Shown here: positions 1-64,000 of the stretch, piece by piece
Numbering within the stretch: the first letter of the stretch is position 1
Layout of the letters: every line of letters starts with the position of its first letter
Origin: Patescibacteria group bacterium
GTDB lineage: Bacteria > Patescibacteriota > Patescibacteriia > Magasanikbacterales > GWA2-37-8
NCBI GenBank assembly: GCA_004321885.1
Contig: SCQK01000014.1
Location: 64,001-128,000 of the forward strand
Direction: 5' to 3'
DNA length: 64,000 nucleotides
The notes under the pieces: model-generated
Database searches by the model: none
Told to the model about the DNA's origin: nothing
What the model saw: only the letters and a program-made list of their open reading frames with translations
Made by a program: the position numbers and the translations under genes

Positions 1-1
1 C

Positions 2-328
2 ATGAAAATCGCCACTTTGGTCTTGCTTCTGCCAATCGCCCTGGCCGTGGAATTGGGAATACTTTTGCTGGCCGCCAAAAATGGCTGGCTGAAAGAAAAA
101 ATCAGCGCTTACGGATATTGGCTCAAAGCAACCAGTTGGAAATTATGGCTGAAAAAACGCGTGGCTCGGCAGGGCGCGCGCAAGGTCAAAGACAAAGATA
201 TTCTGCGCTCGGCCGAGAGTCGTCTGATTTTCGCGGAAAGAAGTTTCCAAAGTCCGCTCCTAAAATATTTTGGCAATCCGATTATGGCCGCCTGCTGGTT
301 TGTGGCGAAGAAGATAATTTTTTGGTAA
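2..328 (+). CDS. hypothetical membrane-associated protein (possibly 5'-truncated at window edge)
   Basis: ORF-track 108 aa ORF. The N-terminus is hydrophobic. I recognise no family motif. Confidence 0.3.
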   Translation: MKIATLVLLLPIALAVELGILLLAAKNGWLKEKISAYGYWLKATSWKLWLKKRVARQGARKVKDKDILRSAESRLIFAERSFQSPLLKYFGNPIMAACWFVAKKIIFW

Positions 329-329
329 T

Positions 330-1418
330 ATGCGCAAGCTCAAAAAAGCGATACTGACCGGCGGCGGACGGGCGACCCGCTTGCGCCCTCTGACCCATAC
401 CATCAACAAGCATCTTTTGCCTTTGGCCAACAAGCCGATGATTTTTTACGCCATAGAAAAAGCGGTTGAGGCCGGGGTGGAGGAAATTTTTATTAATACC
501 AATCCGGGGGAAGACCAAATTAAAAAAGTGGTCGGCGACGGCGGGCATTGGGGCGTGAGTATAACCTACTTTGAACAAGAGGGCGGGCCCCAGGGCATAG
601 CGCACGTGGTAAAGTGCGCCCAGAAGTTCATCGGCGATGAGCCGTTCATGTTTTATTTGTCGGATAATATCGTGCTGGGCAGTTTGCGCCCGCTGTTCGC
701 GAATTTTGAAAAAAATAACGTTGACTGCCAACTGGCTTTCGCCAAAGTGCCGGACCCGCAAAGATTCGGCGTGCCGGTTTTCGGTCCGGCCGGACAACTG
801 ATTGACGTGGTGGAAAAACCGGCCGCGCCGGCTTCTGATTTCGCCGTGACCGGCATTTATTTGTTCGGGCCGAAAGTATTTTTTGACGCCTTTACGCGCA
901 TCAAAAAGAGCGCCCGCGGCGAGTACGAAATAGCGTCTATTTTTTCTTACTTTTTGAAAAACAATTATAAAGTCGGCTACAGCGAAGTCACTGGCTGGTG
1001 GAAAGACACAGGCAAACCCGAAGATCTGATCATGGCCAATCGTTTGCTTTTAGACGAAATGTCTGTTGAAGAATTTAAAATTGAAGGTCAAGCGGATCAG
1101 GGGTCGTTTATCACCGGCAAAGTGCAGGTTGGCATGGGCACCACGATAGACAAGAGCTGTCGTATTGAAGGACCGGTTATAATCGGAGAGAATTGCACGC
1201 TGGAGTCGTGCCAAATTTTACCCTACACCACCATCGGCGCCGGTTCAATCATAAAAAGGGCGCGTATTAGCAACTCCATATTCTTGAACAGCGGTCAGAT
1301 AGATTGCGATTTGACGATAGACGCCAGCATGGTAGGCGCGAACGTGAGTATAATAAAAAACGGTGGAGAGGGTATCCACCGCGTCATTCTGGGAGACAAT
1401 ACGCTGATACAGATTTAG
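330..1418 (+). CDS. sugar-phosphate nucleotidyltransferase (glucose-1-phosphate thymidylyltransferase-like, long form with C-terminal left-handed beta-helix)
   Basis: N-terminal LTGGGRATRLRPLT matches the GxGxR NTP-transferase motif. The C-terminal 120 aa are hexapeptide-repeat-like. 362 aa. Confidence 0.8.
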   Translation: MRKLKKAILTGGGRATRLRPLTHTINKHLLPLANKPMIFYAIEKAVEAGVEEIFINTNPGEDQIKKVVGDGGHWGVSITYFEQEGGPQGIAHVVKCAQKFIGDEPFMFYLSDNIVLGSLRPLFANFEKNNVDCQLAFAKVPDPQRFGVPVFGPAGQLIDVVEKPAAPASDFAVTGIYLFGPKVFFDAFTRIKKSARGEYEIASIFSYFLKNNYKVGYSEVTGWWKDTGKPEDLIMANRLLLDEMSVEEFKIEGQADQGSFITGKVQVGMGTTIDKSCRIEGPVIIGENCTLESCQILPYTTIGAGSIIKRARISNSIFLNSGQIDCDLTIDASMVGANVSIIKNGGEGIHRVILGDNTLIQI

Positions 1419-2017
1419 TCCGCGTGCGCGCCGCGCACGATAACTTCGGCTTTTTTGTCGCGAGCCAGGTAGCCCACCAGGCGCAGAATTTCTTCCTGCG
1501 CTTTTTTGTTGGCAGCCTCCAGCGCCGCGGTGGTGGCCGATGCCAGCTCGGCTTGTTTGGTTAGTTCGGCGATGGCTTTGTTGTAGCCGTCGTCTTTTTC
1601 CAGCAAACGTTTCAAAATTCCCTGTTTGTTTTCCACGTTCACGTCGCCGGCCACGCGCGAGTTAAAAATCTCGGCTTGAGGCATGTATATTGTTATTTTG
1701 TTCGCGGCAACTCGCACATCGTTGGCCGTCATTTTTTTCAAATCCACGCCCACGTTCACTTCCACCACGGCCTGCGCGCGCACTACCTGGCCCCACAAAA
1801 GTTTTTGCCAAAATGTCTGCTCGCCGCTGTCTATTTTCACGCTTTGGTTGATGATATTTGTTTGGGTCACCAAAAACCCGCGCTCGCGCAGGGCTTCCAA
1901 AATTGTTTGGCTGGTGATAGCCGCCGGTTGGCTTTTTTTATTTATTTTCCAACCCAAAAATATACCCAGGCCGAAGATGGCGAGAAAGAGTATTAAAATT
2001 GTGACGAATTTTTTCAT
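1415..2017 (-). CDS. DUF4230-like membrane-anchored protein
   Basis: The ORF-track ORF 1415..2068 runs into the tRNA. The real start is taken as MKKFVTILILF (ATG 2015-2017), a signal/TM anchor. The composition is typical of DUF4230 proteins. Confidence 0.55.
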   Translation of the reverse strand: MKKFVTILILFLAIFGLGIFLGWKINKKSQPAAITSQTILEALRERGFLVTQTNIINQSVKIDSGEQTFWQKLLWGQVVRAQAVVEVNVGVDLKKMTANDVRVAANKITIYMPQAEIFNSRVAGDVNVENKQGILKRLLEKDDGYNKAIAELTKQAELASATTAALEAANKKAQEEILRLVGYLARDKKAEVIVRGAHAD

Positions 2018-2035
2018 GTCAATATTTGTTACGAG

Positions 2036-2110
2036 TCGGGCTGGCGGGACTTGAACCCGCGGCCTCATGGTCCCGAACCATGCGCGCTACCAACTGCGCT
2101 ACAGCCCGAA
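2036..2110 (-). tRNA. tRNA-Pro(CGG)
   Basis: Manual cloverleaf on the minus strand: acceptor CGGGCUG/CAGCCCG, D-arm GCGC-AGUUGGUA-GCGC, anticodon stem CAUGG/CCAUG, loop UUCGGGA (anticodon CGG), T-arm GCGGG-UUCAAGU-CCCGC, discriminator A. Confidence 0.85.
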
Positions 2111-2117
2111 TTATTAC

Positions 2118-2384
2118 TTATTTCGTTTTGATTAGTTTATCATTAATAATTTTTTCAATATAGTCTCTTCTTTTTAATCTTTTAAGTTTGAGTTCAATTC
2201 GTCTCGCTTCCGTCGTTGTTTCGTAGTGCTGTTTAAATTTTATTATCCATGGGCCTTTATTTTTTGTTGAAGGTGTCTCCCCATTATTGTGTTCAATCAG
2301 CCGGTTTTCCGGATTGTTTGAAGACCCTATATAATACATTCCTGATTTAAGACTTTGCAAGATATAAACGTAAAAACCCTCCAT
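2118..2384 (-). CDS. small GIY-YIG nuclease family protein (COG2827/YhbQ-like)
   Basis: Internal ATG of the ORF-track ORF 2118..2528. MEGFYVYILQSLKSGMYYIGSSNNPENRLIEHNNG carries the GIY..YIG..R..HN motif and a downstream conserved Glu (EARRIE). 88 aa. The stop lies 7 nt before the tRNA-Pro 5' end. Confidence 0.75.
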   Translation of the reverse strand: MEGFYVYILQSLKSGMYYIGSSNNPENRLIEHNNGETPSTKNKGPWIIKFKQHYETTTEARRIELKLKRLKRRDYIEKIINDKLIKTK

Positions 2385-2394
2385 AATTGACTTT

Positions 2395-2462
2395 TTAATA
2401 GAACCCGCGGCCTCCCCGACGTACCGTCGGGGCGCGCTACCAACTGCGCTACAGCCCGATTG
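2395..2462 (-). pseudogene. truncated/degenerate tRNA-Pro-like 5' copy (acceptor 5' strand, D-arm, aberrant anticodon hairpin, variable loop and T-stem 5' strand only)
   Basis: The minus strand reads CGGGCUGUAGCGCAGUUGGUAGCGCGC, identical to tRNA-Pro positions 1-26. Then comes CCCGACGGUACGUCGGGG, a hairpin that is not a valid anticodon arm. AGGCCGCGGGUUC follows and matches the variable loop and T-stem. The T-loop 3' half and the acceptor 3' strand are absent. Confidence 0.6.
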
Positions 2463-2464
2463 TA

Positions 2465-2509
2465 TGGATTCCCGCTTTCCCGCCAAAGGCGGGCAGGCGC
2501 GGGAATGAT
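2465..2509. repeat. family-D palindromic element (CTGGATTCC...GGAATGACA termini) with CCGCCAAAGGCGGGCAGG core
   Basis: The same termini recur at 39467, 40680, 41702, 41817, 50601, 59098, 62862 and 63469. Confidence 0.6.
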
Positions 2510-2610
2510 ACCGACAGTAGGGTATCACGTTTTTTTGCGCTTTTCAAGGGGTAAAATTTGTGATAGAATATGCCCTGTCCGCTGGATTACCAGCGACAGA
2601 TAATTTTTAC

Positions 2611-2650
2611 CCCCACCCAACCTCCCCCTTTTAAGGGGGGAGGGGAGGAG
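2611..2650. repeat. family-A palindromic repeat (CCTCCCCCTTTTAAGGGGGGAGG)
   Basis: Perfect inverted repeat just upstream of pilT. Consensus CCTCCCCTTwTAAGGGGAGG recurs at 15 or more sites. Confidence 0.7.
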
Positions 2651-2656
2651 AAACCT

Positions 2657-3688
2657 ATGAACATAGAATCATATTTCAAGGAAGCCATAAAACAGGACGC
2701 GTCGGATTTGCATTTGGTGGGCGGGGAACTGCCGCGCCTGCGCGTGGAAGGCGAGCTCAAAGAGCTTTCCGACAAGCCGCTGAATAATAAAGAACTGGAG
2801 ACCGCGATTTACACTCTCATCTCCAAAGCCCAGCAAGATAGGTATGAGGAAGACAAGGAACTGGACTTTAGCTATTCCGTGGACCAGACCCGCTTCCGCG
2901 TGAACTTGCACCAGCAGGAAGAAAACATCGGCCTGGCCGCCCGCCTGATTCCCAAAACCATTCCCAAACCAGAAGACTTGCACTTTGAACCAACGCTCTC
3001 CGAACTCACCAAACTGATGGACGGTTTGATACTGGTCACCGGTCCCACGGGTTGCGGCAAATCCACCACCATTGCCAGCCTGATTGAAGAGATAAACAAA
3101 AGCCGCCAGGCGCACATTGTGACCGTGGAAGACCCGATAGAATTTTTGTTTGAAGATAAAAAAAGTTTGATAGAACAGCGCGAGGTGGGCACGGACACGA
3201 AATCGTTTGCCAACGCCCTGAAGTATGTGCTGCGCCAGGACCCGAACGTGATATTCGTGGGCGAAATGCGCGACCCCGAGACAATTTCCACGGTGCTGAC
3301 CGCGGCCGAAACCGGCCACCTGGTTTTTTCTACCCTGCACACGCCCAGCGCGGCCGAGGCCGTGGAGCGCATTGTGGACGTGTTTGAGGGCGGCCGGCAA
3401 AAACAGGTTTTGATTCAGCTGTCGTCGGTACTGCGGGCCGTGGTGGCCCAGCAATTACTGCCGGCCAAAGACGGCGGCCGCGTGCCGGCGCGCGAGATTT
3501 TGATAAACAATTCGGCCGTTTCCAACCTCATCCGCGAAAACAATATCAACCAGATAAAATCTTCCATCCAAACCGGCGCCAAAGACGGCATGGTGACCAT
3601 GGAAAATTCCATCAAGCAATTGCTGAAAGAGGGCTGGATTACCGAGGATACAGCCGAGAAAAGAGCGGGCAAGGCGCGGAGGGTGTAA
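2657..3688 (+). CDS. pilT: type IV pilus twitching-motility ATPase PilT
   Basis: Walker A GPTGCGKSTT. PilT/PilU family motifs VEDPIEF and the His box LVFSTLHT are present. About 343 aa from the internal ATG at 2657; the upstream ORF extension is repeat-encoded. Confidence 0.85.
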   Translation: MNIESYFKEAIKQDASDLHLVGGELPRLRVEGELKELSDKPLNNKELETAIYTLISKAQQDRYEEDKELDFSYSVDQTRFRVNLHQQEENIGLAARLIPKTIPKPEDLHFEPTLSELTKLMDGLILVTGPTGCGKSTTIASLIEEINKSRQAHIVTVEDPIEFLFEDKKSLIEQREVGTDTKSFANALKYVLRQDPNVIFVGEMRDPETISTVLTAAETGHLVFSTLHTPSAAEAVERIVDVFEGGRQKQVLIQLSSVLRAVVAQQLLPAKDGGRVPAREILINNSAVSNLIRENNINQIKSSIQTGAKDGMVTMENSIKQLLKEGWITEDTAEKRAGKARRV

Positions 3689-3802
3689 ATGGATATGGAG
3701 ATGGAAATAAGTTACTCGTGAAAATTGTATTTGGGTTTGTATTTTGGTATAATGAAAGCAGAGGGGAGTTTTAATTTACCGCCAGTGGCGGGTAAAAAAT
3801 AT

Positions 3803-4312
3803 ATGCGCTTGAGAGTCATAATTTTGGCGTTGGTTTTGTTGGTCGCGGGGTTGCTGGCGGTTTTCGCTGGTTATGGATGGTTTTGGGAAAAGCAAAAACG
3901 GGTGGCGGCCGGCACGGCGCGGCCCACGTTTCCATACGGCGATTATTCGCTGGAAGAATTGGCGAAATTGTACCCGCAGACCGTGAACGAGAACGTGCCC
4001 ACCAAACAGGCGCCCGAGGAAACGCACGCGAAGTTTGTGTCTGCGTTGAAAGCGGGAAAAATTGATGAGGCAGTGGAGTGTTGTTTTAGGAAAGGGGATT
4101 GGGGGAAGATGAAAGAAGGATTGAAGAGGGTGAGGGATAAAGGCGAAATGGGCCAGATGATTAAGGATTTGGATGCGGCGATTAAACCTGATTTTGTAGG
4201 AGATACAAAGGCGAGTTATACCTATATCGTTTTAGAGAACGGAAAAAAGATTGGTAATGTTATGACTTTTATAAAAAACATTCAGGGTATCTGGTTGATA
4301 GAGTCATTGTAA
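3803..4312 (+). CDS. hypothetical membrane-anchored protein
   Basis: ATG at 3803 (MRLRVIILALVLLVAGLLAV TM anchor). No recognisable domain. Confidence 0.5.
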   Translation: MRLRVIILALVLLVAGLLAVFAGYGWFWEKQKRVAAGTARPTFPYGDYSLEELAKLYPQTVNENVPTKQAPEETHAKFVSALKAGKIDEAVECCFRKGDWGKMKEGLKRVRDKGEMGQMIKDLDAAIKPDFVGDTKASYTYIVLENGKKIGNVMTFIKNIQGIWLIESL

Positions 4313-4327
4313 TTACCCATTCTTAAT

Positions 4328-4348
4328 CCTCCCCTTGTAAAGAGGAGG
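4328..4348. repeat. family-A palindromic repeat (CCTCCCCTTGTAAAGAGGAGG)
   Basis: Inverted repeat in the intergenic region upstream of the large secreted-protein gene. Confidence 0.6.
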
Positions 4349-4361
4349 GTAATACAGCAAT

Positions 4362-7300
4362 ATGCGAAGAGCGAAAATAATATTTTTCATTATTATCTTC
4401 GCCGCGTTCAGCTCGGCCGCCTTTGGCGGTCGTGTTTTGTCTTTTGACACCAATATCGCTCATCCAAACATCGCGACATTGGCCGTAAAGCTTTACAATG
4501 AGAATTTTGACCCGGATTTAACCGAGGAACAGACGCGTTGGATAGAGCAGGGAGCTGTTGCCGAGGACACGCCCAACCGGTGGTACAACCATTTTTACGA
4601 CCCGGTCTACAATCGTGGCATCTGGTTTGGCAAACAACATTTATCAGCCAAAAATTGGGCTGTTAATCCCCGAGCTCAAACTGGTTTTGCCTTGGGCGAC
4701 AAGAGCTGGCAAAGAGCGCTTGATGATTTTAGAAATAGTGATGAGGAAAAGGCATACAGGGCCCTGGGGCATATTATTCACCTTATTTCAGATATGGCTG
4801 TGCCGGCGCATACCCGAGACGACATTCATCCGCTCGGCGATTCGTTTGAGCAATTTGTGAAAAAGAATTGGGCCAGCGCGACAAAGAATTTGCGCTATGG
4901 AATGATATCTGTATCTGATTTAGATTCAGCTTTTGATTCTGTGGCCAATTATTCAAACAATAATTTTTATAGTGATGATACGATTGAAAATAAAAAATAT
5001 CAGAATCCAGATTTGAATCACATTATACTAAAATATGTGGAAGTTGGAAATGGCATTTCTTATAAATTTTTAGTCAATTCAGTTGGTGGTCAAGAAAGTT
5101 TGCTTTGTAGAACTAATAGCAATAAGAATTGGTTAGACACTCTTGGGGATGACATTCTAAAAGAGTGCAAAGTTGGTGATGATCTCGTTCTCACCGACTA
5201 CTCCCGCCACCTGCTCCCAAAAGCCATCGGTTACAGCGCCGGAATTATTAAACTATTTTTTGACCAAGCCAAGAGTGATAAGGAAGTGGGTAATTTGCCC
5301 GGCAAAAGAACTAGTTTTTCCGGATACCTTGATCAATTTCTTGGTTTCGCTGTCTCGGGAGCGGAAAAATTATACAGCGTGATTAAGATAGCGTTAGGAA
5401 TAGAGCCGGCTTATTCCGAGGGAAGCGCGGAGATTGAGGAACAAGCGCCCTCCCTCCCGCCAGAGGCAGGCAAGCATCAAGGGGAGGGAACGACCACAAC
5501 CACACCAACCACGCCAACCACGACCAACGTCGCGCAGACCACGACCAAACCCAAACCCCCCGCCACCATAAAAAAAGCGGTCGGGAGAAAGACCGGGGCG
5601 TCTGGCGCGCCGGTCGCTGGCTCCATAGTCCCCGACTTAGTCGGGGCTGTGGAGCCCAATGCCAGCACCCTGGCTCCACAGCCTCCTGCGGGGGACAATG
5701 GAGCCAGCCAAGAAGGAACGACGACCACGCCTGTGTATTTTCCTCCATCGTCAAGAGACGGGGGAGCGTATCCGCCAAATACCCCTCCCCTAATAGGGGA
5801 GGGAGATGTTGTGCCTACCACCACCCCGACACCCACCACCACCCCGTCTTCTACAACTACCCCTTCGTCCACCACCACCCCAACCCCCTCCCCCACCACC
5901 ACTCCCACCAGCACTCCGGCTCTGCCACCGCCACCGCTCGTCATCAGCGAAATCGCCTGGGCCGGCACCTCGGCCGCCAGGTCCAACAACGAATGGCTGG
6001 AGCTTTACAACAACTCCACCTCGTCAATAGATTTCACCTCGGGCTGGAAAATTTTTGTTTCCGGCGCCCAGCTCAACATCTCCAATTTTGTTAATCCAGT
6101 CATTTTACCAAAAACATATTACCTGTTGGAACGCACCGACGATTTTACGGTCAAAGAAATTTCCGCGGACGCGATTTACACCGGCGCCCTAAACAATAAT
6201 GGCGCGAAAGTGGAACTCGTCAATCCAAGCGGAGAAACCATAGACACCGTGGACGGCTCCTCGGGCTGGTTCGCGGGTCAGGCCAGTCCCAGTTACGCTA
6301 GTATGGAAAGAAAAGACCTCACCGCCAGCGGTACGAGTCCCGGCAACTGGCAATCCAGCATTGGCGGGCGCGCCACTGGCACGAGCGATGAAATGCCGCC
6401 CAAGCCCATCATGGGCTCGCCCAAACGCCCCAATTTCGGCTACATTGTGCTTACTGGTACCCAAGCCCAAACCACCCGCACACTCACCACAGACAACAGT
6501 CCCTATCTTTTGTGGAGTTACACTATTCCAGCCGGCTTTACATTAAACATCAATCCCGGCGTGGTGATAAAAAGTTACACCCAAAGCGCGGTGATGATTG
6601 TAGATGGGACGCTGAATGTTGGCGGGGGAGACAATAAAGTCATCTTCACCTCGGGCAAAGACCAGTCTTTCACCAGTCCCGACCTCAACCTGATAGACAT
6701 CAATTATCTTTGGACAACTCCCGGGCCGGCTGAAAAAGATTGGCAGGGGCTGTGGTTCAAGCCCGGCTCCCAGGGCAACATCGCCAATACAGAAATCAGA
6801 TACGCGGGCAAAGAGTTTTACCCCACCGGAGGCCCGGCCATGTCCCAGGGCATTCGCGCCGAATCCGGGCTTTCCCTATCAAACTCCACCATCGCCAACT
6901 CCGGCTCCGCGCTTATCTTTCTCCAAAATGCTTCTTCCACCATTACTAACACCAACTTCACCGGCTCCGATCTGGCCATAGAAGCCAACAATTCCCGGCT
7001 CACAATCAACGGCGCGCACTTCACGGGCTTTGGCTCACAGGGCCCTTTGCAAATCAAAGACGCCTGGCCCGAATTTTCCAATCTCACCTACACCACCGGC
7101 ACTGTGCCTTATGCCCGTTTGTACATGGTAAAAACCAGCGCCCCGCAGACCACGGCCAAAAAAGAAATCAATTACCTCTTTGACAACATTGAAGTGGCGT
7201 CTTCCACCACCTTAAACATTGAACCCGGCGCCAACGTCAAAATGACCAACAGCTCCATACTCACGGTCAATGGCGTTCTCAATGCCAATGGCACGCCCAC

Positions 7301-7805
7301 CGACCCCGTCAGTATCGGTCAATTTACCCCGGCCATTCCCAATACTTTATGGGGTTCACTCTACTTCACGGGCAATACTTCCACCATCAAATACACCAAC
7401 ATCTCTGGCGGCGGGCACATACCATCGGGCAGTGGCGTATTCGGCGCCATCACGGCGCAAAATGCCGAAGTCATCATTGAAAACAGCGCCATAAAAAACA
7501 CGGAACAGCCGGGCAATGCCATACAATCCGCCAACGCAGTCATTAGAATAAAGAACAGCGAGATTTCCAATGACACCAAGACGCGCGAAGACCCGCCCGC
7601 GGGCCCGTCGCCTTACAATATCGGGGTCAGCATCGGCGGCGGCAGTCTTCACCTGGACAACACCCTGTTCAAAAATCTCAACATCGGCTTGCAGGGAACA
7701 TACATATCTGGTAGTTTGCCACAGGTGGAGCTGGTCAACATGAATACATCCACTGCGTATTTTCAGAATGTGGGGCGGGTGATGAATCCGTTGGTATGGT
7801 TTTAG
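4362..7805 (+). CDS. large secreted multidomain protein: zinc-dependent phospholipase C / S1-P1 nuclease-like N-domain, Thr/Pro-rich linker, lamin-tail domain (LTD), parallel beta-helix repeats
   Basis: Signal peptide MRRAKIIFFIIIFAAFSSAAFG. HFYDPVYNRG...GHIIHLISDMAVPAHTRDD matches the PLC zinc-ligand pattern. TTTTPTTPTTT and PTPTTTPSSTTTPSS form low-complexity linkers. PPLVISEIAWAGTS...EWLELYNNS...SGWKI carries LTD hallmarks. The C-terminal half is NxT/S-rich beta-helix repeats. 1147 aa. Confidence 0.8.
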   Translation: MRRAKIIFFIIIFAAFSSAAFGGRVLSFDTNIAHPNIATLAVKLYNENFDPDLTEEQTRWIEQGAVAEDTPNRWYNHFYDPVYNRGIWFGKQHLSAKNWAVNPRAQTGFALGDKSWQRALDDFRNSDEEKAYRALGHIIHLISDMAVPAHTRDDIHPLGDSFEQFVKKNWASATKNLRYGMISVSDLDSAFDSVANYSNNNFYSDDTIENKKYQNPDLNHIILKYVEVGNGISYKFLVNSVGGQESLLCRTNSNKNWLDTLGDDILKECKVGDDLVLTDYSRHLLPKAIGYSAGIIKLFFDQAKSDKEVGNLPGKRTSFSGYLDQFLGFAVSGAEKLYSVIKIALGIEPAYSEGSAEIEEQAPSLPPEAGKHQGEGTTTTTPTTPTTTNVAQTTTKPKPPATIKKAVGRKTGASGAPVAGSIVPDLVGAVEPNASTLAPQPPAGDNGASQEGTTTTPVYFPPSSRDGGAYPPNTPPLIGEGDVVPTTTPTPTTTPSSTTTPSSTTTPTPSPTTTPTSTPALPPPPLVISEIAWAGTSAARSNNEWLELYNNSTSSIDFTSGWKIFVSGAQLNISNFVNPVILPKTYYLLERTDDFTVKEISADAIYTGALNNNGAKVELVNPSGETIDTVDGSSGWFAGQASPSYASMERKDLTASGTSPGNWQSSIGGRATGTSDEMPPKPIMGSPKRPNFGYIVLTGTQAQTTRTLTTDNSPYLLWSYTIPAGFTLNINPGVVIKSYTQSAVMIVDGTLNVGGGDNKVIFTSGKDQSFTSPDLNLIDINYLWTTPGPAEKDWQGLWFKPGSQGNIANTEIRYAGKEFYPTGGPAMSQGIRAESGLSLSNSTIANSGSALIFLQNASSTITNTNFTGSDLAIEANNSRLTINGAHFTGFGSQGPLQIKDAWPEFSNLTYTTGTVPYARLYMVKTSAPQTTAKKEINYLFDNIEVASSTTLNIEPGANVKMTNSSILTVNGVLNANGTPTDPVSIGQFTPAIPNTLWGSLYFTGNTSTIKYTNISGGGHIPSGSGVFGAITAQNAEVIIENSAIKNTEQPGNAIQSANAVIRIKNSEISNDTKTREDPPAGPSPYNIGVSIGGGSLHLDNTLFKNLNIGLQGTYISGSLPQVELVNMNTSTAYFQNVGRVMNPLVWF
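5619..5656. repeat. family-C palindromic repeat (GGCTCCATAGTCCCCGACTTAGTCGGGGCTGTGGAGCC) inserted in-frame in CDS
   Basis: Encodes SIVPDLVGAVEP inside the 1147-aa protein. The same unit is in guaA (30514..30551), and the core CCCGACTTAGTCGGG is at 40690 and 50611. Confidence 0.7.
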
Positions 7806-9298
7806 ATAAAATTTTCAAAAAAATTCAGGCAGTGGCCCAAAAAAATAAGACCCCGTGCTATGTGGTGGGCGGTTTTGTGCGCGATATGCTGATGGACAAG
7901 GCGCGGGAAAAAGACGTGGATTTTGTGATTTTGGGAAGCGGGCTGGGGTTTGCCAAAAAATTTGACCAGGCCATGAAGCAAGAGGGGAGTTTAATTGAGT
8001 TTCCGGATTTTGACACGGCGCGGTATATTTTGACCCCTTCTAAATCCTCCCCTTATCAAGGGGAGGATAACGAGCAAATCGTGCTGGAGTTCGCGGGCGC
8101 GCGAGGGGAAGAATATGACGAGAAAAGCCGCAAGCCCAGGGTAAAGCCGGCCACGTTAAAACAAGATTTAGAGCGCCGCGATTTTACCATCAACGCGATG
8201 GCCATGAGTATTGACGACTACCCCTCCGGCCGTCCGCCACAGGGCGGACGGCCGCCTCCCCTTATAAAGGGGAGGCTGATAGACCCGTTCGGCGGGCAGG
8301 AAGATTTGAAAAATAAAATTCTGCGCACGCCGCTTGACCCGGACAAAATATTTTCCGAGGACCCTTTGCGCATGATGCGCGCCGCGCGCTTCGCGGGCCA
8401 GCTTGGTTTTGCCATAGACACTTTTGCTTTGCAGGCCATTTACCGCAACCGCGAGCGCCTGAAAATCGTTTCGGCCGAGCGCGTGCAAGAGGAGCTGTTA
8501 AAAATGCTTTCCACGCCCGAGCCATCTATTTGTCTGGCTCTGCTTTTTCAAACCCACCTGTTGGATTTGGTGTTGCCAGAGGTGGCCAAGCTGGACGGGG
8601 TGGAAGAAATTTACGGCCACCAGCACAAAAACAATTTATCACACACCTTTAAAGTGGTGGACAATATCGCCGAGCGCTCGCCCAAAGTCATGTTGCGCTT
8701 TGCCGGCCTGCTGCACGACATCGGCAAGGCGTCCACTAAAAAATTTATTCCGCGTCAGGGCTGGACTTTTTACCAGCACGAGCACATGGGCAAAAAAATG
8801 GTTTATCAAATCGGCAAGCGCCTGCGCTTGTCCACGGACCACACGGATTATTTGGCCAAAATGGTGCGCTGGCACCAGCAGCCGATAAGCCTGATGGACA
8901 AGGGCATCACGGATTCGGCGGTGCGTCGCCTGATTGTGAATTTGGGTGATGAGTTGGAAGATTTGTTGATACTTGGCCGGAGCGACATTACCACGGGCAA
9001 TCCGTTGAAAAAAGAAAAACGCCTGGGCAATTACGACCGACTGGAAAAGCGCATTGCCGAGGTTTTGGAAAAAGATAAATTGCGCGCCTTTCAGTCGCCG
9101 GTGCGCGGGGAAGAAATCATGAAAGAGTGCGGCTTGAAAGCCGGGCCGACAGTGGGAAAAATAAAAGACGCGATAGAGGAGGCCATTCTTGACGGAATCA
9201 TACCAAATGAGTATGATAAAGCGAGGGAGTACTTGTTTGAAATTAAGAATAAGTATCTGGAAAAAGCCCAGGATTGGGAAAGAGTGAAAAATATATGA
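7796..9298 (+). CDS. cca: CCA-adding tRNA nucleotidyltransferase / poly(A) polymerase family with HD domain
   Basis: GGFVRDMLM...DVDFV is the class II nucleotidyltransferase head. The HD motif LLHDIGK is present. 500 aa. Two in-frame palindromic insertions lie at 8044..8068 and 8226..8276. Confidence 0.85.
   Translation: MVLDKIFKKIQAVAQKNKTPCYVVGGFVRDMLMDKAREKDVDFVILGSGLGFAKKFDQAMKQEGSLIEFPDFDTARYILTPSKSSPYQGEDNEQIVLEFAGARGEEYDEKSRKPRVKPATLKQDLERRDFTINAMAMSIDDYPSGRPPQGGRPPPLIKGRLIDPFGGQEDLKNKILRTPLDPDKIFSEDPLRMMRAARFAGQLGFAIDTFALQAIYRNRERLKIVSAERVQEELLKMLSTPEPSICLALLFQTHLLDLVLPEVAKLDGVEEIYGHQHKNNLSHTFKVVDNIAERSPKVMLRFAGLLHDIGKASTKKFIPRQGWTFYQHEHMGKKMVYQIGKRLRLSTDHTDYLAKMVRWHQQPISLMDKGITDSAVRRLIVNLGDELEDLLILGRSDITTGNPLKKEKRLGNYDRLEKRIAEVLEKDKLRAFQSPVRGEEIMKECGLKAGPTVGKIKDAIEEAILDGIIPNEYDKAREYLFEIKNKYLEKAQDWERVKNI
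8226..8276. repeat. composite palindromic insertion (GGCCGTCCGCC..GGCGGACGGCC plus family-A CCTCCCCTTATAAAGGGGAGG) in-frame within cca
   Basis: Encodes PSGRPPQGGRPPPLIKGRL. Two adjacent perfect inverted repeats. Confidence 0.7.
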
Positions 9299-11022
9299 AA
9301 AGAAAATATTGGATTATCGGGGGAATAGTCGTGTTGGCCATCGGCGGCCTGGTTTATCGCGGCTACAAAAAAAGCCATCCGCCGGCGCAATACGAAACAG
9401 TGAAAATTCAGCGCGGGGATTTGAAACAGACCGTGGAGGTAACCGGCAAGGTGGAGGCAAACGATGATTTGTCTTTGCGTTTTGAGGTGCCTGGCACAGT
9501 GGGCAATGTGGCGGTAAAAGAAGGGCAGAAGGTTAAAAAAGGGCAGACACTGGCGTCTTTGCGTCTGGCCGACCTCAACGCGGCCGTGGCCCAGGCCGCG
9601 GCCAATTTGAACCAAAAATTAGCCGGCGCCACGCAGTCGGAACGGGATTATTACAAGGCCGTGATGGAACAGGCCCAGGCCGACTGGGATAAGGCCAAAG
9701 TGGACACGGCCGCCAGTATTGCCACAGCCGAGTCCGCGTACATCACCGCCAAAAATAATCTTAAGCTGGCCGAGGGCGGGGAAAACAGCCTCATTGTAAA
9801 TAACGCCTACGACAACGCCATCATCACGGCTCAAACTTCCCTTTCGGTTTTAGACGACGGCCTCACCCAGGCCGACAATATCTTGGGCATAGACAACACT
9901 CTGGCCAACGACAGTTTTGAAAGTTATTTATCTTTGCTTGACCTAAACAAATTAAATTTAGCAAAATCCTCTTATGCCACTGCCAAAGAAGCCAAGGCCG
10001 CGGCGCGCGCCGCGATTTCGGCTCTGGCCGTAAAAGTTTCCAGTCATAGCGATGTGGACAGCGCGCTCGTCAAAGCCGCCGATGCCGCGACCAGGATGAA
10101 TACCTTGCTTTCGCAGGTCTCGGAAGTTTTATACAACACCGCGCCCATGGGTTCGCTGACACAAGCCTCTTTGGACGCCAAAAAAACTACTATTGAAACC
10201 ACGCGCGCCAGCGTCAATGCCCAGTATAAAAAAATAGTGGAGGCCCAGCAGGCTATCGTGGACGCCAAGAGCAGTTATTCAAACTACCAGGTGGCCTATG
10301 ATAAAGCGGCCAAAGATTTAGCTGATGCCAAAGCCGCCGCCGAGAGCGCCCTTAAAATAAAAGAAGCGCTGTACAACCAGGCGTACGCGAATTGGCAGAA
10401 TAAAACTAGCCCCACCCGCGCCGTGGACGTGGCCGCCTATCGCGCCGCTCTGGCCCAGGCCGCGGCCAACAGAAACAAGGCTATCATCGCCGCGCCCATA
10501 GACGGCCAGGTGGCCAAGATAAACAAAAAAGTCGGCGAGCTGGTAACCTCGGCCGACGTGATGATAAATTTGATATCCCCGCATTTTGTGATAAAGGTGG
10601 ATGTGCCCGAGACCGATGTTTCCAAGCTGACCGTGGGCGACCAGGCGGCGATAACCTTGGACGCCTGGGGCAGTGACACAAAATTTTCCGGCGGGGTAAC
10701 GGCAATAGAATCCAATTCCACCGAGATTCAGGATGTGGTTTATTACAAGGTTAAAATTCGCATCATGCCGGCCAGCGCGCCGGTTAAAGCCGGCATGACC
10801 GCGAATATTACCGTGGACACGGATGCGCGCGCCGGAGTTTTGTTTGTGCCCCTACGCTCGGTGCGCACCGATGTGGAAGACAAGCGCTTTGTGAAGGTGT
10901 TAGAGAACGGCGAAGAGAAAGACGTGTACGTGAGATTGGGTTTGAAAGCGAATGAGGGGAAGGTGGAAATTTTAGAGGGGCTGACCGAGGGGCAGGAAGT
11001 GATTCTCTCCATAAAAAAATAA
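9295..11022 (+). CDS. HlyD-family efflux transporter periplasmic adaptor subunit (MacA-like)
   Basis: N-terminal TM anchor, a long Ala-rich coiled coil and a C-terminal beta-barrel. It sits upstream of the ABC ATPase and two FtsX-type permeases. Confidence 0.8.
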   Translation: MKRKYWIIGGIVVLAIGGLVYRGYKKSHPPAQYETVKIQRGDLKQTVEVTGKVEANDDLSLRFEVPGTVGNVAVKEGQKVKKGQTLASLRLADLNAAVAQAAANLNQKLAGATQSERDYYKAVMEQAQADWDKAKVDTAASIATAESAYITAKNNLKLAEGGENSLIVNNAYDNAIITAQTSLSVLDDGLTQADNILGIDNTLANDSFESYLSLLDLNKLNLAKSSYATAKEAKAAARAAISALAVKVSSHSDVDSALVKAADAATRMNTLLSQVSEVLYNTAPMGSLTQASLDAKKTTIETTRASVNAQYKKIVEAQQAIVDAKSSYSNYQVAYDKAAKDLADAKAAAESALKIKEALYNQAYANWQNKTSPTRAVDVAAYRAALAQAAANRNKAIIAAPIDGQVAKINKKVGELVTSADVMINLISPHFVIKVDVPETDVSKLTVGDQAAITLDAWGSDTKFSGGVTAIESNSTEIQDVVYYKVKIRIMPASAPVKAGMTANITVDTDARAGVLFVPLRSVRTDVEDKRFVKVLENGEEKDVYVRLGLKANEGKVEILEGLTEGQEVILSIKK

Positions 11023-11023
11023 A

Positions 11024-11074
11024 CCCCACCCTGCCACCACACCAAAGATTTTGGTGTGGTGGCAGGGGGAGGGG
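11024..11074. repeat. family-B palindromic repeat (CCACCACACCAAAGATTTTGGTGTGGTGG)
   Basis: Perfect inverted repeat between the adaptor and the ATPase. Relatives are at 26630/26728, 41395 and 58424. Confidence 0.7.
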
Positions 11075-11081
11075 TATTTTT

Positions 11082-11804
11082 ATGTCGCTCATAGATGTTA
11101 AGAATTTGAGCAAAGAATACAGAAACGGAGAAGTGGTAACGCCGGTCTTGCGCGGGCTTAATTTTGCCATCCAAAAAGGCGAGTTCGCGGCCATTATGGG
11201 GCCGAGCGGTTCGGGCAAATCCACCCTAATGCATATCTTGGGGTTTTTGGACACGCTTTCCTCCGGCCAATATATTTTTGACGGCCGCGACGTTAGCACG
11301 CTTTCCGAAGACGAGCTGGCGGAGATGCGCAGCTGCTCGGTTGGTTTTGTTTTTCAATCCTTTAATTTACTGCCGCGCACCACTGTGCTTGATAACGCCA
11401 TTCTGCCTTTGATGTATACCAAAGACAAGCGCCCGGAGTGGTCGGCCAAAGCCAAAGCGGCGCTTGAAAGCGTGGGCCTGGGCCACCGCCTGCACCACAT
11501 GTCCGACCAGCTCTCGGGCGGGGAAAAACAGCGCGTGGCCATCGCGCGGGCGCTGATAAACAAGCCCGAGCTCATTTTTGCCGACGAGCCCACAGGCAAT
11601 CTTGATTCCAAATCCGGCTTGCAGGTCATGAAAATTTTTCAGGACTTGAACGCGCAAGGCCATACTGTAATTCTGGTAACGCACGAAAAATACACGGCCG
11701 AGCACGCCCAGCGCATTTTGCGCCTCAAGGACGGTGCGTTGGTGGGCGATGAGAAGGTGAGAGACCGCCAGCTCGCGGACGGAAACGGCGAATTGAGGAA
11801 ATGA
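11082..11804 (+). CDS. ABC transporter ATP-binding protein (MacB/LolD/FtsE-like)
   Basis: Walker [10 protein letters not shown], signature [15 protein letters not shown], Walker [12 protein letters not shown]. Confidence 0.9.
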
Positions 11805-11823
11805 ATAGTGAAGGGAATACCTT

Positions 11824-13062
11824 ATGCACTACGGCAACAGCATGCATTGTTCGTGGAAAACGCTCGCGGCTAATAAGGCGCGTTCTTTTTTGTCTATGCT
11901 CGGCGTGATTATCGGCGTGATGGTCGTCATTATCATTATTTCCGTGGGCGCGGGCGCGCAAAGCTTGATTTTGAATCAGATCAAGAGTTTGGGCTCAAAT
12001 TTAGTCGGGGTTTTGCCCGGCCAGTCCGAGGAAAAAGGCCCGCCCGTGGCCGCCCTGGGCGTGGTTATCACCACTTTGAAATATGAAGACGGCAAAGCCA
12101 TTGCCCAGTCTGGCAATCCGCATATCATTGGCGTGGCCTCTTATGTGCGCGGCATTGATACGGTTGTTGTTGGAGATAAAAAAACAGATACGAATTTTTT
12201 GGGCACTACGGCCAGCTATATCAATGTGGAAGACGCGAACGTGGAAACCGGCAGATTTTTTACCGAGGAAGAAGAGCGGGCCATGGGCCGGGTGGCGGCG
12301 CTGGGCAGCCAAGTGGCGCAGGATTTGTTTGGCAATGATGACCCGCTCGGCAAACAAATAAAAATTAAGCGCACGCCGTTTACGATTATCGGCGTGATGA
12401 AAGCGCGCGGGGTGAGCGGTTTTCAAAACCAGGATAATCAGATTTTTGTGCCCCTGCCCGCGGCGCAAAAATTACTGCTCGGCATCAATCATGTCAGTTT
12501 TATGCGCGTAAAAGTTGACAGCGGCGAGTATGTGGACAGCGCCATGGATTTCGTGAAACAGATTTTGCGCGCAGAGCACGGCATTACGAACGCGGCTGAC
12601 GATGACTTTACCGTGCGCTCGGCCACCGATGGTTTGGCCGCGCTCACTCAAATTACCAATGCCCTGCGTTTTTTCCTGGCCGCGGTGGCCAGCATCGCGC
12701 TGGTGGTGGGCGGATTTGGCATAATGAATATCATGCTGGCGGCTGTTACCGAGCGCACCCGCGAAATCGGTTTGCGCAAAGCAGTCGGGGCGCGTCACAG
12801 CGATATCACGCGTCAGTTTTTGGTGGAGACCGTTACCATTACTTTGTCCGGCGGCATTATCGGGGCGCTGTTTGGCATTTTGCTCTCGGTAATCGCGGCC
12901 ACGGTGGCGCAAAATTTGGGCTATAAATGGGATTTGGTCGTCACGTTTTCCTCGGTGCTCTTTGCCGGCGCGGTGTCTGTCGCCATCGGACTTATTTTTG
13001 GCATTGTGCCGGCCCGCCGCGCCAGCCGCCTCAATCCGATAGAAGCCTTGCGGTACGAGTAA
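11824..13062 (+). CDS. ABC transporter permease (MacB_PCD plus FtsX domain)
   Basis: N-terminal TM, a large periplasmic domain and a C-terminal FtsX-like four-TM bundle ending PIEALRYE. Confidence 0.85.
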   Translation: MHYGNSMHCSWKTLAANKARSFLSMLGVIIGVMVVIIIISVGAGAQSLILNQIKSLGSNLVGVLPGQSEEKGPPVAALGVVITTLKYEDGKAIAQSGNPHIIGVASYVRGIDTVVVGDKKTDTNFLGTTASYINVEDANVETGRFFTEEEERAMGRVAALGSQVAQDLFGNDDPLGKQIKIKRTPFTIIGVMKARGVSGFQNQDNQIFVPLPAAQKLLLGINHVSFMRVKVDSGEYVDSAMDFVKQILRAEHGITNAADDDFTVRSATDGLAALTQITNALRFFLAAVASIALVVGGFGIMNIMLAAVTERTREIGLRKAVGARHSDITRQFLVETVTITLSGGIIGALFGILLSVIAATVAQNLGYKWDLVVTFSSVLFAGAVSVAIGLIFGIVPARRASRLNPIEALRYE

Positions 13063-13065
13063 CTT

Positions 13066-14310
13066 ATGAATAAAACCATTTTTCAATTAGCCATTACTGC
13101 TTTGCGGCGCCAGAAAACGCGCGCCATTTTAACCATGGTCGCCATCAGCATTGGCATCGCGGCTGTCGTGGTAATGTCTGCGGCCGGCAAGGGGCTGGAA
13201 AAAATGGTCATTAGCGAGCTTGATGTTTTTGGGCCCAATACGATTGAAATAGAAGTAAAGGTGCCGAGCGTGAAAAAAACTTCTAGCGAAAACGCCATGG
13301 GTCTTTCCACGGGCATTACCATTACCACGCTTAAGGACCGCGACATTGATTCGGTGCGCCAGCATCCCAACATTGAATACGCCAACGGCTCGGTGATGGG
13401 GCAGGAATCGGTGAGCTACGGCGGGCAAATAAAAAAAGTGGTGCTGATGGGGCACGGCTGGGAGCAGGCACTGATAGACGACGTGAAATTTGCCAGCGGC
13501 CGTTTTTTTACCAAAGAAGAAGAAGAGTCGCTGAATTCGGTGGCGGTGCTGGGCAACGCGGTCAAGCAAAAAATGTTTGGCGATGACGAGGCAATCGGCA
13601 AAACCATTTACGTGAAAGGCAAGCCTTTCAAGGTGGTGGGCGTGATGGCCAAGCGCGGGGCCGCTTTTTTCTTTGACATAGACAACATGGTTACCCTGCC
13701 CACCAAAACAATGCAAAAAAAACTTTTAGGCATCAATTATGTCATGTACATCATGGCCAAGATGAAAGACCGTACGCAAGCCAAGCAGACCGCGGTCGAG
13801 CTCACGGAAATAATTCGCGCCAATCACGGCATCACGGACCCGGACAAAGATGATTTCGCTGTCAATACCATGGAAGAGGCCAAAGCCATTTTGAAAACCA
13901 TTATCGGCGCGCTGACCCTGCTTCTCATCGCGCTGGTGTGCATTTCGCTGGTGGTGGGCGGGGTGGGTATTATGAATATAATGTATGTGTCCGTGGCCGA
14001 GCGTAAATTTGAAATCGGCCTGCGCAAATCCGTGGGCGCCAGGCGTCAGGATATTTTATGGCAATTTTTGGACGAAGCTGTCATTCTCACCACCGGCGGA
14101 GGAGTGCTGGGAATTGTTTTGGGCGCCCTGCTCGCGTTTGTCATCTACATTGTGGCAATATCCTACGGCTTCAAATGGTCGTATATTTTGCCGTTCTCTT
14201 CCATTTTATTATCCCTCGGCTTCTCGGCCTTTATCGGCATTCTTTTTGGTGTTTACCCGGCCAAAAAAGCCGCCTCACTAAACCCCATTGAGGCCTTGCG
14301 CCGGGAGTAA
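13066..14310 (+). CDS. ABC transporter permease (MacB_PCD plus FtsX domain), paralogue
   Basis: Same architecture as the preceding gene. C-terminus NPIEALRRE. Confidence 0.85.
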   Translation: MNKTIFQLAITALRRQKTRAILTMVAISIGIAAVVVMSAAGKGLEKMVISELDVFGPNTIEIEVKVPSVKKTSSENAMGLSTGITITTLKDRDIDSVRQHPNIEYANGSVMGQESVSYGGQIKKVVLMGHGWEQALIDDVKFASGRFFTKEEEESLNSVAVLGNAVKQKMFGDDEAIGKTIYVKGKPFKVVGVMAKRGAAFFFDIDNMVTLPTKTMQKKLLGINYVMYIMAKMKDRTQAKQTAVELTEIIRANHGITDPDKDDFAVNTMEEAKAILKTIIGALTLLLIALVCISLVVGGVGIMNIMYVSVAERKFEIGLRKSVGARRQDILWQFLDEAVILTTGGGVLGIVLGALLAFVIYIVAISYGFKWSYILPFSSILLSLGFSAFIGILFGVYPAKKAASLNPIEALRRE

Positions 14311-14332
14311 GAGCTTGGTATGCTATGCCCGT

Positions 14333-16147
14333 ATGACCGACACTCAAGCCATCAAAGACCGGCTGGATATTGTGCAAATCATCGGCGAATATCTGCAGTT
14401 GAAAAAAGCCGGGGCCAACTGGAAGGCCAACTGCCCATTTCATCAGGAGAAAACCCCGTCTTTTATGGTGCACCCGGAAAAGCAGATATTTCATTGCTTT
14501 GGCTGCGGCAAAGGCGGGGATGTTTTTACCTTTGTGCAGGAAATGGAAGGGTTTGATTTTCCCGAAGCCCTGAAATTTTTGGCTGACCGCGCCGGGGTGA
14601 AGATAGACACGTATCGCAGTGAAATAGACAAAAGCCAGCGCAACCGGATTTTGGAAATCAACAACAAGGCCGCGTATTTTTTTCATCATTTTTTACTGGA
14701 AATGCCCGGGGCGCAAAAGGCCCGCGATTATTTAACGGAAAGAAAATTAAAACCCGAAACAATAGAAGAATGGCAGGTGGGCTTTGTGCCTGACCAGTGG
14801 GACTTGCTTACGCAATATTTATTAAAAAAAGGATTTGGCATAGATGATTTGGTTTTAGCGGGGTTGACCATAAAAAGAGAAGGGGCCAGCTTGTACTCGG
14901 GCAAGGGTTTTTACGACCGTTTTCGCGGTCGCATCATGTTTCCCATTTGGGACGCGCACGATAATGTCGTCGGTTTTACGGGCAGGATTTTGGTGGAAAC
15001 CGAACATTCCGGCGGCAAGTACGTCAATACTCCCCAAACCCTGGTTTATGATAAGTCACGCGTGCTTTACGGCATAAACAAGGCCAAACAAGAAATAAAA
15101 GCCAAAGATTTGGCTGTGCTAGTGGAAGGACAAATGGACGTCATCGCTTGCCATCAGGCCGGCATGAAAAATGTCTTCGCGGTTTCGGGCACGGCCCTGA
15201 CTGCGGAGCAGATAAAATTAATAAAGCGATACACCAACAACGCGGCCTTTGCTTTTGACGTGGACGCGGCCGGGCAAAACGCGGCCAAGCGAGGGATAGA
15301 CGCGGCCATAGAACAAGGCTTGAACACAAAAATTGTTCAACTACCCGAAGGCGCCGGCAAAGACGCGGATGAGTGTATAAAAGCAAATTCACAAATTTGG
15401 TTCAAGGCTGTGGAACAAGCCAAGGATGTGATGCAATGGCTGTTTGAAAAAAATTTGGCCGGGGTGGATATAGTCGACCCCAAGCAAAAACAGAGAGCCG
15501 GGCACAATTTACTCATAGAAATCAGCCGTTTGCCTTATGCTTTGGAACGCGACCATTGGCTAAAAGTATTGGCTGAGCGCCTGCGTGTGGACGAGGAAGT
15601 ATTGAGAGAAGAAATGAAGAGCGCGGCCAAAGACGCGGCCAAAGAAGACAGGCGCGGCGGTTCCCCTCCCATTGATAAGAAGAGGGATGGGGAGGGGTCT
15701 GTGAACACATTAGTTGTTCAAACCCGCTATGACCTGCTCCTGCAGAATCTGTGGGCTTTGCTTCTTAAATACCCCTCGCTCATTAGCGCGTTTTGGAGCT
15801 CGCTGAAAGAGGACTATTTTTCCGGCACAGGGTTTGGATTGCTTTACGATTTGGCGAAAAAGAGGTATAATACCGGCAGTGTGTCGCCCGAGGATTTGAG
15901 GGCTGATTTTGGCAACCAAGAGCAAAATTTTATTGATGTTTTATTGCTCAAGGCAGACACCATTTATGGCGATTACAAAGAGAGTGAGAGCGCGAAAGAA
16001 ATTGAATTGATTTTGGCCGAGTTAAATAAAAGCTGGGTGAAAAACAAGCGTGAACAGCTGATGGAAAAATTGAAAGAAGCGCAAAAAAACGGGGATTTGG
16101 GCGAGGTTAAAGATATTTTGTATAAAATTATTGAGTTAAACGAATAA
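14333..16147 (+). CDS. dnaG: DNA primase DnaG
   Basis: CHC2 zinc finger CPFHQEKTPSF...HCFGCGKGGD. TOPRIM EGQMDVIA. ATG at 14333. One in-frame family-A insertion at 15663..15697. Confidence 0.9.
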   Translation: MTDTQAIKDRLDIVQIIGEYLQLKKAGANWKANCPFHQEKTPSFMVHPEKQIFHCFGCGKGGDVFTFVQEMEGFDFPEALKFLADRAGVKIDTYRSEIDKSQRNRILEINNKAAYFFHHFLLEMPGAQKARDYLTERKLKPETIEEWQVGFVPDQWDLLTQYLLKKGFGIDDLVLAGLTIKREGASLYSGKGFYDRFRGRIMFPIWDAHDNVVGFTGRILVETEHSGGKYVNTPQTLVYDKSRVLYGINKAKQEIKAKDLAVLVEGQMDVIACHQAGMKNVFAVSGTALTAEQIKLIKRYTNNAAFAFDVDAAGQNAAKRGIDAAIEQGLNTKIVQLPEGAGKDADECIKANSQIWFKAVEQAKDVMQWLFEKNLAGVDIVDPKQKQRAGHNLLIEISRLPYALERDHWLKVLAERLRVDEEVLREEMKSAAKDAAKEDRRGGSPPIDKKRDGEGSVNTLVVQTRYDLLLQNLWALLLKYPSLISAFWSSLKEDYFSGTGFGLLYDLAKKRYNTGSVSPEDLRADFGNQEQNFIDVLLLKADTIYGDYKESESAKEIELILAELNKSWVKNKREQLMEKLKEAQKNGDLGEVKDILYKIIELNE

Positions 16148-16153
16148 CGCGTT

Positions 16154-17482
16154 ATGTCTAGAAAAAGAGGGAAAAAGGTTTTGGCGCGAAAAAAATTGAA
16201 GGTTACGAAGCGCCAAGCGCCAAAGCGCGCCGTAAAAAAAATCAAGCGGGTCAAGAAAAAAGCGCGCGCCTCCAAAGGCCGCAAAATAAAAAAGACGTTT
16301 AGGTCCGCGAAAAAGCCTGCCCATGCGGCAGGCAGGCCTGTTTTTGTTAAAGGTAAAAAATCCATACCGCCGCTGGAAGTTATCGCCGAGCCGACCGGCG
16401 AGCAAATTTGGGCGCTCATTGCCAAGGGGCGCAACCGCGGTTTTATCACCCAGATGGAATTGGAGCAGTTATTCTCTCGTCCCGAGCGCTATTTAGATTT
16501 GTACGAGGGTTTTATAGAAACGTTGGATAAAAACGGGGTCTCGCTGGTAGAGCACGTCGGCGGTCTTTTGGCCGACAAAAAAGACAAGCAGATAGTTTTG
16601 AAACAATTTCAGGGAGAACAACCGGACATGGATTCACCTTTTGATTTAGGGCAAATTTCTTCGGATTCAATTCAGATGTACTTGCGCGAAATCGGCAAGA
16701 TTCCGTTGCTTACCGGCGAGGAAGAAGTGTCTTTAGCCAAGCGTAAAGAGCGCGGCGATAAAGAGGCCGAGCAGAAATTAATTTCGGCCAATTTGCGCCT
16801 GGTGGTTTCTATTGCTAAAAAATTTATCGGCAAATCCCTGTCTTTGCTGGATTTGATTCAGGAAGGCAACATCGGCCTGTTTCGCGCCGTCAAAAAATTT
16901 GACTACCGCAAGGGCTATAAATTTTCCACCTACGCCACCTGGTGGATTCGTCAGGCCATTACCCGCGCCTTGGCGGACCAGAGTCGCACTATCCGCATTC
17001 CGGTGCACATGGTGGAAACCATCAACCGCTTCCAGCAGGTGCAGAGGCGGCTGTTGCAGGATTTGGGGCGCGACCCCACGCCCGAAGAATTGGCCGCCGA
17101 GATGGGCGAAGAGGTGGGCAAGATAAATCACATCATCAAAATTTCGCAGGAGACCGTGTCTTTGGAAATGTCCGTGGGCGACGACGATGACGATGATTCG
17201 TCTTTGCAGGATTTTGTGGAGGACGTGAAAAACTTGTCGCCGGACCGCGTGGCCGGCATGGAGATTTTGCGCGATTATGTCAAAGACGCCATCAAAGACC
17301 TGTCCCCGCGCGAGCAGAAAATTTTGGAAATGCGCTTTGGCCTCACCGACGGCGTAACCCACACCCTGGAAGAAGTGGGCAAGGAATTTGACGTGACCCG
17401 CGAGCGCATCCGCCAGATAGAAGCCAAGGCCCTGGAAAAAATCAAAGCCATGGGCATTATCAGCAAGTTGAGGGATTATTAA
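16154..17482 (+). CDS. rpoD: RNA polymerase sigma factor RpoD (sigma-70) with basic N-terminal extension
   Basis: Regions 2-4 conserved ([29 protein letters not shown]...TRERIRQIE). This is the classic dnaG-rpoD arrangement. Confidence 0.9.
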
Positions 17483-17498
17483 TCACAAACCTGTCAAT

Positions 17499-19106
17499 AT
17501 GGCAGAGAAACCGTCGCCCTTGTATTTACACAAGGAAAGCAGGGCTCTTGAACAACTGAGAGACGCTTCTTTGAGTAAGGAAAAATTAACATCCGAAGAT
17601 GTTAAGGAATATGTTGACGGGGTTTTGGATGAAATAAAAACCGCCACCAGTAAAAGAAAAAAAGAAAGTATTTTGGCGAAGGCTTTGGATAAAGAAATCG
17701 TCTTGCGATATTTAAGTACGGAAGAAAGTATTTTTGATGAACAATCTAAGGATGAAATTGAGGCCAAGGCCGATGTCGACGTCAGGACAATGGTTGCCGA
17801 GCGTCTTTTGAAGGCGATAATGGAAGAATTCCAGAAGAGGGGCGAGCACGATATTAATCTTTATACTCTATTGCATGGCAGAGGGATGATTAGCAGACTG
17901 GAAAGAACAGGGGGCGTTAATAGGATATACAAAGAGCATTTAACCAAGAGAGAAGGCATGCAGGAAGCAGACAAGCAGGCAAAGTATGGCGAAGGCCTGG
18001 AGGCGGCTAAAAAGACCATGCAAAAGTATATGCGCATGCCGAAAAGCGAGCATTTATTGCATGTATTCAAATTTGATCCTGACACCATGGCAGTGATAGT
18101 TCCGGAAATTCCGAATTATACCACTTTGGCGGATGTTGCTGATTTTCCAGAAAGAAATAAGTTAGCGGAGGCGTTGAAGATTTTGCTTGGAGGGATTGAA
18201 GGCGTGGAAGAATTAAGGAGGGCGGGCTTTATCATGCAGGATATCAAGGGGCTCAATATCGTAAAAATAGAGATTGTTAGAGAAGTAGAGGATACAGAGG
18301 GCAAAAAGACAATCATAAAAGAAACAAGCGGCGCGCTTCCCGATCTTGACGGTCTCACCCGAGAAAAAGATATTAAGAAAAATACGCGGTTATTTTTTGG
18401 AACACCGGGGCACGTGCCGCCGGAACTGGGAGAGGAAAAACAAACGCGAACAGCCGAAACCGGGCAGACCGTTTCTTTGGAGAGTCCGCCGATGGCTATA
18501 GCTGATGATGAAAGTGGTCGGGTCGATTCAGGGGATACCGAAATCAATGCCGCGCCGTCGACTACAGCAGAAGACGTCGCTCCCGGCGGTATTGATAAAG
18601 GGCAGGAAAATAAAGATATTTCTCGCGACCGCACGGTATTGGCTCCGACAGCGGCCATTTCTCCGGAAGATAGCAGTCATTTAAGGCCTAAGGTTATTTC
18701 CGAATTTAACCAAGGCGGTTACAAAGAAGAGGTTTTTCAATTAGGGAGATGTCTTGAGGATATCGTGGTTGCTTTACCGCATGAAATGGAAGACAAAAAC
18801 GCGGCTTCTCGCTTAAAGGATAATTATGCGGATCTAAAGGGTTTGCCTGGGAAAGACAGGAGGTCATTTATGGCGGAACTTTCTTCTTTATATCTAAAAA
18901 TGAAACAGAGGGACCCAAAAAAAAGGCCGAATTTAGAAGAGGTTAGCGCGATTTTAAGCGGTCTCATCAGGCGGTTGGAAAGTCGAGGCGCTGATACGCA
19001 GGCAATTGCCGAAATCTCAAGAAGAATTGAAGAGATGACGCCAACTGTTTCTGATACGACGAAGACGGCGATTGTTGACACAAAAATAGTAAAAAAAGCC
19101 GCATGA
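17499..19106 (+). CDS. hypothetical protein with degenerate eukaryotic-like protein kinase fold motifs
   Basis: FIMQDIKGLNIV resembles the HRDxKxxN catalytic loop (D, K, N retained; HR replaced by MQ). LPDLDG is DFG-like. FGTPGHVPPE is GTPxYxAPE-like. Confidence 0.55.
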   Translation: MAEKPSPLYLHKESRALEQLRDASLSKEKLTSEDVKEYVDGVLDEIKTATSKRKKESILAKALDKEIVLRYLSTEESIFDEQSKDEIEAKADVDVRTMVAERLLKAIMEEFQKRGEHDINLYTLLHGRGMISRLERTGGVNRIYKEHLTKREGMQEADKQAKYGEGLEAAKKTMQKYMRMPKSEHLLHVFKFDPDTMAVIVPEIPNYTTLADVADFPERNKLAEALKILLGGIEGVEELRRAGFIMQDIKGLNIVKIEIVREVEDTEGKKTIIKETSGALPDLDGLTREKDIKKNTRLFFGTPGHVPPELGEEKQTRTAETGQTVSLESPPMAIADDESGRVDSGDTEINAAPSTTAEDVAPGGIDKGQENKDISRDRTVLAPTAAISPEDSSHLRPKVISEFNQGGYKEEVFQLGRCLEDIVVALPHEMEDKNAASRLKDNYADLKGLPGKDRRSFMAELSSLYLKMKQRDPKKRPNLEEVSAILSGLIRRLESRGADTQAIAEISRRIEEMTPTVSDTTKTAIVDTKIVKKAA

Positions 19107-19176
19107 AAATATCCAAAGATATTTTCATGATTCGTTCGGAAATAGCCGCTTACAGCGGCTATTTCCCTCACTCATT

Positions 19177-20256
19177 ATGAAAATAATGTTTTCCGGCGGG
19201 GGGACTTTGGGGCCGGTGACGCCGCTTTTGGCGGTGCACGAGATTTATCGCCGCCGCAATCCGGGGGCGAAATTTGTGTGGGTGGGCACAAAGCGCGGCC
19301 CAGAGAAAAAAATTTTGGAAAAATATAACATAGTTTTTTACGCGGTCACATCGTGCAAGTGGCGCCGCTATTTTTCTTTGCGCAACATCATAGACGCGAT
19401 TAAATTCGGCGTTGCTTTTTTCCAGTGTTTGATTTTGCTGTGGATAGAAACGCCCGACCTGCTTGTTTCCGCCGGCGGGTTCGTGAGCGTGCCTTTGCAT
19501 TGGGCCGGCGCCCTGCTGGGCATACCGGCCTGGGTTCATCAGCAAGACCCGAGCGTGGGATTGGCCAACAAATTGAACGCGCGTTTTGCCAAGAAAATTA
19601 CCACGGCCCTGCGCGACACCGCGCGATTTTTTCCCGAGAAAAAAACCGAATGGCTGGGCAACCCGGTGCGCGACCTGACAGTGGGCGATGCGCAAGCGGC
19701 GCGCGGGCGTTTGGGTTTGCCGCTGACCGGCCCGGTTATTTTTGCCTTGGGCGGCGGCACCGGGGCCTCAAAATTAAACGAGCTGGTGTTGCAATCCTTG
19801 GCTTCTCTGCCCAAGGATTGGCAGGTCATTCATCTGCTCGGCGACAGACCCATGGAAATGGCCGAGCGGGCCGCGCAGACATTTACCAATTACCATCCGC
19901 GCCAATTTTTTACTCACGAGATGAAAGACGCCTACGCGGCGGCTGATGTGGTTATCGCGCGCGCCGGTTTTGGCACCATCAGCGAGCTGGCGGCCCTGGG
20001 CAAGGCCGCGGTCATAATTCCTATGCCCGGCTCGCATCAGGAAGAAAACGCGAAATTGCTTTCAGCCAACAAAGCGGCCATCGTGCTCCGCGAAGAAACA
20101 GCTAACGGAATGAAGCTGGCGCATATCGTGGATGAGATTGCGCGCTATCCGGAATTCAAAGATTATCTCGGCAACCGCTTGCGCTCTATTTTACCGCCGG
20201 CTAGGCCCGAGAGGGTCGTGGAAATTATTGAAGAACTTACAGAATCAAAGAAATAA
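19177..20256 (+). CDS. murG: UDP-N-acetylglucosamine--N-acetylmuramyl-(pentapeptide) pyrophosphoryl-undecaprenol N-acetylglucosamine transferase MurG
   Basis: N-terminal FSGGGTLGPVTPLLAV (GT28 G-loop). The C-terminal half is GT-B. 359 aa. Confidence 0.85.
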   Translation: MKIMFSGGGTLGPVTPLLAVHEIYRRRNPGAKFVWVGTKRGPEKKILEKYNIVFYAVTSCKWRRYFSLRNIIDAIKFGVAFFQCLILLWIETPDLLVSAGGFVSVPLHWAGALLGIPAWVHQQDPSVGLANKLNARFAKKITTALRDTARFFPEKKTEWLGNPVRDLTVGDAQAARGRLGLPLTGPVIFALGGGTGASKLNELVLQSLASLPKDWQVIHLLGDRPMEMAERAAQTFTNYHPRQFFTHEMKDAYAAADVVIARAGFGTISELAALGKAAVIIPMPGSHQEENAKLLSANKAAIVLREETANGMKLAHIVDEIARYPEFKDYLGNRLRSILPPARPERVVEIIEELTESKK

Positions 20257-20299
20257 AAATTTGAACGGTGAATCGCTCGGAGAATTTGGGATTCAATGT

Positions 20300-21631
20300 T
20301 CAAATTTTTATTTCTTTGATTTTATTTTGTAAAGTTTGTTTTGATTTTACTCGCACCCGCACAAATTCCGGCGTATATCCCGCGAAGTAGCCGGATTTTT
20401 TTTGTTCAAACAGTACTGGGCGGGTTTTGCCGGTGAATTTGGCCGCGAATTTTTTGGCCTCGGCTTTGGAAATTTTGAGCAGTTTTTTTACGCGTTCGGT
20501 TTTGATTTTGTCCTGCACTTGGTTTGGCATTTTGGCCGCGGCAGTGCCAGGGCGCGGAGAAAAAGGGAAAACGTGTATTTTGGCAAAGCCCCCGCCAAAG
20601 GCGGGTCCGTCTTGGGCGGACATTTTTTTTACAAACGCGCAGGTCTCGGTGAATTCTTTTTCGGTCTCGCCCGGGAAGCCGACGATAATGTCGGTGGTAA
20701 AAGAAAACAGGGGATTGGCCTGGCGCAGTTTTTGAACAATTCCAAGATATTGTTTCGCGTTATATCCGCGCCGCATCCGTTTGAGCATTGTGTCCGAGCC
20801 CGATTGCAAGGACAAATGCCAATGCGGCATCAATCTGTTTTGTCCCCCCTTTTTAAGGGGGGAATAAAAGGGGGGTAAGAATAATTTTATTAATTTTTCC
20901 GAAATCAGCCGCGGGTCCAGCGAACCGAGCCGGATGCGCTCTATTTTTGTTTCTCGTAAAATTTTTTTCAGCAGTTCGGCCAAGTCTCCCCCACTGCCAG
21001 AGGGGGGGACGAAGGGGGGGTGGGAGCTGTCTTTGTATTGGCAAATATTTACTCCGGTCAGTACCGCTTCTTTATAGCCGTCTTTTTCCGCTTCTTTGAT
21101 TTTTTTTATCACCGCCTCGGATGGCACACTTCGCGTTCGGCCGCGGAAAGATGGAATAATACAATAGGCGCAGTTAAAATTACAGCCGGTTTGGATTTTG
21201 ATGAGAGTGCGTGTTCTATCATTGCGTAGCCGAGCGGTCGGATGTGTTCGTAGCGCCTTATGCCGCCGCAGCGGCATGGCCGAGGCCTCGCGGCCGAGGG
21301 AAGCGAGAACACATCCGACCGCTCCTCTGCGAGCTTCGCAATGGCTCACAACTTCCTCATTCCCTCTCGCCACAAAATCAATCTCGGGCAAATCCTTGTT
21401 TTCCAGACAGCCAACCGCGATTACGTACGCCCCGCGCCGTTTGGCCCGCCGAATCATCTCGCGCGTGGTCTGACTGGCGTCCACGGTCACTCCGCAGGCG
21501 CGCACCACGGCTACGTCTTCGTGCGCGCCAAAAAGCACGACAGAAAAACCTCGCTGTACGAGGTCTTTTTTCAGTTCTTCTGTCTCGGCTTGATTCAATT
21601 TGCACCCCAGGGTGTGGAATGAAATTTTCAC
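20300..21631 (-). CDS. radical-SAM tRNA methylthiotransferase (MiaB/MtaB family) with TRAM domain
   Basis: CNFNCAYCIIP is the radical-SAM CxxxCxxC box. The MTTase N-domain and C-terminal TRAM are present. Three in-frame palindromic insertions lie near 20846-20880, 20990-21030 and 21200-21340. Confidence 0.85.
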   Translation of the reverse strand: MKISFHTLGCKLNQAETEELKKDLVQRGFSVVLFGAHEDVAVVRACGVTVDASQTTREMIRRAKRRGAYVIAVGCLENKDLPEIDFVARGNEEVVSHCEARRGAVGCVLASLGREASAMPLRRHKALRTHPTARLRNDRTRTLIKIQTGCNFNCAYCIIPSFRGRTRSVPSEAVIKKIKEAEKDGYKEAVLTGVNICQYKDSSHPPFVPPSGSGGDLAELLKKILRETKIERIRLGSLDPRLISEKLIKLFLPPFYSPLKKGGQNRLMPHWHLSLQSGSDTMLKRMRRGYNAKQYLGIVQKLRQANPLFSFTTDIIVGFPGETEKEFTETCAFVKKMSAQDGPAFGGGFAKIHVFPFSPRPGTAAAKMPNQVQDKIKTERVKKLLKISKAEAKKFAAKFTGKTRPVLFEQKKSGYFAGYTPEFVRVRVKSKQTLQNKIKEIKI

Positions 21632-21632
21632 G

Positions 21633-22277
21633 CTATTCCATTAAAATGTAAGACCGAAAGCCGCCTCCATAACTCGATTCCGCGAATTGTTTTACAAAGT
21701 CATTCATCACCCTTCTGGTTGGTTCGTCTTTGATGTTTTCGTGCTGTTTGATCAGGTTGTTCAGCACGAATTTGTCCCTAAAGTCGCCTTTGCTGTTTAG
21801 GTTGGTATTGCCTATGTTGTAATGTTCAAAGAAAAATTGGTGGTCCATCTGGTCTATTATTCTTGCCACTTTCGTCTCGTCCGAATCCCCGTGTTCAAAT
21901 TCGTTGAACAGTTCCTTGAGTTCGCGTCCATCCGGTTCTTCCAGGTAGCCGGCCAAAAGCTCCATCGCTTTTTCTCCAATTTTGTTTTTATATTCGGTAA
22001 GTTCTGGGTAGCGGCGGTGCAAGGGCGCAGAGATATCACCTCCGAAAAGTTCACCCAAATCATGCACCAAGAGCATGGACATTATTTTTTCGCCGTCAAT
22101 TTTTCCGCCCTCCCTCTTTATTTTTTTCAGTAAAAAATAGGCGATAATGCAGGCGCCATAATGATGCTCGGCCAGGGTTTCAACCTCGTGCAGGCGGATG
22201 CCGCCCAAAAGATAGCCGGTGAGCGGCTGTTCTTTGGTGAGTTGTAAGATGGAAAAAAGTTTGACGAGATTTTGCAT
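21633..22277 (-). CDS. HD-domain phosphohydrolase (YfbR-like 5'-deoxynucleotidase family)
   Basis: H...HD...D motifs (LAEHHYGA, LVHDLGELFGGD). The internal ATG at 22275-22277 lies immediately after the tRNA-Lys 3' remnant. The upstream part of the 270-aa track ORF crosses tRNA-like DNA. Confidence 0.75.
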   Translation of the reverse strand: MQNLVKLFSILQLTKEQPLTGYLLGGIRLHEVETLAEHHYGACIIAYFLLKKIKREGGKIDGEKIMSMLLVHDLGELFGGDISAPLHRRYPELTEYKNKIGEKAMELLAGYLEEPDGRELKELFNEFEHGDSDETKVARIIDQMDHQFFFEHYNIGNTNLNSKGDFRDKFVLNNLIKQHENIKDEPTRRVMNDFVKQFAESSYGGGFRSYILME

Positions 22278-22280
22278 ATT

Positions 22281-22299
22281 TGTGACCCGGCTGGGATTT
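22281..22299 (-). repeat. duplicated 3' end of tRNA-Lys (T-arm 3' strand plus acceptor 3' strand)
   Basis: TGTGACCCGGCTGGGATTT equals bases 22471..22489 at the 3' end of the intact tRNA-Lys, which lies 175 bp away. Confidence 0.6.
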
Positions 22300-22473
22300 G
22301 GCCTCGCCTCTCGCTCGCTTCCGCTCGCTCGGGCTGGCCACCGCCTCGCGGTTTGGCTCGCCCATAAGCTCGCCAAACATCGCTCCGGCGTTCGAATCCC
22401 ACCGCGAGCAAAACTATTTGCTCGCTGCCGGTTCCCAAAATTCAAATCCGCCTAATTGCGGATTTTAATTTTG

Positions 22474-22546
22474 TGACCCGGCTGGGATTCGAACCCAGGA
22501 CCTCTTCCTTAAAAGGGAATTGCTCTACCAACTGAGCTACCGGGCC
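22474..22546 (-). tRNA. tRNA-Lys(UUU)
   Basis: Manual cloverleaf: acceptor GGCCCGG/CCGGGUC, D-arm GCUC-AGUUGGUA-GAGC, anticodon loop CUUUUAA, T-arm CUGGG-UUCGAAU-CCCAG, discriminator A. Confidence 0.85.
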
Positions 22547-22634
22547 GTCACTTCACTTTTAACTTATTAAATGATATACTAAATTCACAAGAAAATCAAG
22601 AGTCTGGCGTCGTTAAGACGCTATATTACGTATT

Positions 22635-23207
22635 ATGCTCAATAAAAAGTATTTTCAAAAAGTCCGGGGAGATTTGTTAAATTATGCCGGCGTGCACCGT
22701 GAGGTGATAAAAATTTGCGGTGATGCCCAGCATTTAGCCAAAAAAGCCATTTTTGCCATGCAAAGAGACGGGGGCAAAGACGCGGACAAGCTTTTGGAGC
22801 AGGCGCGCGCGCTTTTGGCCGGTCTGCAAAAAAAGCACGCCAAAGACAGCCGCGTGTTTGACGAGGGCGCCTACAAAGCGGCTATGGAGGAGTTCGCGGA
22901 AGCGGCGCTGTTTTCGGAATATTTGCGGGGCGAAGAAATGGGTGAAATAAAAAATTTAAACGTCAGTTCGGAAAGTTTCGTCGGCGGTTTGTGTGATGTG
23001 CCGGGCGAACTCTTGCGTTATGCCATCAAGTCGGCCACGGAAAAGGATTTCAAAAAAGTAAAAAAATGTTTTGACGCGGCCGATGCTGTTTTGCGTGAAT
23101 TAATGGACATGGACTTGACCGGATACAACCGCCAGAAATTTGACCAGGCCAAACAGGCCTGGTACAAGCTGGAGCAGGTGGCGTATGAGGTGAGCATGAA
23201 GGGGTGA
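22635..23207 (+). CDS. hypothetical alpha-helical protein
   Basis: 190 aa. No confident family assignment. Confidence 0.5.
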   Translation: MLNKKYFQKVRGDLLNYAGVHREVIKICGDAQHLAKKAIFAMQRDGGKDADKLLEQARALLAGLQKKHAKDSRVFDEGAYKAAMEEFAEAALFSEYLRGEEMGEIKNLNVSSESFVGGLCDVPGELLRYAIKSATEKDFKKVKKCFDAADAVLRELMDMDLTGYNRQKFDQAKQAWYKLEQVAYEVSMKG

Positions 23208-24499
23208 GTATGAAGAGAATGTTTCATTTGTTAATCGCGTGGCTGGCCTATTGGTTTTACGGCCGGCCGGCGAGAAAATTGATTGTGGTGGGCGTTACCG
23301 GCACCAAGGGTAAATCCACCGCCTGCCGGCTCATCGCTTCGGTGATGGAAGCCGGCGGGCACAAAGTCGGTCTGCTTACCACGGTGGAGTTTCAAATAGC
23401 GGACAAGCGCTGGGCCAATGACAAAAAAATGACCATGCTCGGGCGCGGGCAGATTCAAAAAATGCTGGCGGAAATGGTGAAAGCTGGTTGCCGCTATGCC
23501 GTGGTAGAGACATCGTCAGAGGGAATTTTGCAATTTCGGCATTATGGTTTGAATTACGACATCGCCGTGTTCATGAATTTGGGCGAAGAGCACAGCGAAC
23601 GTCACGGCGGATTTGCCAATTTGAAACGTGATAAGGGAAAAATGTTCGCCGGTCTGAACCGGGCGCGCCGCAAAATTATCGGCGGCAAATCAGTGCCTAA
23701 AGTTATCGTGGCAAACGTTGACGATGAAAACGCGAAATACTACATGTCTTTCGCGGCTGATGAAAAATACGAATTTGGAATGCGCGACGCGAACATTACA
23801 AAGAGCGATGAAAGCGGCGTGGAGTTCGCGGCGCAAAATGTAAAATACAAAATAAATTTAGTGGGTGAGTTCAATGTTTATAACGCCTTGGCCGCGATAG
23901 CCGTGGGCAAGTCGCAAGGAATAAGCGAAGCGCAAATCGCGGCCGGATTGGCGAGCGTGAAACTGGTGCCGGGCAGGATGGAGTTTATAAACGAAGGGCA
24001 GGATTTCAAAGTGGTGGTTGACTACGCTCATGAGCCGATGAGTTTGACCGAACTATTCAAAACTTTGCGCCGGCTGATTGGGCCGCAGAACAAAATTATC
24101 GCCGTGGTCGGCTCGGACGGCGGCGGCCGCGACAAAGGCAAGCGCGCTAAAATGGGCGAGATAGCGGGCCGGCTCACCGACCGCGTGGTTATCACTGATG
24201 TAAATTGTTTTGATGAAGATCCCAAGTCCATTGCCGAGATGCTCGCGGCCGGGGCGCGCGCGGCCGGCAAAACAGAGAGCATTGATTTGTTTATAGAGCT
24301 GGACCGTGCCAAGGCGATGGAAAAAGCAATGTCGCTGGCCGGCGCTGGCGACGCCGTGGTTATCACGGCCAAAGGCACCGAGCAGTGGATTGCCGTGGCC
24401 AAGGGCAAGAAAATTCCGTGGGACGACAGAGAAGTGGCGCGAAAAATTTTGAATCAAATACCCAGCCCAAGCAAGTGTATTAGTGTGATTAGTGAATAA
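23204..24499 (+). CDS. Mur ligase family protein (MurE/MurF-like UDP-N-acetylmuramoyl-peptide ligase)
   Basis: Mur ligase P-loop VGVTGTKGKST. Middle and C-terminal Mur ligase domains present. 431 aa. Confidence 0.75.
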   Translation: MSMKRMFHLLIAWLAYWFYGRPARKLIVVGVTGTKGKSTACRLIASVMEAGGHKVGLLTTVEFQIADKRWANDKKMTMLGRGQIQKMLAEMVKAGCRYAVVETSSEGILQFRHYGLNYDIAVFMNLGEEHSERHGGFANLKRDKGKMFAGLNRARRKIIGGKSVPKVIVANVDDENAKYYMSFAADEKYEFGMRDANITKSDESGVEFAAQNVKYKINLVGEFNVYNALAAIAVGKSQGISEAQIAAGLASVKLVPGRMEFINEGQDFKVVVDYAHEPMSLTELFKTLRRLIGPQNKIIAVVGSDGGGRDKGKRAKMGEIAGRLTDRVVITDVNCFDEDPKSIAEMLAAGARAAGKTESIDLFIELDRAKAMEKAMSLAGAGDAVVITAKGTEQWIAVAKGKKIPWDDREVARKILNQIPSPSKCISVISE

Positions 24500-24512
24500 G
24501 ATTAGTGGTTCT

Positions 24513-25151
24513 ATGTCTCTCATTAAAAAAATCCAGCCGCGCGAGGGCGAGCTCGTGGTGCGCGCGGTCTATCGCTACCAGCTGACAAACTGGTGGAAGT
24601 ACATGCTGGGTTTCGCGCTCTTGTTCGCGGCCTCGTTTTTCATGTTTCGGTTTTTTTCCTGGGGGCTTTTCGGTTACGGGCTTTTCGGCGTTTGTGTTCT
24701 TGTCGGTGCCATGTTCATTTTAAGAACATACATATTCAATCGCACGAATTGCCTTGTTATCACCGACCAGAGGGTCGTTGACATCAATCGCGTCAGCATG
24801 TTTGACGAGGTGATTTCTTCGGTCGGGCATCATGATATTTTGGACGTTTCAGCCAGGCGCAACGGCATTTTGGAAAATATTTTCAATTACGGCGGCATCA
24901 GCATTCATACCAAAAACAGCCAGTTCGCGCTGGATATCGTGAAAGTGCGCCGTCCGATTGACGTGCAGGCTGTCATTTTGGAGCTGGGCGACCGCCACTT
25001 GCGCGCCCGCGCCGCGAGCGATTCGGCCGCCGTTTGCCGCGGCTTTATCAAAATAATTCCCGAACTCTCGCAGAAAGACCTTATAGCTATCGGCAATTTG
25101 ATAAATGAACAGATAGATAAGGTTTCGCCTTTCGGAGAGCGTCAAATATGA
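24513..25151 (+). CDS. bacterial PH-domain (DUF304/YdbS-like) membrane protein
   Basis: Two TM helices followed by a bPH_2-like region. Confidence 0.55.
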   Translation: MSLIKKIQPREGELVVRAVYRYQLTNWWKYMLGFALLFAASFFMFRFFSWGLFGYGLFGVCVLVGAMFILRTYIFNRTNCLVITDQRVVDINRVSMFDEVISSVGHHDILDVSARRNGILENIFNYGGISIHTKNSQFALDIVKVRRPIDVQAVILELGDRHLRARAASDSAAVCRGFIKIIPELSQKDLIAIGNLINEQIDKVSPFGERQI

Positions 25152-25570
25152 CGAGACAAGATCGGGGCTGGAAAAAAATTTTTAATTCGCGCTTGTTTTT
25201 GTTCGCTTTGACAGGCGCGGCCGTGTTTGTAATTTTTGTTTACGTCAAAACTTATTATCAGGACTTCTTGGTGCGCCAGGAAATAGCGCGCCTGCAGGAA
25301 AGCGCCGCTGTTTTGCAGGCCAGAAAATTGGAATTGGCCCAGGCCTTGCAATACGCCAAATCCAGCTCTTTTGTGGAGGAAAAAGCGCGCACCGAGCTGA
25401 ATATGGCCAAGCCGGGCGAGCGCGTTTTGATTATCCCGGATGCCGCGGCCGGTCCGGCCGGCGTTAACGGGGAAAGCGGACAAAAAATTTATGGACAAGC
25501 CGGGAAAACTGTGGTACAATCGTCAAACGAATCAAATTTTTACAAGTGGTGGAAATTTTTTACAAGATAA
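25148..25570 (+). CDS. septum formation initiator family protein (FtsB/DivIC-like)
   Basis: Single TM plus a coiled coil (QEIARLQESAAVLQARKLELAQAL). 140 aa. Confidence 0.5.
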   Translation: MTRQDRGWKKIFNSRLFLFALTGAAVFVIFVYVKTYYQDFLVRQEIARLQESAAVLQARKLELAQALQYAKSSSFVEEKARTELNMAKPGERVLIIPDAAAGPAGVNGESGQKIYGQAGKTVVQSSNESNFYKWWKFFTR

Positions 25571-25580
25571 AAATTAAATT

Positions 25581-26594
25581 ATGCAAGAGCAAAACATGTC
25601 AGGAGGAGCGGAAAATTTTAATCAGGAGAAAAAATTTAACGGCAAAATGTTTTTGCTGGGTCTCTTGGGATTTTTGGCTTTGGCTTTGGCCGCGGCGCTG
25701 GCCGTGGGCATTTACCGCGTTTACGCCAAGGCGGCCACAGACGGCTTTACCCTGACCGTGGCCAGGGTTTTACGTTTGCCCGCGTTTAAGGCGGATGACA
25801 AGGCCGTGCTGTACGTGGATTATGCCGATGACCTGCGCGCCATTCGCGCGATGAGAGACTTTGACAAGAAAAATAACGGCGAAAACGCCGAGCTCACGGA
25901 CCAGCAGATGTCGGACCAGGTTTTGTGGCGACTGCTGAATAATGTTTTGCTGGACAAAGCCGCCAAAACATATAATTTGAAAGTGCAGGAAAGCGATTTG
26001 CGCGATTTGAAGCGCCAGGTGATGCAGAATTTCAAGAATGAAGACGAAGCGAATAAGGAAATTAAAGAAAGATACGGCTGGGATTTTGCCACCTATCAAA
26101 AAAAGGTGATGAGCCAGTATGTCTTGCAAAGCAAGCTTGACCAGGAGGTGCAGGGGGATAAAAAATTGCTTGACGAACAGTTTGTTTTGGCGAATAAAGT
26201 ACTGACCGAGGTAAAGGGCGGGGCGGATTTTGCCGAGCTGGCGAAAAAATACGGGCAGGACGGCACGGCCGCGGCCGGGGGCGATTTGGGCTGGTTTGCC
26301 AAAGGCGAAATGGTGCCGGCGTTTGAAACCGCCGCGTTCGCGCTAAAGAAAGGCGAGCTGGCCAAAGACCCGGTAGAAACCGAATTTGGTTTTCATGTTT
26401 TGAAAGTGACTGACAAGAAAACCGAGAAGAAAAAAGACGCCAAGGGCAAGACAACCTCGGTGGCGCAAGTGCGAGCCAGTCATATTCTTTTCCGTCGGCC
26501 CAACGCGTCGCAATATCTGGACAAGCTGGCGCGGCAGGCCAATTTACATTTATATATAGCCGTGCACGACCCGTTTGCCGGGTTGAAGAAATAA
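25581..26594 (+). CDS. peptidyl-prolyl cis-trans isomerase, parvulin type (SurA/PrsA-like)
   Basis: TM anchor. PpiC domain (GGDLGWFAKGEMVPAFETAAF...FGFHVLKV). Confidence 0.75.
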   Translation: MQEQNMSGGAENFNQEKKFNGKMFLLGLLGFLALALAAALAVGIYRVYAKAATDGFTLTVARVLRLPAFKADDKAVLYVDYADDLRAIRAMRDFDKKNNGENAELTDQQMSDQVLWRLLNNVLLDKAAKTYNLKVQESDLRDLKRQVMQNFKNEDEANKEIKERYGWDFATYQKKVMSQYVLQSKLDQEVQGDKKLLDEQFVLANKVLTEVKGGADFAELAKKYGQDGTAAAGGDLGWFAKGEMVPAFETAAFALKKGELAKDPVETEFGFHVLKVTDKKTEKKKDAKGKTTSVAQVRASHILFRRPNASQYLDKLARQANLHLYIAVHDPFAGLKK

Positions 26595-26635
26595 TTGGAG
26601 CGGGATACGAGAATCGAACTCGCATCTCTTGCTTG

Positions 26636-26748
26636 CCCCCACACCAATAATATTGAGCGGACGATGGGAATCGAACCCACGCCTCAACCTTGGGAAGGTC
26701 GCATACTACCATTATACTACGCCCGCGTATCGCACTATTGGTGTGGGG
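26636..26748 (-). mobile_element. palindromic-repeat-bounded insertion carrying a complete tRNA-Gly(CCC), flanked by 5-bp direct repeat CAAGC
   Basis: Terminal inverted repeats GCCCCCACACCAATA / TATTGGTGTGGGGGC (family B). CAAGC is present on both flanks (26631..26635 and 26749..26753). Confidence 0.55.
26656..26726 (-). tRNA. tRNA-Gly(CCC) (inner, intact)
   Basis: Acceptor GCGGGCG/CGUCCGC, anticodon stem CGACC/GGUUG with loop UUCCCAA, T-arm GUGGG-UUCGAUU-CCCAU, discriminator U. Confidence 0.85.
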
Positions 26749-26792
26749 GCTTGGGAAGCAAGCATACTGCCACTGTACTAATCCCGCGATTG

Positions 26793-26865
26793 AGCCGACC
26801 ATGGGACTCGGACCCATAACCTACGGTTTACGATACCGTTGCTCTACCAGTTGAGCTAGGTCGGC
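26793..26865 (-). tRNA. tRNA-Thr(CGU)
   Basis: Acceptor GCCGACC/GGUCGGC, D-arm GCUC-AACUGGUA-GAGC, anticodon stem ACGGU/ACCGU with loop AUCGUAA, T-arm UAUGG-GUCCGAGU-CCCAU... (T-loop variant). Confidence 0.8.
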
Positions 26866-26913
26866 GTTACTGCATACATTTTGCCAGAAAAACTGGCGCG
26901 GGTCAATGACCTG

Positions 26914-26922
26914 TGGTATAAT
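26914..26922 (+). promoter_or_regulatory. extended -10 promoter element (TGgTATAAT) upstream of ftsE
   Basis: TGGTATAAT lies 17 nt upstream of the ftsE ATG at 26939. Confidence 0.4.
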
Positions 26923-26938
26923 ATCGTCATCCCGTCGT

Positions 26939-27619
26939 ATGATTACCATCAGCGGAGTGACAAAAATTTATCCCACCGGCACGCCCGCTTTGCGCAACGT
27001 GAACCTGCATATCAATGCGGGCGATTTTGTTTCTATCGTGGGCCAGAGCGGCACCGGCAAATCCACGCTGGTGAAATTGATGATTGCCGAAGAAAAGCCG
27101 TCCAAGGGCACGATAGACATCGGCGGCTGGGATATCACGCGCATCAGGCGCGGCGACGTGCCGTTTTTCCGCCGGCAAATCGGCGTGGTCTTTCAGGATT
27201 ACAAGCTTCTGCCGAAAAAGACCGCCTACGAAAACATTGCCTTTGCTTTGGAAGTGGCCGGCGAAACTTATCGCCGCATTCACAAAATCATTCCGCAGGT
27301 GCTTGACATCGTTGGTCTCTCGCACAAGCACAACAGCTATCCTTTTCAGCTTTCCGGCGGTGAACAACAGCGCATCGCCATCGCGCGTTCTTTGGTGCAC
27401 CGGCCTAAAATCATCGTGGCCGACGAGCCCACGGGAAATTTAGACGCCATCAACGCGGCCGAGATTGTTTCTATCCTCAAAAAAATAAACGAATTCGGCA
27501 CCACGGTTTTACTGGTCACGCACAACCGCGAAATCGTCAATCATTTGCGCCGCCGCGTCATCACCCTGCACGGCGGAGAAATCGTCAACGACGAACAGGA
27601 AGGAAAATACCGTTTATAG
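26939..27619 (+). CDS. ftsE: cell division ATP-binding protein FtsE
   Basis: Walker A GQSGTGKST, signature LSGGEQQRIAIARSL, Walker [12 protein letters not shown]. Immediately upstream of ftsX. Confidence 0.9.
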   Translation: MITISGVTKIYPTGTPALRNVNLHINAGDFVSIVGQSGTGKSTLVKLMIAEEKPSKGTIDIGGWDITRIRRGDVPFFRRQIGVVFQDYKLLPKKTAYENIAFALEVAGETYRRIHKIIPQVLDIVGLSHKHNSYPFQLSGGEQQRIAIARSLVHRPKIIVADEPTGNLDAINAAEIVSILKKINEFGTTVLLVTHNREIVNHLRRRVITLHGGEIVNDEQEGKYRL

Positions 27620-27620
27620 T

Positions 27621-28529
27621 ATGCTCGCTCTACTGCGCATCATCAAATACGCCCTGCAAGACATTTGGCGCAACATCAGTCTGTCGTTCATGACGGTTTT
27701 TATTTTGGTGCTGATGCTACTTTCGGTAAACACCCTGTGGTCACTGGATGTTTTAACCAAAGAAGCCGTGGGCCTGGTGAAAAAACAGGTTGACGTCAGC
27801 TTTTATTTTTACGCCGGCGCCAATCCCAAAGACGTGGCCGAGATAAAAAAATATCTGGGCTCGTTTCCCGAAGTGGTTTCAGTGGCGGTGCAGTCGCCCG
27901 AGGACGTGCTGAAATCTTTTAAGGAGCGGCACAAAGACGAAAGCGACGTGGAAAACGCTCTGACCGAATTGGGCGAAAATCCGTTCGGTCCCACGCTCAC
28001 CGTGAAAACCAAAGAGCCGAAGGATTACCAGAAAATAATGACGGCGATGAACGTGCCTGAGTACAAAAATTTGATAGAAAAGCGCAGTTTTGAGAATCAC
28101 GAGGCGGCCATAGAACGTTTGCAAAACATTATCAACCGCATAGAAAAAATCGTGCTGGGCCTCACCGCCATGTTCGCCATTATTTCTTTCTTGATTATTT
28201 TCAACACCATCCGCGTGGCCATCAACACCCAGCGCGTGGAAATCAGCATCAAGCGCCTGGTGGGAGCCAGCAATTGGTTTATCCGCGGGCCGTATATAGT
28301 GGAGTCGTTTTTATTTACCTGCCTAAGCGTGGCGGCCACCGTCTTTTTGGTTTTTTTCGCTTTGCAATACCTGGACCCTTATTTGGCCGCTGTTTTGCCC
28401 GCGGGTTCATCCTTGACAAATTACTACAATTCGCATATATTCGTCCTGTTCGGCGTGCAAACAACGGCCGTGCTCCTGCTTACTATCGCTTCCAGCGTTT
28501 TGGCGATGAGGAAGCAGTTGAAGGTGTAA
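27621..28529 (+). CDS. ftsX: cell division permease FtsX
   Basis: TM1, a periplasmic domain and three C-terminal TMs. One-base gap from ftsE. Confidence 0.85.
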   Translation: MLALLRIIKYALQDIWRNISLSFMTVFILVLMLLSVNTLWSLDVLTKEAVGLVKKQVDVSFYFYAGANPKDVAEIKKYLGSFPEVVSVAVQSPEDVLKSFKERHKDESDVENALTELGENPFGPTLTVKTKEPKDYQKIMTAMNVPEYKNLIEKRSFENHEAAIERLQNIINRIEKIVLGLTAMFAIISFLIIFNTIRVAINTQRVEISIKRLVGASNWFIRGPYIVESFLFTCLSVAATVFLVFFALQYLDPYLAAVLPAGSSLTNYYNSHIFVLFGVQTTAVLLLTIASSVLAMRKQLKV

Positions 28530-28530
28530 T

Positions 28531-28601
28531 TCCGGGGTCGTCCAATGGCAAGACAGAGGCCTTTGAAGCCTCTTATCCAGGTCCGAATCCTGGCCCCGGA
28601 A
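28531..28601 (+). tRNA. tRNA-Gln(UUG)
   Basis: Acceptor UCCGGGG/CCCCGGA with the Gln-type U1-A72 pair. Anticodon stem GAGGC/GCCUC, loop CUUUGAA. T-arm CCAGG-UCCGAAU-CCUGG. Short 3-bp D-stem. 71 nt. Confidence 0.65.
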
Positions 28602-28658
28602 CACAGTTAATTGTGCAGTCGCTTTTAAGGCGGCTTTTTGGTATAATGCCAGAATCGT

Positions 28659-29111
28659 ATGGAAATTAATTATTCAAGAGCCAACAGGCGCGATAAGCAA
28701 GATGTTTATGAGCTTAGCTTGTTGTTGAACAAAGGGGACGATACCAAAACAACCAAAGACATAGAAGAATCTGTTAATAGGGCGCTGAAAAATAATTTGG
28801 TGTGGTCGGCGAAAGACGAAGACAGAATCATCGGTTATGTTCTTTGTGAATTGTTTGATGAGACCCAATTGAATTTTCCGAACTCAATTTTTATTTCCGA
28901 ACTTTATGTAGTTGACGCGTTTCGCAAGCAAGGAGTTGGTAAAGAGCTCGTTAAAATGGTGCTATCCAATAAATTTCCAAAAAAGTATTACTATTTTTCC
29001 GTAACACACGATCCTAAGGCGTTTTATTTAACTGATTTTTATAAATCCTGCGGGTTTGAAGAAAAGGGCATAACGAATGCGGGAAATATAAAATTAACGA
29101 GAAAAATATAA
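28659..29111 (+). CDS. GNAT family N-acetyltransferase
   Basis: Acetyl-CoA-binding motif VVDAFRKQGVGKELVKMV (Q/RxxGxG/A). 150 aa. Confidence 0.75.
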   Translation: MEINYSRANRRDKQDVYELSLLLNKGDDTKTTKDIEESVNRALKNNLVWSAKDEDRIIGYVLCELFDETQLNFPNSIFISELYVVDAFRKQGVGKELVKMVLSNKFPKKYYYFSVTHDPKAFYLTDFYKSCGFEEKGITNAGNIKLTRKI

Positions 29112-29128
29112 TTAACATCAAAAATAAT

Positions 29129-29968
29129 ATGGAGAAAACAAAAATCGCAATTTTTAAGGGCAAAAAAGTTCGCAAGATTCTATTTCAAAAAGAGTGGTGG
29201 TTTGTCATAAATGATGTCATTGAAATGTTGACGGATTCAGGTGATCCAGCCCAATACTTTAAGAGATTAAAAGAAAGAGACGAGGAGCTGGCAAAAATCG
29301 TAGACAAAGGGGGGGTACAATTTGTACCACCCCTCATGCTTGTTGTAGAAACTGCCGGTGGCAAGCAAAAAATGTATTGCTGGAATACTGAGGGTATTTT
29401 TCGTCTTGTACAATCAATCCCGTCGCCAAAAGCCGAGCCATTTAAGCGCTGGCTGGCCAGGGTGGGCTATGAGCGTGTGCAGGAAATTGAGAACCCGGAA
29501 TTGGCCACTAAACGAACGCGGATGTTATACAAGTTAAAAGGCTATCCTGATAGTTGGATAGAAAAACGAATGCGCGGCATTGAAGTGCGCGAAACCCTGA
29601 CTGACCAGTGGCAAAAACACGAAGTGAAACTGCAAAAAGAGTACGAAATACTAACCGCCGAAATCGCCCGTGCCACTTTCGGCCTTACTCCAAGCCAGCA
29701 TAAAAAAGTTAAAGGTTTAAAAAGAGAAAATCTGCGCGACCACATGAACGACTTGGAGTTGATTTTTTCCATGCTTGGCGAAGCCGCCACCACGGAAATC
29801 GTCCGCAACGAACATCCGCTTGGATTTGTGAAAAATAAAAAAGTTGCCAAACGCGGCGGCGGCGTGGCCGGTTTGGCCAGAAAGAAGATGGAAATAGAAA
29901 CCGGTAAAAAAGTAGTGAGCAAAGAAAATTATCTGCCGCTGATAAAAAGAAAAAAGCGGTTAAAATAA
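29129..29968 (+). CDS. Bro-N domain-containing protein (phage antirepressor-like)
   Basis: IAIFKGKKVRKILFQKEWWFVINDVIEMLTDSGDPAQYFKRL matches the BRO-N pattern. Confidence 0.6.
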   Translation: MEKTKIAIFKGKKVRKILFQKEWWFVINDVIEMLTDSGDPAQYFKRLKERDEELAKIVDKGGVQFVPPLMLVVETAGGKQKMYCWNTEGIFRLVQSIPSPKAEPFKRWLARVGYERVQEIENPELATKRTRMLYKLKGYPDSWIEKRMRGIEVRETLTDQWQKHEVKLQKEYEILTAEIARATFGLTPSQHKKVKGLKRENLRDHMNDLELIFSMLGEAATTEIVRNEHPLGFVKNKKVAKRGGGVAGLARKKMEIETGKKVVSKENYLPLIKRKKRLK

Positions 29969-29972
29969 TTTT

Positions 29973-31802
29973 TTACTCCCACTCAATAGTTCCGGGTGGT
30001 TTGTTGGTGAGGTCGTAGAAGATGAAGTCCACGGCGTTTAGAGCGTGGATTTTTTTGATGATTTTTTTCAGAGTGGGCGAGGGTATGACGCCAAACGAGA
30101 CGGTCATCGCTTCTTCTGATTCCACGGGTCGCAGGACAATTGATTCGCCGTGCTTGTGCCCAAACGGCACGAGCACCGTGGGCATTTGCCAGATTTTTTG
30201 GCATTGCTTGTCGGTCAAAATGGCGCTGTCGGCGATGTCATCTATTTTTCGCAAAAGGTCCAGCCGTTTTTTGGTAAGATACGCTTTTTTCAGCGTGGCT
30301 TTTGGCAATGATTTTTTGTCGCCGGAAACAAGCAGTAGAACGCGGTTGATGTCTTTGTGGGCGTTGGTGATTTTAGGAGAAAGGGATTGATAATACCCCC
30401 ACCCGGCCTCCCCCTTATAAAGGGGGAGGGGACCTGTGATAACGGCGGGGTGGGCGTAGGAGCGCTCGTCGCCTTGCACGCCCACGGATTTGATGGGGAG
30501 ACGCCAAATTGTTGGCTCCACAGCCCCGACTAAGTCGGGGACTATGGAGCCAGCGTCGTTTGATCCTTCCGAGCACAGACAGCGAATGGCCAGGCCCGGG
30601 CCCGGAAAGGGATGGCGGTTTATCAATTTTTGCGGCAGACCGAGCTTAAGGCCGATGGCGCGCACTTCGTCTTTGTACAAATCCTTAATCGGCTCTATGA
30701 TTTTTCCTTCGGCGATCATTTGTTTTATCCGCGGTACGCGATTGTGATGCGTTTTTATGACGTCGGCGTTTTTGGTGCCGCCCGATTCAATAGTGTCGGG
30801 ATAAATGGTGCCTTGGCCGACCAACCATTTGTCTCCGGTCAATTTTTTTCTACCAGACCCGCCTTTGGCGGGTTCGGCCATTACTTTGTCCACAATATCC
30901 AAAAACAAATCGCCGATGATTTTTCTTTTTTGTTCCGGATCAGACACGCCTTTGAGCGCGGATAAAAATTCTTTTTCGGCGTTATACACCCGCAAGTTGT
31001 CTCCCAGTCGCTTCAGAGCCGCTATGATTTTTTTTGTCTCATCCAACCGCATCAGGCCGCTGTCAATGTGCAAGCCGAAAACCCTTTTTTCGCCAAGCAC
31101 TTTTCGCAATAGGGCGAAACAAACCGTGGAATCAACGCCGCCGGAGACGAGCAAGAAAACATTTTTACCGCCCGCTTCCTTTTTTATATTTTTTTCAATT
31201 TGATCCAGCATTGTCTCTGTCGTCCAGTTTTTTTCCGCCCCGCAAATATTTAAAATAAAATTGGCCAGAATTTTTTTTCCTTCTTTCGTGTGATTTACTT
31301 CCGGATGAAACTGAAAGCCGAAGAACTTTTTTGATAAATTTTGCATGGCCGCCACCGAACGGTTGCCGGTTGAAGCGATTGGCGTAAAACCGAACGGCAG
31401 TTTGTCCACGTGATCGCCGTGGCTCATCCAGACAACGGTATTTTTACTTACGCCCGAAAAAATCGGCGAGGCGCTGACGGATAATTTCGCCAAACCGTAT
31501 TCACGCGCCTTGCCCGATTCAACGCGCCCGCCAAAAAAATCTGCCATCAACTGATGCCCGTAGCACAGACCCAAAATCGGCGCGCTGAGCGTAAAAATTT
31601 TTTTATCAAAAGGCAAACGCGCGTCGCGCACCAGCGAACGCGGACCGCCGGAAAGGATGATTCCACACGCGTTTTTCAATCGTTCGGCTTTGACGTTATT
31701 CGGGTAAATACGTGAAATAACGCCCAGTTCGCGCACGCGACGGGCGATGAGATGGGTGTACTGGGAACCGAAATCAAGGATGGCGATTTCACTTTTTGGC
31801 AT
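29973..31802 (-). CDS. guaA: GMP synthase (glutamine-hydrolysing) GuaA with repeat insertions and internal C-terminal duplication
   Basis: GATase MPKSEIAILDFGSQYT...GLCYGHQL. ATP-PPase SGGVDS. C-terminus KPPGTIEWE. ATG at 31800-31802; the 734-aa track ORF over-extends across the guaB start. Inserts at 30395..30425 and 30514..30551. Confidence 0.9.
   Translation of the reverse strand: MPKSEIAILDFGSQYTHLIARRVRELGVISRIYPNNVKAERLKNACGIILSGGPRSLVRDARLPFDKKIFTLSAPILGLCYGHQLMADFFGGRVESGKAREYGLAKLSVSASPIFSGVSKNTVVWMSHGDHVDKLPFGFTPIASTGNRSVAAMQNLSKKFFGFQFHPEVNHTKEGKKILANFILNICGAEKNWTTETMLDQIEKNIKKEAGGKNVFLLVSGGVDSTVCFALLRKVLGEKRVFGLHIDSGLMRLDETKKIIAALKRLGDNLRVYNAEKEFLSALKGVSDPEQKRKIIGDLFLDIVDKVMAEPAKGGSGRKKLTGDKWLVGQGTIYPDTIESGGTKNADVIKTHHNRVPRIKQMIAEGKIIEPIKDLYKDEVRAIGLKLGLPQKLINRHPFPGPGLAIRCLCSEGSNDAGSIVPDLVGAVEPTIWRLPIKSVGVQGDERSYAHPAVITGPLPLYKGEAGWGYYQSLSPKITNAHKDINRVLLLVSGDKKSLPKATLKKAYLTKKRLDLLRKIDDIADSAILTDKQCQKIWQMPTVLVPFGHKHGESIVLRPVESEEAMTVSFGVIPSPTLKKIIKKIHALNAVDFIFYDLTNKPPGTIEWE
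30514..30551. repeat. family-C palindromic repeat in-frame within guaA (encodes SIVPDLVGAVEP)
   Basis: GGCTCCACAGCCCCGACTAAGTCGGGGACTATGGAGCC is the reverse complement of the copy at 5619..5656. Confidence 0.7.
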
Positions 31803-31857
31803 ACTTGCAATAAAATCGGCTATACTATACCATACAACCAATTTACAGCCAATATTT

Positions 31858-33321
31858 ATGCGTGAAACACTTACATTTGATGATGTTTTGCTGGTGCCGC
31901 AGAAGTCCGACGTTCTGCCCAAAGACGCCCATCTGACCAGTTTTTTAACACACGAAATCAAATTGAATTTGCCGTTTTTGAGCGCGCCCATGGACACGGT
32001 CACCGAACACGGTATGGCTATTGCTTTGGCCCTCTCCGGCGGCCTGGGCATTATCCACAAAAATTTGTCTTTGGAACAGCAGGTAGCCGAGGTGCGTTGC
32101 GTAAAAAGATTTGAAAACGGTTTTATAGAAAATCCGGTTACGGTAAAACCGGATGACAAAATTTTGAAAGTTGACAAAATAAAAAGCGAGCTGGGTTTTA
32201 AGAAAGTGCCGGTCTGCGACGAAGGCGGCCGGCTGGTCGGCCTTATTTCCGACGTGGATTATTATATGCCCGACGACGCCGAGGCGCCGGTGCGGGAAAG
32301 AATGCGCCCGCTTGGCGAACTGAAAATCGCGGTGGGTAAAATTGAACTGGACGAAGCCAACAGATTATTGCGGATGTTTCGCCTCAAAACTTTGTGCGTG
32401 GTGGATGAGAGCGGCAAGTTGGCGAGCATTGTCACGCGCAAGGATTTGGAAAAAAATCAAACCTATCCATTGGCCTGCAAGAACAAGCATAAGCAATTGC
32501 GGGTGGGCGCGGCCATTGGCGCCGGCGAGTTTGCTTTGGCGCGGGCCGACGCCCTGGTGGCGGCCGGCGCCGACGCTCTGGTGATAGACACGGCCCACGG
32601 ACACTCCGAGGGCGTTTTGGAAACCCTGCGCCGGGTCAAGCAAAAATATCCTTATCAGCCGGTGCTCGCCGGCAATATCGCCACCGGCGCCGCGGCCAGG
32701 GATTTGATAGAAGCCGGCGCCGACGCTATAAAAGTTGGTATCGGGCCCGGTTCAATCTGTACCACGCGCGTTGTTTCTGGCGTGGGCATGCCCCAGCTCA
32801 CGGCCATTATGGACGTGGCCGAAACCGTCAGGGCCATGGGCAGCCAAACGCCGCTCATTGCCGACGGAGGCATTAAAAATTCCGGCGATATCGTGAAAGC
32901 CCTGGCCGCCGGCGCCAGCTCGGTGATGATGGGCAATATGTTCGCCGGCACCGACGAAGCCCCGGGCCGCGTGGAATTTTTGAACGGGCGCATGTATAAA
33001 GTCTATCGCGGCATGGGCAGTTTGGAAGCGATGGACAGGGGAAGTAAAGACCGCTATGGCCAATGCGATGTCAGCGAAAAAAATAAGCTCGTGCCCGAAG
33101 GCGTCAGCGGCCGCGTGCCGTACAAGGGCCACGTGGCGCGCATTATTTTTCAGCTGGCCGGCGGGGTAAAAAGCGGCATGGGCTACCTGGGGGCGCGCAC
33201 CATTCCAGCACTTCAGCAAAAAGCCGAATTTATAAAAATTTCTTCGTCAGGCGTGCGCGAAAATCATCCGCACGACCTGCTTTCGTTTGACGCGGCGCCC
33301 AACTACCGCGCCGATGAATAG
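31858..33321 (+). CDS. guaB: IMP dehydrogenase GuaB
   Basis: [18 protein letters not shown]-terminus. CBS pair. Catalytic loop [11 protein letters not shown]. Divergent from guaA with a 55-bp spacer. Confidence 0.9.
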
Positions 33322-33341
33322 CGTTGACAATAATTTTTTAT

Positions 33342-34700
33342 ATGACCGAGCCAATCAATCAAACAGAAACACCAAAGGAACAGCGTAATTTCATCAGGGT
33401 CACAAAAAAAATCGCGGCGATTTTTGTGATACTTTTGCTCATTGGTTTGGGTGCGATGCTTTACGTGGGCGCCCAGGCCGGCCATTGGGCCTATGCTAAT
33501 TTTTTGCATTGGAAAAATAAAAATGCCGGGTCGTTTATTTTTAATCCGGCGCAAAAAATAAAAGACTTGTTTCGGGCGCCGCAAAAAACCGCGCCGGCAG
33601 CCGCGCCGGCGCAAACCGTGCGCGTGGTCAGCGAGGAGTCGGCCGTGATAGATGTGGTAAAAAAAGCCTCGCCGGCCGTGGTCAGCGTCATCGCCAGCGA
33701 GGAAGTGCCCAAATTGGAGCAGTGTTTTGAGGATTACAACAGCGGCTTGCCGCCCCAGTTGCGCGATTTTTTTAATTTTGATTTCCGGGTGCCCGGCTTG
33801 TGCCAGCGCGGCACTGAAATTCAGCGGGTGGGCGCGGCCTCGGGTTTTATCGCTTCCGCCGACGGCTATATTCTGACCAACAAGCACGTGGTGGAAAATG
33901 ATAGGGCCGAGTACACCGTGGTGCTAAACGATGAGAAAAATTTCGGCAAAAAAGTGAAGGCCCTGGTGGTGGCGCGCGACCCCGCTAACGACATTGCCGT
34001 GCTTAAAATAAATTTGAGCGGACTGCCTGAATTGGATTTCGGCGATTCGGATAAATTGCAGGTGGGGCAAACCGCCATTGCCATCGGCTATTCTTTGGGG
34101 CAGTTTGAAAATACCGTGAGCAAGGGAGTGGTTTCTGGCTTGCTTCGCTCCATCACCGCCGCGGGCTCGCGCGCCGGCGCGGAAAGACTGCGCGGCCTGA
34201 TTCAAACCGACGCGGCCATCAATCCGGGCAATTCGGGCGGTCCGCTTTTGGATATCGGGGGCAATGTCATTGGCATGAATGTGGCCGTGGCCGACGCGCA
34301 AAGCATTGGTTTCGCCATTCCGATAAATGCCGTGAAAAAAGTTTACGATGAAGTGAGAACGACCGGCAAAATCAGCGCGGCCAAACAGCCGTTTTTGGGG
34401 GTGCGCTATGTGCCGGTAAATGAAGAACTAAAAAAGAATTATAAATTATCCTACGATTACGGTATGCTTTTGGTGAAAGGCAAAGACGTCAGCGAGCCGG
34501 CTGTGGCGCCGGGTTCTCCGGCCGACCAAGCCGGGCTCAAAGAAGGGGATATTATTTTGGAAGCCGGCGGGAAAAAGTTGGATGAAAGAAATTTGCTTGG
34601 CGATGTGATAGCCGAACGCAAGATTGGCGATGACATTTCACTTTTGGTTTTTAGCGGGGGACAAACCAGAGATATAAAAGTAAAATTGGGAGAAAAATAG
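33342..34700 (+). CDS. HtrA/DegP-family serine protease with PDZ domain
   Basis: Catalytic His (LTNKHVV), Asp (NDIAVL), Ser (GNSGGPL). C-terminal PDZ. Confidence 0.85.
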   Translation: MTEPINQTETPKEQRNFIRVTKKIAAIFVILLLIGLGAMLYVGAQAGHWAYANFLHWKNKNAGSFIFNPAQKIKDLFRAPQKTAPAAAPAQTVRVVSEESAVIDVVKKASPAVVSVIASEEVPKLEQCFEDYNSGLPPQLRDFFNFDFRVPGLCQRGTEIQRVGAASGFIASADGYILTNKHVVENDRAEYTVVLNDEKNFGKKVKALVVARDPANDIAVLKINLSGLPELDFGDSDKLQVGQTAIAIGYSLGQFENTVSKGVVSGLLRSITAAGSRAGAERLRGLIQTDAAINPGNSGGPLLDIGGNVIGMNVAVADAQSIGFAIPINAVKKVYDEVRTTGKISAAKQPFLGVRYVPVNEELKKNYKLSYDYGMLLVKGKDVSEPAVAPGSPADQAGLKEGDIILEAGGKKLDERNLLGDVIAERKIGDDISLLVFSGGQTRDIKVKLGEK

Positions 34701-34726
34701 TCTATTCATTCCGAAGAATTTAAGCT

Positions 34727-35452
34727 GTGAAAATATTTATTCGCGACGACGCGGACCAAAGCGTGTATAACGAAATTTTTAAGCTGGGCGAATATCGCGC
34801 CGCGGACAAAGCCATAAAAAACGCGCGTGAACCCGTTATAGACGTCGGCGCGCACGCCGGCTTTTTTAGTTTGTATTGCCGCGCGCTCAATCCCCAGGTG
34901 AAAATTTTCGCCATTGAACCCGAGCCGGAAAATTTTAAGCAGTTACAAAAACACATCGCGGGCAACAATATTAAGGGCGTGGAGCCGGTGCCAGCCGCTT
35001 TGGCCGGCGAGACCGGGGAGAGGGAGTTGATAATATCCAAAGACAATCATAATCATCGGCTCCGATTACCCCCTCCTCGCCTCCCCCTTATAAAGGGGGA
35101 GGACAATTTCCCTCCCCTTGATAAGGGGAGGGCGAGGGAGGGGTACTGGGTCGCGGCTTTTTCCTTGGGTGATTTTTGCCGGCGTTATAAAATCAAAAAC
35201 GTCGCTTTGCTCAAAATGGACATAGAAGGAGGAGAGGAAGAAACGTTCAAAAGTGCGAGCGCGTCTGATTTGGCTATGGTAAAAAACGTAATTTTGGAGT
35301 ATCATGGTAATAACTTCGCGCCAATAGAACAAAAATTGCGCGAAAACGGTTTTGGAGTACAGAAATTTCCGTCCAAGTTTGATAATAAAATGGGTTTTTT
35401 GTTTGCACGCAATAAAAGGTATGTCTCACCAAGCATGGATAGTGGCGGTTGA
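34727..35452 (+). CDS. FkbM-family methyltransferase (alternative GTG start) carrying tandem in-frame palindromic insertions
   Basis: IDVGAHAGFFS and KMDIEGGE motifs. Insert 35069..35143 encodes PPPRLPLIKGEDNFPPLDKGRAREG. Confidence 0.65.
   Translation: MKIFIRDDADQSVYNEIFKLGEYRAADKAIKNAREPVIDVGAHAGFFSLYCRALNPQVKIFAIEPEPENFKQLQKHIAGNNIKGVEPVPAALAGETGERELIISKDNHNHRLRLPPPRLPLIKGEDNFPPLDKGRAREGYWVAAFSLGDFCRRYKIKNVALLKMDIEGGEEETFKSASASDLAMVKNVILEYHGNNFAPIEQKLRENGFGVQKFPSKFDNKMGFLFARNKRYVSPSMDSGG
35069..35143. repeat. two tandem family-A palindromic repeats in-frame within the FkbM MTase gene
   Basis: CCTCCCCCTTATAAAGGGGGAGG followed by CCCTCCCCTTGATAAGGGGAGGG. Confidence 0.7.
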
Positions 35453-36746
35453 CATGGGCTATGGCCACCAGCGCGCGGCCCACCCTTTGCGCCACTTGTC
35501 GCCCACGGGCAAGGTGATTACGGCCAACAACTACGCGGGCATTCCGGTCAAAGACCAGAAAATCTGGCAGGATTCCGAGACTTTTTACGGGCATGTTTCG
35601 CGTCTGTCCAATCTGCCGCTTATTGGCCATTGGTTATTCGGCCTGTACGATAAATTGCAAAGCATTGCCGAGTTTTATCCGCGCCGCGATTTGTCCAAAC
35701 CCAATTTTCAGCTCAAACAAATGTACCGGCTGATTGGCAGGGGCTGGGGCAAAGATTTGGTGAATTTTTTGAACACGCGGGATGTGCCGCTTATCACCAC
35801 TTTTTTCTTGGTGGCTTTTTTCGCTGAAGAACACGGCTTCAAAAACGATATTTACTGCGTGCTCTGCGACGCCGACATCAGCCGCGCCTGGGTTGGTTTC
35901 AATCCGCCCAAGAGCAGAATCAAATATCTGGCGCCCTGCCGGCGCGTAGTGGAGAGGCTGAAGCTTTACGGCGTGCCCGAGAAAAATATCTATCTCACAG
36001 GCTTTCCCTTGCCCGAAGAAAATCTGGGCGGCGCCCAGCTGCATTCTCTAAAAAGCGATTTGTCCGAGCGCATTATTAATTTGGATCCCCAAAATCGGTA
36101 TCGCCAAAAATATTTCCAGACCGTGAAGCATTTTTTGAAGGACGCGAACAAGGAAGAGGCGCACAGCCATCCGCTCACCCTCACTTTCGCCGTGGGCGGA
36201 GCCGGCGCGCAGAGAAATCTGGCCAAGGACATTTTGCGCAGCTTAAAGAAAAAATTATTGGATGAAGAAATCAATCTGAATCTGGTCGCCGGCAATCGCA
36301 ACGACGTGTATTTGTATTTCCGCGACCATATCGCCGAGACTGGTTTGGGCAAGTTGGCGGGCCGTAATCTGAATATAATTTTTGATGTCAATAAGGAAGA
36401 TTATTTTACCAAGTTTAACAGTTGTTTGCGCAGTACCGATATTTTGTGGACCAAGCCGAGCGAGCTGGTGTTTTACACGGCCCTGGGATTGCCCATTATT
36501 ATGGCGCCGTCTCTGGGGTCGCAGGAGGTTTTCAACCGCACCTGGCTAAAAACCATCGGCGGGGGCATTTCGCAAAACGAGCCGCGCTACACGCGCGAGT
36601 GGCTGATGGACTGGGTGGATTCGGGCTGGCTGGCCGAAGCGGCCATGGCCGGTTTTCTTGACGGCCGGCAGTTCGGGGTGTACAACATTATGGACGTGGT
36701 TTTTAACGGCGTGAGAGAGCCGGCCAAGAGCTATCAGTTGTTGTAG
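35421..36746 (+). CDS. GT28-family glycosyltransferase (MGDG synthase / UgtP-like)
   Basis: N-terminal VAVDMGYGHQRAAHPL matches the GxGHxxxAxAL motif of MGDG-synthase-type GT28. ATG at 35421 overlaps the upstream gene end. Confidence 0.6.
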   Translation: MSHQAWIVAVDMGYGHQRAAHPLRHLSPTGKVITANNYAGIPVKDQKIWQDSETFYGHVSRLSNLPLIGHWLFGLYDKLQSIAEFYPRRDLSKPNFQLKQMYRLIGRGWGKDLVNFLNTRDVPLITTFFLVAFFAEEHGFKNDIYCVLCDADISRAWVGFNPPKSRIKYLAPCRRVVERLKLYGVPEKNIYLTGFPLPEENLGGAQLHSLKSDLSERIINLDPQNRYRQKYFQTVKHFLKDANKEEAHSHPLTLTFAVGGAGAQRNLAKDILRSLKKKLLDEEINLNLVAGNRNDVYLYFRDHIAETGLGKLAGRNLNIIFDVNKEDYFTKFNSCLRSTDILWTKPSELVFYTALGLPIIMAPSLGSQEVFNRTWLKTIGGGISQNEPRYTREWLMDWVDSGWLAEAAMAGFLDGRQFGVYNIMDVVFNGVREPAKSYQLL

Positions 36747-36813
36747 TCGTCAATAGACCCTCTCCTATTAGGAGAGGGATACAGGGTGGGGTTTGTATTA
36801 AATAATTTTTTGA

Positions 36814-38748
36814 TTGCTTATGCCCATAAGACTTTCGCCGGAAGTCAATATACCAGAGCCGAAAATGGAACAAAAGCCAGTCTCGGAATTATCGCGATTG
36901 CGCCATGAGTTGGATTTTGCGGACAAGATAAAAGGTTTTGAGGCCGGAGTGGAAAGTCCGAATGATGGGCGGATAATGGCCGATGTTTTGGAAAGGCGCG
37001 ATTGGGGGCATTTGTTCAGGGAAGCCAAGAAAGGACGAAGAATACTCACGTTCAAGACGCCAAGCGACGAGGTTTATAATTTAAAGAAAATGAATGACAA
37101 GGTTTTGGGCCCGACCAGGGTTGATGAAATCTTTATTTTTCGGCGTAAATTAATGGATGAAGCGGCAAAGAAAATCGGGGCGAAAGTCGTCATCAATCCG
37201 GTTGTCGCCGATGTCATGATTATAGATGAAGCTCGGAAGAATATAACCGAGGATGAATTAACAGAGATTGCGCGGGAAATTAAAGAGAAAATGACAGCCA
37301 AGATTTTGGCCCTGGCCGAGTCGGCGCAAGAGCCGGGCCGTCGCGAGGCGGCCGCGGCCTTTATAAAAGAATTTAAGAAAAGCGGGTATGAAGTCAGGTT
37401 TGGTGTGGCCGATATTGAAGGCGACGACGAAGCGGCTAAAATTTCGGCTGTCAGCCGGTCTTTGCAAGCGTGTAAAATGGCAGCCGAGGGCGAATTTGGA
37501 AGCGTGTACAATCCGGAAAAAATCCTGCAAACCTTAGAGAGGATTTCGGTTTTAACGGAAGAAATTGATAAAGCGGGCAATGAAATTACCGATGCAAATG
37601 GCTTTTCGTATTACATTATGATACAAGGAAGCATAAACATAGATGTTTTGCGCATGGCGCGCAGTTATTCCTTGAAAGTCAAAAAAGGCGACACAGACGG
37701 GGCAAAACAGCTAAGCCGTATTTTGGAGTATCTCAGCTTGATAAATAATTTGGATAATGTCAAACCCTTTACGATGAAAGAGGTTGACGCGGGCGAGACC
37801 AAAAAACGAATAGCCCGCCATGAAGCGTTGGCAGAGAAAGTTAGAAGCGGCGATCTATCGGATGACGAGAGAGCCGAGGCGGCCAAAAGCATTGAGAGAG
37901 ATGAAAAGGACGGCCGCTTCACCGCCAGGAGCATTTTTCACCAAAGGGCTTCCGCGATGAGCCATTGCCATTACATATTGATAGACGTTCGCGATATCGG
38001 AGTTGAGCAGTTAAAAAAATACGAGAGAAGGACTTTGGCTATCGCCCAGTTGAAAGACGACGCCACCAAAGTTGAGGCGTATGAGCAGGCGTCATTGGAG
38101 GCGGACGATGACACTACGGAAAAATTGCGTCGTTTTAGGGATGTCATCGTGGAGACAGTCAGGGAAAAATTTTCTTTGTCCGAGGCGGAAGAAATTTTGG
38201 GTTTTGTGGGCGGGGACGAGCTTAACTTGGCGATTGACGGCGACAAGTTTGGCCAGGAAAAAGTGGATGAATTGATTTTTGCGATAAAAGCCAGGCTGGC
38301 GGCGGGCGGAGTGGAAGCGAGAATCCAGACAGTTGTTTCACAGGCCGAGAAAGACATTGACAGCGCGAGCGGCCAGGAAGAAAAATTACAGGCTCATTTT
38401 GAATCGCTTAAAATGGCCGAAGAAGGCGCGGATATCGCCAAAGCCGTGGAGGATTTGGAGCGGAAATTGAATTACTATTTAATTAGGGGAGAAGAATATC
38501 CGGAGGAAGGAGTGGCGCCGGAGCGGCTGAAGGACTTTTTGGGCGACTTGAATTGGCTTTTTGAATTTCAAAATAAGAAGTTTAAGTGCGTTGATTTTAA
38601 GGTTGAAGCGCTCGGCGATGAACGGGTCAATATTGTGGGCCGCAAATCGTCTTTGCAATATTCCAAAAAGGAAATTAAGGCAAAATTGGAGAGTTTTATA
38701 ACTCCGAACGATGTGGCAAAGATGCCAAAGGAGCTGAAGATGGCGTAA
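36814..38748 (+). CDS. large uncharacterised protein with C-terminal GGDEF-like palm-domain motifs
   Basis: HYILIDVRDIG...FRDVIVETVRE...ILGFVGGDELNLAI parallels llDiDhFK...GDevL...RyGGDEFavll of nucleotidyl cyclases. Otherwise novel. 644 aa. Confidence 0.55.
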   Translation: MLMPIRLSPEVNIPEPKMEQKPVSELSRLRHELDFADKIKGFEAGVESPNDGRIMADVLERRDWGHLFREAKKGRRILTFKTPSDEVYNLKKMNDKVLGPTRVDEIFIFRRKLMDEAAKKIGAKVVINPVVADVMIIDEARKNITEDELTEIAREIKEKMTAKILALAESAQEPGRREAAAAFIKEFKKSGYEVRFGVADIEGDDEAAKISAVSRSLQACKMAAEGEFGSVYNPEKILQTLERISVLTEEIDKAGNEITDANGFSYYIMIQGSINIDVLRMARSYSLKVKKGDTDGAKQLSRILEYLSLINNLDNVKPFTMKEVDAGETKKRIARHEALAEKVRSGDLSDDERAEAAKSIERDEKDGRFTARSIFHQRASAMSHCHYILIDVRDIGVEQLKKYERRTLAIAQLKDDATKVEAYEQASLEADDDTTEKLRRFRDVIVETVREKFSLSEAEEILGFVGGDELNLAIDGDKFGQEKVDELIFAIKARLAAGGVEARIQTVVSQAEKDIDSASGQEEKLQAHFESLKMAEEGADIAKAVEDLERKLNYYLIRGEEYPEEGVAPERLKDFLGDLNWLFEFQNKKFKCVDFKVEALGDERVNIVGRKSSLQYSKKEIKAKLESFITPNDVAKMPKELKMA

Positions 38749-38870
38749 AATACTTAATACAAAAATAGCCTTGAATTTAGGGCTATTTTTTTGCGTTTAG
38801 TTTATCCACAGGCCAGCCCTTGATTTTTTTTCGGCTTTATGCTATGTTGGTTTGTCCCTATAATGGGGAA

Positions 38871-39260
38871 GAGAGGAGACCCTACGGATGTGTGCTCGGC
38901 GATGGTTTTTTAGAATCGCCGGGCTGAAAGTCCGGCGGGTTGCATGGGACCCGCGTTCGCGGGAACTATGCTTGGAGTTTTGTTGCAGTGAGCTTGGAAA
39001 CGGAGTTTCCAGCCCACTGCTTAGCCGCAAGGTCTGGCACGGGATTTTTGGGGATTTGCGCAAGCTTATCCTCAAGCCAGACCACATAGACACGTATACG
39101 TTGAAGCCAGTGTCTATGAGGCCGTTGGTGCCGGGCAGTTTGGCGCCTGATCCCGGGGGCGAAATGCGAGTGAGACTCGTTTTCGCCGTTGGCCCGGGCG
39201 GGGCGAGCACTGACAGGGCCGGTGCGGAAAACGCGGCCGCGTTAATAGAATGGGAGTGGC
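38871..39260 (+). ncRNA. candidate RNase P RNA (rnpB-like) / structured ncRNA
   Basis: TATAAT at 38859..38864 precedes a ~390-nt GC-rich stretch with no convincing ORF. P4-like motifs GAAAGUCCGG (38926..38935) and GACAGGGCCGG (39212..39222) are ~290 nt apart, as in bacterial RNase P RNA. A P3-like hairpin GGCGAUGGUUUUUUAGAAUCGCC is present. Confidence 0.35.
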
Positions 39261-39466
39261 CGCGTTGGTGGCGCAAGATGCTCTTCTTTTTTAAGGGAGA
39301 AGAGCAAGCCATGAGCTTGACGCCCGTGGATGACGTTGCCGCGGACACAATCGCGGCAAACAAATAAAATTACGCCCGACAGAGCATCAGAGCATCGCCG
39401 GGCGAGCACATCAAGGAGAAAGGAGGAAAACCCGGCAGTTCGTCTGACCGGGTTTCGTATTTTTAC

Positions 39467-39516
39467 TGTCATTCCAGCCCGCCTTTAGTCCCAGCGAAAG
39501 CTGGGATGGAATCCAT
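39467..39516. repeat. family-D palindromic element (TGTCATTCC...GGAATCCATTC) with CCAGC..GCTGGG core
   Basis: Termini shared with the other family-D copies. Confidence 0.55.
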
Positions 39517-39523
39517 TCGCTGG

Positions 39524-40678
39524 TCATTTTTTCTCCTGCCCCAGCCAGTAGGCCGCCAGCAAAGTGGCGATGGGCACGGATAGGGCCACGCCGATACTGC
39601 CCACCAGGGTGCGCACGATTTCCGTGGCAATGGTTTCGTTGTTTATGGCTTGGGCCCAAGAGAGCGGCGGGTCGCGTTGAATATGAAACAGCAGTAAAAC
39701 AGGCAAAGACGCTCCGGCGTAGGTTAAAAACAAAGTATTGACCAAGGCGCCCAAATGCGCGTTGCCGATTTTATAGGCTGATGTAAAAACTTGCGCGGGC
39801 GACAGCGACGGATTCGCGTTTTTTATTTCCCGCACTGCTTCAATTTGCCCCACGATTACATCATCAAGCACGCCGATGGCGCCGATAAGTATGCCGGATA
39901 GTAACAGGCCCTGAAAATTTATGGCGCCCTTGTTCGCGCCGATTAAAAACATGGCCTCTTCCTGCCCCAGGCCGGAAAGCCGCGCCAGTTTCGTGAAAAG
40001 CCAAGACAGAAAAAACGTGGCCGCCAGCGAGAGCAAAACACTGACAATGGCCAGGTGGGATTTTTTATTCCAGCCTTCGTTTAAGTAAATAATGATGGCC
40101 AGCACCGCGAAGGCGCCAAACAAGGCGATGGGCAGGGGACTGACGCCTTTCATGAGCAAGGGCACAATTATTTTGATAATTAAAAAAAAGCTGATGGCCA
40201 AGCCGACCAGGGCCAGCAGGCCTTTTTTCTTGCCCACCAAAAGAACCACGAGCGCGAAAATGAGAGTCAGCCACAACAGGGGAGTCTGGCGCACGTAATC
40301 TACTGCGTAAAAATTTTCCGTGCCATCGCTGCGCTTGACATAATTTACCAAAACCTTGTCGTTGACTTTATAAACTCCGGACGAGAGCACATCCAAATCG
40401 GAAATGCCGCTCACATTAAATTCTTTGTCTTCCCATTTTCCCTCCAGCCCGCGCAGAAGCAGATTTTGTTGGACGGCTTGGCGGCCGTCCGGGCGCGTCG
40501 TTTCTTTTTGTTCCAGTATTTTTATTACTTTGGCTTTGAAAACCGCTTCTGTTTCATTGGCCGCATACGTACCGGCTGGCAGAAACAAAATAAAAAACAG
40601 CGTCAAAATAAAAATAATGAATCGTTTACGTCCCTCCCTTAGGGGGAGGATAGAAGGGGTATGCATGATGTTATACAA
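39524..40678 (-). CDS. YibE/F family membrane protein
   Basis: N-terminal periplasmic domain plus a ~7-TM C-terminal region. The N-terminal codons are repeat-derived (PLREGRK from CCTCCCTAAGGGGGAGG). Confidence 0.7.
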   Translation of the reverse strand: MYNIMHTPSILPLREGRKRFIIFILTLFFILFLPAGTYAANETEAVFKAKVIKILEQKETTRPDGRQAVQQNLLLRGLEGKWEDKEFNVSGISDLDVLSSGVYKVNDKVLVNYVKRSDGTENFYAVDYVRQTPLLWLTLIFALVVLLVGKKKGLLALVGLAISFFLIIKIIVPLLMKGVSPLPIALFGAFAVLAIIIYLNEGWNKKSHLAIVSVLLSLAATFFLSWLFTKLARLSGLGQEEAMFLIGANKGAINFQGLLLSGILIGAIGVLDDVIVGQIEAVREIKNANPSLSPAQVFTSAYKIGNAHLGALVNTLFLTYAGASLPVLLLFHIQRDPPLSWAQAINNETIATEIVRTLVGSIGVALSVPIATLLAAYWLGQEKK

Positions 40679-40679
40679 C

Positions 40680-40712
40680 AGTCATTCCCCCGACTTAGTC
40701 GGGGGAATCCAG
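40680..40712. repeat. family-D element with family-C core (GTCATTCCCCCGACTTAGTCGGGGGAATCCAG)
   Basis: Shows the modular relationship between families C and D. A mirror copy is at 50601..50633. Confidence 0.65.
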
Positions 40713-40719
40713 TCGTCAA

Positions 40720-41358
40720 CTAAAACAATATCGCCGCATGCGGCATTCTCGCTTTCAAAGTCCTAATCGCGCTCTTGGGAATGGGATTGCCGATAAGGTT
40801 CAGCTCGGTCAGATTTTTTAATCCGGCGATGCCGGCGGGAACGGACGTTAATTTGTTGTAAGAAAAATCCAAAATTTGCAGTGATTTAATTTCTAAAATT
40901 TTTGCCGGGATTGAGCGGTAGGTATTTTTGGCCAGAGATAAATGTGTGAGTTTTTTCAGGTTGGCGATTTCATCGGGCATGGTGTCAATTTTGTTTTCGC
41001 CGTAGTTTAGGGTTTCCAGGTTGCCGAGCTGGCCGATTTCGGCCGGGATGCCGGTCATATTATTATTGCTCGCGTCCAAGAATTTCAAATTTTGCAAATG
41101 GCGGATTTCGGCCGGCAAGGCGCCGGTGAGATTGTTGCCGGACAAGTCCAAAATTTCCAGCGCGGTTTTGCTAAAAATATCCATGGGTACTTTGGATAAG
41201 CCGCGCTCGCTAAGGTCAAGCTGGGTCTGGCTTTGCGGTATGCGCGGCGCGAAAGTTTTCAGCGCCCCATCCCGCGATTTGGCAAAGTATAAAATACCGG
41301 CCGCGGCCACAACGAGCAAAGCAATAATCGCTCCAAGCGTTACTTTTTTTTGAGGCAT
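40720..41358 (-). CDS. leucine-rich repeat (LRR) protein, membrane-anchored
   Basis: Repeated LxxLxLxxNxL units (LEILDLSGNNLTG..., LKFLDASNNNMTG...). ATG at 41356-41358. The upstream extension is repeat-encoded (HQNFWCG). Confidence 0.7.
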   Translation of the reverse strand: MPQKKVTLGAIIALLVVAAAGILYFAKSRDGALKTFAPRIPQSQTQLDLSERGLSKVPMDIFSKTALEILDLSGNNLTGALPAEIRHLQNLKFLDASNNNMTGIPAEIGQLGNLETLNYGENKIDTMPDEIANLKKLTHLSLAKNTYRSIPAKILEIKSLQILDFSYNKLTSVPAGIAGLKNLTELNLIGNPIPKSAIRTLKARMPHAAILF

Positions 41359-41370
41359 ATATTTGTGGTT

Positions 41371-41440
41371 CCTCTCCCCTTTACAAGGGGGAGGCTTGTC
41401 ACCACACCAAAAATTTTGGTGTGGTGACAGAGAGGGGGTA
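41371..41440. repeat. composite family-A plus family-B palindromic repeats
   Basis: CCTCTCCCCTTTACAAGGGGGAGG followed by CTTGTCACCACACCAAAAATTTTGGTGTGGTGACAGAG. Confidence 0.7.
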
Positions 41441-41446
41441 ATCCTC

Positions 41447-41695
41447 TCACATTTCAATATCTTTTCTCATTTCCGCGAATTGCGCTTTGGTTATTTCGCC
41501 TTTGACGTATCTCTCTTTGAGAATGGCGAGCGCGTCGGCGCGCGTTGGGCTAGTTCTGGGCGGTTCGTGGTCGCGGCGCTCGCGCGAACCCTGCACCAGT
41601 GAAACAATACCCCATATCAGCGCCATCCAAAAAAGCAGCATAAACACCGGGCCGATAATTCCGTATCCTCCCCAGTTGGTAAATGGGAACATCAT
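41447..41695 (-). CDS. SHOCT domain-containing small membrane protein
   Basis: TM helix plus C-terminal ILKERYVKGEITKAQFAEMRKDI (SHOCT signature). Confidence 0.6.
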   Translation of the reverse strand: MMFPFTNWGGYGIIGPVFMLLFWMALIWGIVSLVQGSRERRDHEPPRTSPTRADALAILKERYVKGEITKAQFAEMRKDIEM

Positions 41696-41701
41696 AAATT
41701 A

Positions 41702-41736
41702 TTGTCATTCCGGTCGCCTGCGGCGGCCGGAATCCA
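41702..41736. repeat. family-D palindromic element (TGTCATTCCGGTCGCCTGCGGCGGCCGGAATCCAG)
   Basis: Near-identical inverted copy at 59098..59132. Confidence 0.7.
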
Positions 41737-41861
41737 GTTAATTAGCTCATTCTATCTTAACAGATTATAATTTTTTGTCCATAATTGACATTTTCGCTAT
41801 TTTTTTCTATAATAGTTGTCATTCCGGACTTGATCCGGAATCCAGCTCCTTTGAAAATAAA

Positions 41862-41905
41862 TTCCGGGGTAGCGCTCCGCCAGCCGGCGGAGGTAGCGCA
41901 GTTGG
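41862..41905 (+). pseudogene. truncated tRNA-Asn-like 5' fragment with 17-nt hairpin insertion
   Basis: UCCGGGGUAGCGC equals tRNA-Asn positions 1-13. Then the hairpin UCCGCCAGCCGGCGGAG. Then GUAGCGCAG, which matches tRNA-Asn 17-25, before the sequence diverges into the GIY-YIG ORF. Confidence 0.5.
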
Positions 41906-42156
41906 CTGTGTATACTGTTTACGCTATTTACAATCAAAAAAACGATAAAATTTATATTGGACAAACAAAAGACATGGCCGAACGATTAAGGTTGCATAAT
42001 GAAAAAATCCTTCTTGGTTATACTTATAGATTTGATGGAAATTGGAAATTAATTTATAGTGTACAGATCGAGAATAGACAAAAAGCTTTACAAAGAGAGA
42101 GACAACTTAAAAGTTTTAGAGGCAGAGAATTTATAAAACAATTTATTCCGGGGTAG
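41902..42156 (+). CDS. small GIY-YIG nuclease family protein (COG2827/YhbQ-like), TTG/GTG start
   Basis: VYTVYAIYNQKNDKIYIGQTKDMAERLRLHNE (GIY-YIG..R..HN) and a downstream Glu (RERQLK). GGAGGT Shine-Dalgarno sits 7 nt before the TTG at 41902. The stop TAG lies inside the first 10 nt of tRNA-Asn. Confidence 0.65.
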   Translation: MAVYTVYAIYNQKNDKIYIGQTKDMAERLRLHNEKILLGYTYRFDGNWKLIYSVQIENRQKALQRERQLKSFRGREFIKQFIPG

Positions 42157-42218
42157 CGCAGCGGTAGCGCAGAGGACTGTTAATCCTTTGGTCGTGGGTT
42201 CGAATCCCACCCCCGGAG
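42147..42218 (+). tRNA. tRNA-Asn(GUU)
   Basis: Acceptor UCCGGGG/CCCCGGA, D-arm GCGC-AGCGGUA-GCGC, anticodon stem GAGGA/UCCUU with loop CUGUUAA, T-arm GUGGG-UUCGAAU-CCCAC, discriminator G. Confidence 0.85.
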
Positions 42219-42220
42219 CA

Positions 42221-42350
42221 AAAACAAAAATACTGGTAATATCCAGTATTTTTGCTTTTGCTCGGAATACACGAAAAAATACGAACGGATTTGGGCGAAT
42301 TTTAGGGCGCGGGCGAAATTCCCTCCCCACACCCCTTCCTTTCGCCCGCG
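42221..42350. repeat. left ~130-bp inverted repeat (includes tRNA terminator hairpin AAAAATACTGGTAATATCCAGTATTTTT)
   Basis: About 88% identical to the reverse complement of 47421..47550. Confidence 0.7.
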
Positions 42351-42528
42351 AAGCGAAACGGGGGCTCTGGTGGACAAAAACTGCCAAAGAACCCGTAAAA
42401 AATGTCGGCCGAACTTTATGTTGGCCAAAAGCAAACTTTTCTCTTTGATATTGAATTACGATTGTTAAAGTGATATAATCAAGTCAATGAGCGTCCCATT
42501 CTTGCTATCTTATGTATACTATCATACT

Positions 42529-42735
42529 ATGGAAGAAAAGAAAACAATCGGCGAAAAAATAAAAAAATGGAGAGCGAAGAAAGATTTGACACAAGACGCC
42601 TTGGCAAAAAAGGCGGATATTCCATATAGCACGATTGCTAAAATTGAATCAGATGTTATTACGAGGCCAACAATACAGACAGTGCAAAAGCTGGCCGTTG
42701 GTTTGGGTATAACACTTGATGAATTATTAAAATAG
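42529..42735 (+). CDS. XRE-family HTH transcriptional regulator (candidate RM controller C-protein)
   Basis: KIKKWRAKKDLTQDALAKKADIPYSTIAKIE is an HTH_XRE. 68 aa. Directly upstream of the MTase. Confidence 0.7.
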   Translation: MEEKKTIGEKIKKWRAKKDLTQDALAKKADIPYSTIAKIESDVITRPTIQTVQKLAVGLGITLDELLK

Positions 42736-42736
42736 T

Positions 42737-43618
42737 ATGGTTAAAGGTCACAAAGTGAAAAATGAAAAAATCGATAAAAAAATAGCTTTTGGTTGGTATG
42801 GCGGTAAGTTTAGTCATCTTGACTGGCTTTTGCCGCTGTTGCCGGAAACCGATCATTTTTGTGAGCCGTTTGGTGGCTCTGCTGCCGTTATCATAAACAG
42901 AAATCCTTCTTTAATCGAAACATATAATGATTTAGATGGCGAGGTAGTTAATTTCTTCAGAGTATTAAGGGAACATCCTAACGATCTTATAAGACAAATT
43001 GGGCTTACTCCATTTTCGAGGGAAGAATTCAAATATGCTATTGAACACGAAGATGATAAAAATCTTTCAGATATTGAGAGGGCTAGGTCTTTTTTTATCC
43101 GCGCAAGGCAGGTTAGGACTGGACTTGCTCAAAAAGCTACTTCTGGTAGATGGGCAAATTGTAAATTAACTTCCAGAGCCGGAATGTCAGGTGCGGTCTC
43201 GAGGTGGTTGGGAAGTGTTGACGGGCTAACAGAGATTGCGGAAAGGCTTTTACGAATACAAATTGAAAATGCTCCTGCAATTGAAGTTGTAAGGCGATAT
43301 GATAGCCCACAGACCTTATTTTACTGTGATCCTCCGTATACACATGATTCTCGAGGTGATATAAATGCCTATAAATTTGAAATGGACAGGGATGCGCATG
43401 TCGAACTGGCCGAAACACTAAAACAGGTTAAGGGGTTAGTCGCTATATCGGGTTACGACTCTCCCCTAATGAACGAGCTGTATCAAGGATGGAAAAAAAT
43501 CGCTGGGCCAGTAAAAAATGCAAATTCTATACAACAACCTAGACAAGAAATTTTATGGGTTAATTATAATATTAATGATAAATCTTTATGGAAAAAGCAG
43601 CAAAGATCCTTGATATAA
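42737..43618 (+). CDS. DNA adenine methyltransferase, Dam/D12-class (N6-adenine)
   Basis: Motif I FCEPFGGSAAV. Motif IV FYCDPPYT (DPPY). Confidence 0.85.
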   Translation: MVKGHKVKNEKIDKKIAFGWYGGKFSHLDWLLPLLPETDHFCEPFGGSAAVIINRNPSLIETYNDLDGEVVNFFRVLREHPNDLIRQIGLTPFSREEFKYAIEHEDDKNLSDIERARSFFIRARQVRTGLAQKATSGRWANCKLTSRAGMSGAVSRWLGSVDGLTEIAERLLRIQIENAPAIEVVRRYDSPQTLFYCDPPYTHDSRGDINAYKFEMDRDAHVELAETLKQVKGLVAISGYDSPLMNELYQGWKKIAGPVKNANSIQQPRQEILWVNYNINDKSLWKKQQRSLI

Positions 43619-44709
43619 TTTTGAAAAAAACTAATGGGCATCTAGAAAAACCTTTTATAAAAAATAGGGAGATTTTGCGGAAAATAGAATTTATTTCTCA
43701 TAATATTCAAAATCGAGCCGGCGTCCGCCTTATTATGTCTTGCTTACTGGCGAAACTTGACGATCCAAAAGTTGATGTAAGAAAACCTTATACGGAGATT
43801 GGCAGTCGTGATAGTTTTTCGGGCAGAACATATGACGAGGCCTATGTCGGCAGTTTTATCACTAAACATCACTTGCCGTGTAATCCAACAACAGCGTTTT
43901 TGACGCCAGCTCTACGTAATAGAAATATTGTACTTACGCCAAAAGTAAATTTAGTCGGCAGGCCACCAGAAATTTATCAATACGTTCTCGACCTCCTAGA
44001 ATTAGTATTTAAAGGATTTCTTGCCCCAGCCATTCTGCTTGCGGAAATAATGCGACAACTTGTTCTTTTACGAGATGAAAATCAAAAACGTATAAAATCT
44101 TTGTTAAAGAATCTCGGGAAAAATGGTAGTGTGCCTCTTTCGGGTGAAGACATAATAAAACTTATTGAGCAACATTTAAATTGCAAAGGAGCCAGCAGAC
44201 TTCCCGTACTTATCGTGGCCGCTGCTTACAACACTATTGGAAATTTCATCCAAGAAAAAGTATTACCTATCTTTTCTCACAATTCTGCAGATAAACAAAC
44301 TGGTGCGCTCGGCGATATACAAATTACGTTAATTAATGACGAGAATGTAGTAACTAGTTATGAGATGAAGATGAAGAAGGTCACAAAGGACGACATTGAT
44401 ATCGCTCTGCAAAAAATTTCGGGAGTTAAGTACAAAATAGATAATTATATTTTTATAACGACGGATATAATAGATGATTCGGTAAAAGAATATGCGAAAT
44501 CACTTTATGAGCAAACCGGCGGAATAGAGATAGTTGTCTTAGATTGTATTAGTTTTCTTAGGCATTTTATTCATTTATTCCACCGCTTCAGATTGCCATA
44601 TCTTGAAGAGTATCAAAAGTTGGTGATGGGTGAAGCAGACAGCGCGGTCAGTCAGCCCCTTAAAGAGGCATTTCTTGCTCTTCGACAGGCAACAGAAAGC
44701 GCGAATTAA
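43588..44709 (+). CDS. putative type II restriction endonuclease (PD-(D/E)xK-like)
   Basis: Overlaps the MTase 3' end. Candidate GD...(17 aa)...EMK motif (ALGDIQITLINDENVVTSYEMKMK). Confidence 0.45.
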   Translation: MEKAAKILDIILKKTNGHLEKPFIKNREILRKIEFISHNIQNRAGVRLIMSCLLAKLDDPKVDVRKPYTEIGSRDSFSGRTYDEAYVGSFITKHHLPCNPTTAFLTPALRNRNIVLTPKVNLVGRPPEIYQYVLDLLELVFKGFLAPAILLAEIMRQLVLLRDENQKRIKSLLKNLGKNGSVPLSGEDIIKLIEQHLNCKGASRLPVLIVAAAYNTIGNFIQEKVLPIFSHNSADKQTGALGDIQITLINDENVVTSYEMKMKKVTKDDIDIALQKISGVKYKIDNYIFITTDIIDDSVKEYAKSLYEQTGGIEIVVLDCISFLRHFIHLFHRFRLPYLEEYQKLVMGEADSAVSQPLKEAFLALRQATESAN

Positions 44710-44802
44710 TGCAATAAAATAGTAAAAATGCAACCTTTTTCGGTGTGCGACGTTATATTATTGGGAGCTAAATATGACGATTATTAAAAAGTGTTTATCT
44801 TT

Positions 44803-45447
44803 ATGGATATTGAAGCCGAAAAAGAACAAATCGTGAAGGCCCAAAGTAATATCAAGGAGTTTGCGCCTTTATTTGATGAATATTACCCCCAAATACTTAA
44901 ATATTTAATAGGGCGTATCCGCAGTGTGGAAATTGCCCAGGATATTGCATCTGTTACATTCTTGAAAGCCTTAGAGAATATAAAAAAATTTAACTGTCGG
45001 GGGATTAGCATATCATCGTGGCTGTACCGAATAGCTACGAACGAGGTCACTACATATTTTAGAAAAAATAAAACCCTTTCACTCGATGAGATAAGGGCAT
45101 GTGAAAATTTTGATCCGCCCGCTATCGGCAACCCGTACATTGAAATTGTCCAGGCGCAGGAAAAAATTGAAAATGATAAAAAATTTTTGAATCTACAAAA
45201 TGAGATTCTAAAATTACATATAAATTATCAAGAAGTCATAATGTTGCGATATTTCGAGAAAAAACAAATAAATGAGATAGCAGAAATTTTAAATAAAAGC
45301 GAGGGGACGATTAAATCTCTCCTCCATCGAGGTTTGAAAAAATTAAAAAAAAATTTTCAACTACACAACAGTGACGCCAGAACGCAACCTTTTCAAAATA
45401 AAAACGTTCTAAATATAGAACAGGTACTAGTACCCATAAAATTATGA
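44803..45447 (+). CDS. ECF-type RNA polymerase sigma-70 family factor
   Basis: Region 2 (WLYRIATNEVTTYFRK) and region 4 HTH (EVIMLRYFEKKQINEIAEILNKSEGTIKSLLHRGLKKLK). Confidence 0.75.
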   Translation: MDIEAEKEQIVKAQSNIKEFAPLFDEYYPQILKYLIGRIRSVEIAQDIASVTFLKALENIKKFNCRGISISSWLYRIATNEVTTYFRKNKTLSLDEIRACENFDPPAIGNPYIEIVQAQEKIENDKKFLNLQNEILKLHINYQEVIMLRYFEKKQINEIAEILNKSEGTIKSLLHRGLKKLKKNFQLHNSDARTQPFQNKNVLNIEQVLVPIKL

Positions 45448-45686
45448 ATGACCTACAGGAGTTAGAAAAAATGTTAGAGGAGATCGAGGTTCCGTCTGTG
45501 GACTTAAATATAAATAAGGAGTTGTTGAAGAGTTACCTATTTAGAAATGAGCGGGTTGAATTTGAGAGCAGCAAACAAGATAACTCCATATTTGCCCCGC
45601 AGTTTGAATTTTTACCTTGTCCGTCATTTACGTATGATTATTTAATTAATGATTTTAATTCAACTACATATGTCCTTAGTTATTAA
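45444..45686 (+). CDS. small hypothetical protein, translationally coupled to ECF sigma (candidate anti-sigma/partner)
   Basis: ATGA start/stop overlap with the sigma gene. 80 aa. Confidence 0.4.
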   Translation: MNDLQELEKMLEEIEVPSVDLNINKELLKSYLFRNERVEFESSKQDNSIFAPQFEFLPCPSFTYDYLINDFNSTTYVLSY

Positions 45687-46632
45687 TGTAACCACACCCG
45701 AAGGAATTGTGTTAGCAGCTGATAGTCGTCAAAGCTACCGCAACCAAAAAGGCGCAGCCCGTATAGGCAGCGATAACGCTTCGAAACTGTTTAAATTAAA
45801 CGACCGGATAGCTGTTGCAGCTACAGGCATGGCCTTTTTACCTGAAAAAGGAATGCTTAAAAATATAAGTAAATTTATAGAACAATTTAAAAAAATTGAA
45901 ATTGAAAAAATAGAAAATATATCAGTTAAGGAAACGGCAGAAAAAATTCATGAATATTTCAAAAGTATATACAAAGTAGAAGACCAGATAAGGGCAATTG
46001 AGCAGCAAATTACAAATGATATCGCAAAAAACGGGGGTAAAATATTGAGAACAGACGCTAAAAAAAATATAGTTATTGTAGAGTTTGAAGATGCAAATGG
46101 GAAAAAAGGTGTTGCCAACGTAGTTCTGGAGCCCTTGAATTTCATGGTGGCTGGTTTTAATAGCAATTTCGATTCGCACGAGGTTTACACGTGTAGAATA
46201 CCGGGGGGGATAGAATTAAAAAGAAATAGTAGCGTGGATAATAAAGAGTATGGCGCCTCGTGGGAAGGGCAAAATGATGTGGTAGCGCGAATTGTCTTGG
46301 GTTTTGATCCTAGGATAGGGAATATAAAATTTGTACAAGAAGCAGCGGAAAAAATTGGGAAGGATCAAATTAATGAACAGCTTAGAAATTTAGAATACGC
46401 AATACAATGGGGCACCATGACTTTGCAAGATGCTATCGACTTTTGTGTGTTAATTATAAAAACAACCTCAGCCATTCAAAGATTTTCGGATGGCATTAAA
46501 GCTGATCCTGGTGCAATCCCTGGCGTGGGCGGCTCCATCGATGTGGTGGTCATCAGACCAGAAGAGGGGTTTAATTGGGTAAGTAAAAAGAAGTTATCTA
46601 TCAATGAAAATTGTTCAGAAATAAATTTTTAA
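45670..46632 (+). CDS. proteasome beta-subunit/HslV-like Ntn-hydrolase family protein with C-terminal extension
   Basis: MSLVINV-TTPEGIVLAADSRQS...SKLFKLNDRIAVAATGMA aligns with the 20S-beta TTIVG..GVVLAAEKR...RKIFQIDDHIGCAMSGLA (Thr1, Asp/Glu17, Lys33). Confidence 0.5.
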   Translation: MSLVINVTTPEGIVLAADSRQSYRNQKGAARIGSDNASKLFKLNDRIAVAATGMAFLPEKGMLKNISKFIEQFKKIEIEKIENISVKETAEKIHEYFKSIYKVEDQIRAIEQQITNDIAKNGGKILRTDAKKNIVIVEFEDANGKKGVANVVLEPLNFMVAGFNSNFDSHEVYTCRIPGGIELKRNSSVDNKEYGASWEGQNDVVARIVLGFDPRIGNIKFVQEAAEKIGKDQINEQLRNLEYAIQWGTMTLQDAIDFCVLIIKTTSAIQRFSDGIKADPGAIPGVGGSIDVVVIRPEEGFNWVSKKKLSINENCSEINF

Positions 46633-46656
46633 TAAATTATTTTTAACTAATAGTTT

Positions 46657-47301
46657 ATGAAAAAACCTCTTTATATAATGCTCCATCACTCGGCTGTTTC
46701 ATACGACAAAAATCCAGATCAATTTGATGCAAATAATAATTACCATAAAGCACAGTGGAATTTTAAAGGTTCCCTTGGTTTTTATCTTGGTTACAATTAC
46801 GAAATATCTAAAACCGGCCTGACACGACAAGCCCGAGCAGACGGTGAAGTTACGGCAGCATGCTATCAAAAAGATATGAACGATGGTAGGTGTATACATA
46901 TTTGTATGGATGGCCACTTCGATCAAGAAAAACCAACGCCAGAACAAATAGAGGCGTTAAGAAAATTGCTAAAACAAAAATTCGAGGAGCACAATATCAA
47001 AAGAGAGAACTTAATTTTTCATAGGGATTACGCCCCTAAAACCTGTCCGGGGTCTAATTTAGACATAAAAAATATTCGCGATCTTGCCACACCGGAAGGC
47101 AATGAATTGTACGCAGCCGCATTGACGCTTATGAAAGAGAATAATTCACCAGCTATTTACTTTTTCGGTTTTGATAATATGTGGCACGGACTTGGGGATA
47201 TGGATATTTTAAAATCATTAAAAGGAAACTATAATCCAGTAGAAATAATGAAAGTAGAAAATCTCCCTGATAATATTTCATTTTCAATAGGCAAACAATA
47301 A
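46657..47301 (+). CDS. N-acetylmuramoyl-L-alanine amidase, Amidase_2/PGRP (phage T7 lysozyme-like)
   Basis: Zn-ligand pattern LHHSA...HRDYAPKTCPG. 214 aa. Confidence 0.75.
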   Translation: MKKPLYIMLHHSAVSYDKNPDQFDANNNYHKAQWNFKGSLGFYLGYNYEISKTGLTRQARADGEVTAACYQKDMNDGRCIHICMDGHFDQEKPTPEQIEALRKLLKQKFEEHNIKRENLIFHRDYAPKTCPGSNLDIKNIRDLATPEGNELYAAALTLMKENNSPAIYFFGFDNMWHGLGDMDILKSLKGNYNPVEIMKVENLPDNISFSIGKQ

Positions 47302-47420
47302 AAAGCTGCGTTTCCGCCAAAGCCGAGCGAAGCTCGGTATCCCGCCGCAACAAGTAGCGTCGGGATGAAAAACTGGAAATCGTCATTCGTCGGAGATCCC
47401 TCCGCCCAAGGCGGGCAGGC

Positions 47421-47550
47421 ACCGCGGGCGGAAGGAAGGGGTGTGGGGAGGGAATTCCGCCCGCGCCCTAAAATTCGCCCAAATCCGTTCGTATCTTTTC
47501 ATAAGTCCCGAGCAAAAGTAAAAATACTGGTAATATCCAGTATTTTTTGT
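47421..47550. repeat. right ~130-bp inverted repeat (inverted copy of 42221..42350)
   Basis: CCGCGCCCTAAAATTCGCCCAAATCCGTTCGTAT...AAAAATACTGGTAATATCCAGTATTTTTT. The hairpin loop is retained in the same plus-strand orientation. Confidence 0.7.
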
Positions 47551-47573
47551 TACTATGTTAGTAAATAAAATTT

Positions 47574-48197
47574 ATGCTTGGCCTGACAAAATCCGAACTG
47601 AAAATTTTAAAAAGACTCAACACGCCCATAAAAATTCAGAATTTTTTGGATACCTTTCCGATAAATTGGGAAAAGAAAGGCGAGACATACATGTCGCCCG
47701 GCCGGTCGCTTGGCGCGCGCAAGATACATTGTTTTGAGGGCGCGCTTTTGGCGGCCGCGGCTTTGTGGATAAACGGCGAACAGCCGTTGCTTTTAGACCT
47801 AAAAGCCAAAGGCGACTTTGACCATGTGGTGGCGCTGTACAAACGAAACGGCTATTGGGGGGCGATAAGCAAAACCAATCACGCCACTCTGCGTTGGCGC
47901 GACCCGGTGTATAAAACCCTGCGTGAGCTGGCCGTGTCGTATTTCCACGAATACTTTGACAACAAGTTTTACAAAAAACGCCTGGTCAGTTTTTCCCGGC
48001 CGTTTAACTTAAAAAAATACGGCGCCAAGTGGATGGCGGCCGAAGAAGACCTGCACGAGCTGGTGGATGCTTTGGACCACTGCCCGCACGAAAAAATCTG
48101 CCCGCCCAAAAACGCGAAATATATCCGCCGGGCGGACAAAATGGAGCGTCGCGCCGGCCGGCTGATTGAGTGGAAAAAATCTCATCCGCGTACTTGA
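47574..48197 (+). CDS. hypothetical protein (possible Cys-His hydrolase fold, weak)
   Basis: 207 aa. HCFEGALLAAAAL...DHVVALY motifs. No confident family. Confidence 0.45.
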   Translation: MLGLTKSELKILKRLNTPIKIQNFLDTFPINWEKKGETYMSPGRSLGARKIHCFEGALLAAAALWINGEQPLLLDLKAKGDFDHVVALYKRNGYWGAISKTNHATLRWRDPVYKTLRELAVSYFHEYFDNKFYKKRLVSFSRPFNLKKYGAKWMAAEEDLHELVDALDHCPHEKICPPKNAKYIRRADKMERRAGRLIEWKKSHPRT

Positions 48198-48353
48198 CGT
48201 TAGTAGGCGCGTCTCCGATATGGGGCGCGCTGTTTGCGCGGAGTAAGATTTTTTGCTATAATGGAAATGAGCGAAAATAATAAATTGCTTGCAGTTTACT
48301 ATTGAGCGAATGACATTATATGTGGCCGTAGGCCACCTATACTAATTTCATTT

Positions 48354-49274
48354 ATGCAAGCCCAAAGCTATCTGTTAATCGTATTCGCCGGTATTATTAT
48401 CGGTTTTTTGATATTTGACCTGGGTTTTCTAAATCGTCAAAGCCACAAAATTGAATTCAAGCCCGCTTTACTTCAGTCCATTTTTTGGATCGCGGTCGCC
48501 CTTATTTTCGGGCTTTTGATTTTAAGATTCATGGACCAAACCCTGGCCGCGGAATTTTTCAGCGCCTATGTCACCGAAAAAATGCTGTCCGTGGACAATC
48601 TGTTCGTGATGATGCTCATATTCAGCTATTTCGGTCTGGAAGAAAAGTACCACCACAAGGCGCTGTTTTGGGGAATAATGGGAGCCATCATTTTTCGCGG
48701 CATTTTTATCAGCGCCGGCTCTTTCATCGTCGGCCAGTTTCATTGGGTGCTTTACATTTTTGGCGCGATTTTAATTTACACGGCCTTCAAAATTTTGAAA
48801 GACAAAAAAGAAGAGCATATTGATTTCAGCCGCAACAAAGTTATCAGGCTGGCGCGCAAATATCTGCCCTTCACCGCCAGCCATCACGGGGGCAAATTTT
48901 TCTTCAGAGAAAAAGGCAAATTTTTCTTCACCTCGCTGTTTTTGGTGGTACTGCTCGTGGAAGCCACCGACATAATTTTCGCCGTTGATTCCATTCCGGC
49001 CGTGTTCGCCATATCGCAAAATTTATTCATCGTGTTCACCTCCAACATTTTCGCCATCATGGGTTTGCGCGCCCTTTTCTTCCTCATAGAAAACGTCTTG
49101 CACCAATTTCACCACCTGCAAAAGGGACTGTCCTTTATTTTATTTTTCATCGGCGCTAAAATGCTTTCCGGCATTTTCGGTCTGCACATCTCTTCGCTTA
49201 TCTCTTTTGGCATAATCATGTTAGCCCTCGCTTTATCCATAATTCTCTCGGTTGTGTTCCCGAAAAAGATTTGA
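48354..49274 (+). CDS. TerC-family integral membrane protein
   Basis: Multiple TMs with the conserved TerC segment EKMLSVDNLFVMMLIF. 306 aa. Confidence 0.8.
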   Translation: MQAQSYLLIVFAGIIIGFLIFDLGFLNRQSHKIEFKPALLQSIFWIAVALIFGLLILRFMDQTLAAEFFSAYVTEKMLSVDNLFVMMLIFSYFGLEEKYHHKALFWGIMGAIIFRGIFISAGSFIVGQFHWVLYIFGAILIYTAFKILKDKKEEHIDFSRNKVIRLARKYLPFTASHHGGKFFFREKGKFFFTSLFLVVLLVEATDIIFAVDSIPAVFAISQNLFIVFTSNIFAIMGLRALFFLIENVLHQFHHLQKGLSFILFFIGAKMLSGIFGLHISSLISFGIIMLALALSIILSVVFPKKI

Positions 49275-49382
49275 CCGCCCCGGCTTGATTATTTCGCCCT
49301 TTTGTGGTATACTGTTGGCATACCTTAATAGAAATGTCGTCAATTTCTGTTCGGTATATTTTATTCACCAGAGAACATTTCT

Positions 49383-49583
49383 ATGAAAGGCACCATCAAG
49401 ACCATCATTGCCGAGAAGAATTTTGGCTTTATCACGCCCGAAGACGGCGCCAAAGACATCTTCTTTCACGCCACTTCTTTAAGCGGCGTTGAATTCAGCC
49501 AGTTAAAGACCGGCGATGCCGTAAACTTTGATGTGGAAGAATCGGAAAAAGGCCCGCGCGCGGCCAATGTCACGTTAGCTTAA
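49383..49583 (+). CDS. cspA: cold-shock protein (CspA family)
   Basis: MKGTIKTIIAEKNFGFITPEDGAKDIFFH is the RNP1/RNP2 cold-shock domain. 66 aa. Confidence 0.9.
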   Translation: MKGTIKTIIAEKNFGFITPEDGAKDIFFHATSLSGVEFSQLKTGDAVNFDVEESEKGPRAANVTLA

Positions 49584-49595
49584 CATCAAAAAAAA

Positions 49596-49636
49596 CAAAC
49601 CCTGCGCCGACAAAGCGCGGGGTTTTGTTTTTTTGA
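49596..49636 (+). terminator. intrinsic terminator after cspA
   Basis: Hairpin CCCTGCGCCGACAAAGCGCGGGG followed by TTTTGTTTTTTT. Confidence 0.7.
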
Positions 49637-49733
49637 AAAATTGTGCTATACTATTTAGGGCCTGTCGCCGGATACGCTTTCGTGACGAAATGGTATTCGG
49701 CGACAGGCCCATTTATGAAGAAGAATCATTTGT

Positions 49734-50573
49734 ATGAAAAAAATCATTGTCTCTTTGCTCGTGCTGGGAATCGCGGTTTTGGGTTTTGTGTTGTTCAGGG
49801 AATTTAGAAAAAATTTCGGGCGCGTGGCCGGGCCCGCGGGACAGACCGGCGAAACCGCCGGGCCCGAGGCAGGGGCCTACAAAATTTCCGACGCCGCGCT
49901 TAAAGAAGACAGCGCGCGTTATGTTATCATCGCCAAGTATCCGCGCCTCTTGGGCTTGTCGCCTGCGGCCGACAAAAATTTCAATGACGCGATGTTGGCC
50001 TTAATCAATCAGAATGTCAGCGATTTTAAGAAAAATGTGGCCGAAACGCCCGACACGCAGGTAAACAGCAGTCTGGAAACCAACTTTGACATCGTGGAAG
50101 AAAATGAAAATTTTGTCAGCATTCTTTTGATTGTTGATTCGTACGTGGCAGGCGCGGCTCATCCCGCGCGCCGTCTGGCCAGCTTTAATTTTGATTTGGA
50201 AAAAGGCGCGGTGTTTGGGCTCAAAGATGTTTTCAAATCCGGCGCGCCATATTTGGAACGGCTGTCGCAATTCGCGCGCGCCGAGCTTTTAGAGTCCAAC
50301 AAACAGGAGCCGTTTACCGACGAAGCCACCATCAACGCCGGCACCGAGCCGAAAGAGGAAAACTTTCAGGTGATAAATTTTTCCGCGGCTGGCATTGCGA
50401 TAGTTTTTAATGAATATCAGGTGGCGGCCTACGCGGCCGGGCCGCAAATGGTGGAGATTGATTACGAAAGCGTGAAGGATATTTTGAACGAAGAAGGCCC
50501 GCTGGCGCTGTTTTTAGCCAAGACCGAGGAGGAAGCGGAGCCGTCGCTGGATTCAGGGTCAAGCCCGGAATGA
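49734..50573 (+). CDS. DUF4163/DUF3298 (RsiV-like) membrane-anchored protein
   Basis: TM anchor. YVIIAKYPRLLGL is DUF4163-like. VAGAAHPARRLASFNFDL matches the DUF3298 GGAHG hallmark. Confidence 0.5.
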   Translation: MKKIIVSLLVLGIAVLGFVLFREFRKNFGRVAGPAGQTGETAGPEAGAYKISDAALKEDSARYVIIAKYPRLLGLSPAADKNFNDAMLALINQNVSDFKKNVAETPDTQVNSSLETNFDIVEENENFVSILLIVDSYVAGAAHPARRLASFNFDLEKGAVFGLKDVFKSGAPYLERLSQFARAELLESNKQEPFTDEATINAGTEPKEENFQVINFSAAGIAIVFNEYQVAAYAAGPQMVEIDYESVKDILNEEGPLALFLAKTEEEAEPSLDSGSSPE

Positions 50574-50638
50574 CAATAAAAATATTTTTTAATAAATAAA
50601 CTGGATTTTCCCGACTTAGTCGGGGGAATGACAAGTGT

Positions 50639-53515
50639 ATGCCTAAGAGAAAAAAGAGGGATAGACGCGTAAGGTACGCGTTTTTGGCGATAGTTTTGTG
50701 TTTGGCCGCGGGCGGTGCCGGCGCGGCCGTGTATTTAACATCAAAGGCCAGTTCGGCGAATTTTAGCGCGCAAATTTACGGCGCGGTTTCGCCGCGATTA
50801 AACGTTATAGACGTGGATTTTTTGCGCGACAATAATTTGAAGTTCACGCAGGACAAAAAAACCAATTTCGTGCGCTCGCTTTCGGCCCTGGGCCAGCCCA
50901 TTCCTTTAAGCAAAGGAAATTTGGTCAGCGACTTGGCGGTCAGCAATCAATTTTTGAAAGACTACGCGCGCTTTTTCGGAGTGGGCGACAGCAAACAACT
51001 CATACTGCATTCGTCCAAGAAAGACGAGCTGGGGCTAAGTCACATAAAATACCAGCAAAAAATCGGCGGGGTGCCGGTGTTTGGCGCACAGATGCTGGTG
51101 CACGTAAAAGAGGACCTGTCCGTCAATTCAGCGGCCGGCAAACTATTGGCCAATGTTTCCATCAATACCAATCCCAAAATCACGGGGCGCGCGGCCGGCG
51201 ACGCGGTGAAGCGTTCGTGGCAAAAGAGCGACAAGGCGCCCAAAGTTTCGGCGGGCAAGCTGTATATTTTCAACAAGAACCTTTTGGACGCTCGGTTTGA
51301 AAATAAAAATCATCTAACCTGGGAGATAAAGGCCGTGGACGCGGATTCGGGCTTTTCCGAAACCTATTACATAGACGCAACCAGCGGAGCAATTTTGCAG
51401 AAAATTTCCAATGTCAAACAGATTAGCCGTCGGATTTTTAATTGCGGCAACAATCGCAACCGTACTACCTGCCGAAACATGCTGGGCGCCGCGGCCAGCC
51501 GGGCGCAAAACGACCGGGCCGAGGGCTGGGCCGCCGCGGGCGTGGCCGAGGTTGACAACGTCTATCAAATGATGAACCAGGCGCATAATTATTTTCAAAA
51601 CACCTTTGGCATAGACGGCGCCAACGGCCGCGACGGCATTGGCGACAACACCGACGGCCATCCGCGCACCTCCACCGACGTTTATGCTGATTGGCTTATC
51701 CCCGCCAGCTGGGGTTTTAATTGTCCCAATTCTTTCTTTTTCGAAAACAAGCTGATGTTCTGCAACAACACGGTCAATCTGCCGGTGGTGGGACACGAAT
51801 ACATGCACGGCGTGGCGCACTTCAACGGCCCGCCCCTCACTTACGCCTACGAGTCCGGCGCCATTGAAGAGGCCAATGCCGACATCTTTGGCCAGGCCCT
51901 GGAAAATGCCGTGACCGGCTCTTCCAGCTGGCGCATCGGCCCCACTGGCGGAAATCTGTGGCGCAATATCGTCAATCCCGCTTCGCTCAATGACCCGGAC
52001 CGGTTTTACAGCAACAATTTTTATTGCGGAGATAATGACGAGGGCGGGGTGCACAACAATTCCAATGTCATTTCACACGCCGCGTATTTGCTTGCCACCG
52101 GCGGCAGTTTCAACGGCTGTTCCATAGACAGCATCGGCCAAAACAGAATGGAAAGAATTTTCTACCGCGCCCTGACAGTTTACCTCACGGCCAGTTCGGA
52201 TTTCAATGATTTGTACGACGCGCTGGACAATGCCTGCGGCGACCTGTATTCCGACGCGATTTGCGCGCAAGTGCGCCGCGCCTTGCAGGCCGCGGAAATA
52301 GACCAGCCCGGGCGATGCAGCGGCACAGCGGCCGCGCCCAAGCCAACCTGTTTTCCGCCGTATATTCTTTCGGTGTCGGCGAATGCCGGGCATTATCGGG
52401 CCAATCAAAGTATTACATTGAGGTTTAAGTTTTCCAAGCCCGTGCGCACGGCCGGCGCCGTGGATGTGTTCGCGGTCTTAAACGGCCGCACGGCCGAAAA
52501 AATTTGCTCCCTTGATTTGAGCTCGCGCGCCGACGACGTGTCATGCTCGTTTAAGGTAAATGACGGCGACAGCGGCCGTCTGCGCGTGGACAGAATTGAG
52601 TGGGATGTCAAGAGGCCGATTTTGGACGCTGATTCAAGCGAGCTTACCGATATGGTGCCGGCCGAGCAGTTTCCCAAGGGCGACGTGATTATAGACACCG
52701 CCAAGCCAACCGGAAGCGTTACCATCAATAGCGGGGCTAAAACCACGGCCAGCCATATAGTGGAGCTGGCGCTAAGTTCAAACGACGACAAAGCCGGGTT
52801 GCTATACCGCGTTTCCAACAACGGCGTCAGTTACAGCCGTTGGGATGATTTTGCGGCAACGACGTCGTGGAATTTGTACAACGCGGACGCGGGCGGCGGG
52901 GTGTTTCCCACCACCAACAGTGGATATCCGCGCACGGTTTATGTTCAGTTCAAAGACCAGGCCGGCAATGTTTCCGACACGTATTCGGCCAATATCACCT
53001 TTAGCCGGCTGACGATTTTAATAGAAGAGCCGGCGCAACTTGCGGTTCCAACTTCATCACAGCCGAATGGCGCGAATCTCCTACTCAATATTCCCCCCAG
53101 CGCCCTGACCATCCCCGGCGTCAATGTTACAGTTACGCAGACAAGCGCGGTGGTTCTGCCGCAGATTTCCACGACCACTGTCAATTTGAATCCGGCGATT
53201 TCTTCTTCGCTTATTGATGTTGTCAGTGTTCCGGATTTCACGATTTCCGTAAAGCAGGGCGGGCTGACAACATATTTGAGCGGCGCCATAAATTATTGGG
53301 GCAAGGGGGCAAAATGCGAGGGCCCGCGAACTTATGACGCGGTAGTAGCGAACTGGGGCGATGGCGCATCAGCCAAGCCCGCGCGCAAGGATAAAACATT
53401 CTATGCTTCGCATACTTACGCCAAGACCTTTGGCTCGTACAAGATTTTGGTAAAGGTTTACAACAGTTGCGGTGGCAGCGCGAGCAAATCTTTGTACGTA
53501 AAGCCGCAGATATAA
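50639..53515 (+). CDS. M4 family (thermolysin-like) zinc metalloprotease with N-terminal propeptide and C-terminal extension domains
   Basis: HEXXH VVGHEYMHGVAH plus downstream GAIEEANADIFG (third Zn ligand Glu). Signal anchor. 958 aa. Confidence 0.85.
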   Translation: MPKRKKRDRRVRYAFLAIVLCLAAGGAGAAVYLTSKASSANFSAQIYGAVSPRLNVIDVDFLRDNNLKFTQDKKTNFVRSLSALGQPIPLSKGNLVSDLAVSNQFLKDYARFFGVGDSKQLILHSSKKDELGLSHIKYQQKIGGVPVFGAQMLVHVKEDLSVNSAAGKLLANVSINTNPKITGRAAGDAVKRSWQKSDKAPKVSAGKLYIFNKNLLDARFENKNHLTWEIKAVDADSGFSETYYIDATSGAILQKISNVKQISRRIFNCGNNRNRTTCRNMLGAAASRAQNDRAEGWAAAGVAEVDNVYQMMNQAHNYFQNTFGIDGANGRDGIGDNTDGHPRTSTDVYADWLIPASWGFNCPNSFFFENKLMFCNNTVNLPVVGHEYMHGVAHFNGPPLTYAYESGAIEEANADIFGQALENAVTGSSSWRIGPTGGNLWRNIVNPASLNDPDRFYSNNFYCGDNDEGGVHNNSNVISHAAYLLATGGSFNGCSIDSIGQNRMERIFYRALTVYLTASSDFNDLYDALDNACGDLYSDAICAQVRRALQAAEIDQPGRCSGTAAAPKPTCFPPYILSVSANAGHYRANQSITLRFKFSKPVRTAGAVDVFAVLNGRTAEKICSLDLSSRADDVSCSFKVNDGDSGRLRVDRIEWDVKRPILDADSSELTDMVPAEQFPKGDVIIDTAKPTGSVTINSGAKTTASHIVELALSSNDDKAGLLYRVSNNGVSYSRWDDFAATTSWNLYNADAGGGVFPTTNSGYPRTVYVQFKDQAGNVSDTYSANITFSRLTILIEEPAQLAVPTSSQPNGANLLLNIPPSALTIPGVNVTVTQTSAVVLPQISTTTVNLNPAISSSLIDVVSVPDFTISVKQGGLTTYLSGAINYWGKGAKCEGPRTYDAVVANWGDGASAKPARKDKTFYASHTYAKTFGSYKILVKVYNSCGGSASKSLYVKPQI

Positions 53516-53626
53516 CGAGTAAAAAAACAAGGCCTTGGGATAATCCCCAAGGCCTTTTGGTTGTGCCTGCCCGTGGCAGGCAGGGGCCGCCCCGCGTGAA
53601 GAAGCGGGGCGGCCATGAGGCGCTGG
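53516..53626. terminator. bidirectional terminator hairpin cluster between convergent genes
   Basis: AAGGCCTTGGGATAATCCCCAAGGCCTTTT, GCCTGCCCGTGGCAGGCAGG and GGCCGCCCCGCGTGAAGAAGCGGGGCGGCC. Confidence 0.55.
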
Positions 53627-54319
53627 TCAGGTACAACCCGGGATCGGGTTGTTTTTGCACCCGATGCTGGGAATGCACTCGTTGGTGGTGCAGGCATTCC
53701 CATCATCGCAGAAGTCCGGACAAGAGCCGCAACTTCCGGCGATACTGGTCCAGGTGCAAAATCCGTTGACGCACCCGACTTGGGTACACCCCACGTAGTA
53801 GTTGACGCATGGGGTCGTCGGGAGCGAACAAGCGACCTTGGCGCAAGCGCCTGACACACAGTGCAGCCCCTTGTTACAGAAGCTGTTGTTGCCGCTACAC
53901 TTGCCGCTGGGCAGGCAGTTGTAGCACCGCGCGCCCTCGGAGCCCTGGGCCGGCTGGACATCGGGCTTGACCACGATGCTGTCCGGCGGCGGTTTCTTGT
54001 CTGGCGCCGGCTTGTCCGGCAGTGGCTTAGTGTCGTGCGTCGGCTTGGTGTCTGGCGTGCCCTTGTCCGGGCCAAGGTCCGCGCCCAGCTCGCGGCCTGC
54101 TTCACGCTTCGGCGTGAACGCGTCAGCCGCCATGTCGGGCATGCCGCCCTCCACGCTGGCTGCGCTGTCTTGCCAGCTGTCAGCGACAGCGGCGTCAATG
54201 CCGCTGTCCAGCCGGTTCTTGTCGGCCTGGGCGTCCACCGACGCCGCCGGGTTGTAGCCAAAGAGCAGGTGGCACCCGCCGGCGCCCAGCGCCAGCATTG
54301 CGATGAAAAGAGCCTTCAT
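53627..54319 (-). CDS. cysteine-rich secreted lipoprotein (Cys-rich repeat modules), GC-rich
   Basis: Lipobox MLALGAGGC. Pro/Asp/Lys-rich linker. Repeated CxxCxxGxC / DGNACTTNEC modules. Local GC is markedly higher than the flanks. Confidence 0.55.
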   Translation of the reverse strand: MKALFIAMLALGAGGCHLLFGYNPAASVDAQADKNRLDSGIDAAVADSWQDSAASVEGGMPDMAADAFTPKREAGRELGADLGPDKGTPDTKPTHDTKPLPDKPAPDKKPPPDSIVVKPDVQPAQGSEGARCYNCLPSGKCSGNNSFCNKGLHCVSGACAKVACSLPTTPCVNYYVGCTQVGCVNGFCTWTSIAGSCGSCPDFCDDGNACTTNECIPSIGCKNNPIPGCT

Positions 54320-54490
54320 GTTCTCTCCTTTTCTTGAAGCGCCCTATCCATAAGGACGCTTGTTTGTTTTTGTCAAGTTTTGCCTATTTTGGCCAAAACT
54401 CGGGCGTATCATATCTTGCGCCTGGCCAAAAAACAAGCAGAACCTATTATTTAATACACAAAAAGCGAGAGTTGTCAACCTTGCGCCAAT

Positions 54491-55093
54491 ATGGTAAATA
54501 TGGTAAAATTGTTGGCGATGGATTCCGGCTCGGGGGCCGGAATGACACGACTGGTTATGTTTGAAAAAATTGTTCAGTTGGATAAATATCTAAATCAGGA
54601 GTTCGTCGGTTCCGGCGGAAAATTTTTGCAGGGATTGGGAATTTTTATTGATTCGGCTTCGGGCATGGTTGTTTTTGGCGTCATCGGCCTAATCGCGGCG
54701 CTGTATTTTTGCAAAACAAAAAAATGGCGCGAGCTGGCCTTGTTTTTCGCGGCCGGGGCCGGCGCGGTTTTTTGGGAATTATTTTTGAAATGGGTTTTTG
54801 GCCGGCCGCGCCCGGGCGCGCTGTCGCCGACCGATGGTTTTAGTTTCCCCAGCGGGCACGCGACTGTTTCCCTGGCTGTCTTTGGCGCTATAATATATTT
54901 GTTTGCTCCGCGCATAAAAAATAAAAATTGGCGCAAGATTTTTATCGGCGCTTGCGCTCTGTTTATTCTTCTCATCGGCGTCAGCCGCGTGTATCTGGGG
55001 GTGCATTGGTTTAGCGATGTAGTGGCCGGCTTTGCTCTCGGTTTAGTTTGGCTTTGGCTGGTAATTTTTGGCTTCAAACGATTTTGGCGATAG
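54491..55093 (+). CDS. PAP2-family phosphatase (undecaprenyl-diphosphatase / phosphatidic acid phosphatase type 2)
   Basis: PAP2 motifs KWVFGRPRP, PSGHAT, SRVYLGVHWFSDVVAG. Confidence 0.75.
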   Translation: MVNMVKLLAMDSGSGAGMTRLVMFEKIVQLDKYLNQEFVGSGGKFLQGLGIFIDSASGMVVFGVIGLIAALYFCKTKKWRELALFFAAGAGAVFWELFLKWVFGRPRPGALSPTDGFSFPSGHATVSLAVFGAIIYLFAPRIKNKNWRKIFIGACALFILLIGVSRVYLGVHWFSDVVAGFALGLVWLWLVIFGFKRFWR

Positions 55094-55098
55094 TGATA

Positions 55099-55144
55099 CC
55101 CCTCCCTTTAACCCTCCCCTTAATAAGGGGAGGGAGGGGTGGGG
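55099..55144. repeat. family-A palindromic repeats (tandem), intergenic
   Basis: CCCCTCCCTTTAACCCTCCCCTTAATAAGGGGAGGGAGGGGTGGGG. Confidence 0.65.
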
Positions 55145-55182
55145 TTTGCTTTTTTAGGTTCGCGAGTATATTATAAAAATGT

Positions 55183-56292
55183 ATGGACGAGCAATTTTCC
55201 TACAAATTTTTTAATACCACCAGGACGGCCTGGGACGCGATGTACGCCGCCATTTCCCGCGCCCAAAAATCCATTTATTGGGAGGTGTATATTTTTGTTG
55301 ACGATGCTTCGGGCGCGCGCTTCGTGGATTTGCTTTGCGAAAAAGCCCGGGCCGGTCTGGACGTAAAAATCGTGGTGGACGCGCTGGGTAGCAAAGGGCT
55401 TTCCAACTCGGGCATCAAGCGCCTGAAATCCAGCGGCGCGAAAGTGCTGGCGTTTCACCGCCTGGCGCCGGATTTTAATTTGCGCGGCTGGTGGAACGAT
55501 GTCTGGCGCCGCACCCACCGCAAGGTGCTTATCATAGACAGCGCCGAGGCGTTTATCGGCGGGGTGAACGTGGAGCACGGCTCGGCCGAATGGGACGACC
55601 TGCTCTTGGAGCTGTCCGGAGAAAAAATCATCCGGCCGCTGGCGCGCGGATTCGCCAAAAGTTATTTGCGTTCGGGCGGGGAGCGCAAAGACGTGCGCGA
55701 ACTGCTGCACCCCAAAATCACGCGCGGCCTGGAAGAGTGGCGCGAGAAAATAAATTTTATTTTGCACTCGCCGGTAAAAGTAACGCGCCATTCGCCCCTG
55801 CAGAATTTTTACGCCAAGGCCCTGGGGGTGGCCAAAGAAAGTTTTAATTTGCTCACGCCCTACTACGCGCCGGACCGGAATTTTTTGGAGCTGGTGTCGC
55901 GCGCGCGCAAGCGGGGAGTGAAAGTAAATATCATTATGCCCTGGCGCACCGACGTGAAGCTGATGGAATATATGGCGCGCGCCCTGTATGGGGTTTCGGA
56001 AAAAGCCGGCGCCGCCTTTCATTTTTTGCGCAAAATGAATCACGGCAAGGCTGTTAGTGTTGACAGCGCCCTGGGCATGGTAGGCAGCGCCAATCTCACC
56101 CCGCGCAGTTTATTTATGAACCAGGAAGCGGGCGTGGTTTTTTCCGATGCCAAAATGGTGGACGAACTCAACCATATTTTGGACGACTGGAAAAGCCAGG
56201 CCGACCCGCTTTTGGAAGTGGGTTTCAAAAAGCGCGGCTGGGCCAAGCGGTTTAAGGATTGGTGGGTAAAAAGATTACGCGATTATGTCTAA
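55183..56292 (+). CDS. phospholipase D / cardiolipin synthase family protein
   Basis: Two HKD motifs: HRKVLIIDSAEAFIGGVN and HGKAVSVDSALGMVGSANL. Confidence 0.85.
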   Translation: MDEQFSYKFFNTTRTAWDAMYAAISRAQKSIYWEVYIFVDDASGARFVDLLCEKARAGLDVKIVVDALGSKGLSNSGIKRLKSSGAKVLAFHRLAPDFNLRGWWNDVWRRTHRKVLIIDSAEAFIGGVNVEHGSAEWDDLLLELSGEKIIRPLARGFAKSYLRSGGERKDVRELLHPKITRGLEEWREKINFILHSPVKVTRHSPLQNFYAKALGVAKESFNLLTPYYAPDRNFLELVSRARKRGVKVNIIMPWRTDVKLMEYMARALYGVSEKAGAAFHFLRKMNHGKAVSVDSALGMVGSANLTPRSLFMNQEAGVVFSDAKMVDELNHILDDWKSQADPLLEVGFKKRGWAKRFKDWWVKRLRDYV

Positions 56293-57502
56293 CGCGCCTT
56301 TGGCCGACCGCCTGCGCCCGCGCGATTTTTCCGAATTCGCGGGACAGTCGGAAATCGTCGGCCCGGACAAATTACTGCGCAAGCTGATAGAAAACGACGA
56401 GCTGTCGTCAATTATTTTTTGGGGCCCGCCGGGCACGGGCAAGACCACGTTGGCGCGCATTATCGCCGGCGAAACCGCGGCGCGATTTGAAATGCTCTCG
56501 GCTGTGATGAGCGGCAAAGAGGAACTGCGCCGGATAATCGCCGAGGCGAAAAAATTGCTGGAGCAGGAAAAGCGCACCGTGCTGTTTGTGGATGAAATCC
56601 ATCGTTGGAACAAGGCCCAGCAGGACGCGCTGCTGCCTTTCGTGGAAAACGGCACGATTATTTTAATCGGCGCCACGACCGAAAATCCGTCTTTTGAAAT
56701 CATCGGCGCCCTCTTGTCGCGCTCGCGCGTTTTTATTTTGAAACATTTAAGTCGAGGGGATATAATAAAGATAATTGAACGGGCTCTAACCGACGAAGAC
56801 AGGGGATTGGGTAGATTAAAAATAAAAATGCCGGACGAGACGAAGGAATTACTGGCCGAGCTGTCGGGCGGCGATGCGCGCGTGGCCCTAAACGGTTTGG
56901 AGCTGGCGGCCAAGGCGATGGGGAATAAAAAATCCATTCTCGGCGAGGACATCAAAGAAGCCCTGCAACGCACGCATCTCATTTTTGACAAAAGGGGAGA
57001 GGAGTTTTACAATTTAATATCAGCCCTGCACAAATCCATGCGCGGGTCTGACGCCAACGCGGCGTTGTACTGGCTGGCGCGCATGCTGGAAGGCGGGGCC
57101 GATCCGCTCTACGTGGCGCGCCGGGTACTACGTTTTGCCAGCGAAGACATTGGCATGGCCAACAGCGAAGCCCTGGTGCAGGCCAATGCGGCCTATGACG
57201 CCTGCCACAAAATCGGCATGCCAGAGTGCGCGGTGCATCTGGCCCAGGCCGTTGTTTATTGCGCCAAGTCCACAAAATCAAATTTGCTCTATGTCGGTTA
57301 CGGACGGGCGGCGTCTGACGCGCGCCAGACATCGCATTTGGGCGTGCCCCTGCACTTGCGCAACGCCCCCACTGATTTTATGAAAGATATCGGTTACGGC
57401 AAGGATTATAAATATTCCCCCGAATTCGACTATAAAGAAAAGCAGGAGTATATGCCGAAAGAATTAAAGGGGAGAAATTATTTAAAATTCAATTCCCAAT
57501 GA
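56285..57502 (+). CDS. rarA: replication-associated recombination protein A (AAA+ ATPase RarA/MgsA)
   Basis: Walker [10 protein letters not shown], Walker B LFVDEIHR, and the C-terminal MgsA helical domain. Confidence 0.9.
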
Positions 57503-57580
57503 CCAATGTCCAATCAATTTCCAAGTTTCAATGTTCAAAACGGACATTGGAAATTGTGATTTGGAAATTTAAAAAATTTT

Positions 57581-58132
57581 ATGTCAATAAAATTTTTATT
57601 ACATGCCTGCTGCGCGCCGTGCAGTATCGCGGTGATAGATGAGCTGAAATCAAAGTTCGTTTTGACCGTGTTTTTTTACAATCCCAACATCCATCCGGAA
57701 GAAGAATACAAAAAAAGAAAAGCCGAATTGGTGAAAGTTTGTAAAGAATGGGGCGTGCCGATGGTGGACATGGATTACGACGCAGACCGGTGGCACAAGA
57801 TCGTGGGTGAAGGCCTGTCTGCCGAGGGCGAGGGCGGCACGCGCTGTTTCTTGTGTTTCAAATTTCGTTTAGCCAAGGTGGCCGATTATGCCGCCAAAAA
57901 CTGTTTTCAGTATTTCGGCACCTCGCTTTCCAGCGGCCGCAATAAAAACGCCGAGGTAATAAACGACGTTGGCCGGTCTTTCGCGGCGCATTATAAAATA
58001 AAATACTACGCCGCTGATTGGAAAAAAGGCGGACGGCAGGAAAAGGCGCGCCAGATGGCGGCCGAGCGGGGGATTTACCGCCAGGATTATTGCGGCTGTG
58101 TTTATTCTTTTCGCGACAAGCGCGAGGAATAG
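57581..58132 (+). CDS. queH: epoxyqueuosine reductase QueH (DUF208)
   Basis: LLHACCAPCS N-terminal motif and downstream Cys cluster (CFLCFKFR...CGC). Confidence 0.8.
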   Translation: MSIKFLLHACCAPCSIAVIDELKSKFVLTVFFYNPNIHPEEEYKKRKAELVKVCKEWGVPMVDMDYDADRWHKIVGEGLSAEGEGGTRCFLCFKFRLAKVADYAAKNCFQYFGTSLSSGRNKNAEVINDVGRSFAAHYKIKYYAADWKKGGRQEKARQMAAERGIYRQDYCGCVYSFRDKREE

Positions 58133-58153
58133 GCGTGCGCCCTCCTCCCCCTT

Positions 58154-58708
58154 TTAGAGCCTGTCCCGAACTTGTTTCGGGAGGGAGGATAGAGGAGGGA
58201 GTATGTGTATTTTTCTCTTGTTCCCTCCCGCGTATTCAATTCTGACGGTTATTATTTTCGGCCCTTGGCCGATATTTTTCAAAAGCTCTTTTATTTTCTC
58301 CGGCCACTCAATCGCGCAAATCGTATCCGGCCTGCCCAAATAATCCAGCGCGCCGATTTCCACAAGTTCGTGCTCATTTTTTAGCCGGTAGGTATCTATA
58401 TGGACGAATTTTTGTGTCCCCCTGCCCCCACACCAAAATTTTTGGTGTGGGGGCCTGCCCGAGGGGGACTTTGAGGGGGGTGGGAGCAAGTACACATTCA
58501 TCAACGCGAACGTCGGACTGGTAATTTTTTCTTTGACGCCCAAGCCGGCGGCAATGCCTTTCACCAATGCAGTTTTGCCCGCGCCCAGTTCGCCGTAAAG
58601 CAATAAAATATCGCCGCCGCGCAATTTTCGCGCCAAAGCCGCGCCAAACGCAAATGTTTCTTTTTCGTTTTTCGTGATAATTTTTTGATTGTTTTGACGG
58701 GTTGACAT
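58154..58708 (-). CDS. tsaE: tRNA threonylcarbamoyladenosine biosynthesis protein TsaE
   Basis: P-loop GELGAGKT and SPTF motif. ATG at 58706-58708. Contains a ~35-aa in-frame repeat-encoded insert (58415..58485). Confidence 0.8.
   Translation of the reverse strand: MSTRQNNQKIITKNEKETFAFGAALARKLRGGDILLLYGELGAGKTALVKGIAAGLGVKEKITSPTFALMNVYLLPPPSKSPSGRPPHQKFWCGGRGTQKFVHIDTYRLKNEHELVEIGALDYLGRPDTICAIEWPEKIKELLKNIGQGPKIITVRIEYAGGNKRKIHILPPLSSLPKQVRDRL
58424..58454. repeat. family-B palindromic repeat in-frame within tsaE (GCCCCCACACCAAAATTTTTGGTGTGGGGGC)
   Basis: Encodes PPHQKFWCGG within TsaE. Perfect 14-bp arms. Confidence 0.7.
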
Positions 58709-58982
58709 AGAAAAGCGATTACCTGTAATATATAGATGGTGGGCGCGGAGCGGCGGAAAAAATGTTCTACAACTTTTTTTCATAGGTTCGCCAATATCTG
58801 TTTGGCCCTTGGGTCAAACGTGCGGCTTACCACCTACTATCACGGGACACGTGACGCCGCTTGCGCGCTTAACCCTTTTTTGATTTTACAGTAAAACTGA
58901 AAAAAAGCAACGGGTTATACTGCGTATAGCCCGTTCTCGCTCGGAAACGCAAAATTAAAATTTTGCGTTTCGCTCGCTCGAA

Positions 58983-59055
58983 CGGGCTATAGCGAAGTTG
59001 GTATCGCGCATGCATGGGGTGCATGAGACCGTGGGTTCAAGTCCCACTAGCCCGA
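58983..59055 (+). tRNA. tRNA-Pro(GGG)
   Basis: Acceptor CGGGCUA/UAGCCCG, D-arm GCG-AAGUUGGUA-UCGC, anticodon stem CAUGC/GCAUG with loop AUGGGGU, T-arm GUGGG-UUCAAGU-CCCAC, discriminator A. Confidence 0.8.
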
Positions 59056-59062
59056 CTAACAC

Positions 59063-59094
59063 AAACTACTCCGCCCGGGCGGAGTAGTTTTTTG
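59063..59094 (+). terminator. intrinsic terminator after tRNA-Pro(GGG)
   Basis: AAACTACTCCGCCCGGGCGGAGTAGTTTTTT. Confidence 0.65.
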
Positions 59095-59097
59095 CTA

Positions 59098-59132
59098 CTG
59101 GATTCCGGTCGCCTGCGACGACCGGAATGACA
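59098..59132. repeat. family-D palindromic element (inverted orientation)
   Basis: CTGGATTCCGGTCGCCTGCGACGACCGGAATGACA. Confidence 0.7.
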
Positions 59133-59136
59133 ATTT

Positions 59137-59667
59137 TTACTCAATGCAACAGTCAATCGCTTTTTTGACCAGCGTGCGCAAACGGCCCATCAGCCCGGCC
59201 TTTTCCTCGTCGTGCCGGTTGAGAGCGTTGTCGTCTATCTTTTTAATGTCGTCGGTTTTTATCAATTTCATGTTCACGCCCCAAAACAGCGAATACAAAT
59301 CATAAGCCTTTTGAAACAAATCGCGCGCCTCGTCTTTTTTGCCCATGCCCATTTGCTTGGCGCCCACTTCCATCAGGCGCATGCTGGCGGCCAGCAAATG
59401 TTTGGAAATGCACCAGACTTCGCCTTCGTATTCTTTTATAATTTTTCGCAAAAGTTCTCCCCTTATCTGCCGCACTTCTTGAAGCAAATCATAATATTCG
59501 GGCTTGCCGGTTTTGGCGCCGGTAAAGAAAAAATGCTCTTCAATGCTAATCAGGTTCATGATGGCGATGGACAAATCCTGGTCCGAAGACAAATCCAGCT
59601 TGTCCTGTTTTTTCATGCCGTCAACTTTTTTGACGAGCTCGTCCAAATTTTGAATGGGATTGTCCAT
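59137..59667 (-). CDS. hypothetical protein
   Basis: 176 aa, alpha-helical. No recognised motif. Confidence 0.45.
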   Translation of the reverse strand: MDNPIQNLDELVKKVDGMKKQDKLDLSSDQDLSIAIMNLISIEEHFFFTGAKTGKPEYYDLLQEVRQIRGELLRKIIKEYEGEVWCISKHLLAASMRLMEVGAKQMGMGKKDEARDLFQKAYDLYSLFWGVNMKLIKTDDIKKIDDNALNRHDEEKAGLMGRLRTLVKKAIDCCIE

Positions 59668-59670
59668 AAT

Positions 59671-60177
59671 TTAACGTGTTATAAAATAAAACAGCGCGCT
59701 GAGGGCGACCAGCGGCCCCACGGACAGCGCTATTTTTTCAAAGGGAAAATGCGCGTGCCCGTTGTTTTTAGTTTTGAGATAAAAATATAAATTGGCGCCG
59801 GCGTAAAATACCACACTGCCGATGATGATGCCGAGCAGTAGTTTGTCCATGCCCCACAGGGTATTGTATGGATGTCCTATGACATTCATCCAGAACAGGG
59901 GAACAATGGTGAGGCCATAATAAACAATCGCGAAAACAATGCCGCTTAATTTGAAGTTTTTGCCTTTTTTGATAAGCCAGTTTTTTGTCCACATTGTCAG
60001 CGCGGCCAGCAGGCCGCCCACCCACAAGCCGGTAATGGCATCATCCACGCCCAGCCAGCGCGACAGCCCCACGCCCGCCCCCACGGCCACGGCGCAGACA
60101 GGGCACACTGCTTTGGCCGGAGCCGCGGCGGCAAGAATGACGAGGATACTAATTAGCGACGTTTTTTTGTTTAACAT
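59671..60177 (-). CDS. hypothetical polytopic membrane protein with N-terminal CPVC motif
   Basis: Four or five predicted TMs. CPVCAV lies in the first TM. Confidence 0.45.
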   Translation of the reverse strand: MLNKKTSLISILVILAAAAPAKAVCPVCAVAVGAGVGLSRWLGVDDAITGLWVGGLLAALTMWTKNWLIKKGKNFKLSGIVFAIVYYGLTIVPLFWMNVIGHPYNTLWGMDKLLLGIIIGSVVFYAGANLYFYLKTKNNGHAHFPFEKIALSVGPLVALSALFYFITR

Positions 60178-60520
60178 ACTGAAATAAATAATCTCTCACC
60201 TGGTCTTCTCCGACGTGGCAAGAAGCGCCGTCTGACAAAAACGGCACCCCCACCTGCCCGCCCGGCAGACCGCATTTTTTGGCGGCCCTGGCCATGTCCA
60301 GGGCATTGCCCTGGTCGTGATAAACTTCTTTGCGGTTGATGGTTATTTTTTCGTCCAGCTTGTTGCTTTGAATGAAAGCGTCTATGTTGGCGCAGTGCGG
60401 GCATTCGCGACCGTAATATAAAACAATCTCTCCGGCCGCGGCTGGTTTTTCGCGGAAAAGAAAAATTACGCCGGCGATGGCCGCGAGAGAAATGATGACA
60501 AGCAGGGTTGTTTTTTTCAT
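60149..60520 (-). CDS. membrane-anchored thioredoxin-fold protein (CPHC active site)
   Basis: ATG at 60518-60520. TM anchor, then YYGRECPHCANI. Confidence 0.6.
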   Translation of the reverse strand: MKKTTLLVIISLAAIAGVIFLFREKPAAAGEIVLYYGRECPHCANIDAFIQSNKLDEKITINRKEVYHDQGNALDMARAAKKCGLPGGQVGVPFLSDGASCHVGEDQVRDYLFQYVKQKNVAN

Positions 60521-60528
60521 GTTAATCC

Positions 60529-60705
60529 TTAGGCCGCCTTTTTGGCCAGAGTGCGCCGGCAGGTGGAGCAGACGCGCGCGGAAACGCCGTCCAGCTTTAT
60601 CATCTGCAAGTTCGGCTTTTGGCGCCGCGGCGTTTTGATGTTGGAGTGGCTGACGCTGTTGGCGCGGGCCGCTTTTTTTCCGCACAAGTCGCAGGTTCGG
60701 GACAT
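60529..60705 (-). CDS. rpmB: 50S ribosomal protein L28
   Basis: MSRTCDLCGKK...RVCSTCRRT (L28 zinc-ribbon). 58 aa. Confidence 0.85.
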   Translation of the reverse strand: MSRTCDLCGKKAARANSVSHSNIKTPRRQKPNLQMIKLDGVSARVCSTCRRTLAKKAA

Positions 60706-60790
60706 AGTGAGCAAATTATACTAAACTTGGCATTTACTGTCAAGTATGGTATTATGAAGACAATTCATTTTTTTCATATTTTGCGTTTGT

Positions 60791-62038
60791 ATGCCGTCAA
60801 AAATTCAAAAAGAAGGGCCGTTTGAAGGGGCGCTGAAACAACTGGAAAAAACGCGCAAGCTCATCAGCCTGGAAGAAAATATTTACGCTCAGCTCAAAGC
60901 GCCGAAGCGGTTTTTGCAAGTGTCCATTCCGGTGCGCATGGACAATGGCTCGGTGCGGGTCTTTACCGGCTATCGTTCGCAGTATAACGACAGCCGCGGG
61001 CCGTACAAGGGCGGTATTCGTTTTCATCCGGATGTGAACGAAAGTGAAGTCAAGGCCTTGAGTATGTGGATGACTTGGAAGTGCGCCGTGGTCGGCATTC
61101 CTTTGGGCGGCGGCAAGGGCGGGGTGATTGTCAATCCCCGCGAGCTGTCGGTCGGCGAGCTGGAGCGCCTGTCGCGCGGCTATATTCAGGCCGTGTTTGC
61201 GTTTTTGGGTCCGCAACTGGATGTGCCGGCCCCGGATGTTTACACTGACCCGAAAATCATGGGCTGGATGCTGGATGAATACGAAAAATTGCTGGGTCAT
61301 CACGCGCCCGGAGTAATTACCGGCAAGCCCCTTTCTATCGGCGGTTCAGCGGCGCGCGGCTACAGCACGGCCCAGGGCGGGGTTTATGTTTTAAGCAATG
61401 CCGCGGCCAAATTAAAATTAAGCAAAGACGCCAAGGTGGCTATCCAGGGTTTTGGCAACGCCGGTTCCAATATGGCTGATTTGCTGGCCAAAAAAGGATA
61501 CAAAATTGTGGCTGTGAGCGATTCCAAGGGCGCTATTTACAAGGCCAAGGGATTGGACGTGGCGGCTTTAGCGGCGCACAAACAAAAAACCGGCGGGGTG
61601 GCCAATTTTGCCGGTGCGCAAAAATTGGAAGACATCATCGGCTGTGATTGCGATATTTTGGTTTTGGCGGCTTTGGAAAATTCCGTCACTTTGGAAAATG
61701 CGAAAAGCATCAAAGCGAAATTGGTGTTTGAGCTGGCCAATGGGCCGGTTTCGCCCGGGGCCGATGAGGTTTTGGCAGGCGACGGAGTTTCGATAATACC
61801 GGATATTTTGGCCAACGCCGGCGGAGTGGCCGTGAGCTATTTTGAACAGGCGCAAAATGCGAGCAATTATTATTGGACCGAAGCAGAGGTTTTGCAAAAA
61901 CTGGAAAAGCTGATGAACGATGCTTTTGACGCGGTATGGGAAAGAAAAGAAAAATATAAAACGACCTTGCGCCTGGGCGCGCATATTTTGGCCGTGGAGC
62001 GCGTGGCCCAGGCGATGAGGGATAGGGGATTGAATTAA
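60791..62038 (+). CDS. gdhA: Glu/Leu/Phe/Val-family glutamate dehydrogenase
   Basis: Catalytic region KGGIRFHP and GGGKGG. C-terminal Rossmann GFGNAGS. Confidence 0.9.
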   Translation: MPSKIQKEGPFEGALKQLEKTRKLISLEENIYAQLKAPKRFLQVSIPVRMDNGSVRVFTGYRSQYNDSRGPYKGGIRFHPDVNESEVKALSMWMTWKCAVVGIPLGGGKGGVIVNPRELSVGELERLSRGYIQAVFAFLGPQLDVPAPDVYTDPKIMGWMLDEYEKLLGHHAPGVITGKPLSIGGSAARGYSTAQGGVYVLSNAAAKLKLSKDAKVAIQGFGNAGSNMADLLAKKGYKIVAVSDSKGAIYKAKGLDVAALAAHKQKTGGVANFAGAQKLEDIIGCDCDILVLAALENSVTLENAKSIKAKLVFELANGPVSPGADEVLAGDGVSIIPDILANAGGVAVSYFEQAQNASNYYWTEAEVLQKLEKLMNDAFDAVWERKEKYKTTLRLGAHILAVERVAQAMRDRGLN

Positions 62039-62159
62039 AATGACCAATTTCAAATTACAAATGTCAAATTAATGTCAAAATTACAATGTCCAATTTGATA
62101 TTAAAATTAGTCATTGGACATTGATTGGAAATTGGAAATTTGGATTTTGAAATTTTCGT

Positions 62160-62855
62160 ATGCTGTCTTACATCTGGTTCACTTTCCTGTATCAGCCGCT
62201 GTTTAATGCCTTGGTTTGGCTTTACGTAAACGTGGCGCATCAAAATTTGGGCTGGGCTGTGGTTTGGCTGACAATTTTTTTGCGCGTTCTGCTTTTGCCG
62301 TTCACAATAATTTCTTACCGCGACGTTGGGCGCCAGGAAAAAGCCCAGCTGGAGGCCTTAAAAGCGGCGCGGGCGTACCAGGGCGATTTAGTGGCGCAGA
62401 AAGAAATTATCCGCGATATCATGAGGAAAAACCGCATTTCGCCCTGGGCCAAGGTTTTGACTTTGGGCGTTCAGCTTTTGGTTTTGGTCCTGCTCTATCA
62501 GGTTTTCGTGCGCGGCATTACCGGCGAGAAGGTCATTAAAATTCTTTACCCGAGCATTGATTTTCCGGGCAAAATCAACACTGAATTTTACGGTTTTGAC
62601 ATCGGCGCTAGGCATGATTTTATCTGGGCCGGCGCGGCCGCGCTCTATTTGTTTATTTCCATAATGTTCGCCAGCCGGCATCGCAAGCATTGGGACGGCG
62701 CTTCGGCCGTCTATGTGGTGCTTTTTCCGCTGGCCACTTTTTTCGCGCTTTGGCTTTTGCCTATGGTTAAATCGCTCTTCATTTTGACAACCATGATTTT
62801 TTCTGATACAATATCCGTGTTAAAAGCGCTTTTATTCCCCGCTAAAAAAACCTAG
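62160..62855 (+). CDS. yidC: YidC/Oxa1-family membrane protein insertase (short form)
   Basis: About 5 TMs with the conserved LLLPFTI segment. 231 aa. Confidence 0.7.
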   Translation: MLSYIWFTFLYQPLFNALVWLYVNVAHQNLGWAVVWLTIFLRVLLLPFTIISYRDVGRQEKAQLEALKAARAYQGDLVAQKEIIRDIMRKNRISPWAKVLTLGVQLLVLVLLYQVFVRGITGEKVIKILYPSIDFPGKINTEFYGFDIGARHDFIWAGAAALYLFISIMFASRHRKHWDGASAVYVVLFPLATFFALWLLPMVKSLFILTTMIFSDTISVLKALLFPAKKT

Positions 62856-62861
62856 TATAAT

Positions 62862-62889
62862 TGTCATTCCCGCGAAAGCGGGAATCCAG
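62862..62889. repeat. family-D palindromic element (TGTCATTCCCGCGAAAGCGGGAATCCAG)
   Basis: Minimal form of family D. Intergenic. Confidence 0.7.
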
Positions 62890-62894
62890 CAAAT

Positions 62895-63467
62895 ATGTCC
62901 GCCGACTCATTGGACAAACTGATGTATTCGTTCGTGATGGAGGATGTTTTGAAAGGCATTTTTATCACAGTGCCGCCCGGGTATGTGGCGTGCGTTTACG
63001 ATTACGGCCGGGGAGTGCTGAAAAAAGTTTTGACTCCGGGTTTGCATTTGAAAATTCCGTTTTGGCAGAAGGCCAAATTGTTTAACACACAGACCTTGGA
63101 ATACAGCATTTCGCGCAACTTTAATCCCGAGCACGAAAAGTCTTTGGGCGATATTCCCATCGCGGCCGTAACCAAAGACAGCCAGCGCGTGGGCGTGGAA
63201 GGCACAATTTTACTTCGCCTGGACGTGCACCAGATTCCCAGCATTTGGCAGACCATTGGCGAGGATTTTGTGGTCAAGATAGTGCGGCCCAGCATACGTA
63301 GCCGCATCCGCATGGTCTTTTCGCACTATGATTTTCAGGAAATTATCACGGTGAAGCGCGACGCCGTGGAAATGGAACTAAAAAACGAGCTTGAGCGCAT
63401 CTTTTACGCGCGCGGCATTTACGTGGAGAATGTATTGCTCTCCGAGATTTCACAGATAAGGCAGTAA
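62895..63467 (+). CDS. SPFH/Band-7 domain protein
   Basis: The prohibitin-homology core fits the PGYVACVYDYGRGV...LKIPFWQKAKLF pattern. Confidence 0.65.
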   Translation: MSADSLDKLMYSFVMEDVLKGIFITVPPGYVACVYDYGRGVLKKVLTPGLHLKIPFWQKAKLFNTQTLEYSISRNFNPEHEKSLGDIPIAAVTKDSQRVGVEGTILLRLDVHQIPSIWQTIGEDFVVKIVRPSIRSRIRMVFSHYDFQEIITVKRDAVEMELKNELERIFYARGIYVENVLLSEISQIRQ

Positions 63468-63468
63468 T

Positions 63469-63499
63469 GTCATTCTGGCTCGGGAGCCAGAATCCATCA
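63469..63499. repeat. family-D variant palindromic element (TGTCATTCTGGCTCGGGAGCCAGAATCCATC)
   Basis: Same outer termini with a different palindromic core. Confidence 0.6.
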
Positions 63500-63647
63500 T
63501 TCAATTCAAACCGGCAGTATCACTGCCGGTTTTTATTATTGACTTTTTTATGTTAGTGGTATATTATAATGGGTCTTTTCGGATTCACGTCCGAGGGATA
63601 GTTTGAAAACCAGCCGCTTGCAAGCGGCACAACGATGGAGGGAAATC

Positions 63648-64000
63648 ATGATCGCTCTTTTTATCGTGCTGACGCTCTGTGCCTTGGCAGGCAAGGTGTA
63701 CCTCACCTTCTTCAAAGAGGAGGAATGGTGGGGGAATGTTTGTCTGTTATTCGGGCTGGTCTTTAGTGTGGTCATCGCGACGTTTCTGGCGTATAATGAC
63801 CAGAAACGTGACTGGGAGAAAAAAGTGGCAAATGCTAAAACTGTTACAGGAATCGTGCAAAGAGTGTCGGTGGAGGTTGCTACTCCAAGTAACTTCGCCA
63901 CCTTCTATATCTACTTGCGCGGCGACTCTAAGCTCTATCGTTTGTCGAGGAATATTTCCGACGAGCTGCCGTCCACACGTGAAGGCGACAGGGTGCGTGT
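63648..64000 (+). CDS. hypothetical membrane protein (3'-truncated at window end)
   Basis: ATG at 63648 preceded by GGAGGG. Open to the window end (MIALFIVLTLCALAGKVYL...). Not in the ORF track because no stop lies within the window. Confidence 0.45.
   Translation, partial: MIALFIVLTLCALAGKVYLTFFKEEEWWGNVCLLFGLVFSVVIATFLAYNDQKRDWEKKVANAKTVTGIVQRVSVEVATPSNFATFYIYLRGDSKLYRLSRNISDELPSTREGDRVR

Follow-up and report, generated by a model that had tools for sequence, protein, structure and literature searches.

A 5.27-kb segment beside tRNA-Asn in the window (the whole 64,000-nucleotide stretch of Patescibacteria DNA analysed here) is probably a foreign, recombinase-less element that lies between two copies of a duplicated hairpin, ends in terminal inverted repeats and carries a self-activating sigma operon. 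The overall layout is of a known kind. The insert is clearly foreign and horizontally acquired, because it is low in GC (0.36-0.38 versus 0.49-0.51 in the flanks), lacks the restriction-site avoidance of its host and fills an interval that differs in relatives. The host avoids GATC (30 observed versus 164.5 expected), TCGA (19 versus 146) and CTAG (12 versus 38.5), whereas the island does not (14 versus 15.6, 19 versus 19.3 and 7 versus 8.9, respectively); its 33 GATC and TCGA sites compare with 4.4 expected at the host rate (P 2.7e-18). Among the relatives examined, none has the island's genes in conserved core surroundings. The borders and flanks comprise the following features:

42147 to 42219, + strand: tRNA-Asn(gtt) (ARAGORN; Rfam tRNA, 73.4 bits), whose 3' end and terminator form the left border, the target side
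42226 to 42253, no strand: left direct-repeat copy, 28 bp, the core of the tRNA-Asn terminator hairpin; the same 28 bp occur in locus L039
42254 to 42350, no strand: left terminal inverted repeat (X), matching 47423-47519 at 88/97
47302 to 47422, no strand: non-coding spacer, GC 0.595, with small hairpins, immediately inside the right arm
47423 to 47519, no strand: right terminal inverted repeat (X'), from repeat search, MAFFT and scripted comparison
47520 to 47547, no strand: right direct-repeat copy, the 28-bp hairpin core, native with its trailing TGTTA upstream of the 207-aa gene
47574 to 48197, + strand: conserved 207-aa Patescibacteria protein, the right flank and synteny anchor, outside the insert

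The original prediction described inverted repeats of about 130 bp and 88% identity next to tRNA-Asn, and both the repeats and the tRNA are real. A repeat search placed the arms at 42226-42350 and 47423-47547, each 125 nt, separated by 5072 nt and 90% complementary (80% or better), and MAFFT with a scripted comparison counted 13 mismatches between them. A 35-nt core of the arms has exactly two copies in the 64-kb window versus none in shuffles. The terminator hairpin and the following ~100 bp had been taken as one inverted unit; this stands for the inner 97 nt, but the hairpin is directly duplicated and the inverted termini lie inside it. The 28-bp core consists of an 11-bp stem, the 6-nt loop TAATAT and an 11-bp stem, and a terminator-like site is predicted at its left copy. 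Because the hairpin is palindromic, only the 6-nt loop and the flank that continues distinguish the direct from the inverted reading. The two copies are identical on the same strand, asymmetric loop included, and reading them as inverted costs four mismatches within the loop. An extended direct repeat (42213-42253 versus 47507-47547; 38/41, 93%) takes in the tRNA 3' tip. The hairpin part is better read as a direct repeat, and the truly inverted part as the inner 97 nt. A single flip of the loop would make the sequence fit a pure 125-nt inverted duplication, a point against insertion.

Relatives preserve parts of the site. In L039 the identical 28 bp and TGTTA lie upstream of an 84%-identical orthologue of the 207-aa gene, with no X' before the hairpin. 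In the 83% relative L037, tRNA-Asn precedes GCGAACAAAAATAATGG, the sequence with which the left hairpin starts, and 5.5 kb of unrelated genes separate this from the 207-aa gene; in L006, 6.9 kb of yet other genes fill the interval from tRNA-Asn to the 207-aa gene, which varies among relatives. Neither L037 nor L006 has X downstream of tRNA-Asn, and L039, L037 and L122 lack it upstream of the 207-aa gene. Since the hairpin precedes the 207-aa gene in L039 and its start is found in L037, insertion into the hairpin is the best reading. Segment 42254-47519 would have entered a terminator hairpin that once lay between tRNA-Asn and the 207-aa gene, duplicating the hairpin core (a target or att duplication) and leaving the cargo framed by terminal inverted repeats and, outside these, by the direct repeats. 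If the segment were excised, its ends would join as one long palindrome centred on the host-hairpin copy, which would be an att-like site. The ancestral site is a composite of L037 and L039. No relative examined has tRNA-Asn, hairpin and 207-aa gene in one uninterrupted empty site, which counts against insertion, as do the GC of the arms (0.47-0.49), host-like rather than island-like, and the lack of an identified insertion enzyme.

That host-like GC would also fit a rearrangement scar, an inversion-linked duplication in which the arms are host sequence and an inversion or insertion event put an inverted copy of the ~125 bp that adjoin tRNA-Asn at the far end. The inverted alignment runs unbroken for 125 nt through the hairpin, and flipping the segment in the window would give the tail-to-tail arrangement with a tRNA that the sigma, 80-aa partner and Ntn hydrolase genes (hereafter the trio) have in four related loci (L027, L033, L035 and L040). 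We nevertheless regard a scar as unlikely, given TAATAT on the + strand at both ends and the missing X on both sides of the site in relatives. In addition, the right hairpin with TGTTA is orthologous to the L039 site upstream of the 207-aa gene and is therefore no copy of the left hairpin.

We see still less to recommend two short dispersed structured repeats, REP- or MITE-like, that flank the island by chance or mobilised it as a composite unit. X does fold stably, containing the hairpin CGCGGGCGAAA-loop-TTTCGCCCGCG (folding z-score -5.7); in the inner 72 nt its copies differ only at 42316/42342, a compensatory exchange of A-T for G-C, and its GC is like that of the host. However, X has only two copies in the 64-kb window, 1.1 Mb from related loci contain none, JGI metagenomes and IMG/VR gave zero matches to exact 23- to 29-mers, and both copies meet the duplicated hairpin in mirror symmetry.

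As an insertion, the segment would be a decayed or non-autonomous member of a Patescibacteria element family, because it encodes no recombinase: no serine recombinase is present in the 64-kb window, and no recombinase domain was found in the seven island proteins with Pfam, PADLOC, PHROG or NCBIfam. In relatives, a large serine recombinase accompanies members of this family, which lie beside tRNA genes including tRNA-Asn. Such a recombinase adjoins the trio, with the tRNA next to them, in two of the four trio loci (L027 and L035). The order in L078 is tRNA-Asn, serine recombinase, partner gene, Ntn gene, and in L073 serine recombinase, HTH, R, M, partner, Ntn. Inserted segments in L041 have the tRNA-Asn 3' tip and terminator hairpin directly repeated on both sides, and a partner gene and an Ntn gene lie in one of these segments.

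Two known kinds of element resemble this layout. Like tRNA-linked integrative islands, the segment abuts a tRNA 3' end, has direct repeats with the tRNA 3' tip and terminator, is foreign in composition and lies in an interval that varies in relatives, and related cargo moves with a large serine recombinase at tRNA genes including tRNA-Asn. Unlike them, it has neither an integrase nor a serine recombinase in the window, and its long terminal inverted repeats are atypical of such islands. Serine integrases normally leave a 2-bp shared core, in contrast to the 28-bp repeat here. [quoted passage not shown] In the cases quoted from that report, as in the island, R and M lie inside a unit that has neither transposase nor integrase, the inverted repeats are inner, longer and confined to the unit, aligning with no other genome, while the outer direct repeats do align elsewhere, and the events were read by genome comparison alone. 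Compared with these quoted cases, the island has longer inverted repeats (97-125 nt versus 26-65 nt) and a larger duplicated target (a 28- to 41-bp terminator hairpin including the tRNA 3' tip versus 8 bp), an extra four-gene sigma operon and no clean empty site among relatives.

The first part of the cargo, an HTH gene and a plasmid-type type II M-R pair, would serve defence or addiction:

42451 to 42479, + strand: sigma-70-type promoter-like site, TTGAAT-17-TATAAT, TG-extended, upstream of the HTH gene
42487 to 42735, + strand: XRE/HTH_3 protein (Pfam HTH_3, 3.6e-16; PADLOC Control_protein, 1e-8)
42737 to 43618, + strand: D12/Dam-class N6-adenine DNA methyltransferase (Pfam PF02086, 4.6e-21; PADLOC MTase_II, 2.3e-54; PHROG 56, 3.6e-68)
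43588 to 44709, + strand: candidate SacI-family type II endonuclease, 373 aa (Pfam RE_SacI, 23.8 bits, cut-off 19.3)

Profile matches and plasmid relatives agree on a type II M-R pair; an HTH gene lies upstream. The candidate endonuclease shows a GD...EMK motif by eye and, across 92-95% of its length, shares 58-59% identity with RefSeq genes annotated 'restriction endonuclease, SacI family', which adjoin 'DNA adenine methylase' genes on plasmids; judged by these homologues, the pair is an ordinary, common plasmid-borne type II system. In plasmid SacI-type systems of Nostoc, Calothrix, Aeromonas and Comamonas, as here (31-nt overlap), M precedes R and the genes overlap. The plasmid copies examined have no annotated HTH, whereas in the island an HTH heads the operon, 1 nt before M. 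This protein (82 aa when read from its first ATG or 68 aa from a later one at 42529) had been called controller-like. A C-protein role is less secure: among the loci analysed, its nearest relatives, 57% identical and located in L073/L074, adjoin serine recombinases in related elements. The protein may control the R-M genes or repress the element. The host shows no avoidance of GAGCTC.

The second part would be a four-gene operon of ECF sigma factor, 80-aa protein, threonine hydrolase and amidase with two ECF-type promoters:

44729 to 44755, + strand: ECF-type promoter P1, TGCAACCTTTT-N12/13-CGTTA, upstream of the sigma gene
44803 to 45447 (alternative start 44791), + strand: ECF sigma factor (Pfam Sigma70_r2 and Sigma70_r4_2; NCBIfam sigma70-ECF, 86 bits, cut-off 42.9)
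45384 to 45408, + strand: ECF-type promoter P2, GCAACCTTTT-N11-CGTT, inside the sigma 3' end, upstream of the 80-aa and Ntn genes
45444 to 45686, + strand: 80-aa partner protein, with an ATGA overlap with sigma and a 17-nt overlap with the Ntn gene
45670 to 46632, + strand: proteasome-like Ntn (threonine) hydrolase with insertions, 320 aa (Pfam Proteasome, 25.2 bits, cut-off 22.4)
46657 to 47301, + strand: Amidase_2 (T7-lysozyme/PGRP type) N-acetylmuramoyl-L-alanine amidase (Pfam, 2e-16; PHROG endolysin, 2e-15)

All seven gene calls of the island agree with the original prediction, including the translational coupling of sigma to the 80-aa ORF through the ATGA overlap and the phage-type amidase, borne out by its endolysin match. 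The predicted quartet is present, but the conserved unit is the trio: the amidase is missing from all related trios and was seen in this window only. It starts 24 nt past the Ntn stop codon, has a C-terminal domain of ~70 aa and resembles PDB amidases and T7 lysozyme. P1 is invariant in the window and the four trio loci (five loci in all) although its flanks diverge, and the position of P2 in relatives fits the stricter motif. Given two ECF-type promoters in the operon, the sigma factor, whose probable start codon is the ATG at 44803 (the start used in relatives), most likely turns on the operon that encodes it. The 80-aa gene sits between the sigma and Ntn genes in every related trio, and its product has just three clusters among 1.84 billion representative proteins, with no domain match in Pfam, PHROG, PADLOC or NCBIfam. 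From its gene order and translational coupling we propose that it is an anti-sigma factor or substrate cleaved by the Ntn hydrolase. The 80-aa protein would keep sigma inactive and the hydrolase would remove it. This would make a positive-feedback switch, with the peptidoglycan amidase among its outputs in this genome.

ECF sigma/anti-sigma modules under regulated proteolysis include SigW-RsiW, SigE-RseA and SigV-RsiV. The operon resembles these modules in its apparently autoregulated promoter with AAC-type -35 and CGT-type -10, its translationally coupled small downstream gene and a protease, here proposed, that frees sigma. The proposed protease differs in being cytoplasmic, proteasome-like and encoded in the same operon, where these modules use a membrane site-1/site-2 protease or Clp, and the partner, unlike their anti-sigmas, has no anti-sigma-domain match and no membrane segment. 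The main text of the ECF reclassification (PMC7826278) mentions no ECF group with a proteasome-like neighbour. Against the anti-sigma scheme, the gene upstream of Ntn in most of 86 loci encodes a LexA-type wHTH, TPR or PIN protein, or there is none.

The two parts of the cargo could have arrived separately, an R-M unit having entered an older element and the sigma operon serving host envelope stress or cell-wall remodelling. The M-R pair does occur alone on plasmids of unrelated phyla, the recovered stretch of L033 has the trio without recombinase or R-M genes, and Ntn genes in many genomes have core-like surroundings such as ftsZ and nrdR. We hold this to be improbable, as low GC and an absence of site avoidance are common to the two halves, at least 16 of the 86 loci have MTase or R-M genes close to Ntn, and L073, L074 and L081 share the order HTH, R, M, (partner), Ntn. 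The island had also been predicted to be mobile or invertible; horizontal acquisition at tRNA-Asn is upheld by GC, site counts and relatives, but a phase-variable segment that switches cargo or neighbour expression is very improbable despite the long inverted repeats on both sides and Logan contigs that end inside the right arm, because no invertase or recombinase is encoded in the segment, such contig breaks are expected from a 37-nt shared stretch in a k=31 assembly graph, and, with all seven genes on the + strand, separate promoters for the HTH-M-R and sigma blocks (42451 and 44729), terminators in both arms and nothing reading across them, flipping would alter nothing obvious.

The proteasome-type call for the Ntn protein of this operon is borne out by an AF2 model (pLDDT 77) that Foldseek matches to 20S subunits in PDB (probability 1.0, E 5e-7). 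The invariant residues (MSLxINxTTPEG...DSRQS...SDNASKLF) conserve T, D and K. The protein has at least 1429 homologues and is one of a large family of proteasome homologues that spans the Patescibacteria. Among other new homologues of the proteasome, forms with multiple insertions, PMI-3 and PMI-4, of unknown function, have been reported without gene context, PMI-3 being represented by an OGZ-prefixed accession (Fuchs, Alva and Lupas 2021; PMC8665760). By description only, our Ntn protein is like PMI-3/PMI-4 in its proteasome beta-like fold, its conserved Thr, Asp and Lys and its long insertions after H1/H2 and further on. We take the OGZ prefix to denote a candidate-phyla metagenome genome. 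The ties of the Ntn gene to sigma, LexA-type partner, MTase and recombinase genes were observed in the present analysis. The trio is conserved and rare, and we infer the function of its sigma/partner/threonine-protease operon from its genes.

The interval between tRNA-Asn(gtt) and a gene for a 207-aa protein holds a real, well-delimited and horizontally acquired island (42254-47519). It carries the seven open reading frames that had been predicted, all on the + strand and in the following order: an HTH_3 regulator, a D12 methyltransferase (M), a 373-aa candidate endonuclease (R), an ECF sigma factor, an 80-aa protein, a 320-aa proteasome-like Ntn hydrolase and an Amidase_2 protein.

Features of the island and its borders
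42147-42219, tRNA-Asn(gtt), left border
42226-42253, left copy of the 28-bp core of the tRNA-Asn terminator hairpin
42254-42350, left terminal inverted repeat (X)
42487-42735, + strand, HTH gene
42737-43618, + strand, M
43588-44709, + strand, R, SacI-family candidate
44729-44755, predicted promoter P1
45384-45408, predicted promoter P2
47423-47519, right terminal inverted repeat (X')
47520-47547, right copy of the 28-bp hairpin core
47574-48197, 207-aa gene, right flank

Base composition sets the island apart, with a GC content of 0.38 across HTH-M-R, 0.357 from sigma to Ntn and 0.361 in the amidase gene, compared to 0.49-0.51 in the flanks. Restriction-site avoidance is a signal independent of GC and sharper. 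The window outside 42254-47519, here called the host, strongly avoids GATC, TCGA and CTAG, which suggests long exposure to restriction systems of those specificities. At the host rate, 4.4 GATC and TCGA sites would be expected in the island, and 33 are present (P 2.7e-18). As these sites span 42771-47395, both halves of the cargo are foreign.

Restriction-site counts, observed / expected (ratio where noted)
GATC: host 30 / 164.5 (0.18); island 14 / 15.6
TCGA: host 19 / 146 (0.13); island 19 / 19.3
CTAG: host 12 / 38.5 (0.31); island 7 / 8.9

The inverted repeats claimed near tRNA-Asn proved to be real: a repeat search of the window returned two 125-nt arms (42226-42350 and 47423-47547) that are 90% complementary and 5072 nt apart, and a 35-nt core of theirs was counted exactly two times in the window, against none in shuffled sequence. 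When the arms were aligned and compared by script, their 13 mismatches fell into clusters, with four in the 6-nt hairpin loop, seven in 42254-42278 and two at 42316 and 42342, the last two together making a compensatory change, A-T to G-C, within an internal stem. Because the mismatches are so unevenly spread, with only 42316 and 42342 affected there, the inner 72 nt of the arms are 97% identical. On the + strand the loop is TAATAT at either border, so the two 28-bp cores (stem of 11 bp, loop of 6 nt, stem of 11 bp) repeat each other directly and without a mismatch (28/28, 42226-42253 vs 47520-47547). This direct repeat can be extended to 41 bp (42213-42253 vs 47507-47547, 38/41) and then reaches into the last bases of the tRNA, giving both borders the direct repeats with a tRNA 3' end that are expected of a tRNA-targeting element. 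Unambiguous inversion is confined to 42254-42350 vs 47423-47519 (88/97). The amidase gene is separated from the right arm by 121 nt of non-coding sequence (47302-47422) with a GC content of 0.595 and three small GC-rich hairpins; the composition of this spacer differs from island and host alike, and the left side has no counterpart. An Rfam search from 40 to 50 kb of the window matched the tRNA and nothing else.

No contiguous empty site, with tRNA-Asn, hairpin and 207-aa gene together, was found among GTDB species genomes and metagenomic relatives, which offered partial anchors only. The 207-aa protein reaches at most 71% identity in GTDB species genomes, with no tRNA-Asn beside it, and its best metagenomic relatives, at 83-85%, have upstream neighbors that differ from those in the window. 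One metagenomic locus (L039, 84% orthologue) carries the same 28 bp plus TGTTA before the 207-aa gene, with a different gene upstream and no X'. In a second (L037, 83% orthologue, on a 963-kb contig), tRNA-Asn is followed by GCGAACAAAAATAATGG, the start of the left hairpin of the window, then by 5.5 kb of unrelated genes and the 207-aa gene. In a third (L006), the 6.9 kb from tRNA-Asn to the 207-aa gene hold a different gene set again, with what reads in translation as an AbiE-type pair. These arrangements indicate that the tRNA-Asn to 207-aa interval is a variable site, and that, unlike X, the hairpin is native on either side. The simplest history would be that 42254-47519 entered one ancestral hairpin, which was duplicated in the process. 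The insert would then end in X and X', and joining these two would yield a long palindrome around a copy of the host hairpin, much like an att site.

The same signature appears at an independent locus (L041), in which the 3' tip of tRNA-Asn and the terminator hairpin are directly repeated 1.1 and 4.8 kb downstream. Downstream of this tRNA (positions 1-5414), short gene segments alternate with a repeat of 50-112 nt that is present in five to six copies; behind two of these copies comes a copy of the tRNA 3' tip and terminator hairpin. A partner and Ntn gene pair sits between copies of a shorter dispersed repeat within the array, which looks like serial integrations or cassettes at tRNA-Asn.

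The other readings of the arms fare less well than insertion. X as a dispersed repeat is not supported, given that the arm is present twice in the window and in none of the related loci; exact scans of IMG/VR and JGI metagenomes with the arms were also empty, a weak negative as exact matching misses copies that are 85-90% identical. A pure inverted duplication of the tRNA flank is contradicted: it would require the hairpin loop to have flipped, L039 has an orthologous hairpin, and X is absent beside tRNA-Asn or the 207-aa gene in all relatives compared. The original prediction of a mobile or invertible island finds no support in its second half, since no site-specific invertase and no switched promoter or gene part was found, flipping would change nothing obvious, the HTH-M-R block and the sigma operon each have their own predicted promoter, and both arms are predicted terminators. 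Breaks in Logan contigs of the source run inside the right arm are explained by a 37-nt identical stretch in a k=31 assembly graph and do not count as evidence of inversion.

As for mobility, profile searches (including Pfam, PADLOC, PHROG and NCBIfam) found no recombinase or integrase domain in any island protein, and a serine recombinase from a related locus (L027) had no tblastn match in the window. With no recombinase encoded, the island is a remnant or non-autonomous. Furuta, Abe and Kobayashi (PMC2853133) described a putative mobile form of restriction-modification (R-M) unit that holds R and M but no transposase; its long, imperfect inverted repeats lie on the inside and are specific to the unit, and the direct repeats outside them align with other genomes. 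The island matches that layout, with two copies of unit-specific imperfect inverted repeats, outer direct repeats that align to another genome (28 bp against L039) and a transposase absent in both. Its architecture is of an already known kind.

Upstream of the island, a perfect TTGACA-17-TATAAT promoter (41785-41813) precedes a partial 5' copy of tRNA-Asn (41864-41912), followed by a small GIY-YIG open reading frame whose stop codon lies inside the intact tRNA-Asn (region 41785-42219). The 83% relative, L037, has a group I intron in the anticodon loop of its tRNA-Asn (4193-4516; Rfam RF00028, 86.7 bits), and its 5' exon is closer to the partial copy in the window than the window's own tRNA is. 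In light of this intron and exon match, the GIY-YIG gene resembles what is left of an inserted intron or homing endonuclease, with an intron-less tRNA regenerated downstream. L027 contains a comparable 23-nt exact duplicate of a tRNA-Leu 5' end (9148-9170 / 9249-9271), 101 nt from the tRNA, that resembles the duplicated 5' part of tRNA-Asn in the window.

The R-M half is ordinary. M matches Pfam MethyltransfD12 (4.6e-21) and PADLOC MTase_II (2.3e-54), as expected of a type II R-M methyltransferase, and its translation shows FGGSAAV and DPPY for the SAM-binding (FxGxG) and catalytic motifs. The adjacent R is a candidate endonuclease by its Pfam RE_SacI score (23.8 bits, cut-off 19.3), and 92-95% of its length aligns at 58-59% identity with RefSeq genes annotated as 'restriction endonuclease, SacI family'; a PDB sequence search with it gave no match. 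On plasmids of Nostoc, Calothrix, Aeromonas and Comamonas these relatives lie behind genes annotated as 'DNA adenine methylase', which gives the M-R order of the window, and the Nostoc plasmid examined also shares the M/R overlap. The SacI site GAGCTC as the specificity of the system found no support, because the host does not avoid it (10 observed vs 13.9 expected). The HTH protein matches HTH_3 and PADLOC Control_protein (1e-8) and is encoded before M, not R; no HTH gene is annotated at the plasmid M-R copies examined. Its closest counterparts among the fetched loci, at 57% identity, adjoin serine recombinases (L073 and L074), and its role may be that of an element repressor, not of a controller.

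The second half of the island centers on a trio of sigma, 80-aa and Ntn genes. The sigma factor matches Pfam r2 and r4_2 and scores above the NCBIfam sigma70-ECF cut-off, identifying it as an ECF sigma. The closest Ntn relatives (72-74% identity) come from four loci (L027, L033, L035 and L040), each with the full trio, in which sigma measures 208-212 aa, the small protein 79-80 aa, and the Ntn gene has a 17-nt overlap. None of the four has an amidase or the R-M system of the window. The trio lies tail-to-tail with a tRNA gene (Leu or Arg) in 4/4 loci, and in L027 and L035 a 437-aa large serine recombinase is encoded directly upstream. Upstream of sigma, TGCAACCTTTT-N12/13-CGTTA is invariant in five loci while the bases around it diverge, a pattern we read as a promoter of the ECF type, its -35 element being AAC and its -10 element CGT. 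The motif recurs within the 3' end of sigma, before the 80-aa gene, and a stricter form of it had no further match in the window. With copies before sigma and the 80-aa gene and no other match to the stricter form, the operon is most likely autoregulated.

The 80-aa gene is coupled to sigma through an ATGA overlap and is present in every trio. Its product had no match, to an anti-sigma domain or otherwise, in any profile library searched (including Pfam, PADLOC, PHROG and NCBIfam), a word-indexed search returned the query itself only, and a full HMMER search of 1.84 billion representative proteins placed its family in three clusters. Homology to the C-terminal tails of LexA-type partners encoded upstream of other Ntn genes was rejected (hhalign probability 0.2%). 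At 86 Ntn loci the upstream open reading frames are mutually unrelated and do not stop in one common frame, yet a '..NNST..' tail is found in many. This shared tail is better explained by nucleotide conservation just before the Ntn ATG: the peptide tails point most likely to a conserved motif, AAYTCAACT, 5-15 nt before the ATG (about 45655-45665 in the window). The motif is unlike a Shine-Dalgarno sequence.

Further elements accompany the trio in related loci. A conserved element of ~75 nt lies between the trio terminator and the tRNA 3' end (L027 8990-9084, L033 10985-11074, L035 10135-10223, L040 about 2310-2408) beside different tRNA genes (Leu-taa, Arg-gcg and Arg-ccg), with a hairpin that shows apparent compensatory changes by eye. 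Possible identities for it are the end of an element, an att arm and a small RNA; nhmmer found no match to it in the window. A LOOT RNA (Rfam RF03000, 78.8 bits) lies on the - strand of L027 (4698-4816), inside the serine-recombinase element that carries the trio. The window (48354-49274) and L027 (9345-10265) each have a TerC gene no more than two genes away from the trio, with 78% amino-acid identity between the two, on opposite sides of the trio and in opposite relative orientation, reflecting either chance or the trace of an old rearrangement.

The family of the 320-aa Ntn hydrolase, which has an N-terminal proteasome match, numbers at least 1429 proteins with mutual identities of ~60%, some of them named as Patescibacteria. 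M1, S2, L3 and N6 are invariant in this family, and the motifs DSRQS and SDNASKLF are conserved. Among 41 sequences T8/T9 are nearly invariant and D18 and K39 invariant, corresponding, as judged by eye, to the N-terminal Thr, Asp/Glu17 and Lys33. An AlphaFold model (pLDDT 77) matched 20S subunits in a Foldseek search of the PDB (probability 1.0, E 5e-7), which predicts a proteasome beta fold. The model has long additional helical and beta elements, with insertions after H1/H2, which fit the description of 'proteasome homologues with multiple insertions' (PMI-3/PMI-4; Fuchs, Alva and Lupas 2021, PMC8665760). Over the 86 loci the gene upstream of Ntn varies between a translationally coupled LexA-type winged-helix protein (~330 aa), TPR, PIN and nothing. 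DNA methyltransferases lie within a few kb at no fewer than 16/86 loci and serine recombinases at 7/86; one locus (L078) has the order tRNA-Asn, serine recombinase, LexA-type partner and Ntn, and another (L073) serine recombinase, HTH, R, M, partner and Ntn. A phage origin of the Ntn gene was rejected, as peptide patterns had no match in IMG/VR and tblastn none in GenBank phages.

The amidase is assigned to the Amidase_2/T7 lysozyme family by its matches to Pfam (2e-16), PHROG endolysin (2e-15) and amidases and T7 lysozyme in the PDB. Its presumptive zinc ligands (His, His, Cys) are visible in the translation as HHS...FHRDYAPKTCPG.

The operon invites a model of its regulation. From P1 and P2, sigma would drive the operon to which it belongs; the 80-aa protein would hold sigma in check, and the threonine hydrolase would remove the 80-aa protein, giving positive feedback. 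The amidase would be co-expressed as an output in this genome, and in sister loci the same protease would act on the LexA-type repressor. In the most far-reaching version, the trio would serve mobile elements of Patescibacteria as a complete proteolytic switch under positive autoregulation, in which a cytoplasmic threonine protease frees an ECF sigma from a minimal anti-sigma or, in sister loci, inactivates a LexA-type repressor; the island would be a recombinase-less cassette that enters terminator hairpins via a long palindromic att site, with the recombinase supplied in trans. We regard this full picture as speculative and, taken as a whole, unlikely to be right.

The island is a textbook case in which two independent signals, GC content and lost site avoidance, delimit foreign DNA without close relatives. 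It extends the R-M layout of inverted repeats and target duplication without a transposase to Patescibacteria, where the target is a terminator hairpin. The operon of sigma, partner and proteasome homologue, a rare variant, is the more interesting half. It places a member of a large Ntn family, spread across Patescibacteria and without known function, in a tight operon that is most likely transcribed by its own sigma. Together with the LexA-type coupling elsewhere and the methyltransferases and serine recombinases frequently nearby, this provides a testable hypothesis for these Ntn enzymes, that they may exert proteolytic control over a transcription regulator on mobile elements.

Follow-up and report, generated by a model that had tools for sequence, protein, structure and literature searches.

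Does an open reading frame (ORF) lying on a small island of the window (the whole 64-kb stretch of DNA analyzed here) encode a genuine relative of the proteasome and, if so, where is its active site and how does it relate to the genes around it? A first-pass annotation, made from the sequence, had read the product as a proteasome beta-subunit- or HslV-like Ntn hydrolase with a leader peptide and a C-terminal extension, and it gave the ORF, the coordinates, and two peptide strings exactly as we found them. The deposited protein has the same length as the ORF from 45670, and this start (MSLVIN...) is backed by the homologues, since 36 of 37 aligned sequences open with MSL. The features discussed below are collected in Table 1.

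Table 1. Features of the hydrolase gene and of the island that carries it, in window coordinates
Feature	Coordinates	Strand	Basis
Stand-alone proteasome-family Ntn hydrolase gene (PMI-type), 320 aa	45670..46632	+	Identical to GenBank TAN32715.1
Ser2 codon, predicted N-terminal nucleophile (proteasome Thr1) after Met removal	45673..45675	+	Conservation, hhalign register
Asp18 (45721-45723), Lys39 (45784-45786), and Gly53 (45826-45828), equivalents of Asp/Glu17, Lys33, and Gly47	45721..45828	+	Invariance, hhalign, Pfam/TIGR03634 coverage
Insertion 1 (aa ~103-152), helix and three beta strands, between H2 and S5 ('pore-loop' site)	45976..46125	+	AF2
Insertion 2 (aa ~214-247), additional helices between H3 and H4 of the core	46309..46410	+	AF2
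ECF-type sigma-70 family factor	44791..45447	+	Pfam Sigma70_r2 and r4_2; TIGR02937
80-aa ORF, with overlaps of 4 nt (sigma gene) and 17 nt (hydrolase gene)	45444..45686	+	ORF conserved in 4 loci
Left arm of 125-nt inverted repeat, directly after tRNA-Asn (42147-42219)	42226..42350	.	Repeat search, blastn
Right arm of 125-nt inverted repeat	47423..47547	.	Repeat search, blastn
Restriction-modification module of the island	42487..44709	+	Pfam, PADLOC
HTH_3 controller-like protein	42487-42735	+	Pfam
D12 N6-adenine methyltransferase	42737-43618	+	Pfam
SacI-like endonuclease	43588-44709	+	Pfam
Amidase_2 (N-acetylmuramoyl-L-alanine amidase / endolysin-like), final island gene	46657..47301	+	Pfam PF01510 E 2e-16, PHROG endolysin/amidase families

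Fold and active site of the hydrolase

The hydrolase matched Pfam PF00227 with E=1.5e-5 and 25.2 bits against a gathering threshold of 22.4, the aligned part covering only aa 6-55. The beta-subunit model TIGR03634 of NCBIfam (E 1.3e-5; 24.9 bits, far below its cut-off of 224) outscored the alpha-subunit models. Searches of the PDB by sequence only, with the single sequence or a profile, returned weak matches (E 0.1 or worse), the best of them to alpha subunits (E 0.12-0.2), and for this reason we turned to a comparison of folds. The AF2 model, of moderate confidence (pLDDT 71.8, pTM 0.72), contains the alpha-beta-beta-alpha sandwich core (S1-S10, H1-H4), and its best 50 Foldseek matches were all 20S subunits; model confidence is lowest (pLDDT <50) in the most conserved loops, at aa 21-35, 192-212, and 279-288. 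The proteasome-like signal is well beyond chance. The Pfam match and the predicted core bear out the assignment to the proteasome family and place the protein, a stand-alone form, in the proteasome (T1) Ntn-hydrolase superfamily (Pfam PF00227 / MEROPS T1). In structure, a Gordonia phage protein also gave a match, though a marginal one (E 3e-3).

We then located the catalytic residues. D18, K39, and G53 are invariant in the alignment of 37 sequences, and in an hhalign comparison with the beta subunit of T. acidophilum they fall on E17, K33, and G47; the C-terminal match coordinates of this comparison agree with the PDB profile search. Because these three residues align with Asp/Glu17, Lys33, and Gly47, it is the invariant Ser2 that falls on Thr1. 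All but one of 119 close homologues have serine at position 2. Of 118 superfamily representatives, 116 have a Ser or Thr exactly 16 residues ahead of the conserved Asp; it comes directly after the initiator Met in 90 of them and after a signal peptide or a leader with a final Gly or Ala in 26. Secreted paralogues expose a Thr at the equivalent position. The triad nucleophile of proteasome homologues may be either Thr1 or Ser1 (PMC8665760). As judged from sequence, the hydrolase retains an intact catalytic set in a serine version, Ser2/Asp18/Lys39/Gly53, with Ser2 the likely nucleophile; equivalents of the proteasome residues Ser129, Asp166, and Ser169 could not be assigned unambiguously.

The equivalence of Ser2 and Thr1 leaves the predicted enzyme without the 7-aa leader, that is, without a propeptide. 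Methionine aminopeptidase would take off Met1 and so expose the serine as a free N-terminal nucleophile, and for this proposed removal of Met1 HslV and connectase are precedents. HslV (ClpQ), a proteasome homologue of bacteria, needs only to lose its initiator Met for the nucleophile to be freed, and it has no long propeptide. The hydrolase resembles it in the position of the predicted nucleophile directly after the initiator Met, but has no hslU (AAA+ unfoldase) beside it and is not a compact ~175-aa subunit free of insertions. No ATPase of any kind was found next to the hydrolase gene, as the first-pass annotation had said.

The first-pass annotation had aligned the Thr-Thr pair with Thr1/Thr2 of beta subunits. 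Its equivalents of Asp17 and Lys33 (D18 and K39) stand; the pair itself, T8 and T9, aligns with beta-subunit positions 7-8 and consists of variable hairpin residues.

Insertions and family assignment

The ~100 residues that the protein has beyond a proteasome core had been taken for a C-terminal extension. In the AF2 model the last core strands (290-296 and 300-304) are followed by a short disordered tail, and the extra length is placed in two internal insertions. The first (H103-120, E124-131, E134-140, E146-152) is modeled at pLDDT 85-93, and profile positions ~77-150 are missing from many relatives of ~270 aa. The second (H214-217, H220-229, H231-247) sits between helices H198-209 and H252-273. 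The model has no insertion between S3 and S4.

These features set the hydrolase apart from the better known members of the superfamily. It differs from 20S beta subunits (MEROPS T1A) by a Ser in place of the Thr nucleophile, by the lack of a propeptide or Gly-1|Thr1 site, and by the two insertions; moreover, the 64-kb window holds no alpha-subunit gene and no paralogue of the hydrolase. In Anbu a long helix at the C-terminus, H5, makes a coiled coil between the ring layers (PMC8665760), whereas no H5 helix is present in the hydrolase model. Connectases are described as lacking H1/H2 and as having a two-helix insertion between S3 and S4, and the hydrolase differs from them on both points.

A closer fit is found among the 22 families of proteasome homologues catalogued by Fuchs, Alva and Lupas (Bioinformatics 2021; PMC8665760). 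Their computationally defined PMI types ('Proteasome homolog with Multiple Insertions') occur in 'other bacteria' and Euryarchaeota, the taxa that Table 1 of the survey gives for PMI-3; an insertion between H3 and H4 is described for PMI-2 to PMI-6, one between S3 and S4 for PMI-5 and PMI-6 only, and OGZ26396.1 and HDY66466.1 represent PMI-3/PMI-4 (PMC8665760). The 28 PMI-3 sequences at 90% identity shrink to 11 at 70% (PMC8665760), which points to high conservation. With PMI-3 and PMI-4 the hydrolase shares the beta-like core with its Thr1/Ser1-Asp17-Lys33-Gly47 set, the lack of a propeptide and of an AAA+ ATPase, the long insertion after H1/H2 at the pore-loop site, and the insertion between H3 and H4; with PMI-3 it shares the high conservation and the spread over 'other bacteria' and Euryarchaeota.

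Our search returned 1,429 homologues. The family of the hydrolase was matched in 123 species genomes, 80 of which were examined, and includes Patescibacteria, Atribacterota, Omnitrophota, and Methanobacterium at 50-74% identity. Since the insertion sites, the catalytic set, and the spread over Patescibacteria, Atribacterota, and Methanobacterium agree, the hydrolase belongs to a highly conserved family of ~320-aa proteins matching the PMI group. PMI-3 is the most likely assignment and is preferred over PMI-4 by the described traits. Two expectations of the first-pass annotation do not hold at this point: the family is common in Patescibacteria, where no such protein had been expected, and stand-alone homologues are not as rare as had been thought. 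The hydrolase is an ordinary member of an already catalogued family of stand-alone proteasome relatives. Identities of 50-74% across ultra-small bacteria, Atribacterota, and methanogenic archaea imply that this enzyme, which is under strong constraint, was transferred between domains recently.

The island and the genes upstream

The island is 5.3 kb long and bounded by an inverted repeat whose arms are 90% complementary and carry the same terminator-like hairpin at their outer ends. A 41-nt direct repeat (42213-42253 / 47507-47547) overlaps the 3' end of the tRNA-Asn gene, and the GC content is 37.2% inside versus ~50% outside. The repeats and the GC content support horizontal acquisition of the island. 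Its cargo consists of the sigma gene, the 80-aa ORF, and the hydrolase gene, together with the restriction-modification system (PADLOC MTase_II E 2e-54) and the amidase. The arms matched no Rfam family, a scan for promoters and terminators gave counts not above the shuffled expectation, and the hydrolase itself had no match among PADLOC defence systems or, as phage or plasmid cargo, in IMG/VR, INPHARED phages, and PLSDB plasmids.

We compared this setting with the neighborhoods of homologues, in which genes were called with a crude ORF caller. The mobile island that the first-pass annotation had described, with its sigma pair and amidase, is real as far as the repeats, base composition, and neighbors go; the amidase is not a conserved partner, as it stands beside a hydrolase homologue in the window only. 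Restriction-modification genes do recur, yet the neighborhoods hold 178 different Pfam families in all. A tRNA gene lies within 1 kb (<=1 kb) in 10 of 86 loci, about what tRNA density would give, and a cassette bounded by inverted repeats was seen in the window and in one further locus (L038) only.

The one set of island genes that does recur is the ECF sigma gene, the 80-aa ORF, and the hydrolase gene, found together in 4 genomes whose loci are close relatives and do not count as independent observations. The sigma factor scored 86.3 bits with NCBIfam TIGR02937 (cut-off 42.9), and comparison with orthologues makes the ATG at 44803 its probable start; these orthologues lie at position -2 in loci L006, L007, and L008. 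The 80-aa ORF is always located between the sigma and hydrolase genes, and its copies are 39-43% identical to that of the window. Although 5.8 billion proteins were searched, its family has 4 members only, all in this arrangement, and none of the libraries searched contained a matching family. We consider its product a candidate anti-sigma factor or substrate, and the hydrolase gene would be the third, translationally coupled gene of the operon in the window.

The gene upstream of the hydrolase is co-directional at gaps of -17 to +15 nt. In other Patescibacteria a LexA_DNA_bind winged-helix protein without an S24 domain stands in place of the sigma pair (~16 loci, compared with 4 for the sigma gene and 80-aa ORF), and an upstream DNA-binding regulator is present in about half of the loci outside archaea and Atribacterota. 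When we searched metagenomes by the winged-helix partner alone, with a narrow alignment, two further loci were found, and in both the hydrolase gene lies 4 nt downstream. Several of these partners carry hydrophobic C-terminal anchors, and a K-x-D-G-T motif recurs in their linkers. As a general cleavage site this motif did not hold up: it is enriched upstream, but the enrichment is confounded by homology, and it is missing from the 80-aa protein of the window. In Atribacterota the gene ahead of the hydrolase encodes a TPR protein or a small membrane protein, and in Methanobacterium unrelated housekeeping genes lie there. The regulator link is lineage-specific, and the upstream regulator may therefore control the hydrolase gene and not be its substrate. 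The 2021 survey reported no informative genomic context for these proteasome homologues (PMC8665760), so that upstream DNA-binding regulators distinguish the present family from PMI-3 and PMI-4 as published.

Proposed function and alternatives

Taken as a whole, the data are best explained, with a probability of about 0.6, by a PMI-type serine Ntn hydrolase that acts as a specific, ATP-independent enzyme on its operon partner. What can be said of the activity, substrate, and oligomeric state of PMI proteins is what we infer here: the insertions at sites of ring and double-ring contact in the 20S proteasome, the lack of an unfoldase ATPase, and the position of the most invariant loops around the active site point to a sequence-specific peptidase or transpeptidase and not to a general degradation chamber. 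The coupling to regulators hints at specific proteolysis linked to them, and the idea of a 'regulated protease' role put forward in the first-pass annotation seems reasonable. The hydrolase would cut the protein encoded with it in the operon and so control the adjacent transcription factor. Its partner would be the 80-aa candidate anti-sigma factor here and the linker of the LexA-type winged-helix protein in other Patescibacteria.

Several systems pair a protease with a regulator in this way, among them ImmA/ImmR, IrrE/DdrO, and CalpL/CalpT/CalpS, in the last of which the protease cuts an anti-sigma factor and an ECF sigma factor is released. As in these systems, the gene of a transcription factor, either a winged-helix repressor or an ECF sigma factor with a small partner, lies beside the protease gene, often on mobile or defence-related DNA; unlike them, with their metalloproteases or Lon-type enzymes, the present case would involve an Ntn hydrolase. 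That the hydrolase and its upstream gene form a new proteolytic transcription switch, in which specific cleavage of the partner releases or activates the transcription factor, is a tentative proposal that we consider rather unlikely. The candidate sites would be the K-x-D-G-T linker of the winged-helix proteins or the 80-aa protein.

The strongest alternative, itself unlikely, is a self-compartmentalizing ring protease of the HslV, Anbu, or BPH kind, hexameric or heptameric, which would need no ATPase of its own to degrade unfolded proteins non-specifically. Genes upstream of it would then be incidental neighbors or mere regulators of its expression. If oriented as modeled, however, insertions at the pore-loop and H3-H4 sites would clash with ring or double-ring assembly (PMC8665760). 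The extreme conservation of the active-site loops across bacteria and archaea suggests a specific target, and a ring protease leaves the tight and recurrent translational coupling to DNA-binding proteins unexplained.

Less probable again is a transpeptidase or ligase, in which the N-terminal Ser would attack a motif in the partner, form an amide-linked intermediate, and religate instead of hydrolyzing. The model for such an enzyme is connectase (DUF2121; Fuchs et al., PNAS 2021), which is monomeric, has no propeptide in its mature form, starts with Ser1/Thr1 (Ser1 being the nucleophile in M. jannaschii), and recognizes the motif KD|PGA (PMC7980362). Among proteasome homologues it alone has a specific substrate that is known, one motif in one partner protein, and it is the best functional analogy for the specific, ATP-independent enzyme that we favor. 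The K-x-D-G-T motif of the winged-helix linkers speaks for a similar mode of action.

A catalytically dead scaffold that, like an alpha subunit, would serve for partner binding only is very improbable. The weak PDB matches to alpha subunits and the Ser in place of Thr fit such a role, but the Ser/Asp/Lys/Gly set is invariant in the 37 sequences, a Ser or Thr is kept at the nucleophile position across the superfamily, the AF2 model has no N-terminal H0 extension that would bury the N-terminus, and the beta model TIGR03634 prevails over the alpha models. The first-pass proposal of a beta-like zymogen that would cut itself at NV|TT, as classical beta subunits do in maturation, and so lose 7 residues as a propeptide and expose Thr8 as the nucleophile, can be set aside as the least probable of all: T8 and T9 are ~90% conserved but replaced by Ala and Ile, respectively, in some family members, Thr8 lies 10 residues before Asp18 where Thr1 lies 16 before Asp17 (a register off by 6-7), Gly is absent from position -1, Ser2 and the Thr of the secreted paralogues mark the nucleophile position elsewhere, and propeptides have been reported solely in beta subunits and HslV (PMC8665760).

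For experiments, the corrected active site, a Ser1 freed by loss of the Met and not by maturation of a zymogen, decides which mutants and constructs to make, and an N-terminal tag would kill the enzyme on this reading. As it stands, the hydrolase is a routine member of a catalogued family and changes little. In many Patescibacteria its gene is tightly coupled to that of a DNA-binding regulator just upstream, a lead from genomic context that offers a concrete candidate substrate. If the proposed switch were true, a PMI-type proteasome homologue would have a function for the first time, and the enzyme might also serve, in the manner of connectase, as a new tool for sequence-specific proteolysis or ligation. 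Switches of the ImmA/ImmR or CalpL/T/S type would gain a new class of protease, one that mobile cassettes spread horizontally among bacteria and archaea.

The hydrolase and its active-site register

The open reading frame at 45670-46632 encodes a 320-aa product carrying MSLVINVTTPEGIVLAADSRQS and SKLFKLNDRIAVAATGMA, the two peptides that the first-pass annotation had reported there. A longer in-frame reading frame opens at 45649, but we place the start at 45670 because 36 of 37 aligned homologues begin with M-S-L and because the database entry identical to it, TAN32715.1, named 'hypothetical protein EPN28_04335 [Patescibacteria group bacterium]', also has 320 aa. The protein matches Pfam PF00227 (E 1.5e-5, 25.2 bits against a gathering score of 22.4) over aa 6-55 only, and the NCBIfam archaeal beta-subunit model (E 1.3e-5, aa 5-97) with a score far under the equivalog cut-off; searching the PDB by sequence alone gave weak matches (E about 0.1). 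Its likeness to proteasome subunits is beyond chance. In a Foldseek search with an AlphaFold2 (AF2) model built from the 37-sequence alignment (pLDDT 71.8, pTM 0.72), the best 50 PDB matches (E 6e-6 to 1e-3) were without exception 20S proteasome subunits, aligned over the whole protein. Because PF00227 is matched above its gathering score and the model retrieves 20S folds, the proposed proteasome-family Ntn fold stands, as judged from the predicted structure.

M1, S2, L3, D18, K39, T52, and G53 are invariant across the 37 sequences, whereas conservation falls to about 90% at T8 and T9, where Ala and Ile also occur. A profile comparison against the mature beta subunit of Thermoplasma, whose C-terminal match coordinates agree with the sequence-only PDB search, pairs D18 with Glu17, K39 with Lys33, and G53 with Gly47. 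When this alignment is carried on without gaps, Ser2 coincides with Thr1, and T8/T9 fall within the S1-S2 hairpin, at positions 7-8. Thus, of the catalytic alignment first suggested, the Glu17 and Lys33 equivalents hold and the assignment of T8/T9 to Thr1/Thr2 does not. Among 1.84 billion cluster representatives, a superfamily search gave 1,382 matches at E up to 1e-3; in 116 of the 118 representatives examined, Ser or Thr lies 16 positions before the conserved Asp. This position directly follows the initiator Met in 90 of the 116 (46 Ser, 44 Thr) and is internal in 26, typically with Gly or Ala before it and after a signal-peptide-like or propeptide-like leader. Ser occupies position 2 in 118 of 119 close homologues. 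From this register and the conservation of Ser2, it follows that there is neither a seven-residue leader nor an NV/TT processing site, and Thr8 as a nucleophile behind such a propeptide is contradicted by the register and by variation at T8/T9 against the invariant S2. The Ser/Asp/Lys/Gly catalytic set is thus intact on a proteasome fold with no propeptide.

The alignments make Ser1 the candidate nucleophile once Met is excised. Excision is expected because a Ser in second position suits methionine aminopeptidase well and because there are precedents in HslV and in connectase, which in Methanocaldococcus jannaschii has Ser1 as its nucleophile. The triad of proteasome homologues may carry Thr1 or Ser1, propeptides occurring only in beta subunits and HslV (PMC8665760). 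Several distant relatives (P0161, P0168, P0172, P0213, P0250, P0251, P0255, P0256, and others) have a signal-peptide-like or propeptide-like leader ending ...A|T or ...G|T exactly at the nucleophile position, which suggests that this proteasome-like clade includes secreted or classically processed forms.

The C-terminal extension of about 100 aa that had been described is not one: the model contains no C-terminal domain, and two internal insertions account for the surplus of about 100 residues (table). Many relatives of about 270 aa lack profile positions ~77-150, their match to the family profile falling into two pieces. The most invariant blocks of the family (aa 19-39, 193-215, and 267-288), which probably surround the active site, are also the least confidently modelled. 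Invariant sequence combined with low pLDDT would be expected for substrate-binding or interface loops ordered only with a partner.

Features of the hydrolase, its island, and compared loci (window coordinates unless residues or a locus are named)
Feature	Location	Description
Hydrolase gene	45670-46632 (+)	TAN32715.1
Insertion 1	aa ~103-152	Helix and three-stranded sheet, high confidence, between H2 and S5 ('pore-loop' site); AF2 model
Insertion 2	aa ~214-247	Helices between H3 and H4; AF2 model
Last core strands	aa 290-296, 300-304	Followed by a short tail only; AF2 model
Lowest-confidence segments	aa 21-35, 192-212, 279-288 (45730-45774, 46243-46305, 46504-46533)	pLDDT <50; AF2 model
tRNA-Asn	42147-42219	Island opens directly after it
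Inverted repeat arms	42226-42350, 47423-47547	125 nt, 90% complementary
HTH_3 protein, D12 adenine methyltransferase, SacI-like endonuclease	Island	Type II restriction-modification module
D12/SacI-like overlap	43588-43618	31 nt
ECF-type sigma factor	Island	TIGR02937, 86 bits against cut-off 43
80-aa ORF	Island	Overlaps sigma gene by 4 nt, hydrolase gene by 17 nt
Amidase_2/endolysin-like gene	Island	Also co-directional with hydrolase
tRNA-Asn partial repeats	41856-41916 (against 42140-42187)	Two adjacent repeats, 73-79% identity
ORF around partial repeats	41785-42156	GIY-YIG-like motif (by eye)
207-aa ORF	47574-48197	Just outside right repeat
958-aa ORF	50639-53515	N-terminal hydrophobic segment, HExxH motif VGHEYMHGV (by eye)
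L038 cassette (Magasanikbacteria)	L038:1118-6264	4.5 kb between repeats: C5-methylase fragment, NOV_C protein, HaeII endonuclease, Vsr, LexA-type winged-helix protein, hydrolase
491-aa fusion	L004:4161-5636 (-); same as L009	LexA DNA-binding, Peptidase_S24, N6_N4 DNA methyltransferase

Genomic island and neighbourhoods

The hydrolase gene lies in a 5.3-kb island of 37% GC, against about 50% around it, filled by seven co-directional genes. Both inverted repeat arms end outwardly in a terminator-like palindromic hairpin, and these hairpins create a 41-nt direct repeat, at 42213-42253 and 47507-47547, overlapping the tRNA-Asn 3' end. The arms have no Rfam match, the island contains no recombinase, and the 64-kb window holds no hydrolase paralogue. 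With the HTH_3 stop codon right against the start of the methylase gene, the module has the layout of a type II restriction-modification operon regulated by a controller protein. The partial repeats, which duplicate the 5' half of tRNA-Asn and lie some 290 nt upstream of the gene itself, may be a fragment from an earlier rearrangement. Pfam, NCBIfam, PHROGs, and PADLOC gave no match for the 207-aa ORF, and the 958-aa product may be a large secreted metalloprotease unrelated to the hydrolase.

For comparison, ORFs at 86 loci were called with a simple tool and clustered by BLAST. The three closest homologues (L006, L007, and L008; 72-74% identity) share the order sigma gene, 80-aa ORF, hydrolase gene with the same 17-nt overlap, and lack the restriction-modification genes and amidase of the window. 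Just four proteins in a collection of 5.8 billion belong to the 80-aa family, and each is encoded between sigma gene and hydrolase gene. In about 16 other loci, mostly Patescibacteria, a LexA_DNA_bind winged-helix protein is encoded directly upstream and co-directionally (gaps -17 to +15 nt); these proteins lack the S24 autoprotease domain and often have hydrophobic C-terminal segments. A metagenome search with the winged-helix partner alone gave two further loci, and in both the hydrolase gene lies 4 nt downstream of the partner gene. A subset of lineages thus has the hydrolase coupled to DNA-binding proteins in an operon. In Atribacterota the upstream gene codes for a TPR protein at 10 loci and for a 119-aa membrane protein at 8, and Methanobacterium copies lie among housekeeping genes. 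Beyond position -1 the surroundings vary widely, the 141 neighbour clusters covering 178 Pfam families; genes for restriction-modification appear repeatedly, yet nothing dominates.

Long flanking repeats and tRNA adjacency were not borne out as general features of the compared loci. The L038 cassette is the one other case that follows the logic of the window, with 313-nt inverted repeats (92% complementary) next to tRNA-Ala; over 35 nt, its repeat and that of the window match at 88%. The 491-aa fusion gene is divergent and just upstream of its homologue, with a PDDEXK nuclease downstream. The variable linker of some winged-helix partners (L038:4417-5004, L075:4364-4999, L071, L072, L061, L042, L056, L027) carries a motif I-K-[TSN]-[DN]-G-T, loosely like connectase's KD|PGA site; 8-9 of 72 upstream proteins have this motif against 1-3 of 722 other neighbours, an enrichment confounded by partner homology.

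Distribution of the family

The family has 1,429 matches in a collection of 5.8 billion proteins, the best 120 showing 57-74% identity over lengths of 314-342 aa, and is present in 123 of 185,579 species (one genome per species). We kept the best 80 of the 123 loci, which show 50-74% identity to the window protein and come from many Patescibacteria lineages, many Atribacterota, Omnitrophota, and Methanobacterium, so that the earlier view of the protein as unexpected in its lineage is not supported. Carriers include complete genomes, such as that of M. ferruginis NBRC 105197; IMG/VR, the INPHARED phages, and the PLSDB plasmids gave no homologue. That the protein is so conserved between domains, while its genomic insertion sites vary even inside Methanobacterium, implies spread by horizontal transfer under strong constraint. 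Methanobacterium homologues occupy at least three unrelated neighbourhoods within the one genus. Read by eye, the neighbours are a putative 3-methyladenine glycosylase and an HhH-type glycosylase-like gene (L051, L054, L057, L059, L063), a putative malic enzyme (L035, L058, L065, L066), and HisF-like genes (L062, L073, L082). These homologues are still 50-57% identical to the patescibacterial protein, which points to recent inter-domain transfer.

Family assignment and possible role

To our knowledge, no protein of the PMI ('proteasome homologue with multiple insertions') families has been experimentally characterised. Those families belong to a set of 22 new proteasome-homologue families in whose genomic context the authors saw nothing informative (Fuchs, Alva and Lupas, Bioinformatics 2021; PMC8665760). 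PMI-3 comprises 'other bacteria' plus Euryarchaeota, with 28 sequences at 90% identity reducing to 11 at 70% (PMC8665760). The traits of the hydrolase fit the PMI group, and PMI-3 best, when set against the published description of the families represented by OGZ26396.1 and HDY66466.1: both have insertions at the pore-loop site and between H3 and H4, both lack a propeptide and an ATPase partner, and the highly conserved family spreads over comparable taxa. It is most likely a new member of a family already catalogued without functional characterisation, a genuine proteasome-family hydrolase that the first-pass annotation spotted correctly while erring in two structural details and overstating its rarity.

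No ATPase partner gene accompanies the hydrolase. Met1 would be removed and Ser1 would then act as nucleophile; the two insertions would occupy surfaces used for ring and ring-ring contacts, as also noted for such homologues (PMC8665760). Because of the predicted Ser1 nucleophile, the placement of the insertions, and the invariant blocks around the active site, we consider a peptidase that is sequence-specific and independent of ATP more likely than a degradation chamber; a transpeptidase is conceivable. Since upstream regulators recur, the substrate may be the operon partner, which in the window would be the 80-aa protein, a candidate anti-sigma factor. ImmA/ImmR and CalpL/CalpT/CalpS are switches of comparable logic, and by this analogy we hypothesise that the hydrolase cleaves its partner. 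The data equally allow the upstream regulator to control the hydrolase gene instead of being cleaved, and the upstream partners are lineage-specific. The interest of the finding is modest; its value lies in the corrected Ser1 reading, the conservation between domains, and a testable lead on coupling of a proteasome-family hydrolase to regulators.
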